Notes under the pieces: generated by a model
Databases searched by the model: none
Told to the model about the DNA's origin: nothing
What the model saw: only the letters and a program-made list of their open reading frames with translations
Shown here: positions 1 through 64,000 of the stretch, piece after piece
Layout of the letters: each line of letters begins with the position of its first letter
Position numbering within the stretch: the first letter of the stretch is position 1
Made by a program: the position numbers and the translations under genes
NCBI GenBank assembly: GCA_010093605.1
Contig: MU004193.1
Span: 689,520 to 753,519 of the forward strand
Reading direction: 5' to 3'
DNA: 64,000 bases
Source: Lophium mytilinum
Lineage: Eukaryota

Positions 1-979
1 GTTGTCAAATCCACCCACAACCTCGGCGGGCCGCTTTGGGACCTGACCTTCGAAGGGTGCATTGCCAGCTGCGCCGCCGACTCGGCTTGCGTTGATCTAT
101 CCTACACCAGGTAAACCTTCCTCCCAGCTCTTTGTCGAAGCCAGTTACTGAACTCTAGCCAGCGGAGGGACTTGCTACCTAAAGGCAGGCATAGTCGTAG
201 ACAGCGCCAGTTTCTCCGAGACAGGCACCTGCGACGCCATGCTCATCGGCGACGCCTCTTCTCCCTCCTCTACACCATCCCCCGCAGCATCAACCTGTGC
301 CCCCCTCACCGTCACCGAACCCGCCTCCTTCTGCCCAACCATCCCCGCCATCACCGAAACCGCCTCCTGCGCCACCGCAACCGTCACCTCACCCGTCACC
401 CTCCCTGCCTCGACCGTCACCGAATCCGCCTCCGCCATCACTTCCACCCTCACCGTAACCGCCTCCCCCTCCGCCGCCACAAACATCTGCGCCTCCCCGA
501 CCCCCGCTGTAATCAACCCCTCCTTCACCCCCTCCACCGCCCCCTGGGCCCTCGTCTCCGCCGGCGACAGCACCCTCGAGCGCGTGTCCACCACAGCGGG
601 CAGCGGCAGCGCCCTCCGCGTGCGCATCAACGCCGCCAACGCCAACCTCCCGCAGAGCATCCTGCAAGCGGTCCGGCTGTGCGCGGGGACGACGTACCGC
701 CTCTCCTTCAGCGCGCGGCGCGTGACGACGTCGGGGGTGATTAGCGTGAGTGCGAGTGTTACCCACCCAGGAGCGACAGTAGTGGTGGTGCCAGTGACGG
801 TAGTCGCGAGTTCGACCGGGATGGGGTTTGTGGGGTTGGATGTGGTGGTGCCGGAGGACCGCACCTACCCAGATGGAGTAGTGCCCGCCCTGGTGAGGGT
901 GGTGGTTAGTTTTAGTAGCGGGGCTGGGCAGGCGAAGGAGGTGCAGTTGAGTGAGGTGGCGTTGGTGCCGGTTGTGTAG
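1..979 (+). CDS. 5'-partial gene: PAN/apple-domain protein with Ser/Thr/Pro-rich linker and C-terminal CBM4/galactose-binding-like domain (likely secreted or surface protein); exons <1-110 and 163-979
   Basis: Removing a GT-AG intron at 111-162 joins frame 1 (..FEGCIASCAADSACVDLSYTS) to GGTCYLK.. and into the 239-979 ORF. The CxxxC..C..Y..CYLK pattern is typical of PAN/apple modules. The C-terminal INPSF..PW..ILQAVRLCAGTTYRLSFSARR resembles fungal CBM4/9-like domains. Stop TAG ends at 979. Confidence 0.75.
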
Positions 980-1570
980 ATGGGGGGGTTGAGGGGGTTA
1001 GTGTATGGGTGTAATAAAATCTTGGGTCGACTTCGAGATCAGGGCGTTAGATTTGATTTGCTTGAAGCGGAGAGGGCAAGATGTTACGTGACGTTGAGAA
1101 CGACGGTTCGATGACCACTGAAGCGTGTGACTGAGTAAATTCCGAACACAGAAAGTTATCCCAGCCGATAAACATAGGATAAGGGCTACCTATCCTCTAG
1201 GGTATGTCGCAGCTAGGCATATGTAACAGAGAGACCGTTCGTAAAACCACCAACCGGTATCAGCAGAAGCGAAACAACCATGCATTACACGCCCACACGC
1301 CCCACGCCCGTTCTGTCCGTCCACCATCAATACCCATCCCATCCATCCTTGTCACGCCATGCCATTCGATACCTGACCAAAAGGTTATGCAGCAGGAGTG
1401 TAAAGAATCGAACACGCTCATGAGGAAGAATCAGGAAATCGAGGAAACGGGCTCACAGCCAAAGTGTGCTTCGCTTCGTTCCGCCTGTGTACTTTTACCG
1501 AAACCAGTCCAAGGGAGAAGAAACGCGGAGGAGATAAGAGGGAGAAGAGACTATGCCGAACTGAACGCTC

Positions 1571-3333
1571 TCAAGAGGGCTTGTCGCACCCAATACGCCC
1601 GAGCAACTCCTTCCGGTCGCCGTGACCGGGAATGCTAATGCCGCTCGACCTGTTGCCCCCGCCGCGCCCGGTGCTGCTCCGCTTGTAGTTGAGCACACCG
1701 GGGCTGTTGCGGCGGACGAACGTCAAGGACTCGACCCCAACCTCTTCCTCTAGAGGTACACCTTCCATGGCCATGTTAGCTTTGGCTTTGGACGGCGATG
1801 GGATGGTATGTTTGGGGTCAGAGTATTCTTCAACCTCAATCTCCTCTTCCTCATCGTCGCCTTCGTCGTCGGAGCGCACGTCGTCTGCTGCCTCCCCGTT
1901 GACGACCTTCCATGCGACCTTAACGATCAGGGCAAACCAGAGCAAAGTGATGAGTTGAAGTGCGAACAGGAGTGCCATGAAGCTCCATTCAATATTCGCG
2001 TTCCAGCAAACTGGGCCATGGGGATCGATGTAGGTTTGCAGGATGTTCTTCCAGATTTCGGTCCCTCCATTCTTTTCGTATCCTGCGTCCGAGGGTGCGA
2101 GCATGACTCCGGTGTCAGAGTTATAGCATGCTGCAGGGAGTGAAGTAGGGGTGTGAGCGTAGAGAGACCAGCAAATCGAGAGGTAGAAGCCGTGTCGTGC
2201 AACCACCCAAGTAGCCATAAACAACCCGAAAGCATAATCGCAGATGCTGCTATAGCCAAGGTATTTGAGCATTTTAGCGGCCTTGCTGCGGTGTTAGTAA
2301 AACACCTGAACGCGAGTGCTTAATTGTTTGAGGCTTTGGGACGTACGGAAAGGATAATGTCCACCACATCCATGCAACTCAGAATCACAGTTCCGACCCG
2401 CATCTGGTAGTAGCCGTAGCTCATGAACATGAGAGCAGATGTAATAATGTGATGAGCGAGGTATTGTGCGTAATCCTTCCGGCGCTCCTCGATGTTGACA
2501 ACCAGGATTTGTTGTAACCAAAAGGCGAATTGGACGAGATAATACCACTTGAAAAGGCCGTCCATTTGAGCAATCGGCCAATCAGTCCACATCTCTCTCA
2601 AATTGAACCAATATGAGGAGTTGTACACTATGTACTGTTGTCCGTTAGCATTTTCCTTAAATGGACCAAATGACAGATTGTGTCCTCAAAATTCCTCAGA
2701 GGCAGCAAGAGACGTACCATGCCCATTGGCCATATGACGGAATAGTATACTATTAGCCAGGCCTGTTCGACGAATCTGACTACATCCCGGTGCCGATTGA
2801 TACCCCCAAGTGAGGCTAGTGGGTGAAGTATATAGTCCATGACGCCCGCACGCAGCCCTGTGAAGACGACAATCCAGAAGGCCACGTAGGACAGATCGTC
2901 GATTCCCGAGGTGTACATGCCGCTCTCTTCGTTGTAGTAGGAGAGGTGGAAGAATTTCTGGGTCCGCCATCGTATGCGCGGGAACATGAGGTGGGAGAGG
3001 AAGAGGAGCAGGAGCAGGTTGACAGAGAGGCCTGGGTTTAGTTAGTTTCGCACATATAGACGCCGAAGTAGTCTGCATACCTATCTGGTGCTCGCAGATC
3101 AAAGTAAACATGCTCCCCAGGAGACTTTCGTTCTTGGCCCTTTTCTTTGCCCTCTTCACCATGACCCGGCGCACGCTTCGCCCTGGTATTTTTCCGGGTT
3201 CATGATCGAGGGCCTCACTGAATGGGGCTGGCTGGTCCAATTCGGTGCCATTTTTGGTGTCAGAAGTCCAATTGGGTTCCTGGTAGGTGTTGAAGCCATT
3301 GGCGGGGCGCGGAGCTGCGACTGCTGCTGCCAT
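1571..3333 (-). CDS. LAG1: TLC-domain ceramide synthase (sphingosine N-acyltransferase, Lag1/Lac1 family; motif pattern fits the BarA/Bar1-type clade); exons 3333-3081, 3031-2718, 2634-2347, 2281-1571
   Basis: Four ORF-track fragments join in frame across three GT-AG introns with CTAAC-type branch sites. Lag1p motif RRKDYAQYLAHHIIT..MDVVD, plus RFVEQAW, KWYYLVQFAFW, an acidic DDVRSDDE tail and C-terminal LLGRIGCDKPS. Confidence 0.93.
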
Positions 3334-4035
3334 GGTCGAGGTAGTGGCCTAGCGAGTGGGATGTACTGAAATTAAAGGCGGGCGGACATTGGGAGGAATA
3401 GCGAGTGTGGCAGGAGGAAGTTTGCAGAACGAAGGACGGTTGGTGTCTGCTGTGTTTCCCGGTTTGCGGGGAAGAGGTTGTTTCAAGAATGGGCGGTGTG
3501 CTCCGGGATTTCGAGCTGGTGGTGGGGAATCGCCTTGGAGATCGGTTCGATCCAGGGTCCGCTCACGAAGGAACCGGCGTGCAGGACGAGGTCGTTAGGG
3601 CGGGGCGGAAGAGATGGCAGATATGGTACTATGGACTCGCCGGCGGCGGGAGGAAAGTGTACAACAAAGTGAGGTGGTCTGAGCGACTGTTGAGGTTCTC
3701 TCCTGCGCTGAACACGCAGGAGTAACGAGAGCTCAACGCCACTTCTCCGCCAATCACGGAGCCCGAGCTTGTCACGCTGCATTGCGATTCGCAGACTAGA
3801 GACATCATAATGGGGTACTGTGGTCATAGCATCATGAGCAAATCCGAAACTGGGGATCTCGTCCGTCGAAGGACAGCAATATTTCAATATCATACAAGCA
3901 CAACGCGCACCAAGCGGTCGCCGAACGCAGTAACACTAGAAAAGCCCCATTCCAACGCGCCAGCTCAAATTAAGCCAATGAACCCTTCCCAAGAATGCAG
4001 ACCCTCATCGAACTCCAGCTGTCAAATCTCTGCGC

Positions 4036-4918
4036 CTAGTTGTTGTTCTGCGAGTTGAGTATGCGCAGGATGGCGAGGAACAGGTTGATGACGTCGAGGT
4101 AGAGCGAGATGGCGGCGGCAATCTCCTCCTCGACGTGGTAATGGCGCATAATCAGCTGCGTGTCCACGAGAATGTAGGCGCTGAAGATGAGCGCCGATAT
4201 GATTCCGTAGCCAAGTTCGACCTTGCTGTTGTACGGGAACCACATGGCCATGAAGCCGAACAGGATCAGGACCCAGAGCGCGCCGAAGAGGTACGGCATC
4301 CAGTTTGTGAAGTCATACTTGGTCTGGCAAGCAAACAAACTCAGAGCAACGAATATCCCGAGGGTGAATATGAGCGCTTCGAGCACTATAATAGTGTCTG
4401 TGAAGGAAACGATGACTGAGACCGAGTATGCCTCCATCATCGTGAAGCCGCCGAGGAAGAGTAGGTTGGTGGGGTATGACTTGCGCTTCCAGAATGTGAG
4501 GCCCATGAAAACGATCGCACCGACGAGCGACACCCACATCATCCACGGTGTCGACTGGATCCATTGCTTGTATCCCTTGTTGAAGTACGAAACGGAGCTG
4601 ACGGCGGCCGTGGCAAGCAATTGGACGGTCCTAGAAGACATGTTAGTGCTATTCTCAGAAGCCCCCCAGTATGAGTACTCACAGGATGGCGTAGACCTTG
4701 CGAATAAAGGCCATGCGGATATCGAGAGTCGCCTCTGAGACGACCCCACCGAACTTGAAGTCATCGGGGATGTTGTCGTCCTCGCCGCGGGGGACTCCTC
4801 CCAGTAAGGCTGCTTGGGTAGAGGCCTCCGCATCGTACGAGGGTGGCGCCTGGGAGTACCCAGGCTCCTCGAAAGAGTCGCGCTGGGGAGCGGGTTGGTA
4901 CTTGGTGTTTCCGGCCAT
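4036..4918 (-). CDS. BXI1: Bax inhibitor-1/TMBIM (Lifeguard-like) family membrane protein; exons 4918-4683 and 4630-4036
   Basis: N-terminal PPSY and IRMAFIRKVYAIL splice via intron 4682-4631 to TVQLL. Multiple hydrophobic helices, SYPTNL, QTKYDFT and the C-terminal DTQLIM..EEEIAAAISLYLDVINLFLAILRIL signature. Confidence 0.93.
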
Positions 4919-5402
4919 GGCGAGATCTTGCAGGTATAGCGATCGATGGCAGAGAGTTGTATGTAGGTGGCAGGTTGATGGAGGGAGGCGGCGAAGTGGA
5001 GTTGCCCGTGGAGTGGCTTAGTCGTCATTTAGGCGGGAGAACCTGCGCGTGTCCCGCGTCATTCACCTTTCCTTCACCTCTTACCCCAAACATCAAACTC
5101 GTCCCATCTCATATTCATTTCGGAGCAGGCAAACCACCTATTGCGAAGCTGTAAGAGAAAGCAAAAGCTTGTTATCTGCCGCTTCCAAGGGATATAAAAG
5201 ACGTCCTAGGTTTCCACGCAAATTCTTCCATCGCAAGAGTCTGTGCACTCCAACTTTCTAGACCTTTCTTCGCTTCATTCAAGCTCAAATAGAACTCTCT
5301 TTCGAATTGAACTTTATTTACTACTTCGCCATGGAGTTACTGTATCTGAAGTGGGGTGTCATTGCATTTGTCTTTTGAAACTTTTGTCAACTCTTGCAAC
5401 TA

Positions 5403-5679
5403 CGGAGGTGCTCATCAAAAGTTCTTGCCGCGCTAGTGAGACCCCTGTTACGCGAAGACGCTAAGATAGCCGGAAAGGTATCTTTCCTTGAGGATAAAGC
5501 TGCCTCTAATGGCTCATATTCTTCAAAATTTAGCAAGCCGTATTCTGTAGTGCCTAAGAGTATGCCGAGCTGGTTTAAAGGGTATTACGTGGATATTGAA
5601 TCCTGTAAAGTTTTGATGTTCCTGTCGATTGCAGGGGTGAGCTCACTAGCGCGGCAAGAACTTTTGATGAGCACCTCCG
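5403..5679. mobile_element. MITE (Tc1/mariner-like non-autonomous element), 277 bp, 38-bp perfect TIRs, TA target-site duplication
   Basis: 5401-5440 TACGGAGGTGCTCATCAAAAGTTCTTGCCGCGCTAGTGAG is the exact reverse complement of 5642-5681. The outer TA dinucleotides (5401-5402, 5680-5681) are read as the TSD. The match continues inward (ACCCCTG) after a 3-nt gap. No credible coding capacity. Confidence 0.85.
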
Positions 5680-5704
5680 TATGTTGCCTTCACATGTCTA
5701 GGAA

Positions 5705-6733
5705 CTAAAGTGCTTTGCAAACTTTCAGAGCCTGGCCTCGCACTTGCTCGACGATATCAGCAGCATCCATCACCTCTGTCACAAGGCCAACCCCGGATCC
5801 CGCCCAAATTGCGACTCTTGCTTTCTCTCCATAGCCTTCATCCTCTCTCGCGACAGCTTCAGCATGCAATTTCCTGATCTCTTCTATTCCCACTCCCTTC
5901 ACATGATCCGTGTAGCTTTCTGTAACAATACTCCTCCCGTCGTACGCCACCGGCCAGGCGTTGGGACCCTTCAACTCGTCAAAGACCTTCGACCGCACCG
6001 TGCTCTGGCTGCCATCTTTTGCCTTCAAGAGAGCCGCCAGGTATTTGGGCGGTACGGTGGTTTCCTTTGCCGCTAAAAATCTCGTGCCCATCACAACGCC
6101 CTTGGCACCGAGCGCCAGCGCTGCAGCAACTCCACGACCATCGGCAATACCACCAGCCGCCACGAGTGGTATGTGCCCAAACCCCGCCTTCTCCAATGCG
6201 TCTACCGCCTCCGGAAGCAATGAGATGATTCCAGCACTCTTCTCAAATCCATGGCCTCCGGCGTCCGCCCCTTGCATCACGAGCACGTCTGACGCAGACG
6301 ACTTCGCAATGTGCAAGGCTGACGCCACGCTTCCACACTGGATCCAGATTTTCGAAGCTGGACTCACGCCTCTTACTGCCTTCGCCCAAATGGCGTAATC
6401 ATCAAATTCTACCGCGGCAAACAGCCACACGACTGCAGGCTTAAATTCTTCGACTATCGGGATCGCTGCGTTGAGTTTCTGGGCGAATAGCATGAAGCCG
6501 ATGCCGACCGGAAGAGTGCCGTTGGACTGTGAGATGCTTCCTTGTGGTAGTAATTTTGAAGCTTTGGTAAGGTTTTTTTTGTAGTCATTCATGTCGAACA
6601 TTGTGCCGATCATTCCCAGACCACCGGCTTTCGTGACTGCAGCTGCGAGGTCTCCACCGGCTACATTAGCCATGGGCCCGTTGACGATGAGAGGCAATTT
6701 TGCCCATGGTAAGCTTGATCGGAGCGCTGCCAT
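5705..6733 (-). CDS. Nitronate monooxygenase / 2-nitropropane dioxygenase family FMN-dependent oxidoreductase (342 aa, intronless)
   Basis: Family motifs PLIVNGPM..LAAAVTKAGGLG, IQCGSV, VMQGADAGGHG, PLVAAGGIADGRGVAAALALGAKGVVMGTRFL, WAGSGVGLV. Confidence 0.93.
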   Translation of the reverse strand: MAALRSSLPWAKLPLIVNGPMANVAGGDLAAAVTKAGGLGMIGTMFDMNDYKKNLTKASKLLPQGSISQSNGTLPVGIGFMLFAQKLNAAIPIVEEFKPAVVWLFAAVEFDDYAIWAKAVRGVSPASKIWIQCGSVASALHIAKSSASDVLVMQGADAGGHGFEKSAGIISLLPEAVDALEKAGFGHIPLVAAGGIADGRGVAAALALGAKGVVMGTRFLAAKETTVPPKYLAALLKAKDGSQSTVRSKVFDELKGPNAWPVAYDGRSIVTESYTDHVKGVGIEEIRKLHAEAVAREDEGYGEKARVAIWAGSGVGLVTEVMDAADIVEQVRGQALKVCKAL

Positions 6734-6989
6734 GATTTTCAGTTTTGTAGTTTTTGATGCTGACTTTTGCGTGGCTCAGAAGTAGGAAATATTGTGTGGA
6801 GTCTTCCAAAAGCATCTGAGAGGTTGGATTATAGTAAGTCGTCAGCACAAAGAAGGACGTAAGCCCTGCTGATATATATAGTAGGAGAGTTGTTTAAGTA
6901 CCGTTTGTAAGCAAGGTTTTATTTAACGTCTCCGCGGAACTTGCCGAAGCCAGTTAGCTAAGGTAGCAGTAAAGTTAAAAATTTATAGA

Positions 6990-7450
6990 ACCAGCAGTCG
7001 CCTAAAGCTAAAGGGTGTATTATACTAGGAAAGATAGTAGCGTAGACCGTGCTTTTTATTATTTTTATAATATCTTAGAACTTTAACTAATTTATACCCT
7101 TTAAATTTTAGTTCTACTTTCTTAGATTTTTTACAATCTAGTTTTAAGCAGTACTAGGGTTCTATATAGTAATAGTTATAGCTTCTCTACTTTTTTAGGT
7201 TAATAAATCCCTCTCTATACTTTTGCTATAAGTGTCGGCATAAAGGCTTCTAATAATAGTAAGGCGGTTTATTCTTAGAGCCTAGTAGCTTTTCTATGCG
7301 CTAATAGTACTAATTAGTTGCTTAATTAAATTTATTACCCTAGATAACCTAGTTTAGTTTAGGGTATTTCTCTTAGATTAAATTAAAGAGGTCTTTAGCC
7401 TCTTTAATATAGTAGTAAAGGTTTAAAGTTAGAGTCCTATAAGAAAGCTA
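6990..7450 (-). pseudogene. RIP-destroyed tandem C2H2 zinc-finger gene (3' part), adjacent to the compartment boundary
   Basis: One minus-strand frame reads ..PPYYY*KPLCRHL*QKYREGFINLKK*RSYNYYYIEP*YCLKLDCKKSKKVELKFKGYKLVKVLRYYKNNKKHG. Reversing transitions gives PPYCCxEPSC..GF..KEWRSH..H.EPWYCxxPDC..F.GY..VLRRHxxxxKH, i.e. two C2H2 fingers. Confidence 0.55.
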
Positions 7451-7729
7451 TATATCTAATAGTTCTTTTCTATTATCCGCCTATAATAGAGTTAGCTATT
7501 CTAGCGTAGGTTTAGTAGCTACTTTAAGATTTTTCCCGGATTTAAATATAGTAAGTAGAACTTTAATTACTTTATTAGTTAAGCTAGTATATATTAGTAT
7601 TAGTATATATATAATTTAGAAAGATTTCTTATATAAATTCTAGCAGGTTATAAATAAGGGAGCTTTCTTAATATTAATTATATAAGGTTGCTTATATCTA
7701 GCTCTTATACTATTTAGCTATCTATGCTT

Positions 7730-9470
7730 TTACTATAATATAAAGAGTTATAGAGCGCTTCCCCTATAAACCCGGTTTAGGCGGGCCTTAATACTAGTAA
7801 TATTTATCTAGATAATAAGTTAATAAGTATATAGGTAGATAAGAAGATAGATAAGGAGATAGATAAGAAGATAGATAAGGTAAAGAAAAAGTATATTATA
7901 CTTAGAAAGTATAGGAAACTTATAAGCCCTTTTCTTAGAATTCTTATATATAAAGTTGTTAAGCGCTACTATAAGTAGCGCAACTTTAGAAACCTTAAAC
8001 TAGCAGGTATTTTATTTTAGCTAGATGTATATAGTTATTAGCTATTTATCTTAACTAAATAGTTACCTTTAAGTATCTTTATAGTTAAGTATTTAGTTCT
8101 CTATAGAATTCTATATAGAGAGTAATATCTCTATATATATATTACTAAATTTCTACTAGAGTTTATAAAGTATATTCTAGATAAAAGGGGGATATTATAG
8201 TAGAGACTTCTTTTCTAGCTGCTTTCTAAATTTCTTCTTACGCTAATCTATCTACTATTCTATATTAATATTATACTCCTTTTTAGTTTTATAAGACTTA
8301 TACTTATCTCTAGCGCTAGTATAATCTTTCTTCGCCTTTCTATAGGCCCTATAGGGTAAATAGTAAGAAGATATTCTAAAAGACTTATAGAGTGGGAAGA
8401 GTAGATATTAAAATTTTAGAGCTAGGTTAAGTCTATAAGAATAGGTAAATTATAAAAGAAGCTATAGAATAGATAGGAAAGAGGTTTTAGAAAGAAAGCT
8501 TAACTTATATATAGTACTTAGACTCTAATTTATTAAATACTAATAGTATTATCTAGTAGAAAGAATATATAAACTACTAGGCGTAAATATAGTTTAAAGC
8601 TTCTAGATCTACCCCTATTAAATATATATAGCGCGCCTAATTTAAATTATTTACTAGATATATATAGGAGATTTATATTCTAGAAAGGTATACTACTCTA
8701 CGCAGTAGAGTTTAAGAATAATACTATAAAGCGGGATTTTAAGGGGAATATTAAGCTAACATAGTCTAATAAGTATATTTTATTTTAGGCTATACCTATT
8801 AGACTAGTAGAGACGTTTAATAGCAACGCTTTAAAGTAGAGATAGAGATTAAACTAGTAATAAGGTAAATTTTAACTAAATACTAAAGAGATTGCCTAGT
8901 TAAGACTAAACTTTTCTAAAAATATAAACTTTTCTAGTATATCTAGAGTAGAAAATATCTTCTAAGTACTATTATAATATTACTATATACCGCCTACCCT
9001 TAAGTCCTATAATAGAGGGGACCGTAATTATAGATAGATATTACTATAGCCCTCCTATAACTACTATAGCTACGGCCACCTCTATTATAGAATAAGGAGC
9101 TATAGGCCGTGTATATAATATATTAGATAATAATAATAGAGAGAAGAGGTCTAGAGAAAGGTAAGGCTATATATAAGAGGTAATATATGCCTACTATAGC
9201 TCTTACTACTACTCTCTAATAACCTTACTTATCTAAGTCTTTATAAGTGCTATACTACTAAGCCTAGCTACTCTAATTAATAATAATCTAGATAACTACT
9301 AGAATACTATTACTATCTCCCTTTAAGCTGCTATCTAATAAAATATTAAAAGCGCTAGCGGTAGAACTTCTATCTAGACCGTATTACAGCTAATATAGTA
9401 GGGGGCCTTAATAAACCCCTAATTATATTATACTTAAAGCACCTTATAAATAGTTATCTAGTACCTTTAA
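7730..9470 (+). pseudogene. RIPped ORF relic of unknown product, with N-terminal (DEEM)n acidic repeat and a Cys-rich patch near 9060-9180
   Basis: GATAAGAAGATA-type 12-mer x3 at about 7838-7880 de-RIPs to DEEMDEEMDEEMDE. A long frame follows, broken only by TAA/TAG. CCG TGT ATA TAA TAT near 9107 de-RIPs to PCxxC. Confidence 0.4.
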
Positions 9471-9479
9471 ATATTAAAG

Positions 9480-11000
9480 CTTTTATCTTTAAGTCTCTTA
9501 TCTTCTATTCTATTTTCCTTTCTTTTTACTTTCTTCTCTATAGCACTACTTAACTGTAGATTATCTAGATATACTAACTTATAGTAGAGAAGGTCTATAA
9601 AGAGCTTATATACTAAGTAGTTATATAGGCTATTAGAATATAGAATATAATACCGGCCCCTATTAACTCTAGGTTTAAGAAATTAGTTAGATATAGGTAA
9701 AAGTAAGTCTACTTTTATCTCTAGCTTCTAGAATTTCTTCTTATAAACAGGTTAAAAGTTTTTCTACTCTATCTAATTTTACTTCTCTTCTACTTGGGTT
9801 TTTTCTAATAGGAGGAAAAGTAGGGCCCGCGGCTAAGGGGCCTATCTAGAATAAAATAATAAGTTCTAAAGCTAACTAATATAAATAAAGCTGGGCGCTA
9901 ACTCTCTATTCTTTCTTACTAGTTTGCGGAAAGCCTAGTAAAGATTTTAGCTAGCCCTAGTAGTAAAAGCGCTACTAGTAGAAAAGGGGCAATAGAAAAA
10001 CTATATAACGCAGTAATTTTTATTAACGTAAGTGCAACTTACTAATAACACTAGAAGTTTCTTCTAGGTATTATACTAAGCCTTATTATTATCGCTCTAA
10101 TTATATTATATAATAATAGTGTCGCCCTATAGATAGAATTAGAAGTTACCTAGAAAGAAATATATATCTTAGCCTCTCTTTTAGTACTTATTATTAAAAG
10201 AGTAGAATAATAACCTGCCTAATAAATATATCTATGCTTTACTATTATTATTACTATTATTAATATTGTTGTTATTAGCGGCCTTGTTGTCGCTGCAGTC
10301 TTTATTAGTGGGCCCGTCGTCCTTATTAATAGTGGGTTTAACCTTTTCTTCTATCCCGGCTATCTTAGAATAAACCTTCTTAGAATAAATATTTAAAGAT
10401 AGCCTAGCCCCTTTCTATACCTTAATAAAGTAGTCTATTATATATATACTATAGTCTATAATAAACTTATAAAGCTTTTTAATTTTACTTCTATAATTCT
10501 TAGAGTTATAGTTAAGCTTAAGTAGATACTTAGATAGTACTTTATTAGTGTAGATTATTCTAGACTTCTAGAAGGAACCCTTTAAGATATTTTTCTACTA
10601 ATTTTTATATTAGCTAAAGAGAACTATAATATTATTATACTACACTAGTAAGTAATGCCAGGTTATAAACTTATTAAACTAGGCCTAGCGTATAACTAAT
10701 CTTGCTTCTATTAATACCTTATATTTAATAGGTAAACAACGCTCTCTTAACTATAGATAAAAGTTGCTATAGAGCAGCGCAGTAGAAATTAGTACTAGTC
10801 TAAGTTTTAATTCTATAGAATTCTAAGTAAGAAACTTCTATAGCTATATAATTGCTGCTTCTAAATCCCGGTACTTCTTTATAACTTTTAGAGGTTCTTA
10901 CGGATCTTAAGGCTAAATATGCTAGTATTCTAATTTAACCTAGGTACTTAGATTATAATAACGCGGTAAATATTCTATCTTTATAGATTGTATAATACTA
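9480..11000 (-). pseudogene. RIPped ORF relic of unknown product with an Asp/Glu-rich tract
   Basis: Minus strand at about 10240-10340 reads AAT AAG GAC GAC GGG CCC ACT AAT AAA GAC TGC AGC GAC AAC.., de-RIP DEDDGPTDEDCSDNEAADDDD. A second acidic or charged end lies near 9480-9540. Limits are approximate. Confidence 0.35.
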
Positions 11001-12189
11001 GACATTATATTAAGAAGATATTCCTCTTCTACTATAAATAGTATAAGTAGCGGTAGAATATTACTATATTTATTATACTTACGCTAATAAATATATCTAG
11101 GATTACTACGTACTATATTAGGTATTTTTTATATAATATCTATAGGGATAATATAGTAGTATTATAGGCGCAATAGTAGATTAAGAATAAAAAAGTTAAT
11201 TAGCTTTTCTATCTTGAAATTATAGACCCGGCGGCCTATTTTATTTTATATAGTTAGATAGATCTAGAACTTCTTCTAAATGCTACTCTTAATATCTATA
11301 GTAAATATATATTTTCTCTACTCTAAGAGTTAAGAAGTATATGCCTAATCTTATAGCTTTAGTAGCGTATTTAATATTATTAGCCTATCTATAGTAGAGG
11401 ACTTAGGGGCTATATAGATTTTAAATTAGGTCTAAGAGATTTAAAATTAAATTTAAGAATACTTACACCTAAAAGGGATCTAATTAAGTTTAACTATTAG
11501 GTTAATCTTTCTCTATATTTCTTCTAGTTTCCTAGAGTTACGCTTCTTACTCTTCTAGCTATATACTATAGCACGGGACGTATTCTAGCTAGATATTAAA
11601 AGGGCTTTGCTTCCTATTCTAGGTTTACTATTCCCGTTATTTATCTCTAGTAGAGCTGGAAGGTGTTCCTAATACGCTTTTAATTAAGAAATCTTAGCGA
11701 TTTAATTTTCTAGTATATTAAACGCTATTAGTTTAACTGCAAGCCCTATTAAGCCGCTCTAGGTAGTAGACTCGTTAGCTATTACTAACTAGCCTAAACT
11801 ATGCGATAGAAGATTTAGATAATTTTACGCTAGGTATAGAACTACTCTAGTACTATAGGTATAAGTGCTAGATATAAGATAGTAGAGATTAGTTAGATAT
11901 AATATATAAGGAAAGCTTTAAAGAGGTAATTTACCGGCGGCGCGCAGGAAAGCGTTAAAGGATTAATTTACTAAGTAGTAGAAGGTGTAAGAATAGTAAG
12001 AAATTATACTAATAGTATTAGAATATTTATACTAAGGTTTTATAGGTAATATAGCTATCTAGCGCGCCGTTTACTAGATATTGCCTATGCCTTCTTTTCC
12101 CTATTAGCATTATTAATTACGTTCTAGATTTTACTAATATTCTACTCTATTCTTCTTTAAGTATATAACGTCCCTTACTTTTCCTATAA

Positions 12190-13500
12190 TAATAGCTGCC
12201 ACTAGTTTAAGTAATTTAAATAAAGAACGCGCATAATTTTAGGGCCTTACTAGAATAGATAGAGAATTATATTTACGGCGGGCTAATAACTATCTCCCTA
12301 TAGCCTTTAAACTCTATATTAAAACCCCTCTAGACGCTACTAAGCTACCTTATTATAATAACACCGGGGATTAAGAATAAGATTACTAGGTTAATAGAAT
12401 TACTAGTAAATGGCCTGCAGTAATTAAGGTCTTAGCTCCGCTCCCTAGAGATTTAAGAAGGGCCGCGCAGGCAGTCTACTATAAGGCTGCAACGCGATAT
12501 CTATCTATTAAGGTCTTTTTCCCTATCTTAATATTATTATCTAAGTTAGAAGTATAGCTTAATCTATAAGAGTCTTAGAAGGAAGCATTTAATAATATAT
12601 AATTATAGATATAGGCATTATTAGGCTATTATATAGTCTTCTACCTAGGTTATACTAAGAAATATATAAAGAACGGCTTAAAGACTTATTAGAAGCTATA
12701 TAATACTTTTAAAGCTTTCTAAAGTAAGTATTCTTAGGCTAGTAGTAAGATAGCCTAAACTAATTATAAACGTTCTTAATAGCAAAACTTCTTAAGTAAA
12801 TATTTAAGTTAGAGAGGATAAGTAATACGCATAGAAAGGATAAGATCTATTAATAATTTAAGAAAATAAGACTTTAGAAATAAAAGAGGGAGAAGAGTAG
12901 AAGGTAAGAATAAGAAAGGGGAAAAAGTAGGTTTAGATTATGCGCTTTACTAATTAAGAATATCTTTACTAATATCCTCTTAGTAGTAGCTTAGAGAAAA
13001 TAATAAAGGCTAAAATATCCCTAGAGAATTTAAAGGGCCCTATTATAATATAGCTAGAATAGAACCGCTCTATACTAATAGAGCTTAATAATTTAAAGGC
13101 TAAGAAATAGGAGCGCGTATAATAACGTAGAATGTAAAATAATATATTAAAGATAAAGAGCGGGAAAATAGCCTAGCCTAAAAAGAAGTAGTCTACGCTA
13201 GAGAGTTTTATGCCTAAAATACAGCTAATAGATAACTTCTCTAAGTTAACTACTCTTCCCTATTACCTATCTTTTTAGACGTTAGGTTCTATTATAGATA
13301 AGAAATATAACTTTAAGCTTATAAAGAGACCTTTTAAAGAATAGATATAACGCAGAAGTACCCCTAAAAGGCCAGCAGATTTAGATAATAATTAAATACT
13401 ACTAAAGCGGCAGAAGAAATAGTTTAGAAGCTTAATAAGTACTTAGAGGTTTTCCTTACTATAGAGTATTCTAAAGGCTAGGGCGTTAGTTTTAGAATAG
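12190..13500 (+). pseudogene. RIPped, probably intron-containing ORF relic, unknown product
   Basis: A frame from about 12193 (ATA/ATG GCT GCC ACT..) runs about 175 codons with only TAA/TAG stops to a GTAAGT donor-like site at about 12724. Charged coding-like sequence continues beyond it. Confidence 0.35.
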
Positions 13501-16500
13501 ATAAAGCTCTTTCTACTAACTAAATACTTAAAGTATATAAGTATAGGTATAGTAGTATATAAGATACTTTTATATAATAGCTCTAAATATCACGCGTACT
13601 ATATACTCTTAAAATAGTAAGACGCCACTCTTAGTATATTAGTAGATGCCCTAAACTCTAATAGCGTTAAAGAGTAGATTCTAGCGGAGATATTAGACTA
13701 GCTTATAGGCGGGGAGACTTTTACTTCTAGGTAATATTAGTAATATTACCTTAACCTTATCTATACTTTATAGCGGTAGTATAAATATTTAGCTAATATT
13801 AATAAGCTTAAATACTATATATAGAGGTTTTTATTTCTATCTAGCCTAATATATATCTAGCCCTCTTATAGTAAGAATTATAGAGATAATAATACTATTC
13901 TATTTATTCTCTATCTACCGCCCACCGCTTATATATATATAGTCTACTTTCCTACTATAAAAGCCTAACTATATATAAGACTAGCTCTTATTACTAAGCT
14001 ATATTAATCTCTCTCTCTAGCGCTGCAATCTTATTTTTATACTTAATTTTCTGCTATTAGAGCTAATAGAATTTATTCTTATCCCTCTAGTTCTCCTCTA
14101 TATTTAGTTAATCTAAACTACGCTAAAGATAAAGAGCTATAATATTATCTATATAGATCTATAGGTTTATTTAAGTTTTAGAAAGTTACTTCTATAGGCT
14201 ATTAGTAATAAAGGGTGGCATCTTAGTTTAGGTAGACGCGTTAGGTAAGGGTAAAGGTATAAATAATAGTCTAGACCTTAGCTTAGCTTAGGGAAGTAGG
14301 GTCTATAGATTAGGATTTATTAGAAGAGGCTCTAGCTATAAAAGAGAGGCTCTTAATAGAGTCTTTTATTCTAGCTAATATAAGTAGAATATACTTTCTA
14401 TTTTAGTAGCTTAATTAAACTCTAAACACGTTTACTAATACTAGTAAGATCTTCTATCTTCTATCTACTACTAATAATATTTATCTTAGATGTAAATAAA
14501 AGAGTAAATTCTAATATTTACCTTTTAGAACTACCTAGATAGATACTCTTCTTTCTCTTAGGCTAAGTCTATATTTATCTTATAGTCGCTAGTATAATAA
14601 GGCTAGAAGGTAGCCTATAAGTACTTAATATTAGACGCCTTTATATAGCTATCTAGTAGATTCTAAATATCTATTATTCTACTCTTTATGTTATATATAA
14701 GTGGAACGCCGTTCTCTAGAGTAAACTAGATGCTAGAAGCTCTAAACTTAGTAGAAAATTAAGGTTAAGATAGTATACTATAAGTAGTATCTTACTACTT
14801 CTACTTTAAGAGTAGAGAGTATAGGCTTCTTATTATAGAAAGTATAATAGCATGTCTTCTTAATTACTATATTAGCAGATCTTAGATTTAAAAGTTAGAA
14901 GAAGGCTAGGTTATAACTTATATATTAGAAAAGCAATATAGTATAAGAGGTAAATAAGTTTTAATATTATACTTATTTAAAGCGGTTTAACTATATAACA
15001 CCCCTTTATTTTCTCTATAGCTTAGACTAATATATTAGTACCCCTATAGACGCAAGTCTAGAATGCCCTTAGATATTAACGGGTTATATAGAAGAAAGCT
15101 TAATATACTACCTATAAAAGGTAAAGTAGAAGGCGTAATATTTAAAGAATCTAGAATATAATTAATAGAATTAGCTTTAGTATAATGTAAACCCTAACTA
15201 CTATAATAATAAGCTAAGTTATTATAGCTGCCTATAGCCCTAGGCCCAAGCCTAGTAATCTAAGAGTGGATAATATAAGCCTGCTAAGGTTAGAGTTATA
15301 AAAGAGCGTTGCCGCATTACTAATAAACTTAAAGGTGTAGCTAGTTATTCGCCCTATAGTAAGAACTAAAGACGGTAGATAATATTACTAATTAATTTTA
15401 GTAATAGCTTTAGATAGAAGATAGCTAGGAATACTATAGAGGGCTGTATTAACCGCGTTAGTAATATTTCTTATAAAGGTTAGAGCGATGTTAATAATAC
15501 TATAAATAATACTAGGGTAGATAACCTTATTAAGCTCTACTATAGCTTTAGGGATAACTTTACTAAGGAATATTATAAGTAGTATAATAAGAATTATGCT
15601 TTATATAATTACTATTAGAAAATAGATTAATAGGTTAATAGATTAATAGGTTAGTAGACTAATTCCCTAATAAGCTAAGTGCTTAATATATTATAACATT
15701 ACTAAGGCCTAGGCAGGTAATAAATACTTTTAGAATTATTTATCTTTTCGCGTCTATTATAAGCTCCCCTCTTAGGTTAGGTACGTAAAGGCCTAGAAAG
15801 CATCTAGTACCCTAGTTATACTCCCTAAAATAAAGAGATAAGAAATTAGATTTCTAAAGCTAATCTATTATATATTTTATTAATAGAATATTTAAGACTA
15901 TATACTTAGTGTTTAAGATTTCTATAGCTTTAATATTAGAAGAAATAAGAACCTTAAAAGAGTTATAACTCGCAACTCCTATAGTATTAAGGCCGATTCT
16001 AGCTATATATATAATAAGATAAAAGAAATACCTACTATATATCTAAAACTTTAAAGGGGTATCTTCTTAATAATATATCTAAATAGCTATAAGATATAAA
16101 TAAAACTATAATAGATGCGTATAGTTATTCTATTATACTATACATCTTAAATTCTTAATAGCTATTATAGACTCTTTCTTACTTCTATTATTAGCATTTA
16201 CGTAGCTTGCCGCGCTCTTACTAGCTACAGCGGCAGCTATTTAGTCTAAAGCGAATAGAAGACTAGTTAATATAACCGGGGCTTCTAATTATACTATTCT
16301 TTAGGGTATCCCTAGATTTTAACACAGCTACCCTGCTATAAGATTAGGTTTTAATATTATCTTTAGCCGTTAGGGGCTTACCTTTAGAATATTCTAGTTT
16401 AATAACTTCTACCTGCCTAAGTTTATAGGGGTTACTAAGCGGCACTATATCCTCTACTTTAATAATATCTTAGTAAAGCTATATTTTATAGATATATTAG

Positions 16501-18368
16501 AAAATAGAAGCTATATTTTAACCTCTATATATTATAGTAGCTATAATACCTTCTTATATCTACACTATATAATTATACTTCCGTCTTTAGTAAATATATA
16601 CTTTAGATAAGAAGATTATTTTAAGTTTATAATCTATACGCCTAATACCTATATATCTATAGCCTATTTTTATACTATCTTTTAGAATTACCTTACATTT
16701 CTCTCTATCTAGAGTAGGATAGAGGAATATAATCTAGTTATATATAGTAGCAGCTATATTACTATACTTTAGCTAAGCTATAATCTTATTTCTATTAGAT
16801 AGAATAGTAACTTAATATGTAATAATAGGAGTAAAAGAACTAGAAAAATAGGTAATATTAAGAATAGATAAGGGAAACCTAATATATATGCAGCTAAAAA
16901 GTAATATATAGTAGATAGCGTTTCCTATATATACCTAAATAAACGCTATAGAATTAGAAAGGTTCCGGCTTAGACTATAGAATAGTACTAAACGCTTAGT
17001 ATTTTCTTTCTTAGTATTCCTTACTAAAATCTATAGAAAATTACAGGGAGCACTATCTAATTAAAATATTAACCTTTTAATATGCCCTTAGTAATAAAAA
17101 GTAAGGTTTCTTATCTATACTATATAACTACTACTTACTAATATTTTCTTAGTATTATAGTGCCCTACTAACTACCCGTGCTAATAAAGACGCGTTTCTT
17201 TTACACCTAGTAACGCGCCTAATAGTGCCCTTCTAATTATATAAGTCTAAGGACTGCTAATATAGTAAGTATAGTAAAGGGTAGTAGAAAGGGTACTATA
17301 CTAAAAGCTGCGCTAAAGGCCGCTACACTAAAGGCTACTATATTTAAGGGGAAGCTGCCTCTAGTATATATATAGGCGCCCTCTATAAAGGCTAGAGTAA
17401 TAGCGCAGTAGAAAGTATTACTAGATATACTAAGGAGCCCTCTAAGGGTTTAAGAGGTAGATTTAAGCACTAATAAGGGCCCTATTAGTATAGTATACTA
17501 CTAGGTAGAAATATAGGCGTCTATCTTAATATAGATAGTTTCTCTATCTTATAATACTTTAAGAGAGTAATAGATAGTATAGTAGTAATATATAAAGGTA
17601 GGGGTAACTAGCTATTATTATCTAAATCTTCTATTAAATTAATTTAGCTAGGGTATAGCCTAGTATCTAGAGACCCTTAGATATATAGAGTTAGCTATAT
17701 TACTATTAGGTTTTAAAGGAATAATTATTACTAATTCTTCTATATTAGACGCTATTTATTAAAAGAGTACTTTAGACTCTCTACCTAGTTTATATAGAAT
17801 TATACTAGTTTATTAACTGCAGCTTATATATTCTAAATTAGGGGCTCCGGGATATTTTTAAGTTATATATCTAAATTACTAATCTACGCGCGGATTAACT
17901 TATAAATATTAGGCAGGCCTTTAACTATATAACTAATAAGTTTATTATATAATACTTTCTATAGAGCACTAGTACTAAATAGTACTTAAAATTTAGTAAA
18001 TTTAGTAGACTAAGGCTTTATAGACGCAAAGAAATTATTCTTAAGCTAATATACTCTACCCTAAGAACGTTAATATAACTAAGGTAGATCTAATAGTTAC
18101 TACTTCTAGAATAGCAGCAGGCGATATATAGCCTTACTATAGTATTAAGAATACTATAGGCGGTGCTTTAACTAGCAGCGGTAGTATTAGTAGTATTTAG
18201 GCACTATATTAAAGATAAAGAAGAAGAGGTTTATAACTTTCTAGTTACCCTATTCTATATTCTCTATCTTAATAGCTAGAAGGTCTATAGTAGGCAGCTA
18301 GTTAACGCTAGTAGACTTAATGCGGCTCGCTCTTAATGCTAAGAACCTAGAGTTAGGTAACTATATTA

Positions 18369-18470
18369 AGGCTTAAGTATTAGTAGTAAGAATTAATTTT
18401 TAGCTTAAGTATTAGCGGTAGTAATCTTATTTAGAGGCTTAAGTATTAGCGGTAAGAAGCTTATTTTAAG
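18369..18470. repeat. Three tandem 32-34-bp units with core GCTTAAGTATTAG
   Basis: Core starts at 18371, 18403 and 18437. The same core occurs twice at 56900 and 56932. Confidence 0.7.
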
Positions 18471-18519
18471 GCCCCCTTAGACTACTATTATACTCTTACC
18501 CTAAAATTCTATATTTCTA

Positions 18520-19010
18520 CCTACATGTTCTACTCTATATTCTAATATTATTTCTATTACCTATTACTAATCTTTCTATTTACTTACGCGCGCCTTTTTT
18601 CTCTTTAGCTAGGCCCTTATATATATACTTAGGTGGAACCTACTCCTTAGAGCCTTAGTACTCTAGAGCAGCGGTAATAGGTAGAAATATAGGCGCTTAC
18701 GTGCCTAAATACTCTACCCCCGCTAGCTAAAAGGCTACGCGGCATGCGCCTTTAGCGCATGTTATCCGCAATAGAAATAAACTAATAACTAACTAATTTA
18801 AAATAAGAGATTTAATAATAGGAAAAAATATATATCTTATAGAACTATTATAACTATAAAGCGTCTAAATAGGCTTAAAAATAGCTAAGAAAAATTCTAT
18901 ATACTTATATATTATATAGATATACCTTTTAGATTAAGAATTAGACTATAATATATTATAAAGGTAGTAGTATTAATAAGAAGCGTGTTATTAGATTTAT
19001 TATTACTCTA
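18520..19010 (+). repeat. Two blocks (A about 18520-18610; B about 18800-19010) homologous to the reverse complement of 59740-60060
   Basis: A: TTCTACTCTATATTCTA..CCTATTACTAATCT..TATTTACTTACGCGCGCCTT..CTCTTTAGCT. B: AATAAGAGATTT..AACTATAAAGCGT..ATAGCTAAGAAAAATTCTATATA..GGTAGTAGTATTAATAAGAAGCGT..TTAGATTTATTATTACTCT. Both are read on the minus strand at 59740-60060. Confidence 0.85.
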
Positions 19011-19255
19011 GATCTATACGCTAAGGCTATTACTAAGTTCTAGCAAGCTAGTAGGATTACGTTATTCTACCGCCCTAATATTCTAGCGGCGGCGGTAGAA
19101 TAGGCTTAGCAGTCCTCTATAATATAATTAGCTTAAGTAAACTACTAGTTTTTATAACCTCTAGCCTATAGAAGAATATATATTACTAGCCTTATTAACT
19201 ATTCTATAACTCTAGGTAAATAATAGGTTAGTAAATGTAAATACTAAGGGTAGAT

Positions 19256-19457
19256 TATTACGGACTATAAGAGGTAAGGCACGGAGCACAGTATTAAGTA
19301 AGGAATAGGGTGTATTTATAAAGATAAAGTTGCGTAGAGGTAGAGGTTCTATACGGCGTAGGCTAAATATAGGCTAGAGGTGTAAAACCGCGCTAGCGCA
19401 CGGGCTTATATAATATAGCTAAGAGTATATAATATATATAGAGCTAGATCTATTATA
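19256..19457 (-). repeat. 3' LTR (RIPped)
   Basis: 202 bp, colinear with 26936-27137 and 27340-27541; TG..CA ends mutated to TA..TA. Confidence 0.95.
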
Positions 19458-19470
19458 CTACCCCCCCTAA
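19458..19470 (-). promoter_or_regulatory. Polypurine tract (plus-strand primer) of the retrotransposon
   Basis: C7 run at 19461-19467, i.e. GGGGGGG on the minus strand, immediately upstream of the 3' LTR. Confidence 0.8.
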
Positions 19471-19799
19471 ATAAAAAAGAAAGGCTATAGAAAGAAAAGG
19501 CTATATAAAAAGAAAAGGCTGTATAGTAAGGCTATAGACTTAGGAAAATAAAATAAAATACTAAGGAAACGTAGTTATAAGTAATTAAATAGGAATTATA
19601 TAAGAAAGGGGCGTGCTTACGGCATTATAAAGGTAGGCGTTCCTATTAAGATAGCTTAGCTAGCTAGGTACAGTAGAGAATCTAGATTTTAGTTAAGTTA
19701 TAAATAATATTATAATATTACTATATAAGGTGTGTAGTTAGAGTTAATAAACACGCGCGTTACAGATTATAAGCGCGCGTTTATTAAGGACTTACTACT

Positions 19800-22700
19800 A
19801 GTTAGGGTTAGGCCTAAAGTTTAGATAAGGGCTATTAGTGTTAGGGTGTTAGTAATAGAACTTGCTAATAAGTTTATTAGAACTGTATTTACTAAAGTTT
19901 ATCTAGTTCTACTATATCTATAGCTTAGTGTAGCCTTTATACTAGGCGCAGTATTATAGCTTACGGCTATAGCGGCCGCGTTATAGCTAGCAGCTATCCG
20001 CGATAAAGTTAATTAGCTAAGTATTAATGCGGTCTTGCTTATTATTAGTTATTCTATGCGGGTTAATAACTTATACTAGTAGAGGTAGAGCTAGGTTCTA
20101 TTCTAGCATAGGCCGGGGCTTAAAAAGGTAGAGTAGGTAAGAATAGAAGACGTTATATATATAACATCCTTTAAGTAACATTTCTATAAAGTTAAGCTAG
20201 AAGGCGTAACCCTAATTAATAACTTTAGTAATGCGGAATAGGCTAAGATTCTTATAGTTAAGTAAGCAATTAGGGCGCTAGGTTTTAATATTGCGCGCGT
20301 TAAGCTAGACTAGGTTATCTACCTTAAGACGAGGTAGTAGTTAATAATATTAATTTGCGAAGTAAGCTTAGGTAGCTATAGCCTAGGTAATAGCTTGGCG
20401 GCATTCTATAAGGATCTCTTTTATCTAATTAGCATATTAGTTAGCTAGTAGCTACTTATTACGTACTATAGCGCGCCCTATTACTAGTATAGAGGGTTTA
20501 ATACCTAATTATAGATAGAAACCGTAAGTAGTAAAGAAGGGAGTAAAGCCTGTTAAGGCTAATTTATAGTTATTAACTGCAAATTTACTAAGAGGAAGAT
20601 AATTAACCTAGTTATCTTATTAGTATAAAATAAACTAGCGTAGATAGGCTTTTATAATAGAGTTAGCGTTCTTAGTCTAGCTATTAGTTTTAGAATAGAA
20701 GGCGGTAGAGAATTTAGGCTTAACGCTAAGTTATCTATATAATTGGCGCCATATAGCGGACACAAATTACGCGCTATAGTTACTAATAATAACTTTAGGT
20801 AAGCTATATAGTTGGAAGATTTCGCGAATAAAGATATTAGTAACGTCTTTAATAGTGTCGCCCGTTATTAGAATATAGTAGCGTTTTTTAGATAGCTAGT
20901 CTACTATAATAAGAATAAGCGTATACATTTACCTATTTTATATATAAGGAGGGAGATCTATAATAAAATCTATAGTAATTTTAGTCTATTACTTATCTAG
21001 TATATTAAGGCTATAAAGTAGTTTTTACTATTTATCTTAGAAAGCCTTTACTTAGCGACAGCTATAGTAGGCGCCCGTGTAATATTTAATATTATCGCAG
21101 AAGTTAGGCTAGAAGTAGTAGCGCTAGAGTAGCTTATAGGAGCCGTGTTTACTAGAATAGCTAGTAATAGAAGTGTTATAAGAGAGGCTAAGTAGCTTAG
21201 TATAGAGCTAGTTATAGGCTAGTATATAGAGATAATTATAATAATATAGTTAGTTATCCTGTACTTTAAAGCTATTAATATTAAGGTTACTAATAAGGTC
21301 GCGGAGGGCTTTTAGAATAGAGCAAGTACTACTTTAGATAAGATTAATTAGCTTATATAGTATAGAATTATATAGATAGAGTTAGCGTATATAGGCCTTA
21401 TTAATAAGGTGCTATAAATTATTATTATTATAGTTAATATTATTGCCGTTATTATTACCTTAAACTAGCTATACTATAATAACCTTATTAGCGGCTGTAA
21501 TATCCTTATTAGCTAACGGAGCTATAAAAATCTTATTAGCGTCGCCGGGTAGCGCCGCAAAGTCCTTGTTAGCGCTTCCGTCGCCGTCGCTGTTGTTACT
21601 GGCACGGTTGTGGCTGCGTAGCGTGGCGGGGGCGAGTTATAGGGGTAAGAGAAAGAGAGAATATATTTTAAGAGAGGATTATAATAAGGTTATTAGAAGA
21701 GGTTTAAGCTCTTTAGTGCAAGAAAGTAACCTATTTTAGTAAAGTGCGTGGAATAGCCCGAGGGCGCCGGACTTACTTAGCTTAGCGTTGTTAAGTAAGA
21801 GTAATTTACTATTTAGCGTAACTTCCGGTCTAAGGTTATAAGATTTAAGTATAGTTTAACGTTAAAATTAATTTTATAGGTTATTAGGCCTATAAGGTAG
21901 GTCTTATAAATAGCGCGTAAGGCTATTAGGTTTACCTTCTAGTACGCTAGAATAGTATATAATTTTAAAGTTAAACCCAGCAAGAAATTTAGCCTAATAG
22001 GCTTAATGTTAATTAAGCTCCTTAGTAGTTATAAACTACTTAAGATTATAGTAATCTATAAAGATATTAGTTAGATCTTTAGGGTTAGTACTTATAAGCT
22101 TAGGTCTCTATTCTTTAAAGGCCTTAACTATAGCAAGGAGTTCTTTATTATAGATTTTATAGTTATACTTAGCTAGTAATATCTTAGAAGAGAAGAAGGC
22201 AACTAGGTATAGAAGGCTATTAGGTCTAATTTAAGACATAACGCCGGCTATTATGTAGTTGGAAGCGTCTATTTTAAGAAAGACTTTCTTACTGTATTAG
22301 AAGTATATAAGAACAGGTGCTTCTATAAATACTTTCTTAAGCGCGCGGAAGGCCTTTTTACAGGCGTCTATCTATAAGAAGCGGGCTTTCTTCTATCCCT
22401 CTTAAAGCTTTATTATATTAGTAAGAGGTTTAATAATATATAAGAACCCGTAGATAAACTATTAATAGAAATTAGATAGCCTAATAAAGGCCTAGATGTC
22501 TTTAATATAATTTAGTGTACTCTATTTAAGGATAGCGGCAACTTTATCTAGGTCTATATAAATTCTGTTAGTGGAAATAATTAGCCTAAGGTAGGTAACT
22601 TCCTTTTAGTTAAATGCGCACTTATCTAGATTAACGTGTAGGCCTGCTGCCTCTAAATATTTAAGGACGGCGGCGACATAGGCCTTATAATCTTCTTTAG

Positions 22701-24110
22701 AACCTTCTATATATATAAGAATATTGTCTAGATATACTATATAGAATTTATTAAGGAAATTATATAGTATTTAATTAATAAAGGATTAAAATATTCCAGG
22801 CCCCCCTATAACACTAAAGGGTATAATAAGGGACTTGTATTCGCCGTGGCGTATTATAAAGGCGGTCTTATACTTATATTCTAGGGCTATGCAAACTTTA
22901 TTAAAAGCGGTAATAATATCTAGCTTTATAAACTATTTAGCTTTTTCTAGCTAGTAAAGGGTCTCTTATATAAGTGGGATTAGGTACTATATCTTAATAG
23001 TAAGCGCGTTAATAGCTCTATAATTAATGTAGAACTATATATCCCCGCCCGGTTTATAAATAAGAAGAATAGGTAAAGAAACCTAGGACTGCGAGCGTCT
23101 AATATAGCCTTTAGCTAGATTATTATTAAGCCACTTCTTAATAACGCGCAATTTGTTAGTGGATATAGGGTATAGTCTGGCTTTAGGTAGCTTACTAAGG
23201 TTAACGCCGTTAACCTAGTTAATCTTATAGTTAATGCCTGGTCTATATAGGGGAAGCGTATTAGCGTTAACTTAATTAAATATACAGACGTATTTATATA
23301 GGCTGGGGGGAAGTTTTATAAATATTTCTTTCTTAGTATAGTATTATTTAACTTCTATAAACTTCTTAATATTATATATAGCTAGCTTATAGAGGTATAT
23401 AGGTACGTTGCTTATTTATAAGGCTATAACCTAGAGATAGTTAGAATAGAGTAAGAAATCTTCGCTAGTATTAGCGAGGTCGATAGCGACGTGTTGGGGT
23501 AAGTTGTTAAGCTAGTCTCCTTTAATAGCGGCCATGCGTTATATAGTAAGATAAGCTATAACGCCTATTCTCTATGCAGAGTTTATAGGGCTAGAGGGTA
23601 TTAGAGTATAGTTATAGTTATATATAAACTTAGGTGGAGCTAATTCTTTAGCGTAGGTAATAGTATTATTAGTATTATCTATATAGTAATAGTAATATAT
23701 ATAAGAGATTTTATTACATTTATCTTTTATAAAGCTAATCTTGCTAGTAACCTAGTTAATAGCTAGGTTATATTATTAGAACTAGCGGAGGCCTAGAATA
23801 ATATTATAATTACTAAGGTTAGTAATATAGGCCTATTTGCGGCTCTAGTAGCCTTAAATAGTAATAGGAATAAGGGCTTTATAGGTAATCTTTTTAGCAA
23901 TAGTAGAGCTGTTAGCTAATTTAAGTATTTATAATTTAGGTAAGGGGCGGGTAGTAAAGTTTATTTAGTGCGCATAAGTAGTATCTATAAATTTATTAGT
24001 TGCTCTAGTGTCGCTGTAAAGGTATTCTTTAATTATATCTAGTAGTTATCCTTTATAAAAACGCTAGACCTTAGCTAGAACTAGAAAGCTATAGAGGGTC
24101 TTTTTATTAG
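19800..24110 (-). pseudogene. pol: pol relic: aspartic protease, reverse transcriptase, RNase H, integrase, chromodomain
   Basis: Motifs, with de-RIP residues in brackets. Protease SDT[G]AT..FID at about 24010. RT KTAF.[T]RHGEY[E]SL.[M]PF[G] at about 22820-22870 and YLD[D]ILIY at about 22725, then DKCAF..EVTYL[G]. RNase H DASNY at about 22260 and NY[E]IY[D]KELLAIVKAF at about 22140. Integrase SAF[H]..T[DGQ]T[E]NAN at about 20680. Chromodomain [W].I[D]FIADS..KL[Q]Y..YKGY..LIS[E]F[H]..HP at about 19830-20020. Confidence 0.93.
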
Positions 24111-26750
24111 TTTAACCCGCTTAAATATTATTACTAAGAGAGGTAGCTAAAATAACTAACCTTCTTATCTGTGTGGATTCCTTATTTTTATAGTATTAGA
24201 CTGCTTTAGTAATAATACGCCCTAGATTACAACTATAATCTAGAACTAAGTATTTCCTAAGTAGCTCTAGTATTAAGATTAGCTATATCCTATAAATAGT
24301 CCTCCTGCGCCTCTAGATAAGATAGGAGTGTTAATACCTACTTTAGTAGGGGCTAGAGTAAATATAGTAGGGGCCGTATATATAAATAGAGCATATATAA
24401 ACAGGGGTATATATATAGACAGGGCGTATATAGATAAGGCTAGAGCTAGAATTATAATATTATTAGGGTACATGCTAACGCTATATAGGGTAAGTGTAGA
24501 ACGCTCTATAGAATACTACTAGTTAGTAGAAGTATAACTAATAAGCCGGCAGCAGAAGTAATAGTTCTTATTTATAAGCTAACGCTTTTAATTATCTATA
24601 AGGCGTTCTAGAGCTAGGCGCTGCTAATTAGTAGAGATATTAATAGGAAAGTTTATAGCTTTACGTATTAGTAGCGCAGACATCTAGTAATTCTAGCTGG
24701 GCGCATTTATTATATTCTAGCCTTATTCTTAGCTCCGGTTATTCTAGTAGCCTTAATTCTAAGAGACCTAGTTCTAAGTAGCTTAAAACTAATCTATTAG
24801 GGTCTAATTAGGGTTCTAGTTAGGAGGGTTCCACGGGCGGTTACCGCGGTAGCCACCGCGGTAGCTGTTATTAGTCTAGGAGTTAGTAGGCTATTAGCTA
24901 TACTATCCGGGCTAGTTATATAGTTAGTAAGGCTAGGTATAGTTAACTATAGCCTAGTCTAGAAGCTAGTTATAGTAAGTGTTAATAACTTTATATCCCT
25001 TTTTATAATATTTTCCTAGGACGCCCGCAGGCTTAGTAATACTAGGGCGGATCTTTGCCTTTAGCGCAGTAATATTCTAATAGTGTTCTTAGTTTAGTAG
25101 TTATACTATAAGCGCTTAGTATTTTATATAGAATGTATTAAGATTATTATTACCCTATATTAGTTAGTTAAGTTGCTAGAAAGTAATAGCTTTAGAGTTA
25201 TATAGCAGGTTCTTAATATTAAGGCGCTTAATAGCTTTATTAAGAGTGTAAAAGGGCTAATAGCCTATTATCCGCGCTACATAGTTACTAAGAGGTGTGC
25301 CGGTAAGGCATATGCTAAGAAAGTAGAGGCGGAAGCCTTTATTATATTAGTAGAGGTAGCTACTATAAGTAAACTTACTAAGGACCTAGTAATACTAGGT
25401 AATATATTTAGCTTTATTACTATTATACTTAGGGGGGTATAGTATAGTCTTATTCTTATTCTAATTAGCTTATATTCCGCAGTTAATATTATGCGGGGGT
25501 AGTAGAGCACTATTAGGTCTAATAAAAGGTAGTATATATAATTAGGGGGCCCAAATTAGATTATAGGTACGGAAGTCCTTATTATTATTACTATTACTAG
25601 AATTAGAGGGGGGTCCGCCGCCGCCTAAGTATATATAGGTCTGTTAACTATAGAGGGGCTTATTAGGGCGGCGGGGTACTAAGGGTTAGCGTTAGTAGCG
25701 GTTGCGTTTGCGGCCGCGTAACTAATTATAGCTAGGTAGAATAGAAGGGTATTATTCTAGCTTAGCGCCTCCCTTACCTGTAATATAGGCTATAAGCTTA
25801 TATTAATAGGTTATAGTAGCGGCAAGTTATATAGTAATATTATTAGGGGGTAGGCTATTAGTATAGGCTATAGGGCTAGGAATAGTAGTGTTCTAGAGGT
25901 TATTAATATAGACCTTAGTAGTAGTAAGGGCTTTTTTAATGTTCTTAATATAGGCTTTAAGCTTAGCAATACGCTTAGCTAAAGCCTTGCCGTAGGCCTT
26001 AAGCTTAGTAATGCGCTTTACTACTATTATATTAATAGTATCTATCTAGGCAGCAAACGCTGCTATATTAGCAACGTGTTTATATATAATAGTGTCTTTA
26101 GAGTTTCTAGCGTAGATAGTATTATCTCTATCTTAGACGGCATTGTTGCGGTTATTATAGAGGTTAGATAGGTTGGACTAGTATTTAAATTTTATATTAG
26201 TAATAGTCTTTTCTAGATACTTAATATTATCTTTTATGGCTAGAAGGTAATTATCTTATTGCTTAATTATACTATAAGCTTACTTATTAAGCTTAGCCTA
26301 AGCCTCTATAGAGGCCTTATTACGCTCTAGGCGGTTATATAGTTAGCGGATCTTAGCTTTATATAAACGGGTTAATTTAAAGGCTATTACCTTATTTTTA
26401 GTAATAAAGTCTATAAAGGCTTTAGCGTTAGGGACCTTATATATAACAGGAGCTTTATTAGCGTCTTACTTATTAATGGTGGAGTAGTTAATAAGTTTAT
26501 TAACTTTAAGAATAGAGTTCTTAAAGGCGCCGGGCATCTTAGAGTAGTAGACGTGGCTACTAGGGTTAGGTTAATTAAAGTGTTCCTAAAGTTTATTATC
26601 TTTAAGGAAAGTGTTATCTTTAGTAAAATTATCTTAGGTGTTATTATAGCTGCGCGCGCGCTGTAAGTTTCTAGTAATTATCTAAGATTCCTCGGCGGCG
26701 GTGTTCTAGAAGTCTTAAGTTAAGGCCTAGAAGTCTAAAAGTATAAGAAT
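24107..26750 (-). pseudogene. gag: gag relic, long, with N-terminal coiled-coil-like part and C-terminal Zn-knuckle; probable -1 frameshift into pol
   Basis: Position between the 5' LTR and the protease. Zn-knuckle-like TAC TTC TGC TGC CGG CTT ATT AGT TAT (de-RIP CFxCRLxGH) at about 24535-24565. Likely end GGG TTA AAC TAA at 24118-24107, overlapping a GTTAAAC slippery-like heptamer. The 5' limit is approximate. Confidence 0.65.
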
Positions 26751-26923
26751 AGTACACTATAAGAGGAGATTATAGAGCTTCTATATATTAGTTATACTAA
26801 GGGGTTTAGAGTTATAGTTATTAGCTATAGTATTAACAGCCGCGCGGGATAATTATAGGGTGTTGTAGTTCGCTAGCAGTAGATTTATAGTTTAAGGACT
26901 TAGTAGAATAGTAGCTAGGTAGA

Positions 26924-26933
26924 GCAACTTTAT
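26924..26933 (-). promoter_or_regulatory. Putative self-priming primer-binding site
   Basis: GCAACTTTAT (26924-26933), 2 nt inside the 5' LTR, is the reverse complement of ATAAAGTTGC within the LTR (27004-27013). No TGG tRNA-type PBS is present. Confidence 0.7.
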
Positions 26934-26935
26934 AG

Positions 26936-27137
26936 TGTTATAGACTATAAGAGGTAAGATATAGAGTATAGTATTAAGCAAGAAATAGGGTGTATTTATA
27001 AAGATAAAGTTGCGTAGAGGTAGAGGTTCTACGCAGCGCAGGCTAAATATAGGCTAGAGGTGCAAAACCGCGCTAGCGCATAGGCTTATATAATATAGCT
27101 AAGAGCATATAATATATGCGGAGCTGGATCCATTATA
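26936..27137 (-). repeat. 5' LTR (RIPped)
   Basis: 202 bp beginning TGTTA; followed by the TSD TAGAT. Confidence 0.95.
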
Positions 27138-27339
27138 TAGATAGGGGTAGTAGTAGTATACTTCTTAGTAGCGGGCTTAGTAATAGATATACTAGAAGAA
27201 TTCTTACTAACTATAGTAGTAGGTTTCTATCTATACTACCTTACTTACCTTTATAAAGAGTAGCTAAGAGTTCTTAATAATCTAGAAAGGTTTATAGGCT
27301 ATTAAGAGTAAGGCTCTATAGATAGTAATACTAACTAGG

Positions 27340-27541
27340 TGTTACGAACTACAAGAGGCAAGGCACGGAGCACGGTGTTAAACAAGGAACAGGGTGTATT
27401 TACGAAGACGAAGTCGCGTGGAGGTGGAGGTTCTACGCGGCGCAGGCTAAATACAGGCTGGAGGTGCGAAACCGCGCTAGCGCACGGGCTTACGTGACGT
27501 AGCCGAGGGCACGTGACATGTGCGGAGCTGGATCCGTCACA
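27340..27541 (-). mobile_element. Solo LTR of the same family, nearly free of RIP, own TSD CTAGG
   Basis: TGTTACG...CGTCACA, 202 bp. CTAGG at 27335-27339 and 27542-27546. Retains CpA, TpG and CpG sites that are TpA in the other two LTRs. Confidence 0.96.
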
Positions 27542-27960
27542 CTAGGCTATTATATTTACGGCCGCTAGATATAAGTAAGCTTAATAGATATAAGGGCGAC
27601 TAAGTAAGCTAGTATAATTATAGCGCGTACCGCGCGGACGCTCTATTAAACCTTTAATAATAAAGATAGGGCGTATAAGGCGATAGGTACTTAAAGAGTT
27701 TAATAGCTTTCTAGGCATAAATATTACTATTATAGATTAATAATAGCTAGATAGTTTCCTATATCTACTATTAATATAGTAGTAGAACTATATTTATATA
27801 GAATAAGCTATCTATAGTAGCCCCCTTAATATTACCTAAAGTTATTATAGCTAAATAGAGAGATGCTGCTAGCGCTATAGGCTATAGATAGAGTATAATT
27901 AAGGCGGGTATATAGCTAGAAATACTCTTAAAGAGTTATATTATAACTAAGGCTATTATA

Positions 27961-28345
27961 CCGCTTAGAGCTATTAAGGATTTTAGTATAATTAAGTTTA
28001 TTATCGCGCTACCTAGTAATATTAAGGACTTTAGTGTAATAAGGCTATTGCGCCGCCTAGGGCTATTAAGGATTTTAGTATAATTAAGGTTATTATCGCG
28101 CTACCTAGGGATATTAAGGATTTTAGTGTAATAAATACTATCGCGCCGCCTAGGGCTATTAAGAACTTTAGTATAATAAGGCTATTACGCTGCCCTAGGC
28201 TATTAAGGACTTTAGTATAATAAAGGCTATTACGCCGCCTAGGGCTATTAAGGACTTTAGTATAATAAGGCTATTGCGCCGCCTAGGGCTATTAAGGACT
28301 TTAGTGTAATTAAGGTTATTATAGTGCCGCCTAGGGCTACTAAGA
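27961..28345. repeat. Minisatellite, about 8.5 units of 44/45/48 bp
   Basis: Consensus CCGCCTAGGGCTATTAAGGACTTTAGTATAAT(T)AAGG(C/T)TATT(ATC)GCG; unit lengths in order 48,44,48,45,44,45,44,48. Confidence 0.9.
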
Positions 28346-28844
28346 TATTAACTATAATCTTAAAGTTCTGCCTATAACTTTAAATATATTACTATTAATA
28401 AGCTAGGGCGTAATAAAGGTTATAGAGCTACCTAGGTCTTTAGAGTATTTATTCTATTAGTAGAGTAAGTAAAAAAGAAATATAAATAGAAAGGTAAAAA
28501 GAGAATACATAACTAAGGGGATTAAACCTATTAACTATTATATAGTTAGTTATAAACTAGGTAGAGATATAATATATAAAAGATTAGAGATTTTAGTATA
28601 CTTAGAATTACTCTTTAAGTATTAATATAATTATTAGTTTAGTATATATAGCGCTTATTAATAGTTAGATTATTTATTATAGTAGTAGAGAAGAGACTAC
28701 TATCTACTTACTATCTAACTAAGTTTATATTTTTAGATAGATAGCAAAATAAACTACTTATATAGACTAGTATAGCCCGGTTAATACTGCCTTTAATTTA
28801 CTAGCTAGGTATAGTAGCCCTTTAAGGCTTAGCCCTTTAAGGCT

Positions 28845-29220
28845 TGCGCTATAAGAAAATTACGCTATAAGGCGGCTCGCGCTATAATAGAATCCCGCTA
28901 TAAGGAAATTACGCTATAAATAATTGCGCTATAGAGGCTTACGCTATAAAGAGAATCCTACTAAGAGAGAATTAAGTTATAGATAATTGCGCTATAGAGA
29001 CTTATACTATAGAGACTTGCGCTATAGAGACTTATACTATAGAGGGAATCCTACTATAAAAGAATTAAGCTATAGATAATTACGCTACGTAGACTTATAC
29101 TATAAGGGTTCGCGCTATAAGAGAATTATATAATAGAGACTTGCGGTACGCTATAAAGACTTATAGCGCGCTATAGAGACCTATATTATAGAACTAGCGC
29201 TATAGAGACTTATACTATAT
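28845..29220. repeat. Degenerate ~15-bp minisatellite (GCGCTATAGAGACTT-like), possibly a coding pentapeptide repeat on the minus strand
   Basis: Many (A/G)CGCTATA(A/G) cores at about 15-bp spacing. The minus-strand unit CTA TAG CGC AAG TCT could de-RIP to P-Q-R-E-S. Confidence 0.75.
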
Positions 29221-32200
29221 AGCTATAGATATAAAATATATTATAATAGGTAGATTAGAGGTAATAAGCTAGTATTCTAATATTATTATTACTAATATTA
29301 CTATACTAACCCAAGTCTACTTTATAGTGCTAGGCTTACTCTTAACTTTCTCTATTTATAATGTAGGCTAGTAGATATAAATTAGTAATTTATACTAAAA
29401 AGGCCGGCGTTTTTAGTCTAATAGTAAAATAGTTATTCTTATAGTAGTAGATAGTATAGTGTAGATTAAGTAGTATCGCGGCGTATATAGGCTAACCCGC
29501 TTTTACTAGAGCCTTAGGCTATTAAATTAATTAAGAAATTATGCCTAAGTTAGGGGATATATATTGTAAATAAATTAAATACGCTACTTATAGTATTATA
29601 GAAGTTGTATTATTAGATTATATAGCCCGGGCAGGGATTAATAATTTATAGATAAACTAGATAAGATAATACCTATACTAGTTTATTAGATAGTACTAGG
29701 TATATACTTATACTTAATAGATTATAGGTAAAGGGGATTACTAATATTATCTATAATTATATAGCTATACTCTCTTTAGGTATAATATTTAGTATATATC
29801 TATAACTAGTAATATAGTATTCTATAAGCTATTATATAAAGGCGTAGGTAATAGTAAGTATAGTTTTAGAGGTCTAGTAAATACAGGCGGATATTATAAA
29901 GAAAGTGCCTAGATTAGAGTTTTTAATATAGTATTAAGGTAATATTAGCGCGGTAAAATACTTCGCTAACTAGTCTACCTATAGTTCCCCTAATTTTAGG
30001 CCTAAGATACTATATACTAGAAAGTAACCTAATTAAAAATAGTAGAAGTAAGGTAGCTATAGTATAAATAAAATAACCTATATACTAGTAGAATCTTACT
30101 AATTTCTAGACCCTATAATTCTTAGTGCCCCTAACTTACTTAGAGTTAGATATACCTTACTAGGAACTTTTAGTAGTATTAGTTGCATTTATAGGGTTAT
30201 CTACTTTATAAGATAGAGCTTAGTAAGAAGTAAGTATAGTAGAAGAATTAGGTATTTAAGAAGCTGGCTATATATAATAGGAGTGCGCGGGGGCAATAGC
30301 GCTAGTATAAGCGCGGCCTTAAAGGGTTAAGCTTTAGAGAATAGAAGCTTTTTTAGAAGGCTAATAGGATAGGCTTTAGATCTAGGGCGGTAGGGTTCTA
30401 GTTCTTACACTATTACTATTTTTATCGCCGGCGTTATATTCCTCTTTCTTCTTCTAGCTAGAGGTACTTATATCTAGCTCTTTATCTTCTATCTTATCTT
30501 TATTACTAGAAGCAATAACTAGTAGTATAATTACTAATGTACCGGCGGGGACTATACTAATTAGTATTACTAGCGGAGAGAAAGGGGAATAACCTACTAA
30601 AAGAGTAGTTAGTATATCTAGTATACTAATATTCTATATAGAATCTATTAAATAGTAGATATATACTATTCTAAGCTTATATATAAGTACTAAATCTAGT
30701 CCCCTTATTTATACTTATAGTTAGATAGTAAGTATATACTCTAAATATAATAGAGATATTCTAATTTAGAATCCGCCTATAGTAATTACTTATTATTAGC
30801 TCTAATAGAGTAGAGAACTAAGACGGGAATTTAGTTATATTTCTACTTTAGAAACGCTAAGAAGGGTATAGTCTATTAAAGAAGTCTCTAATAGTTAGTT
30901 CGCCCTACTAACCTTAAAATATAGGCGCGTGTACGCTTATAAAGAGTAATTTAAAACTTAGGTTAATAGTAAAGGGCCTTAGATTTATAGGCAGTTTATA
31001 ATAGTAGGTTTAGAATAAGCCCTAAGTATAAATTTAATATTAGTATTAATAGATCTAGTAGAGGTTTATAATCTAGCTTTTAGACTCTATTACTACTGCT
31101 AGTTAGCTAATTATTCTTAAAGTCTATACCTAACTTATAGAATTATATTAATACGTCCTCTAGATCTTCTATATAGTAGGCCTTTCCGGCTAGCTTACTA
31201 TAGTTACGTTTTAGGTTATTCCTACCTCTACAGCGGCCTCCGCCGGGCCTAGTAGTCTTACTAAAGCTACTAGTATAGATACTAGGCTGCATATTATAGA
31301 TAGTAGCTATATATTTATTTAAGCTATTACTAGAAATTAGTATAGAGGTAAGCGCCTAAACTAGTATAATATATACTTCTAATAAAGGGTTTAATAATTA
31401 CTTAGCCTAAATCTAAGTAAGAATCTAGAAGTAGAGCTAAGAGGAAAGATATTACCTAAGTAGGACTGCGTCCACTAGCTATAGTAGAGTAAGTAAGAAA
31501 CTTAGTATACTAAGAATATACTTAGATAATAGTAAGAAGCCTCTAGATTAAAGGAATAAAGTAGAGGGGGAGGTTAAGGCTGCTAGTAGTAAACTATACT
31601 AGAGTTATAAGTTAATAGTAGTATAGTAGACCTAAAAAGCTACTAGTAGGGGTCTAGTCTAGCTATACTAAGCTAGAGGGCTAAAGAGGTCTAAATCTAT
31701 TTAGTATAGAGAAGAGAGTTAAAGTAGTAATATTATTATTCTTAAGACCGGGTCTAATTACTACTAGATTATAGGGTTATAGTATACTAAATTATAATAA
31801 TAACGCCCTATATATGCGTGTAATATTAGTAAATCCTTCTAGTTTTAGTACTAGCTTTATATAGGCCTATAGGTATCTACTATTCTAGAAATTATATATA
31901 ATATATATTATATATACTTGCCTTCTAACCCTTACTAATAACTCTAATACTCTCTACCTCTACTTCTATTACTACTTACCTTTAAATTAGCTAATTAAGT
32001 AGTTTATTTATTATTATAAGTTTATGCTAGCCTTATAATAGCCTTAGAATAGACTACTAGTAGCATGTAAAGTTAGAAAGTAGTATTAACCTAATATTAG
32101 TATATTAGAATAGCTACTTAGAGTTAATTAGCTATAGGATAACTAGTAAGAAAGTAATAGACTAAGCTACCTGCTAGTAGAATTCTAAGATATATTTAGA

Positions 32201-35200
32201 AGAGGAGACGTAGCTTAGAATAGATAATAAAGGTCTTATAATAATAAATCCGCGTTAGTTTAGTAGAATACCTACTTAAAGTTAACCCGCTATTAGAGTA
32301 TTTATACTATAAGGTTCTTATTATATTATTATTACTACTACGTTAATAATATTAGGAGGCCCTTTAGGGCGTGTAATACTAGAAAAGGGCATTAGTTACC
32401 GGGGATATAGCGGTAGCCTATTAAGAGGATATTGCTTTTACTATTAGAGGGTCTTTAGTTAGCAAGGAAAGCACCTTATTAGTATACTAAGTAAGCTACC
32501 TAGAAGGGGTTATAAGAGGTAGTAATATAATTATAATAGTAGAAGGTATAAGGTAATATAGGCTTATAGTATACTATTAAAAGTAGCGCACTTTTACCTT
32601 AAAAGAGCTCTTAATTAATAGTAGACTAAGCACGTAGCTAGAAATAAATTAGGATAGTATATAAAATAATTATAATAAGAGAGGTTATATAGTAATATAA
32701 ATAATAGATTAGCTTAGATTATATTAGGCCTTAATAAGTAATAGCAGCCGCAGTAGCTATTAGAGGTTATAGTAGTAACCCGGTAATATTTCTTATAATC
32801 TAGAAGTAAGCTAGTAAATTAGTATTTATTAAGGGGTTAGCTTTTAGAGTAATCCGCAGTAGTATAGTAATCTAGTAGTGCTAGAGTTAGATAATTTAGA
32901 GTATATAAGAGGGTTTCTTAACGCCCCTATACTCTACCTTTTATACTCTACCTTCTCTAGTAATAATTAGCTTTAGATTTAATACTTTCTTAAGCTCTTA
33001 TCTTTCGCGCCTAGCTATAGCCTACTTTAAAAGTATATAAAGGCCCTCTTTCTCTTATAGCCTTACTACTATTCTTTCTTCTTTTAACCTTTCTTTTACT
33101 TAGTATAGAACTAAGTAGTTAGGCGTATACCTTTCTAATTCTTTCTTATTATTTTAACTTAGCATCCTCTTACCTCCTTACCTTATATTAACCTTAGACT
33201 TACTAGATATTACTTAATCTCTTCTTATTACTCTCTTAGTATACTTATTCTTCTTATCTTATAGCTTTACCTTTATTACCCCCCGCCCTCTCCTATCTAG
33301 CGCATTTTAGTAGCCCCGAGTATTAGGTTGCACTCTTTAATCTATTCTTACCCGTAGGCCTAATATCTATACTATAGGCTTATATTTCTAAAGCCTTATT
33401 AAGCCTCTATCTCTACTCTAATCTAGTCTAGGTAAGTATTCTACTATCTAGCTATATCTTATCCTTTTAGTTACGCCGCTAATTCTAGGCAGCTACTTTT
33501 TACCCTCTTTCCCCTTAGCCGCAATACCCTTAGTCTAATTCCTGCTCGGCGCCTATTAATAATAGTATTATATAATACTTAGCCCGGTGTATATACTATA
33601 GGGTTTAGAAAAACTATAGGACTTAAAGGCGGGCGTTGCAGTAGTAGTAATAACCTAAACTAGAGTAGTTATAGTTAGGCTCTTATAAAGAGGCATTATA
33701 TTAAATATAGAACTAGTATAGGTAATCTTATAAGATTCTATATAACCTATACTTATATTAAGGGGAATTTACTAACCTACTATAGTTTATAAAATAGAGG
33801 ATAAGAAGATACTAAAATATAGATAAAGGAGTATTAGCGGAAGCTCTTATAGTAGGTAACATTACTATCTAAACGCGTCCGCAATAAGCTCCCACCTTAA
33901 TAGGGCTATTAACCCTAATAGCCCCTCTCCCTATACTATTATTTATTAACTAGGCTTTACGCTTAATAGATACTAATTAAGAGTTAGTAATTCTTCGGCC
34001 GTCTATAGCTTAATAAGCTACTTAGCTGCATATAGACATAAATTTAGGAGGCTATTCTTAGAAATAGTATATATATAGAGTATAAATAATCTAGAAATTA
34101 GAACTATAGTCTCTAAGGTAAGTTCTATTTACTTTAGTTTAGGCTAGTGGGCTAATACTATTCTATATAGCCCTTAAAATAGCACCTAGAATACCTATTA
34201 CTATTAAAGAAAAAACTAGTAACTATAACCTACCTATTAAGATAGGTTCTAGCTCTAGAGAGTTAGACTTTAAAGTAGACATAGATAATAAGAATTTAGA
34301 TAGTCTTCTATAATAGCCTCCCGCAATAGCCTTCCGTAATAGCCTCCTACTTAACTCTACTAGCGCGCATTAGTTACTTCTCTACTATTAAAAACTATAA
34401 TTTAAGGTTATAATTCTTATTACTCTTAAATATAAGCCTATATTTTTCCGGCGTTACCGGACATTAATAGTAGTATAATTACCCTCTTAATTACCTACTA
34501 CTATAATACCCCTTATAACGTGCAACTAACTAAGCCTATCTAGCTTTAGCGCTTCTATTATTCTATACTCTATAGAGTAGCCCTCTTAACTACCTATATA
34601 TAAAGTAACTATAATAGAGCGCGCTTATATAATAAGTTCTATTAAGGCTAGAACGCTATTAGCCTACTTATACGCGAGCCCCTAATATAGATACTACCTA
34701 GGCCTGCAGGTAAGAAGTATATAAAAAGAAGAAGAATAAATAAGAGCTTAAAAGTAATAATAGTAGAAACGCGCTGCGTGTATATAGGCTATTACAGTAA
34801 ATAGAAATTAAGCTTAAGAAAATAAAAAGAAATTATTATTCTATAACTACACCTATATTACTAGCATTACTAGTAGGCTCCTTTTTATTATCTATAATAT
34901 TAAATCCTTATAATTCTTATAAATTCTCTTAATAGATGTATCTATTAGCCTGCTATTAAAGAAGCTATAGCTTTTGCACCTAAAAATAGATAACTTATAA
35001 TACCGCCCGTTGCCTATTTAAACGCCCTTAATTTCTATTAAATTAAATATTAATAACCTTTTAATAATTTCCATCTAATTTCTATATTATTAAAGCCTAC
35101 AACCTACGCCTACGCCTGCGCACGTAATACTATATTAGCTATAATTCTTACTATAATTATAATAGTAGAAGGAAACACGGCACGCTATATAGCTCTAGTT

Positions 35201-35259
35201 CTATCTAGCTATATTTATTTTATATAACTAATCTATTTTATATAGCCTCTTATTTAAAA

Positions 35260-36700
35260 TCTATAAAGAGTAGATTAGCTATATTATTACTAATAACGCT
35301 ACTAACCTAGACGTTCTTCTATGTAAGATAGTAGACGTCGGCATTAATAAATTTGCCTAGCGGCTATAGTGTCTTAGCTATATTATATACTATAGCTATA
35401 CGTTTAAGCACGCTATTATATAAGCCTAAGTACTAGAGATATATCTAGAAAAAATTATCTAGTTTACTATCTAGTTACTAAACTATAGTACTATAGCTAG
35501 GACTAAGAATTATTTTACCCTTTTCCGCCTCTTAAGAGATCTAGAGATACTAGAAGTAGCGCTTAACTAGCCTATAGAGGGCTTAAGTAAGAAAGGGAAA
35601 GATAGACTATAGTAACTTAATATCTACTTTAATAGAAAGAAGAGCTTACTATATAGAGCCGGGGGCTTCTAGACTAGAGTTAGAAAGTCTAGAGGCTAGT
35701 ATAATAGTCTATAAAGTCTATTTACCTAATTTCTATAGCTTACCTTAATTACTATTCTACTATAGGTTTATAAGTATATAGGTAAGTATAGTATAGATTT
35801 ATAACCTTTTCTTAATTATAAAGAAATATAGTATAGTATAGGTACTTAGTCTAGGGCCTAATATAGAGATGTATTTATTATATACTACTATTATACTATA
35901 GCTCTTAAAAGGGGAGATAGAGAAGAACTATATATAATAGCTATTCTATATACTACTATACTACTATATTATATAGCTTATCTAGCTAGAGAGCACCGGT
36001 TACTAAATAGGCCTTATTATACTTAAGGGCATATAGATCTTCTTAGAGCTACTTATTAGCTAAAACTTATCTATTAATATCTATATTACTACTAGATAGC
36101 TCTAGTATTATACTAATATAGAGTAGAGCGGACTAGCTTAGAAAGAGACTTTAAGGTTACCTATTTAGGCCCTTTAAGAAAGCTATAAAGGCGGCTGTAA
36201 CTATAGTAAAGGCTAAATAGAGTATAGCAAGACTATATTATATTAATAGCTACTAATTTTACTACTATTACCTTAAGATAGGCAGGGAGTTTAGTCTAGA
36301 AAACGGTTGTGCTTTTTAGAAATTTTAAGTAGGTACTTAAGGCAACAAGAGGCTAGAGCGCGAAATTAGAGCTAGCTAGTTCTTTTAATATTTATTAAAC
36401 TAACTTATATAACTATATAGTATACCGCGAAAAATATTACTTACCTTATATTCTACTACTGTAAGAATATTACTTACCTTATATTCTACTACTATAAGAA
36501 TATTACTCTTATTACATTCTACTACTATAAGAATATTACTCTTATAATATCTTGCTATTATAAGCCCACGTTAATAGAGAGAATAGTTATTAAGACTAGC
36601 TCTTAAATAGACCTAGCTAATAGTAGAGGTTTTACTAGAGTTACTTCTTATATCTATTTAATAAGGACTTTAATAACCTTCTAGAAATTTTAAATATTTA
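35260..36700 (+). pseudogene. RIPped ORF relic (~450+ codons), unknown product, containing an in-frame 11-codon repeat
   Basis: One frame is interrupted only by TAA/TAG and runs into four 33-bp units (AATATTACTTACCTTATATTCTACTACTGTAAG) at about 36433-36564. Confidence 0.45.
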
Positions 36701-38262
36701 GCGTGGGAGCGTGCTTATAAAGCCGTTTCTAAAGCTATATTACCTAGCGGAAAAGTTACTTTAAAGCAGGTATAAATAAAGTTTTCTAGGCTCTAAAATT
36801 AGAAGTGGAATATTTAGAAGAAAATAATATATTAGCTAGAATAGTTAGAGAATAAAAATAGTTACCCTATCGCGAAGCCTAAAGTTATATATAATTACTT
36901 TACTTTCTATTTTAAAGCTTAAAAGTTTTACTATAAGCCCTTGTAATTTAAATACTAGTTAGAGAAGCTCTTTTTAGGCGACGATATAGGGGAATACGGC
37001 AATGCGTAGAATAAATATTAGTAGAATAGACTTTTATAGAGGCGAACGCGAGGTTTAGAAGAATAAAGAGGACTAGGGCGTAGTTAAATCCGCCTAAACT
37101 TCTAAGTAATACTATATAAATAAAGACTTTATTACTAACCCTATTATTAATTATCTATGTATTCTCTAAATAGGTTAGAAGTTATAATATAGCTATACTT
37201 AATAGTTTATAGTTATATAAAATGCGTACGCGCTAGTAGATCTTATAGAAGCTGTTTAGGTAGTATAGAACTTATTATAGTAGTTACTATATAAATATAC
37301 TAGAGATAGAATATAGTACTTTATATTATAGAATATTTCTTAGTTAGGCTTATAACTTACTATTTTAGAATTAACCCTACCTATCTACCTATGCACCTTC
37401 TTAAGCTACATTCTTAACGCTACCCAGCCTACTATTAAAATTTACTATCTAAGAGCCTCTGCAAGCGCTTAGTCTATACCAGCTAATATTATAATATAAG
37501 AGCGTGTTAGCTATTTAAGTAAATTTAAACTAGATAACAGCTTTACTAGTAGCTTTAGCATTTCTAGCCTTAGGAGTTCTAGAAGTCTCTAGATTAGGTA
37601 GTATTATTAGTAGCAGTAGCCTTATTAAAAGTAGTAGCATACGGGAGTCTTAGGGCCTTAGTAGTGTTAAAAGGTTTATCTTCTAATATAATCTATAATA
37701 CTACCTTATCTATAGATAGTCTATAAAGTAATGCCTTCTATTATTACTATATTCTTATATAGGTAAATCGCGCCCTATTTAGACTAATACTACTAGATAA
37801 TATAACTTTATAAATCTACTTATAAACCTACTCTTGCGCCTCCTCTATAATATTTATAAATGGACCTATCTACTATATAAGCTTTTAAATTACCTATAAT
37901 AGCTCTAATAGCCCTATTATATATATAGGTGCGGGGCTAATAGAATAGTAATAACTTGCTCTTAATAAGACTATTATATAGTAAAATAATAGATACTAAA
38001 TAAGAATTTAGTAGGTTCTATATTAGGCTTAGTATATCTTTAGTCTTACATTAGTATATATTATAATAAACCACTTAAATTCTTATCTAAGCTAGCTAAG
38101 GTAAGGCGGAGCTTGCCCCTTATATTCCTCTAATAAGCTAGTTGCGGTGTTTAGCTAGAAGTGGAGAAAATAATTTTAATTAACCTACTATTTAATAATA
38201 TAAAATAGTAATTAAAGTATATAATATACGCCTCTTTATAACCTAAAAACTTAATTATTATA

Positions 38263-38437
38263 TTCTAGAACTATAATAGTATATTTATAACTATTCTTAT
38301 TCTAGCACCCGTTCTACTATCTAATAGACGCATATTATAATGCTCTCCCTTCTAGAATATAATAGTATATTTATAACTATTCTTACCCTAGCACCCGTTC
38401 TACTATCTAATAGACGTATATTGCAATACTCTCTCTT
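38263..38437. repeat. Tandem duplication, ~87-bp unit x2
   Basis: TTCTAGAA(C)TATAATAGTATATTTATAACTATTCTTA..CTAGCACCCGTTCTACTATCTAATAGACG.. starts at 38263 and at 38350. Confidence 0.85.
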
Positions 38438-41400
38438 ATACCCTATTTCTTATAATATACACCTATTATATTAGGCTCTATATTATCTAGAATATAGTAT
38501 TTATTCTATATAAGGGTTAGGCTATCTTATATTAAGCCGGCGCTATTAATATAGATAGTACTACTACCTAGTAGATACTATTATAGCTCCGCCACAGTTC
38601 TAGTAGAAAGCTAATAGTAAGACTAGAAGGTATACTAGAATAGATATACCTATAGTAAGTATTATAGTAGAAAGAGAGTTAATAATTCCGCAAACTATAG
38701 AGTTAATAAGACTATTTAGACTAGCGTACTTCTACTATAGTATCTCTATAGTATACTAGATTACTTTATAACCCTTAATTCTACTTATCTAGTTAATAAC
38801 ACCCTTAACCTTATCTACGCACTATAAGAGAACCTAAGTTAGTTTATTTATTAATACTATAATAGTTAAAGAGATATATAGAAAGGTATCTTACTAAGTA
38901 GATTAGAAACTATAGTATATTAGCGCGGCGCTTTATATATACTTTTAGGGAAGCTTCTAGCAAGGAAAGAAATAACTTATAAATACTAAGGTAAGGAATT
39001 CTAATTAGATTTTAGTAAAGATAGTAAGAATGCTAATACTCTATATCCCTAAAAGTTAAGAAATATATACTACTTAGGCGACGCAGCATAAAAAGTATAA
39101 GGTACTAAATCCTATAGATTAAAGTATACTTACGTTAAAAGGTGCTAACTAGATAGCTAACATGCGGTAAAATTTTAGTAAGCACGCGCAGCTAGTAGTA
39201 TGTAGCTAAAACTATAATAAGCCGACTTTAGTCTTCTATAGGTATAATAACTAGAAACTAGGCCGCTATATATCCCTCTAGTTTAATAAGAGATAGTAAT
39301 AGTAAAGTGCCTTAAAAACTAATGCGTAATATTTATACTTAACTTAGAATAACGCCCTTAAGCCTAGTAGTAGACTAAGACTTATTTATAGAGTTTTAAA
39401 TAGGTTATCTAAATATAGAAGAAGTAAGCTAAATAAATACTAGGTAGACGCTTAAGCTTTAGGTTAGTTATTACCGCGGGTATAGGTGCAGGAGATATAC
39501 CCTAAATAAATAATACTATATTCTTTATTATTATTGCATATAGGTTAGTAAGAGTAAGACTCTAATTATTAGTTATGCGCCTTACCTATAAGTGTTTACT
39601 CTAATAATTAAGCTGCTAATTAGAAACATAATTAAGACTTCGCCCTTCTTAAAGCCGGACCCTAGAAAAGGGTCCCCCGCACTATATTAACTAGCCGCTT
39701 AGCTAGTAGAATATAAGAAGAGGTAACTTATAGGCATAATATTATTACTTATATTAGGGGGTCTTATAGATAGAATTAATTAAGTAATATAGATATTAAT
39801 ATAAGTATAGGGCCTAATAGCGGGGGAGATATATAATGCCTGTAAGGCGCATATAAGGCTTATATAAGGCTACTGCAACTCTATAGAAGTTATAAAACTA
39901 GGCCTCTTAGAAGCGGCTGCACTCTCTTTATATAGTTAGTGCTAAAGCTTAAATACTCTTATACTTTTTCTTTTTTTACTATAGGCCTTAGGCTGTAGGG
40001 CAGGTTATATATACTATTAGAGGTAGATAATTATATTTTATAATTATAATTATAAAGCATGCGTAGATAGTATATTCCCCCTAATATATTAAAATTCTTA
40101 AATAAGCCTCTAATTACTAGGGTATAGAAAGTAATAACTATAGCAGCGGTACTATAAGTAAGCTCTGCACGGAGGCTAAAGCTAGTAAGCTTAACCGTTG
40201 CTATAGAGTAGAGTTTTCTATTAGCGGGCCTTAAAAAACTAATATAATCTATTATATATTAGTTTTAGAAATATTAGGGGATCTTCTAACTATAAATAAA
40301 TTATAGAGCTTAGATATTAGCAAGGTGCCTAAGAAGTATAAACTCTATCTTAATAATAGGAATTCTAAGGTGGAAGTTAATAAGCATAGGGGTTAATAGG
40401 AGAGCTGTTACCCCCTAAATTACTAGAAGAAATGTTTAAAATGCCTAAAATTCTAAATTTAAGTTAAGAAATACTAAAATAAGGTCGCTTTATATAGCTC
40501 TAAGTATTTAGGTTTTAGTATTTCTTTCTTACTACTAAGTTCTTAATATTAGAAGTCTTATCGCGACCCCATTTTAAAGGATCTAATTAGTTAATTAACC
40601 CGCGGAGGAGGGGGTAGTAATAGTTCTCCTATCGGCCCCTATGCAATTTAAAAGAATTTATTAAAATATATAGCTCTTATATAGTTAAGTACTTACTTAG
40701 AAAAGGGGTTTTATAATTAGCGGTCTATTTAGCACGCAATTATAAGAAAATAGAGATTAATAATAAAGAGTATAGAGATAATAGAGATAATAAAGATAAA
40801 TACTATAATAATAATAGTAATAACAGCGCGGATTTTATAGACAGCGATCTAGGTAATAAGACCTTTAAGGGAGATAATAATAATAAAGATATTTATACTA
40901 AAGAGGAGAATATTCTCTTCTTATTTCTATATATAAATCTGTAGGGAGCGAGTCTCTAAGATATAACTAAACTAAGAATTCCACTAGACTACGCTATTAC
41001 TAATACTACTATTACTACTACTATTATAACCGCTATAAGATTAACACTAATAATAAAAAGCGTAATCTAGTTAATAAGTATAATAATATTCTATTCCTAT
41101 TTATAGATATAGAAATCCGGTTATATATAGAGTAAGCCTCTAAGATATAACTAAACTAAAATATTCTCTATAATTATATAACTATACTACGCTTACTACT
41201 ACCGCTACTATTACTACCGTAAGAGTAGTAGCTAACTAATAACTATAACTATAGGGCTTATCTTTAGTTAGTAATATTAGACTATAAAGCTCCTATTTAG
41301 TTAGCAACATTAAAAGTTTAATACTAGTTAATAACGTCCAGTATTTAAAGGGAGTTAGTAATGTTAATCTCTAACTATAGAGCGCCTCTACTATTAGTAA

Positions 41401-43042
41401 TATTAAGTATTTATTACTAGTTAGCATTATTAAGCTTATAAGGCTAGTTACTTAATTAAATACTATAATATAGTAGTATTTTATATATTTAAGTGCCGTA
41501 AATTAACCCTTTCTAAGAAATACTATTAGAGAAGAAATACTAGTAGCAGTAGAGTATCTATAGTGCGGTTGTCTAGGGTTTATAGTATACTTGCAAGATA
41601 AAGCTATTTTAACTTATTATTAAAGAAGTTAGAGAAGTCTTTTAGATTCTATCCTAAATTTTTAGAAATAGTATCTAAATAATTAGAACTCTTATTATAA
41701 CGCTTCTACTTGCTATTAAGTTGCTTCTAATTAATTTACTCTACTTTAAATTATTGCTGGGCTATATTAAGTTAACTCTAATAGGTATAGAGCCTTCTTA
41801 TAGAAAAGCGTCTTAAAATAGCTTATAGATTAAGTCTTTATTATAAATATATAACGCATGTAAGGCGTATATATTTATACTAGTATAACTAGTCTCTTAG
41901 CTTATCTAACTATAATTATATTTAATATTAGTGTAACCTATATAAGATATATTAAAGTGGCTTTCTAATTCTACGTAGTAATCTAGATTAGTACTAATAT
42001 TCTAGTAATCTCTCTATAGGCCCATGCCTTATAATAATTAGATAGTAATAAGTATAAAGTCTACTATTAGGGATAGTAAGATAAAAATAGCGTTCCGGAA
42101 TAAGATAGAAATAGTATATATTATCTACTTTTATTAAAACCTTAGAAGCACTATAAGTGCGGAAAATTACACTTCTTAGTATAGAATACTAATATAGAGA
42201 TAGTAGTTCTCTATACTATATATAAGATATTATAACTTTTACTTTTTATTATATTTCTACACTATATATAAGCTACTATAATAGGGCTAGTGCTATATTT
42301 TTAATCTTACCTATATAATAGCTATACTAAGGCTAGCTATATAGGCTATAGTATATTAAATCTAATACTAGGTAAGATTATATGCTAGTATACTAGACCG
42401 TAATTACGCTCCTCTTCTAGTAGAGTAGGTTTACTACTTAGTTATAAGGCCGTAACCTAGCCTTTAAGATAGGTAATAGTTTAAGATACTATATTCTTAG
42501 CGGTAAATATTTTATAATACTAGGAAATGCTACCTAGAAGTTAGCGTTTAGTATATCTTTCTTATAATGCCTATCTAGATATAAAAGTAAGATATAAAAG
42601 TAAGATATATCTATAGAAAAGATAAGTATAAATATTATGTAGAGAAGAAGATAGTCTATTAGAATAATAACTAAAGATAGATTAAGTAGTATAAGGCCTA
42701 ATTTACTAGCGCGTTAGAAGGGTAAGAGTAAGAGTAAGAGAGCACCTTACTCTACCTAAAGTTTTGCTTTCTTAGCTTAATACTAGCGTAGGCCTTAGTA
42801 TAGGGGCCCTGGAGAGTATTAATAATATAGCTATCTATATTATATAGATATATTATACTAGATATATATACTTTTATTATACTACTATAAGTAAAGTATA
42901 TTAGACTGCTCTAGAAACTTAATTAGCGGAGCTATAGCTAAGGTTATTCTAATTAATAGTCCATTCCTAGCATATAATTAGAGGACCCCTAGTTTAGCCC
43001 GGTCTATTATATAGTCTAGAGAACTAACATAATATATACCTA

Positions 43043-43098
43043 CCTCTCTACTTTAATCTCTCTACCTTAACCTCTCTACCTTAACCTCTCTACCTTAA
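43043..43098. repeat. 14-bp minisatellite (CCTCTCTACCTTAA) x4
   Basis: Read directly from the sequence. Confidence 0.85.
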
Positions 43099-43329
43099 AT
43101 AATAGTAATCTTGCGCTATAGACGCCTATATTTAGTACTAAAGAAGTACTTCTACTCTATTTACTTATAGTAGCGTAAGGTATAAGTTACTAACTACTCT
43201 CTAACTTTATTAGCAATTAAGGAGCTATCTTAAAGCGCGATGTCTTTTTAATCCTCTACTTTTTACCTAGTATTATCTACTTATTTAAGTTTAGTAGAGT
43301 TAATATAGCTATATTATGTAATAGAGAAT

Positions 43330-45410
43330 TTCTAGTAAATATACTCTATATAGAACGCTTTTAGTAAGTTAAATAGTGCAGTTACGCCACGCTAAATAGC
43401 CCTAAGCTATTGCTAGGCGAGGTAAAGAAAACTATAGGTTAGAATGCTAGAGAATAGTAGTTTATTAGCGGACCTTAGCAGCGCTAATATATTGCATTTT
43501 ATATTATAATCTACGTAGTAGATACCTTATATATTAAACTTATACTAAACTTTACTTAAGAATAGAAGTAAGAAGATTAAGACTTAGCTATTAGTATTAC
43601 CCGTTTCTCTAGACTTCTATAGTTAGCCTATTAGCTAGACCCCAGCCGGTTACTATATAGAATGCCTGCATTTTTACTTTCTAAAGTAATATAGCGGGTG
43701 TAGTAGTATACTAAGAGCTAAGGTCTATATATTAATCTATAGATATAGATTAAGTTCTCTTATTAAATACTAAAGACTATATACTCTACTTTACTTATAG
43801 TACCTATAGAATATACTCCGCACTTTATAGCCTACTAAACCGCTATAGAATTATATTAGTACTTTTAGAAATACGCTTACGGTCTAAAGCTATAATTACG
43901 GTTTAATTTTATAGGGTTGCAGCCTCGTCTCGCTAACTTTAAACTTATTCTAGAGTCTAATACTAATAGGCAATTCTTTATTTAATATAAGCTTAATAGC
44001 TAAAAGAGAAATATTTACTTACTACTAAATAATATTATAATTAGGTAATATAGCGGGACAGGCGCAAAGAATATAGAAGATAGGGAGGAGAAGATTAGAT
44101 ACTACTTTATAGCATTTAAATAGTATATCCCGCTTACACCTTCTTATTATCTAGCTATAGCTAATACTGCTTTTTAATATATAGCTTTAATTTCCTCTTC
44201 TACTAGTTTAACTTATCTAGCCCGGGTAAACCGGTTACAACCTAGTGTTTTTTTATTTCTAAGCGAGAAATTTCTAATAATTTTTACACTACCCTATCTA
44301 TTAAGGCTAGCTTTACGCTTCTAGAGTTTAAAAAGTACTAGATTAAACTAGACTATAGTAGGTAATAGGTTAAGCGCGTGCTTAAGATAGTTCTAGAAAA
44401 CCCTAGCCCTTATTATACTAGAATCCGGCTAATTTACCCCGCTAGTATTAAGTAATTAGACCTATTATATATTAGCGCGGAATTAAAGTCTTAGTATATA
44501 GATGCTGCCGGTAATAATTTAATATTAGTATAGCGGATATAAATTATAAATCTTAGCTATTATAGCTTCTTTTAAGGGTTAATATAGTATTATATAAGTA
44601 GGTAAGATAAGTTTATAGTAGCTATTAAACTACTCTAATAAGGCTAGATATTCTAGCCTTATAGTTATACTTACTAATAACTATTCTATAGGTAATTTTA
44701 GATTCTATAGATATAACTAGATATAAAAGTAGTAGGAAGATTTTTAGAGGACTAGAAGGCCGCCGTAGACCCTATCTAAACTATCTTTAAATACTTCTCT
44801 AGTCTATCTATAGTACTAAGTATAAGTAGCTATAGATATATTTCTTAGCCTAGTACTTACTTTTACTAAGTTTTATCGCCTAAATAGCTTCTTAGTTCCG
44901 CGCCTTCTTATCTAGAACGCTATAGGCCTTAATAATAAAAAAGAGCCGCTATTAGTTATAATCCTGTCTAAAGATATTTAACCTACTCTTAACTAGAGAG
45001 CACTATACTAGTAGATAGGTTAAGGATTTAAAAAAGATTAGCCTATAAGAATACCTAAGATAACCTTTCTTCTTTCTTTAAAACTACTAGTATCTTAGTA
45101 TACTATTAGAAATAGCGGACCGCTTACCTATAGTATAAAGAGCTAGATAGCTAATATCTAGAATATACTTAACGGCTTTATAAAAGCTCTTATAGTTAAG
45201 TATCCGCTAGGCTATACCTATAATACCTTACTATATCGGCCGGCCTTATTTATATTATAGTAATAACTCGCGGATAAGTATAAGACTAGCCTAGAGGATA
45301 ATAGTAATAGTAATATAGACGTTAAAGAAGGGAATAGTAGAGAGATTTAAATTAAGACTACGCTAGCTATAGAAAGAATAAGATTAGCCTCTTTAGGCCT
45401 AGTAAGTTAG
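43330..45410 (+). pseudogene. Large RIPped ORF relic, unknown product, acidic C-terminal end
   Basis: Long codon-like frames broken by TAA/TAG only. GAG GAT AAT AGT AAT AGT AAT ATA GAC GTT AAA GAA near 45295-45330 de-RIPs to an acidic tract. Confidence 0.35.
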
Positions 45411-46879
45411 GTAATTATTTATATCTACGCAGCGCTCTAAGCTACTTTAACCTATTTACTAGTATTATTTCTTCTAATTCTTTACCCTAGCCACTATAGA
45501 CCTACTCTATATTATTACTATTGCGTTTATTCTTTTCTTTATAATTGCGTCTACTAATTAGAGTTGTAATATCTTTATAATAGCCTACCGAAACTTAATA
45601 TAAATACTAGGGGCCTTACTCTCTTAGCTCTAGCCTTTAACTATGTAAGTGCTTATCGCCTTTATTAAAGTAAGTATTAGAAAGATTATAGAGGTCTAGT
45701 GTCTTTTATTTACGCTATTCTATAACTTAGCTAACTAGCTTATTAGTAATACTACTACTATATAGCAAGATGCTAGGCTAAGTAATAGAAAACTATTATT
45801 CTATAAGAGTAACTCTAATAATTAGGTATAGAATTTTTATATACAAGACCCTCTAGAAATACTAACTAAGGCGCGGTAGCAATGCGCTAGCACTATAAAA
45901 GAAGGTAAATAATGCTATAAGATAGAACGGGTAGAAGCCGGTAATAAGTAACTATATAGATATTACTATTATCTAATTTAAATAGCCTTCTGCGGCATTC
46001 TTTAATCTTTTACCGTTAATACTAGTAATAGTAAAGCATTTTAAAGAAAAACCGCGTTAATACTTTAGAAAGGCTATACTCTAGTCTAAGTCTAACTCTA
46101 TTAATTCCTATATTAACGCCTTTAAATAGAATTCTTAAAGCTATATTATATACATCTATAGATTTATTATAATATCTATAATAACCTAATTATTACTACT
46201 ATTCCTATAGTTTATAGTTAGATTACCCCCTTACTTACTGCGTAGAGTGCATGCATATAATCTATTAAGCATTTAAAGGCCCTTAAAGAGTTATATTTAG
46301 TATTAATATCTCCTCTTATTATCTAATATTCGCTTTATTATCCTCTTAGTTCTAATATCTATTAATTAGACTCTATTATTAGCTTTTAGTGTACTATTTC
46401 TATAGCATAGCTTCTAAGATTATAATAGATAAGTAATAAAAGATATAGTCGCGTTCTTTTATAAAACCTTTAAATAAACTAAATAAACTACCTGCAAGCC
46501 TTCTAAACTACGTACTAAAGGCTTTACACTTCTACCTATAGCTCCGCGTTACTTTCTTAGTTTATTAGTACTAACTAGTAGATAAAAACTTTTCTATAGT
46601 TTTTATATAAGTAATTATTATAGTTTATAGGCGTAATTAATAAGGCACTAAGTAGTTATTAAATAAGTAAACTACTTTTACTTCTAGAATAAGTATTTAT
46701 AATATAAGAATGTAGTGTAATATCTAAGCAGTCCTAGTAGCCTAGTATTAGTTCTTTATTACCTTACCTACTAGATAAGTATAATAGTATAAGATTCTAT
46801 ATACTAGCTACCTAGATACCTATATTCTATATACTAGCTACCTATATACTAATAATCTACTAGCTATCTAGATACTTAT

Positions 46880-47770
46880 AATGTCTAAAAATATATTAAG
46901 AGAAGATATAGAGATAGGCGCACTAGGTTTATTCTTATACGCATTTCTAGTCTCCCGCCTAAGCTAATCTAGAATAGAAGGTAAAAACCCCGCCTATAAA
47001 ACTATCTTAATAGTATAATATATAGAATTAATAATTAATCTAGTTAATTCCCTATAAGAAGCGCGCTAGTATATTAAGGGATTGCATGCACTATTAGGGT
47101 CTATAGAGTAAGCTACCCTTACCTAAGGTAATATTACTTTAGAAGTTATAGTACTGTGCGCTCTAGCCCCCTAAGATATACTAAGCTAAATAATACTAGA
47201 ATAATAGGCATCTTATAGAAGGGTATATAGTGCTATTTATAATACTCTTAAATATACTATAGATCTTATATAAGGCGTAAACTTAAAAAAGTATATAGAA
47301 GGGCTAGATACCTAGAGGCTTAAGCTAGTAAATGCGTATAAAATTATTAGCGGAGATTTCTCTATTATAGCTTAGGAGCGGCGAAAGGCTACTATAAAGA
47401 CGCGCGCTCTAGCCGCCTAAAATATTCTAAATTTAAGTATACTAGAATAACTAGCAGCTTATAGATAGGTATATAGTACTATTTATAGTACTCTAGAATT
47501 TACTATAGATTTTATGCAGGGCGTAAACTTAGAAGAGTATATAAAAGAGCTAGAAGTTTAGAGGCTTAAGCTAGCGGAGGCCTATAAAATTACCCGCAGA
47601 GATTTTATACTTATAGCTTAGAATTAACTAAAGGTTTTTAGAAAGAAGAATAAGTCTTAGCCTAAATACTAAGGAAGAACTTAAGACTTAAAGAGAAGGC
47701 TATATAATAGAGTAGATATCGCGCAAGATACTAGAGGAGGACTTAAGACTTAGAGGGAAGACTATATAGT
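46880..47770 (+). pseudogene. RIPped gene relic containing a tandem 82-codon (246-bp) helical repeat
   Basis: GCTCTAGCC at 47160 and 47406. In-frame de-RIP units ..ALAxQ..LEQxAxYRxVYxxIYxTLExTxDxMQGVNLEEYxxxLxxQRLELxxAYEIxxxDFxxIAQ. Confidence 0.65.
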
Positions 47771-50700
47771 AGATTATTAGTTATAGTTATAATTTTCTAG
47801 ATATAAATAAAATTAGAATCTAGAAACCTTAAATGCTATTTTTATAAAAGATTAGCTAAGTTAGTATAGTAATCTAGTATTTAGTAACGTGCCTCTCTTT
47901 AGTATTAAAATCGGCCTATAGATAAATTAAGCTTACCTAGTTTTTAGCCTATATTTAGATATATAAGCGTAATTACTAACTATAATAATCTTAAATACTT
48001 AGTTATTATAGAGACTAATTAGCCCTAGTAGGCTACTTATAGCCTTTCTAGCTGCGCAGCCTACTCTTCCGTTAGCGGCGACCTTAATACTACCCGCTTA
48101 CGCCGCGCCGCTATAGCAGGTGTAGAAGATAATAGAAAAGGCAGTGCTCTACCTCTACCTAGTAGCGGGGTTAGTAGTAATAATAGCGTAGAGTTATATT
48201 AATCTCTATCTTCTATCTCTTTATATTACGCGGTATTATTCTACTATACTATCTCTTATTAAAACGCGCGCTTTCTATTTATTACTATAGCCTTACGCGT
48301 AGCCTTCTAGACTACCTAAGCCTTACGCGCAGCCTTCTTAACGGCCTAACCCTTAAGTAATAGCCTATTTCTTATATTTCTAGCCGCCTTAGCTAAAAGA
48401 TCTATATATAATCTTACGGCGATATTAATAGTAGTCTAGCTAGTACTAAAGCGCCTAATTCTCTTACTTCTAGTATTAAGTTCTTAGGCGTAGCTATAGT
48501 ACTACATCCTACTTCTACTCTACTTTCTTCTCTTTCTTACTATTTCTAGTTACTAACGGGTGTATAGGGCTTTAGGTATTATTATTAAAGGTTACACCGC
48601 GTAGGGCGGTAATAGTAGAGAACTATACTATTCCCGCAATTAAGTAGTAGAAGAGCGTAAGACGCGTAGCGCATACTATAGAAGTTAAGTAAGTAGCGGT
48701 ATAAAGAGGCACGCCTATAGTCCGCTAAGGGAGAAGTATAAAAGATAGAATAATATCTAGAAGTAGAATAAGGCGGCAGTAAAAGAGAGTAGAGAATAAG
48801 AAAAGAATAAGAGAAGAATAAGGGCTATATATATAGTTAAGAGATATAGAAGAGGCCTAGGTTACTAAAAGTTAAGTAAGTAGAACTATAAGAAGGGTTA
48901 GAATAGTAAGTAAGTCTAAGGGGAGAAGTAGAGTAGTAAGGAGTATAGAGGCTTAAAGGCCTAAAATCTATATAATAGTACTAGAATACTAGAAATTATT
49001 AGTATATAAGCTCTTATATATATATAAGAGGCCTTACTATTAAATAGTTTAGGTATATTAAAAAGGTTTTAGATAAAGAGGTTCTCTATCTATAATTTTA
49101 AGCGCTTATATAAAATTAGAAGGGTATATAGGCGGAAGAAATACTAAGAAATATATGCTCCGCCCCTTAGTATATATACTTAGCTTACTTCTACCCCTTA
49201 CTTACTATCTTAATCCGCCTCTTAAACTACTCTAATTACGTAGTTACTAAGACTACTATACTATATACTAGTGTGGCTAGTATAATATAGTTAATTTTAG
49301 TTAATATATCTATATAAATTAGTATTATATAATATAATTAAATCTATCTAGCTAAAGTTCTAAATCTCTTAGCTCTAAACGCCTATCTACTTCTAATTAT
49401 TACTACCTCTTATTACTATAACTCTTACGCTATTTCCCCTAATTCTATTATAGCACCGCTAAAGCCTCTCTATTAACTCTAACGCTAATATTAATACCGC
49501 CGCGCGCCTAACACCTTATAAGAATACTATTTAGCTATAATAGTAATTAAGATTAGGGGAAATATAGTCTTAGGGTCTTTAAACGCAGTTAAGTTACTCT
49601 TAAATCTAGGTACTAGTATTAGGAATTCCTCTTAAGAGAAAGCTTTAGATATATGTAATTATTTAAGTTCCCTTACTAGAAAATAAGTTTAAGGAGACTA
49701 AAGGCGTAAGGTAGATATAAGAGTAAGGTAAAGAGACCTAGGTTCTTTTATCCCTAATATATAATATATAATTTCTAGTAGATTAGGTAATTAATATAGC
49801 TATAGAGCAACTTTAAATTAAAGGGTAGCGGTAAGTATTCTATGTAGTAGTGCACCTAAGTAGAGAGTAAGCTAGAGTTTACTTAAGTAGAGAATACAGC
49901 GTTAGTCTAATAGGAAAATATAATAAGATAATACTACATTATTTATTATATTATAATTTAAAAGGATAAGATTTAACTAAAGATATTTATTAAATAACTA
50001 ATTAGAGCTTTTCTAGATACCTTAACTAATATTTAGAAATTAATAGCATAAATAACGGCAGCCCTAATAGCAGGGTCTAATACTCTAATTATAATAGACC
50101 CCCTTAGCCTAATAGTTATCTAGTAGTATAATATCTATTCTAAATCTAATAAAAGACTCTATATAGAGTATCTACTAAGTTATAAGTATTATCTATTATA
50201 ATAACTACGGGCTTATACTTCTTCTAGATCTAGCTATTATCCTTTCTATCTTTTAAAGCCTTCCGGTAATACGCCCTTTTTACTATATTCTAGTTGTTCT
50301 TTAACTAATTCGCCCGCGAACATAAGCTATCTATAATAGCAGTATCTACTTTACCCTTAAGCGCTAATATTCTTATATAAATTTCTTAGAAGTAGGCCTA
50401 TAGAACTTTTAATCTTATACTATATACTAGTAGAAATAACTCTTTATTATACTTAAAGCTATTAAGAGTAACTAGCTAGAATCTATATCTCTAGGCGGAG
50501 GCTTAGTAACGTTTAGTAACTAAACACTAGGGCTTATCCCGGGCTTTATAATATAGTTTAATCGCAATTCTACTACTATAGTAAAGGTAGTTCTTCTACT
50601 AAATAAAAGCAGCCTAAATATAGGGTGCCTTAAGAATATCTAGGCGCTTTAGATAAAGGATAAGCTTAAAATCTAGCGTTTTAGAATTACCCTAGGTAAG

Positions 50701-53619
50701 AGATTAGATATAGAGGTTATAGTCTTTAGATAGAATAAAGAGAGCGTTCTCTAGTATTAGGTCTCTTAGTCTAATAAAGTATAGATAGAATAACTTATCT
50801 AGGACTTTTAGTATTGCAATATTAATGTCTATATTAGTGCCGTTAATAATAAGAATATTTACTTACTTAAGACCTACGCCTTTAAAGAAGCTAGCAAGCT
50901 TAGAGAATCTTAATAACCTAAGTTACTACTAGAGAACGGGAGCGGAGTATACTATAGTATATAGTATATTATTTCTTTAGTACTTCTACCTTCTATTTAA
51001 TAAAATAATTTTATTTATTTACTATATTCTAGATAGATATTACGCGTCTCTTAGACTCTAAGAAGATTAAAATATTCTTAAGCTCTTTCTAGATCTTTTC
51101 TACCTAAAGAAACTATAAGAAATAGTTGCAAGTTAACTATTAGGCTAAAACTAATTAGTAACATTATTAACGCTAATATACCTCCTTAACCTTTATCCTT
51201 AAGCTTAGTGTCTTTTACCCCGTACCTCTATTTATATATTAGTCTCTATTCTAATTAATCTTTAGGCAAGTTATTAACTAGTTATAAACTAATTAGGCTT
51301 ATATAGAAGTAAGTTCGCCCTTATTATATAGAAGTATACCGGCCTAAAAGATATTCTACTCTATAAAGATAGATATCTTCTTCCTATTAAGTACTATATA
51401 GAAGTTATAATTATAAAGAGATAGCACTTTATTCTAAATATCTATTATACCCTCTAGAATTACCTATATATACCTTATAGTATTCTAATTTATTATTACT
51501 ATCTAAAGGTCTAGAATAATAAGCATAGTAAGATTATAGTTATCTTAGTTACTAAAAAGAGTAATAAACTCTTCTACTTTATTAAGAGAGGTATTATTAT
51601 TATTATAATAAAGTTGCACCTAGAAACGTTTATAGAGCATCTATAGTTGCGCACCTTAGTTAGGGCATTTTAGATTTCTAAGTTTATTAAGTTTATAGAG
51701 GCGATCTACACTTATAGTAGCGCTTATTTCTAATTAGAGGAAATATTAAGTAGATGCAGTAGTAGTATTAGAAAGCTAGAGTAGTAATATAGATTAAGTA
51801 TATATAGAAGCTAGTACTCTTATAAGAGAAAAATATAAGATATTAGTGCATGCTATTTATATAACTTTCTATAATAAGACGCAGGGGCTAGGTCTTATAA
51901 GCCTATATATATAGTAAATTAAGATAAGCTATAAATTTTAACCTAGATAGCTTTCTACTCCCGCTAATAAGGAGATTTAACCTTAGCTATACTAAAATAG
52001 GCCCTAAAAAGAAACATTAAAGCTTCTAAATATTACACTAGTTTCTTAGAAATATGCCGGCATCTTATAGCTTCTAGAAGTTATTATATAATAAGTTTAT
52101 CTCCTAGAAGGTTAAGGATAGAAATAGTAGCTATAATTGCACTATACTAAATAATAAAGTTACAGCCCTAGCATTAAATAATATTATAGTAAAGCGAGGC
52201 TAGAGCTTCTTCTTTTATATTTGCACATTATTATATTAGATAAAAATATAGAAACAGCTATAAGATATAGCACCCGAGGCCGTATCTACTAGTAAAGTAT
52301 AGGGATTCTCTATTAGGGCAGTATTAATACTATTAATATGTAAGATTCCTAATTCTATATAAGCTACTAGTCCTTTAGTAGGAAGTATAAAGAATAGATA
52401 AGCTAATAACCTATAGTAAGTAGAAATAGATTATCTAACCTTCTTTATATATAATATATATAGACTAGCGCTAAGTAAGCTATATATTTTATAAAGTCCC
52501 CTTAATCTTAATATATATAATATAATAGTCTATAGGCCCTCTTCTTAGGAAAAATTTCTCTATATAGTATATAATATATATATAGTAAGATATAGCTAGT
52601 CTTTAGATCTAAACTTAAGCTAATTATTATCTTAGTAATACCTTAGTACCTATATTACATAGAGACGACAGTACTAGGGGATATTATTAGCAACTATTTA
52701 GAAATAAAGAAAAAAAACCTTAGGTAGCTTAATACTACTAAAAGCTTATTTAAAGATGTAGAACATCTAGATAGGCTTATATAATATTTATAAAAAGATA
52801 TTAATGCTCTCTATAATACTATTATAAATACTTATTCTTAGATACCTGCAAGTTACTCTATAGAGGAATTTTGCCTACGCCTACCTTATTCCTTAAATTC
52901 TAAGCGGGGTCTTAGACTTAGTGCGCTGCTAAATATAGATAGTAGGTTTAAGTTTACTAATACTAATATAAAACGTAGGATACAATTACTAAACTATAGA
53001 CGCGGAAGTTAAATTAGTTATACTAAGGCCTAGATTCTAAGTATAGATGGCGAGGATAATAAGGATAATAAGAATAATAAGGATAATAATAGAGTTATAA
53101 GGTATACGCGCTATATATCTACTATATTTAGCTATACTAATAAAATCTAGTCTCTCCGGGCTAGTAGAGGTTGCGAAAGCGTTAATAAGGGTATTTCTAA
53201 TAACCACGAATTAAGAAAGGTAAAGATAGATAACTTACTAATCTTAACTTATATAGGAGCTAATATTTTTAAGGTTTAACTAAGTTCTACTATAACTTAG
53301 AGCTAGGTAGTTAGATATAGTTAATAATAATAGCCGTTCTACTATAAACGTCCGGCGCAATTATAAGCTAAATCTACTTAGAATTAAATCTATCTCCCGT
53401 ATATATAAGATGTTACTTAAGTATTTCTAACATGCTAATATTACTGCACCCTTATAATAAAAAACTATCTAGGTAGTTTTTTAAATATTTACTTACCTTT
53501 AATTAATATAGACACTTAGTAATAACTACCTATTTATAAGTAGTACTTATTAATATAACTAAGTAGTTAGAATCTAGAGCTTCTTTATAGCGTAAACTTA
53601 ATACCTGCCGGCGATTTAA

Positions 53620-54650
53620 AGCTATTAAGTATTACCGCTGCAGAGTATTACTAGTCGCGTTGCCTAGGGTAATAGTTAGCTTTCTACTTATTCTTATCCT
53701 TATTCTTATCCTTATCCTCATCCTTATTCTTATCCTTATCCTCGCTGTTAACCTTCTTATTTTTAATAGCTGTAGCCTTAGTATTATTCTTATTCTTAAT
53801 AGCAGTAGTAATATTAATTCTCTAGAAGCGTAAGGTTACTGGCTAATATATTAGCCGCTACTTAGTAAGTCTAAACTAGATAGTAGACTTACTAGCAGCC
53901 TTAGTAGCCTTATCTACCTTAGTCTTATAACTACGTTTCTTTAAGCTACTGTTCTTAGTAGACTTACTAGTAACCTTACGGCCTTATCTATCTTAGTCTT
54001 GCAACCGCGCTTCTTCTAGTTTTATAACCGCGTTTCTTTAAGCTACTATTTTTAGTAGACTTACTAGTAGCCTTATAGCCTTTTCTACCTTAGTCTTATA
54101 ACTACGCTTCTTTTAGTTTTATAACCGCGCTTCTTCTAGTCTTATAACTACGCTTCTTCTAGTCTTATAACTGCGCTTCTTTTAGTTTTACAACTGTACT
54201 TCTTTAAGCTACCCTTCTTACCTTTAGCCTTACTAGTAGGAGGCTTGCGCTTACATAGAGTAGTAGTATTCTTAGCCTTAGAAGTCTTAACCTTAGAAGT
54301 AGTAATATTATTATTAGAGGTAAGAAGTTTATTATAAGCTATAGTAAACTAGTACCCTCTTTATTACTAGCCTTATTAGTAGCAGCCGCCGCTACCTTAC
54401 TATAAGGCTTATAAGTAGTAGAAGTCTTAAAAGTCTTTAGAGTCTTTAGTAGAATAGTAGTATCTTTAGTAAATAGCTTAATCTTAAGCTTAGCCTAGGC
54501 GTTAGAGGTAGACTTTAGTTTACCTATACTAGTAAAGCTAGTAAGCTTCTTATAGTTAATCTATAGTAGATAGTAAGATCTATATGCATTAAATAATAGA
54601 AGAACCTTAACTAAATATAATATTCTTAAGTTCTTAGTATTTACGCCTTA
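53620..54650 (-). pseudogene. RIPped gene for a fungal Myb-like / histone-H1-like basic protein with tandem AT-hook-like KKRGRK repeats and an acidic tail
   Basis: After a TAG acceptor at 54561 the frame reads INYKKLTSFTSIGKLKSTSNA*AKLKIKLF (de-RIP IDYEKLxxFTGMGKxKSxSNAWAKLKxKL). It continues with PKTPKT and TPRKRKPP, then about 8 copies of AAG AAG CGC GGT TGC/TAT AAG ACT at 53920-54205, and an (ED)n tract at 53690-53745. Confidence 0.7.
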
Positions 54651-55739
54651 GTTAAGATAGTTTTACTATAGATTTTACCTTATCTAACTATTACTACTAA
54701 ATTATACGTACTTTATAGTTATAGCTAGAGATTAGCTACTACGCGCAGGGGCGAGTATAAAGGAGAGGCGGTTGCAAAGCGCGTATTAGATAATCTAAGG
54801 TTAAAGATAGCAGGGAAGCTATAGATATATAATTAAGGAATATAGTATAGTTTTATAGTAGTAACTTAGGAATTTAGAAACTTATAGACTAAACCCTACT
54901 ACTAAAAAAAGAAGACGCTAAAGGTAGAGCTAGGGCTAGAAGGGAATAAGGAAATACAGGTATTACAGAGCTAAGCTTAGTACTTAGCCCTCTCTAAACT
55001 TCTACTAGAATGTCCTAATATCTAAGTATATACCTTGCACTGCCCCTTTAAAAGCTGCTGCGTAGTAAGTATTTAATACTTTAAAGCTAATAGGGCCTAA
55101 GTACTATATCTACTCTTAATTTAATAACGCTAGAGCTTTATATAGTGTTACCGCCTAGAATATAGAGACTTAGAATTTAATATAAGGTACTTGCGCCCTA
55201 AAATACCTAACTTACTAGCTATACCTATAATGGCCGAAACGGGTTTATATATTATTAGAAATAAAAGCTAGAACTTTATAGATAAATAGGTAAAGAATAA
55301 AACTTGCATTTAATACTATAAACTAACCCGATTAAAGTATAGAAGGGCGACTATTTTATAATATTACTCTAAGCTTATCTACTATATATCCTCTATCTTT
55401 ATATAGCTAGTATAAGATATATTCTATTATTTTTCTTGCGAATAAATCTATATAAAGGGAAGAATAATCTTAGATAGGTATTAGGATCTAGATTACCTCT
55501 TTAAGGGCTTTATAATAATTTACTTCTTAGTAAGATAGCTATATTTCTAGCTATAGTAAAAGCATTATTATTTCTATATAAAAAGTAACCCAAATAATAA
55601 TATTAACCTTTTTAGGGTAAGAAATTAAAGATACTAATATATTATATTATCGCGGTTCTATTATAAACGGATTAGAAGAGAATTATTATTATTACATCTT
55701 AACTATTCCTCCGCTCTTATTATTAGACACGTTCGGATA

Positions 55740-56350
55740 GTAAGCTAAGAATAGCACTTAACCCGGAAGGAATAATACTTATTACTAAAGAGGTTAATAG
55801 CTTTATTAATCTAGTTAAGGTTCTTAAGAGTATTAATAAAGATAAGGTATAGAATATATTTACTACTCTAGTATTTACTAATATTTATAGCTTAAGTAAA
55901 TATAATAACTTTCTTCTAATATAATATTAGTGGCGCTTAGGTAGATATTACGCGTGCTTAGTAACGCATTTCTATCTAATAGCGAGAAAACTCTACCTAA
56001 GAGTAATAGAGGGGGTAGACTAAGAAAAAAAGCTAAGCTACGTTATAGCTAAGAACCCTCTACTAAAGATAAAGAGCCCTACTTAGATACTAATAGTGGC
56101 GACGGTAAAAAGAATATATAGCGCCTAATTACTAGTCTAGAAAAGCTACTATATTCTACGGTACTCTAATAATTCCTTAGCAGCCGAGGTAATAGATATA
56201 TTAATAGCGCTAAGTTCTACTTATAGGCCTTACTAGAAATAATAGTACTTCTACTAAAAAATGCTAGGTTAAGCACTATTAATAATATTATCCTTCCGGC
56301 CTATAAATTTACATAGTATATTACTAAACGCAGCTAAAGTATATATATCT
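55740..56350 (+). pseudogene. RIPped ORF relic with a single AT-hook/NLS-like motif
   Basis: AAT AGA GGG GGT AGA CTA AGA AAA AAA GCT AAG at about 56005-56037 de-RIPs to NRGGRPRKKAK, followed by an acidic stretch. Confidence 0.35.
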
Positions 56351-57779
56351 AATAGTGTTTTACTATACTATTAGTTTATAATATTATTTAATAGACCTTT
56401 CTATTTATTAGAGGCCGTCTTAGTAACTATATTAAATTCTATATTGCGGTAAAGTTTAGTAATAAGGTAATCTAGGCGGTTAGAGATTCTTAATAGTAAA
56501 TTAGTACTAATATTTAGAAATACTTCTATCTAGGTAGAAGACTTACTAATTTTATAACTAAATTTAGTAAGAAATGTCTCTTTATTCTTATAGAGCAACT
56601 CTTAAAGTATTAGTAAGACGCTAAATCTTAAGGAAACTCTTCTAATATCTCTTAGGCTTTAATATTAGTTTATATTTATAGGGGCCCTATAAGATAAAGC
56701 TATATAGTATTTATATTAGTTATAGCTTAGAGAGTAAGCTAATAAGTGCGGGGCGTTTAAGCTTAGATAGTAAGTGCGCTAAGTCTTTATATACCTATTA
56801 TCTAGGGAGGATTAGAGTTCTATAATTAACTGCACTAAATTCTATTCCCGCTAATAATTTAATAAGCTACCTAACTAACACGGCTTAAGCTTCTATTACG
56901 CTTAAGTATTAGGGGTAAGGATTAATTTAAGGCTTAAGTATTAGTGCATATAGCAGGCGTAGAAATAAATATCTTACTTTAATATCTCTAACTTCTTCTA
57001 GTTTCTTAATTATATATCTTAATACTTATAACTATAAGTGTTTTATATATGCGCTAATTTAATTAGGCGTAGAGATATAAGAGGAGAGCGCATAGTAGAG
57101 GGCTTATAGATAGAATTAATAATATTTATATATTAAGAGATAAATTCTTATAGAATTATAATGCGTGCTAGAGGTATATAGGGCCTAAAGTAAGTATATA
57201 ACTTATAAGGGCCTTTATAGTGCTTTTACTTAATAATATCCTAGTAGCTCTATCTATTATTCTTATTCTCTTTAATAACCTTCTTAATTATAATTATCTT
57301 ACGTGCCTTTAGAGGCTTTACTATACCGCTATTAGCCTTTAACTTTACGGGAGACTTAAGCTTAGTTATTAGCGCCCTATCTACCTCTCCCCCCTAAGAA
57401 GCTATATTTAGTAACGCTAGGCCTTATATATAAATAAAATAACTAAGATCTATATATAGATATTTAAATAGAGAAAGGCCCGGCGGCGTTTTTAATACTA
57501 TAGAAGAGGAAATTAAGAGAGGTAAATAATTTACTTATACTATAAGAGAGGGAAATCCGTAAATATAATTAGCAGAGAAGTTTATTAACGTAGCGGGTAC
57601 CTACCTATAGGTACTAAACCTAAGTCTTACTTCTATAGCCGTTTTACCCTACTATAGAAGTTTATAATCTATACCCGCCTTATATAAGATAGCGTTAGCC
57701 TTAAATTGCCCCCTCCGGGCCTGCTACCTATTAGGTCCTCTTTATTAGTATTAGAACTAGTACCTAACTAACTATAGGC

Positions 57780-58075
57780 GTCTAGAGGCTAGGATTTATA
57801 TATAAGCTAGCCTAGATGTAATTAGCCTAGAAATAGATAGATATTATAAGATTTACCTAGGTATATAGTTAAGATTTATTCTTACTATTAGTTTATTATC
57901 TATTATAAACTAATAAGAGCTTATAGTTATCTAGAGGGCTAGAATTTACCTAGAATCCGGCCTAGAGTTAAGTAGCCTAGAAATTATTAGATATTGCGCT
58001 ATTTACGCCTATATATAGTTAAGATTTTTACTATTAAGTTTATTACTTATTATAAAAATTAATAGGAGTTTATAG
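57780..58075. repeat. Diverged tandem duplication, ~150-bp unit x2
   Basis: Shared anchors TCTAGAGG(G)CTAG, TAGCCTAGAAAT, TAGATATT, TATATAGTTAAGATTT and TATTATAAA recur at about 150-bp offset. Confidence 0.65.
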
Positions 58076-59739
58076 GCCGCGTTCTATACCTACTATTCGC
58101 CCTTATTAGTACTGCTAATAACTATATATTTTAAAAGTTCTAGACTAATTCTAGTTATATAATATAGGAGTTACTTTATAAGAAGAAGAATATATATATA
58201 TATTAACTATACGTGTTTTTAAATAAGCTCTATTACTTAGCCCTTCTACCTTAGTATATTCTTTACCCCGCTAGTACTTTACTATAGCTTTATTAGCTGC
58301 TTAGCTAAATATTATAATATATAGCTTAATTCTAACTCTAATACCTCTACTATCTCTAATAGCTACCTTAGTAGCTGCTTGCACGCCTATAGTAGAGCCT
58401 AAGCCGGCGCTTCTATTTAAGCATGCGCCTATAGCGGCCTTACCTACTATATCTATATCTACTAACGCGTCTACTATTCTATATATTCTTATTTCTAAGG
58501 TAGAGAGAATAGCTTTCTATACTACTAATTAGTAACGCATTCTATAGAACTAGTTAGCTATAGAAAAGACTAAGTTAGTATATACCCTAGAGATGCTAGT
58601 TAGAAATAGGTAGTAGTTATTTCTTAGATATAGTATACTACTAAGAAACGCCTTATATATTAGGCGTATTATAGAGATAGAGTTAGGCAAGTAGAAGTAT
58701 AGAAAGGACTAGTGTTTAGCCTATTAAAAGAATAATAATAAGTATTAGGTATACTTAAAGTAGGGCCGCAAGCAGGTATAATATCTAGGTAATACTTATA
58801 CTTATTATAGAGTAAGATTCTATACTAGTAGCTATAGCCTATCTACGCGGAAGAAGTAGAAATATAAATCTTAGGTACCTACTTAGTTTTTAAGCGCAAG
58901 AGGTTAGGTATATAGAATAGACGTTTAAGAAATTAAACTATTTTTAAGCCTTAATTAGCCTATACTCTAGTATAAGAACTTAACCTAGTTAAGAGCTATA
59001 TTAGTAATTAGCCTACTAATAAAAAGCTTTATCTACTATATTTTACTCGCCCTTTACTAGAAAGAGAGCCATGCCTATTAGCGGATAGTCCTTGCAATAT
59101 TATACTAATTTCTAGAGCGCGTAATGCGTAGGTAGAGGCCCCTAAAGAGTATTAATAATATAGGCCTTTCTATTAGGTAGGTAATATATTTATAGAAGGG
59201 CTATATATAGTATTACTATAGTATTATATAGTTCTTTTATTATGCGCAATATATATATACAGCCTGCGTCCTAAAATAGAAGTATAAGATAGAGGTAATG
59301 CGACTATTTTTATACCTTATAGTTATTATTCTTACGTCCGTATAAGTAGTATATAAACCCGTGCTTCCCGTATATCTAGCGGAAAGACTTAAAATTACTC
59401 TTACCTATCCGCTATGCCGCTAGATTTTACGCCTATACCTTATCTATCTCCTTAAGCTTTATAGCTAGGTAAGTTACTAGCTACTTTAAGGCCTAGAAAC
59501 TAATATTCTCTAGCTTTCTATCTTCTAGGGGTTACTTATCTAAGTTCTTAGTCTCTTATAGTTTAGAGCTTCTTAACTATAGTAAGGGCAGCGCGCCTTA
59601 TATCTTATATTCTTAGCGCGGCGTTTTTCTCCCGCAAGCTAGTAATCTATCTTGCGCTACTTTTAGATCTAGGTAATAATATTATTATATCTCTACTTTA
59701 AGTTATCTCCGCTAAGCTACTATAAAACGGCCTTCTAGT

Positions 59740-60060
59740 AGCTAAAGAGAAAGAAGGCGCGCGTAAGTAAATAGGTAGATTAGTAATAGGCAATAGAAAA
59801 TAACTTAGTATAGAATATAGAGTAGAATGTATAAGAGTAATAATAAATCTAACTATACGCTTCTTATTAATACTACTACCTCTATAATATATTATAGTCT
59901 AATTTTTAACCTAGAAGGTATATCTATATAATATATAAATATATAGAATTTTTCTTAGCTATATTTAAGCGCGTTTAAACGCTTTATAGTTGTAATATAA
60001 GACGCAACGTATTTATAATACTATAACGCGTGTTTTTTCCTATTATAAAATCTCTTATTC
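59740..60060 (-). repeat. Inverted, order-permuted copy of blocks B and A from 18520-19010
   Basis: The minus strand reads B (60060-59834) joined directly to A (59830-59740). Confidence 0.85.
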
Positions 60061-60199
60061 TAAGGCTACTAGAAAATCTAAACGTCTATCTTATTTAACT
60101 CTAGAACGCGCGGCGCTATATATAATAGAACTATAAGGTTTTTATAATATAGTTATAGTTCTCTAGTTCTACTAGGTACTACTAATACCTTTTTAGTTA

Positions 60200-63100
60200 A
60201 GGTAGTATAGGTATAGCTTCTTTCTACTAGCGCCTTTAGTTAAAGTAGTTCCTAGGCATTATAAATTAAACCTAAAGCGTATTTCTTAAACTTCTAGTTA
60301 GTACTTATATATATTATATAGATTATTAGAAATAGCTACCTAAAAGCGTTCTACTTTTACGCTAACTATTACTTAAGATTCTTTAGCGACTTTATAGTCT
60401 ATATTTCTATTAGTTGCTAAATTTCTATATAATCTAAAGATGCATTTACTAGATCTAAGGCGTTGTAATTATTACCCCTTAAGAATTACCTAATAGTAAA
60501 TTAACTCTTCTTAATCTATTCTAAGATAAGTTTTTAATTATTATTTACGTCTTAGCTATTAAGCTACTTAGATCTAACTAAATCTACTAAGTATATATGC
60601 CGCCGAATATTTATACTATCTAGAAGGCGGCTATTAGTGTCCCCTTAACTGCCTGCGCTGTAATCTTAACCTAAGTTAACTATAATCTAATAGATTAGAT
60701 TACTTTATAAGAATTGCGGGTTAAACCTAGTATAGCTTATTAAGCGCCTATTTACTATATAGGTTATAAGATAGTATAGTATTTCTATACTATTTATAAT
60801 ATACTATAGGCAGGTTAGTAGCTTAGGCTATAGTAAAAGTTTAGTATCCGCATTTATATTATTCGCCGCTAATAGTATTAGAATGTCTCCCTTGCTCTCG
60901 CATATAAAAGGATATACCTTATTCCGCTAAATTTCTATAGCTATAAATAAGATATAAGTAGCCGGGGATTACTTAAATATAAAATGCGCAATCTTTTGCG
61001 CTATAGAATTAGGCTTAGTAAATATTATATATAACTTTCTAGTACTACTATAGCTATAAACTATAATATAAAGGGATGTCTATAATATACTAGATATATT
61101 TATAAATAGAAGAATCCGGCTCTAGATATATAAGTTATTATTATTAATAAAGACACGGTTAAAGAAATATAACTATAATAAACTAGATAGTAGACTAATT
61201 TATAATATGTCCCTTGCGGAGTTAGTCTAGGTAATAGTTATAGGTAGGCTTTTTAATGTTTTGCATGCTCTAATCTAGACCTAAGGTCTTATTTTTTAAA
61301 CGCTCTAATATAGCTTCTAGAGCATTTACTAATATATATCTATATATTCCCTATAGTATTCTAGCTAGCTCTTAATTTTCGCGTAGTAGTTATATAGTGC
61401 ACTATCTATATTTAAGGCTAACTATATTAGAACTATATCTACTTTAAGAAAGTCTTTACTAGCGGTTTTAACTAGCTAGTCCTATATTACTCTTACCCTC
61501 TTAAAAATATCTATATACTACTTAGTCTTTTTATAAAGCCTATATTAGAAGGCTCTTAGATTATTATTAAGGTTCTTAGTATACTTGCTAAGAACCTAAT
61601 AGCTCTCTTCTAACTAGACTTTTACGCTCCTAGCTTTATTCTAAGATTTTACTAACCTATCTAACTAGGTCTTTAGATCTTTAATTATAGCCTTAAGATA
61701 TAACTTTTACTAGAGTAGATTATTATAAGTAGGGATAACGGGGCTAATTAGTAGTAGGACTATCTTTATATTCTTAGCGTCTAGTAATTTCTATATTCTA
61801 ATAAACTTATAATTCTACCGGCAGGCTTCCTTATATAAGTTCTAATCTAAGAGTTAGTATATCTTTAAATAGTACTTAGCTATTATATAAGTATTATATT
61901 TATAAATTATATATTTAGTTCTATATCTTTTATATTAATAATACTATAGTTAGTAAATACCCGCAGGCCTATATAGATCTATAGCTAGCCTTCTATCTTT
62001 ATTATATACTTTCTTCTCCCTTTTAAGAGTATTCTTAGTTCTCTAAACCTTATCTTTATACTAATTTCTAAGAAAGTTACCTATATATAGCTTCTTACTA
62101 TTAGTACTATAGATATTCTAGTATTTCTTTTCTAAAACGTCTTTTTTAGTATACTCTAGGGTAGCGAGCCGGGCCCTATACTACTTAACTAGGGGTTAGA
62201 AGTTATAAAGCCGCAGTTTATCTTAAAGATTCTATTAGAGCTCTACTTTATTAGTTAGCGCATTTTTTAAGGCCGTATTAAGTTTTAAGACTACTCTAAG
62301 CTAATTAACTAGACTTAGCTTTAATAGACTCTTAATATTAGGAAAGTATTTATTAACTAATTCTTAAGTATTATAGCTACTAAGAGCATTCTTAATTATT
62401 TTAACCTCTTAGGTAATATTATTTTCTCTACCTTTTAATTTCTCTTTATTATTACTTATAATCTAAGTTTAAAGGTTATTCTAATATAGCGCGCGCCTAA
62501 TGGCTTTAAATACTTAATTAATAATAGCTATTATATCTCGCGTACTATTAAGATTATCCTTACTTATTTTAAGTTTTTATTTAGAGTTAGCTAGTCGGTT
62601 TCGCGCTTCTTTAGAAGTGTTCCTCGCTACTATAAGCTTTTTATCTAGGCCTTTAATATCGCCCTTAAGTATTATAAGCTTATTACTTTAGTTAACGTCG
62701 GCTAGTTAATTTTGCGCTTCTTTAGAAGCGTCCCTTACTACTATAAGCTTCTTATCTAGGCCTTTAATATTGCCCTTAAGTATTATAAGCTTATTACTTT
62801 AGTAGGTAGTAGCTAGTTAGTTTTATACTTTTTTAGACGCGTCCCTTATTACTATAAGCTTCTAGTTAAGGTCTACTAGGCCTTTAATATCGCCCTTAAG
62901 TATTGCGAGCTCCTTACTAATATCTATAAGGCGGCGTCGCGTTCTATTAAGATTAGCTTTAGTTATATTAAGTTCTTAGTTAATATTAGCTAGTTAGTTT
63001 TATACTTCTTTAGACGCGTTCCTTACTACTATAAGCTTCTAGCGGAGGTCTACTAGGCCTTTAAAATTATTCTTTAGTATTTTAAGCTACTTATTAATAT

Positions 63101-63430
63101 CTATAAGGCGGTATTGCATTCTATTAAGCTTAGCCTAAGTTATATTAAGTTCTTAGTTAACGTTAGCTAGTTAGCTTTACACTTCTTTAGACGTGTTTCT
63201 TACCGCTATAAGCTTCTTACTACTATTAGTAAGGCAGTCTTGCGTTCCGTTAAGATTAACCTTAGTTAATTTAATTACTTAGTTAGTACTACTTAACTAA
63301 TCTTGCAGCCCGTTAATAGTACGCCTAGCTATTAAAAGCTTAAGATTAACCTAAGCGCGTTAATTCTATAGGCTATTATATTCTACTATTATAATTACTA
63401 TAGTAGTCTAAACTTCTCTATATCTATATA
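60200..63430 (-). pseudogene. RIP-destroyed kinesin with N-terminal repetitive coiled coil and C-terminal motor (kinesin-14/Kar3-like architecture)
   Basis: Motor motifs in the expected order, de-RIP residues in brackets. IDIFxRVR at about 61500. YFF[D]RVF at about 61160. P-loop L[C]I[M]VY[G]YS[G]T[G]K[S]Y[TM]F at about 61025-61075. I[S]FxAxEIxRN[E]VY at about 60930. Switch I NRRxxxxT[G]FNPQF[SR]SN at about 60700-60750. Switch II IYLVDLV[G]S[E] at about 60570-60595. IKKS (cf. INKS) at about 60510. Confidence 0.85.
62590..63250 (-). repeat. In-frame coiled-coil repeats of the kinesin stalk: two 111-bp (37 aa) and two 177-bp (59 aa) periods
   Basis: Anchor CTT(C/T)TTTAGA at 62606, 62717, 62828, 63005 and 63182. 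The unit de-RIPs to ..KLxxLKGDIxGLDKKLxVARxxSKEARNRLA. Confidence 0.85.
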
Positions 63431-64000
63431 CTAATATCTAGAGCCTATATATAAGAGGAAAAGGGAGCTTTTTATTTCTACCTGCTACTTTCTAGGCTTT
63501 ATAAATAAGAAGTAATAAGAAAAAAGACTAATAGTATTATATAAATTTAAAAGTTATACTATAAATTTCTAATATACCTTAGCTATAAAAGAAGATAATA
63601 TTAGCACCCCTTTAGACTTTATATATATAAATAGAAAGCGAATTATATAGATATAGGTATTAGACTAACTTTCTATAGAAGAAAATATCTATCTACCTTA
63701 GTAATTAGCTTAATACTATAATTCTAATTATAGAGTTAAGCCCCTAAAAATAGTAAAGGACCTATAGCTTCTATAATTTCTAGTACTTAAGTATTTCTAC
63801 GCTTAAAAGCATGTAGAATAGAAGTAAAACGCCGGTTACTAGTAGGTTAAGTAGCAAGAATTAAACGCCGCTAAATATAATAGCCCTCTATATAAAGACA
63901 ACGGCCTATTAAGGTAATATTCTTACTTATAGGAATTCTAGAGCGCAGTATATATAATAAGATGAATAGTATAGTATAGACAGGATAATTATAATTTAGG

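Follow-up and report, generated by a model that had tools for sequence, protein, structure and literature searches.

Probable relic of a highly divergent kinesin-superfamily motor gene in RIP-mutated DNA of Lophium mytilinum

The window analysed here is a stretch of 64,000 nucleotides from Lophium mytilinum (contig MU004193.1, positions 689,520 to 753,519), and positions 60,200 to 63,430 of it lie within an AT-rich block exceeding 57 kb, which adjoins a TLC / Bax1-I / nitronate-monooxygenase flank. RIP normally hits duplicated DNA and is recognised by low GC together with a TpA/ApT ratio above about 0.89 and a (CpA+TpG)/(ApC+GpT) ratio below about 1.03; in Dothideomycetes it also leaks from repeats into adjoining single-copy DNA. 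Region 60200-63430 is of the RIP type on all three measures (GC 0.291, TpA/ApT 1.83, (CpA+TpG)/(ApC+GpT) 0.18), in contrast to the gene-bearing flank at 1-7000, which falls outside them (0.538, 0.75 and 1.18, respectively). The mutation load across the 3.2 kb of the relic equals that of the surrounding block and has no gradient toward the repeat fragment at its 3' boundary; it is the stalk, the part farther from this known repeat, that carries the heavier mutation ((CpA+TpG)/(ApC+GpT) 0.11, vs 0.33 in the motor). Repeat copies within the block show only 0.9-7.9% transversions. Contigs of two sequencing runs containing this DNA, both of which may be its source, span the relic without differing letters, and a second contig of the source sequencing runs matches 59834-60063. 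The features recognised are given below in the direction of reading of the relic; motif scores are RIP-aware and ungapped with a kinesin-14 profile, and the null consists of about 106,000 positions in the rest of the block on both strands.

61400..63330, minus strand: N-terminal coiled-coil-like stalk relic, about 640 codons, in the frame shared with the motor core, which has the fewest stops
62810..63217, minus strand: in-frame tandem repeat, period 177 bp (59 codons), 2.3 copies, TRF 86% matches
62599..62904, minus strand: in-frame tandem repeat, period 111 bp (37 codons), 2.7 copies, TRF 84% matches
61334..61351, minus strand: candidate kinesin-14-type neck/beta1 junction, observed GNI*IY, 10.6 bits, null fraction 4.7e-5
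61149..61166, minus strand: FxFDxVF, observed FFNRVF, 10.2 bits, equalled by 0 of about 106,000 null positions
61032..61055, minus strand: P-loop / Walker A, observed SYSSTRKL, 17.9 bits, equalled by 0 of about 106,000 null positions
60699..60722, minus strand: switch I, observed NPQFL*SN, 9.6 bits, null fraction 5.7e-5
60564..60590, minus strand: switch II, observed LVDLVRSK*, 16.8 bits, equalled by 0 of about 106,000 null positions
60480..60515, minus strand: start of helix alpha4, observed IKKS*FTIR*FL, a weak match, included in the gapped alignment with correct spacing
60064..60479, minus strand: expected last third of the motor (L12/alpha5, beta8, alpha6), unrecognisable (p = 0.52 vs shuffles)
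59802..60063, no strand assigned: dispersed repeat fragment forming the 3' boundary of the relic, 82% identical to 18798-19039 on the opposite strand

A purpose-written aligner that tolerates RIP changes (C>T, G>A) was used with kinesin profiles; on the minus strand, it picked out 61172-60480 as a kinesin motor core. The core scores 29-36 bits across profiles, with same-block controls at or below 22.3 bits, and p estimates lie between 9e-5 and 7e-9 depending on the test. With a kinesin-13-rich profile, the core reaches 33.3 bits against a mean of 16.1 in 56 control windows (sd 1.8, maximum 21.2), and the opposite strand gives 15.7 bits; with a kinesin-14 profile, it reaches 28.7 bits against a maximum of 22.3 in 57 controls; and with a pan-kinesin profile and a context-aware RIP model, it reaches 35.7 bits against a maximum of 18.5 in 38 controls (p ~7e-9). 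The target stood above every control in 18/18 parameter combinations and was reached by none of 150 codon shuffles (p = 2.9e-6 and 9.4e-5). Alignments obtained under relaxed gap penalties jump across hundreds of bases and were disregarded.

The initial annotation had described a kinesin relic invisible to the open reading frame track, and it proved to be unseen by HMM search as well. Raw translation of three frames, with X at stops, returned no kinesin match in Pfam at E<=10 and thus did not reach the PF00225 gathering threshold, and the same translation gave 0 matches in a PDB sequence search at E<=10. A word-indexed search of 5.8 billion clustered proteins scored 7999 candidates, none at E<=1, and a full phmmer search of 1.84 billion representatives returned 0 at E<=0.001; no intact homologue was found in these raw-translation searches. 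Such null results mean only that no close relative of the ancestral protein (about 70% identity or more) is detectable through the RIP damage. Because standard tools see no kinesin here, the case for one rests on the purpose-written aligner and its controls.

Six or seven ordered kinesin motifs had been claimed on the minus strand, and four of them, FxFDxVF, the P-loop, switch I and switch II, are found in one frame (that of 63599), in the correct order and with kinesin-like spacing; a fifth is weak, the neck is suggestive, and the later motifs are undetectable. The P-loop precedes switch I by about 117 codons and switch II precedes an INKSL-like element by about 16 codons. Codon analysis of the P-loop gives the transition-only ancestors [GS][CHRY][GS][GS][AT][GR][EGKR][LPS], which permit G-x-x-G-x-G-K-S, and the Walker A pattern of the kinesin superfamily, GxxxxGK[ST], is accommodated at its canonical place. 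The switch I codons are compatible with NPQSSRS-[DGNS]: SSRS is possible and the fifth residue is D, G, N or S, His being excluded because AAT cannot arise from CAY by transition. Switch II codons are fully compatible with LVDLAGSER, which contains the DLAGSE signature of the superfamily. All gapped alignments stop at the alpha4 element (ends 60477-60528). No motif above the null was found for L12/alpha5 (PYR.SKLT..L..SLGG), SP or LxFA in the expected region, and none farther downstream; this unrecognisable last third is the part that would hold the microtubule-binding face. About 415 bp lie between the recognisable core and the repeat fragment at 60063, and that fragment could mark a truncation or hide the lost downstream part of the gene.

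Upstream of the core, the GNI*IY candidate is compatible with GNIRV-Y, and the CRVRP that should follow is compatible only at its final R-P. The candidate sits 64 codons ahead of FxFDxVF, where the profile has 57 columns, and one frame off the motor core, and in a search of the whole upstream region with no positional prior it has p = 0.38; lying in a different frame from the core, it is only suggestive as a neck. Bringing it into line with the core would need a frameshift or an intron. A possible intron between the two (GTAAAT...CTAAC...TAG) was rejected since it leaves too few codons, and a beta1 candidate, YIDIFKRVRV at 61526, was rejected as too distant from FxFDxVF.

Upstream of the motor, where a long coiled coil had been placed, the frame shared with the motor has 51 stops across the stalk, against 83 and 132 in the other two (644, 644 and 643 codons, respectively). 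Heptad periodicity is present locally and reaches a power of 5-9 in windows around 63284-62969, 62591, 61772-61709 and 61457; over the whole stalk, the periodicity is not phase-coherent (p = 0.07). The units of the 111-bp repeat differ by 8 transitions and 2 transversions, and those of the 177-bp repeat by 19 transitions and 7 transversions. Judged from their common frame, the stalk and the motor would have belonged to one gene.

A comparison of families covered kinesin-14 and kinesin-13 only. Single-sequence RIP-aware scores were 20.7 +/- 2.7 bits for kinesin-14 (n=22) and 21.5 +/- 3.2 bits for kinesin-13 (n=114), and the motor core is no nearer to the former than to the latter. The earlier label 'kinesin-14-like' finds no backing in the core itself; the apparent stalk-motor order and the one suggestive neck motif, at its expected distance, hint only weakly at membership of kinesin-14.

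It had also been proposed that the P-loop and switch I deviate beyond what RIP can explain and that the gene was divergent before RIP rather than a copy of housekeeping Kar3/KlpA, and codon ancestors, simulated RIP, decay tests and transversion rates all agree with this. At the codon level, 4/8 P-loop residues (Q, T, S and T of GQTGSGKT) and the His of SSRSH are unreachable by transitions; the Walker A glycines, the lysine and the closing Ser are all still reachable. The fetched loci contain 72 kinesin-14 P-loops, of which 65 read GQTGSGKT, 6 read GQTGSGKS and 1 reads GQTGAGKT. RIP was simulated on 12 real kinesin-14 genes, 11 of which, driven to GC ~0.28, retain 212-371 bits; the twelfth already had a GC of 0.20, received zero mutations and kept 368 bits. 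When random substitution with indels was added to five of the RIPped genes, scores fell to 65-141 bits at 20% substitution and to 20-80 bits at 30%, the latter range containing the score of the relic. After equal decay, canonical motors retain a RIP-aware score about ten times that of the relic, and the relic cannot be derived from a canonical kinesin by RIP alone.

The locus carries a kinesin core and a RIP signature, has no function today, and is very probably what remains of a dead gene, destroyed by RIP, that encoded a highly divergent motor of the kinesin superfamily with a long stalk. In the encoded protein, a long N-terminal coiled-coil stalk containing internal tandem repeats would have preceded the motor domain. 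The elements of this domain that bind nucleotide, namely Walker A, switch I and switch II, would have been intact yet atypical, with a Walker A of the type G-[YHCR]-[SG]-G-[TA]-G-K-S and a switch I ending in a residue other than histidine. The living protein was probably dimeric, ATP-hydrolysing and kinesin-like with an apparently C-terminal motor; the position of the motor, dimerisation and ATPase competence are all predicted from sequence. Its microtubule-binding face would have been either lost or diverged past recognition. RIP would then have changed most CpA/TpG and many other C/G sites, adding dozens of stop codons.

Two accounts would deny the relic this history, and both are disfavoured. 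The motif matches might be chance in AT-rich, low-information RIPped DNA, aided by the freedom of de-RIP reading, which widens the residues that each codon may represent, and the failure of the raw translation to match anything in the Pfam, PDB and protein searches would fit this. The controls had equal freedom, however, and no same-block window in any of the three control sets and no codon shuffle reaches the target; three motifs are unequalled in the null, and all four fall in one frame in the correct order, so that chance is scarcely credible. Alternatively, the relic might be a RIPped duplicate of the ordinary kinesin-14 of the species (the Kar3/KlpA orthologue) with no special history, as a coiled-coil stalk precedes the motor, the neck candidate is GN-IRV-like and duplicated DNA is the usual target of RIP. 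Against this, the 11 genes RIPped in silico keep 212-371 bits and the relic scores 29 with the kinesin-14 profile, a range entered only at 30% added substitution in a block where transversion divergence is only 0.9-7.9%, and transitions can still yield the Walker A glycines, lysine and closing Ser, whereas four residues of the P-loop and the His of switch I lie beyond them. We give this duplicate almost no credence.

How a divergent motor gene came to be RIPped is a separate matter, on which two explanations compete. One is that a single-copy, dispensable, divergent kinesin was engulfed by transposons and succumbed, in the course of many sexual cycles, to RIP that spread out of neighbouring repeats, which is possible, though we would not bet on it. 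The other, an unlikely one, is that it was a cargo or captured fragment of a mobile element (Starship-like or another repeat), multicopy, a direct target of RIP and perhaps selfish in nuclear or chromosome transmission. The multicopy status supposed in the initial annotation found no support: no second copy of the relic lies within the 64-kb window, and over 60064-63430 no other contig is at least 80% alike among the matches listed for the two runs, a search that copies less than 80% alike would escape. This favours the single-copy explanation, as do the repeat fragment abutting the relic at 60063 and the known spill-over of RIP into single-copy DNA in Dothideomycetes, and it counts against mobile cargo. 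Nor was the supposed mobile or accessory segment borne out, as no mobile-element gene was identified around the relic: raw Pfam scans that covered 55001-60200 in six frames and 19001-29000 in three returned no transposase, recombinase or reverse transcriptase, although this null over about 15 kb is weak because RIP hides such domains. The sole Pfam match in these context scans, to MxiM (E = 0.024), is attributed to chance. By their titles and abstract openings, none of the papers listed in literature searches deals with a kinesin that RIP destroyed or that a Starship carried. RIP that is heavy and uniform over 3.2 kb, at the level of the block, fits a direct target better than leakage from an edge, and spreading from the repeat is further opposed by the lack of a gradient and by a stalk that is more mutated than the nearer motor. 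The position of the relic in an AT-rich block of such length, next to a dispersed repeat fragment, and its character as a divergent, apparently dispensable paralogue are also consistent with mobile cargo.

Returning to the preferred reading of a dead, divergent kinesin-superfamily gene, a bolder version of it would make the relic the last trace of a lineage-specific, fast-evolving family of accessory kinesin-like proteins in Dothideomycetes, with a tandem-repeat coiled coil, an ATPase site that is atypical yet functional and a filament-binding face that has been remodelled, once multicopy on mobile or accessory DNA and acting on nuclear or chromosome transmission until RIP, of which intact members may survive in related fungi; this is a long shot that we consider very improbable. 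A role in meiotic drive, to which the analysis lent no support, would be of great importance if true. The wider value of the locus lies elsewhere: RIPped isochores can hold fossils that are missed by ORF finders, Pfam and billion-sequence searches and are recoverable by mutation-aware profile alignment with matched controls. PMC8950801 describes the kinesin set of filamentous ascomycetes as small, with nine to eleven members in Aspergillus nidulans and Neurospora crassa. An extra, strongly divergent kinesin-like gene, though dead, hints at lineage-specific motors absent from such inventories.

The relic shares with kinesin superfamily motors (Pfam PF00225) the FxFDxVF element, Walker A, a switch I compatible with SSRS, the DLAGSE of switch II and kinesin-like spacing, and differs in a Walker A that departs from GQTGSGKT at 4/8 positions, a switch I that lacks His, and the undetectable L12/alpha5 microtubule-binding motifs and C-terminal elements. 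Kindr, the kinesin-14 of maize Ab10 meiotic drive, is an accessory kinesin from a repeat-rich region and is an intact, expressed motor near canonical kinesin-14, whereas the relic is dead and remote from the canonical type, and neither copies of it nor a tie to any segregating element are known. As in the fungal kinesin-14s Kar3, KlpA and Pkl1, the motor of the relic appears to follow a long coiled-coil stalk. In the available text of PMC8950801, Kar3 and Ncd have a G-N junction just before the motor, and Vik1 and Cik1 are non-motor partners. The candidate G-N junction of the relic likewise stands at the expected distance from FxFDxVF; unlike fungal kinesin-14, the relic has a stalk with 37- and 59-codon tandem repeats and agrees with CRVRP only at the final R-P. 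Vik1 and Cik1, the partners of Kar3, combine a coiled coil with a strongly divergent C-terminal motor-homology domain, and proteins of this type are not known to have a nucleotide-binding site. The relic resembles them in its coiled coil and strongly divergent motor-like domain, but its nucleotide-binding motifs are its best-preserved part.

The gene-bearing flank of the window (1-7000) has a GC content of 0.48-0.65 per kb, and a single AT-rich block with a GC content of 0.25-0.38 per kb extends from approximately 7 kb to the window end. The flank bears the following features:

5708-6733, minus strand: nitronate monooxygenase gene
4039-5028, minus strand: Bax1-I family gene
1574-2685, minus strand: TLC-domain exons

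Among named homologues of the nitronate monooxygenase, that of Mytilinidion resinicola ranks first (82% identity), followed by those of Glonium stellatum (65%) and Pleosporales, which places the organism in the Dothideomycetes. Beside the TLC-domain gene, at the window edge, lies an open frame at 152-979 on the plus strand; it is GC-rich (0.65), spans 275 codons and encodes a product rich in Ser, Thr, Ala and Pro that matched no Pfam family.

The block carries the classical signature of repeat-induced point mutation (RIP; C>T, G>A). Across the relic, a RIP-damaged kinesin-like gene on the minus strand at 60200-63430, TpA/ApT is 1.83 versus 0.75 in the flank, (CpA+TpG)/(ApC+GpT) is 0.18 versus 1.18, and CpA and TpG are nearly absent (49 in 3.2 kb versus 937 in 7 kb of flank). 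Elsewhere in the block, a repeat family of approximately 210 bp (19240-19460, 26931-27137 and 27327-27544), the three copies of which differ nearly solely by transitions (24:2 and 45:2 transitions:transversions), is a clean case of RIP between copies. A local tandem duplication lies at 47158-47646; its units of approximately 245 bp share 78% identity and differ by 32 transitions and 19 transversions. At 53881-54729 (53.9-54.7 kb) there is a longer tandem array of low identity. Positive GC skew of +0.12 to +0.28 per kb is sustained across 19000-33000 (approximately 14 kb) and flips to -0.24 at 33-34 kb, which suggests at least one long element in a single orientation.

No kinesin match was obtained from Pfam at E<=10 when the three minus-strand frames of 60000-63600 were read with X at stops. 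The putative motor likewise had no match in the PDB at E<=10 (raw translation), none among 7999 scored candidates of a word-indexed protein collection, and none when 1.84 billion representatives were searched in full with phmmer (E<=0.001). Kinesin references were gathered and a mutation-aware comparison was scripted. One giant-virus kinesin, found in viral contigs with a back-translated switch II motif, served as the query that yielded 120 kinesins, mostly kinesin-13, and a back-translated kinesin-14 neck motif yielded 119 metagenome loci, 22 of which have an uninterrupted motor of at least 335 codons. Three profiles were built (kinesin-13-rich, kinesin-14 and pooled), and each codon was scored, amino acid by amino acid, by how likely it was to descend from one of the codons for that residue; C>T and G>A changes had rate mu, and other changes a small rate. 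The alignment of DNA to the profiles allowed gaps and frameshifts and included an intron state. The same de-RIP freedom was given to the controls, namely other stretches of the block in either orientation, the target read from its opposite strand, and versions of the target with shuffled codons.

The target scored 33.3 bits with the kinesin-13-rich profile, against a mean of 16.1 (sd 1.8, maximum 21.2) for 56 control windows and 15.7 bits for its own opposite strand, and 28.7 bits with the kinesin-14 profile, against a mean of 17.0 and a maximum of 22.3 for 57 controls. It exceeded every control in all 18 combinations of three mu values, three gap regimes and two profiles, and 150 codon shuffles gave Gumbel p values of 2.9e-6 and 9.4e-5. 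Under a context-aware RIP model, the three profiles gave 28.4, 31.4 and 35.7 bits (p from 4e-6 to 7e-9), with maxima of 18.3-18.7 for 38 controls. One frame spans the alignment from FxFDxVF to switch II, and the motifs are ordered as follows:

from 61166, minus strand: FxFDxVF, no equal among approximately 106,000 null positions
61055-61032, minus strand: P-loop, no equal among approximately 106,000 null positions
between P-loop and switch I, minus strand: EIY-like strand, from the RIP-aware alignment
60722-60699, minus strand: switch I, null fraction 5.7e-5
60590-60564, minus strand: switch II, no equal among approximately 106,000 null positions
near 60480 (alignment end), minus strand: weak alpha4 start, from the RIP-aware alignment

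The initial annotation had reported six or seven ordered kinesin motifs; since motif and alignment scores lie above the controls, the observation is confirmed for four of these, with a fifth (alpha4 start) weak and a sixth (neck) suggestive. The locus is a genuine gene fossil destroyed by RIP; the gene was kinesin-like but strongly divergent, and its coiled-coil stalk bore repeats.

Past approximately 60480, nothing similar to alpha4-L12-alpha5, the SP strand or the LxFA helix was found, and motif scores were at null level. On 60100-60560, the last (C-terminal) third of the kinesin-14 profile gave p = 0.52, and no minus-strand window further downstream stood out (best near the locus 16.0 bits, versus 18.2 elsewhere). 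Either the microtubule-binding face diverged past recognition or that part was replaced. A dispersed repeat fragment at 59802-60063 adjoins the 3' side of the relic and recurs in opposite orientation at 18798-19039 (82% identity; 14 transitions, 10 transversions, 24 gap columns). Because this fragment starts at 60063, a downstream part of the gene may have been lost, which counts against a kinesin-14-like build.

The living protein was far from canonical kinesins before RIP, as had been proposed at the outset, and was not a copy of housekeeping Kar3/KlpA. With only transitions reversed, the P-loop codons permit [GS][CHRY][GS][GS][AT][GR][EGKR][LPS], so the Walker A glycines, lysine and closing Ser are all recoverable and the Q, T, S and final T of GQTGSGKT are out of reach; the last residue of switch I can be D, G, N or S, not H. 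P-loops of 72 fetched kinesin-14 loci read GQTGSGKT (65), GQTGSGKS (6; L008, L022, L030, L058, L069 and L078, from metagenomes) or GQTGAGKT (1), and a closing Ser is therefore natural in kinesin-14. As a positive control, RIP was simulated on 12 real kinesin-14 genes with leave-one-out profiles. Eleven, RIPped to a GC content of approximately 0.28, retained 212-371 bits, and the twelfth, already at 0.20, received zero mutations and scored 368 bits. Further decay of five RIPped genes by random substitutions and indels left 195-299 bits at 5% substitutions, 140-252 at 10%, 65-141 at 20% and 20-80 at 30%. Transversions between repeat copies of the block, including the tandem units of the relic, amount to merely 0.9-7.9%, and RIP plus neutral decay therefore cannot yield approximately 30 bits. 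A decayed housekeeping kinesin-14 was rejected on these scores, the low local transversions, and the unreachable P-loop residues and switch I His.

The RIP load of the relic equals that of the block and has no gradient ((CpA+TpG)/(ApC+GpT) 0.11 in the stalk, 0.33 in the motor); we lean towards the relic having been hit by RIP directly, and saturation by repeated leakage is a possible source of this load. Self-comparison of the window revealed no second copy; at the relic it showed only the tandem units inside it and the repeat fragment beside it. No other block stretch scored as kinesin with the RIP-aware profiles. Two sequencing runs of one sample contain the stretch, possibly both being its source and hence not independent, and their contigs agree with it with zero differing letters. 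Among the pieces listed from these runs, 60064-63430 has no variant letters or foreign pieces at >=80% likeness, a threshold that less similar copies would escape; the adjoining repeat fragment has one more genomic copy in the contigs. No transposon domain emerged from raw Pfam searches of six frames across 55001-60200 and three plus frames across 19001-29000, a result that carries little weight under heavy RIP. Among the papers listed by literature searches, judged by titles and abstract openings, none dealt with a RIP-destroyed or Starship-borne kinesin, and a search on the Walker A variant of the relic listed no paper. In the initial annotation, the inferences of multiple copies, mobility and drive are unsupported speculation. 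Unless intact relatives emerge, the relic is a curiosity that usefully demonstrates the method.

A kinesin-14-like build, as originally suggested, is plausible from the upstream coiled-coil-like stalk and a GN-type neck candidate, whereas the core is equally near kinesin-13: single-sequence RIP-aware scores were 21.5 +/- 3.2 bits for kinesin-13 (n=114) and 20.7 +/- 2.7 for kinesin-14 (n=22), the only two families compared. The upstream region of approximately 640 codons has its fewest stops in the motor frame (51 versus 83 versus 132, of 644, 644 and 643 codons), and exhibits heptad periodicity locally as well as tandem repeats, of 111 bp and 177 bp, that keep the frame. The neck candidate GNI*IY is compatible with GNIRVY. 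It precedes FxFDxVF by 64 codons, against 57 columns expected from the profile, and scores 10.6 bits (null fraction 4.7e-5; p = 0.38 without the positional prior); of CRVRP, only the final R-P is kept. According to an excerpt of PMC8950801, a G-N junction immediately before the motor is typical of Kar3 and Ncd. Against this build, the candidate junction of the relic sits one frame off the core.
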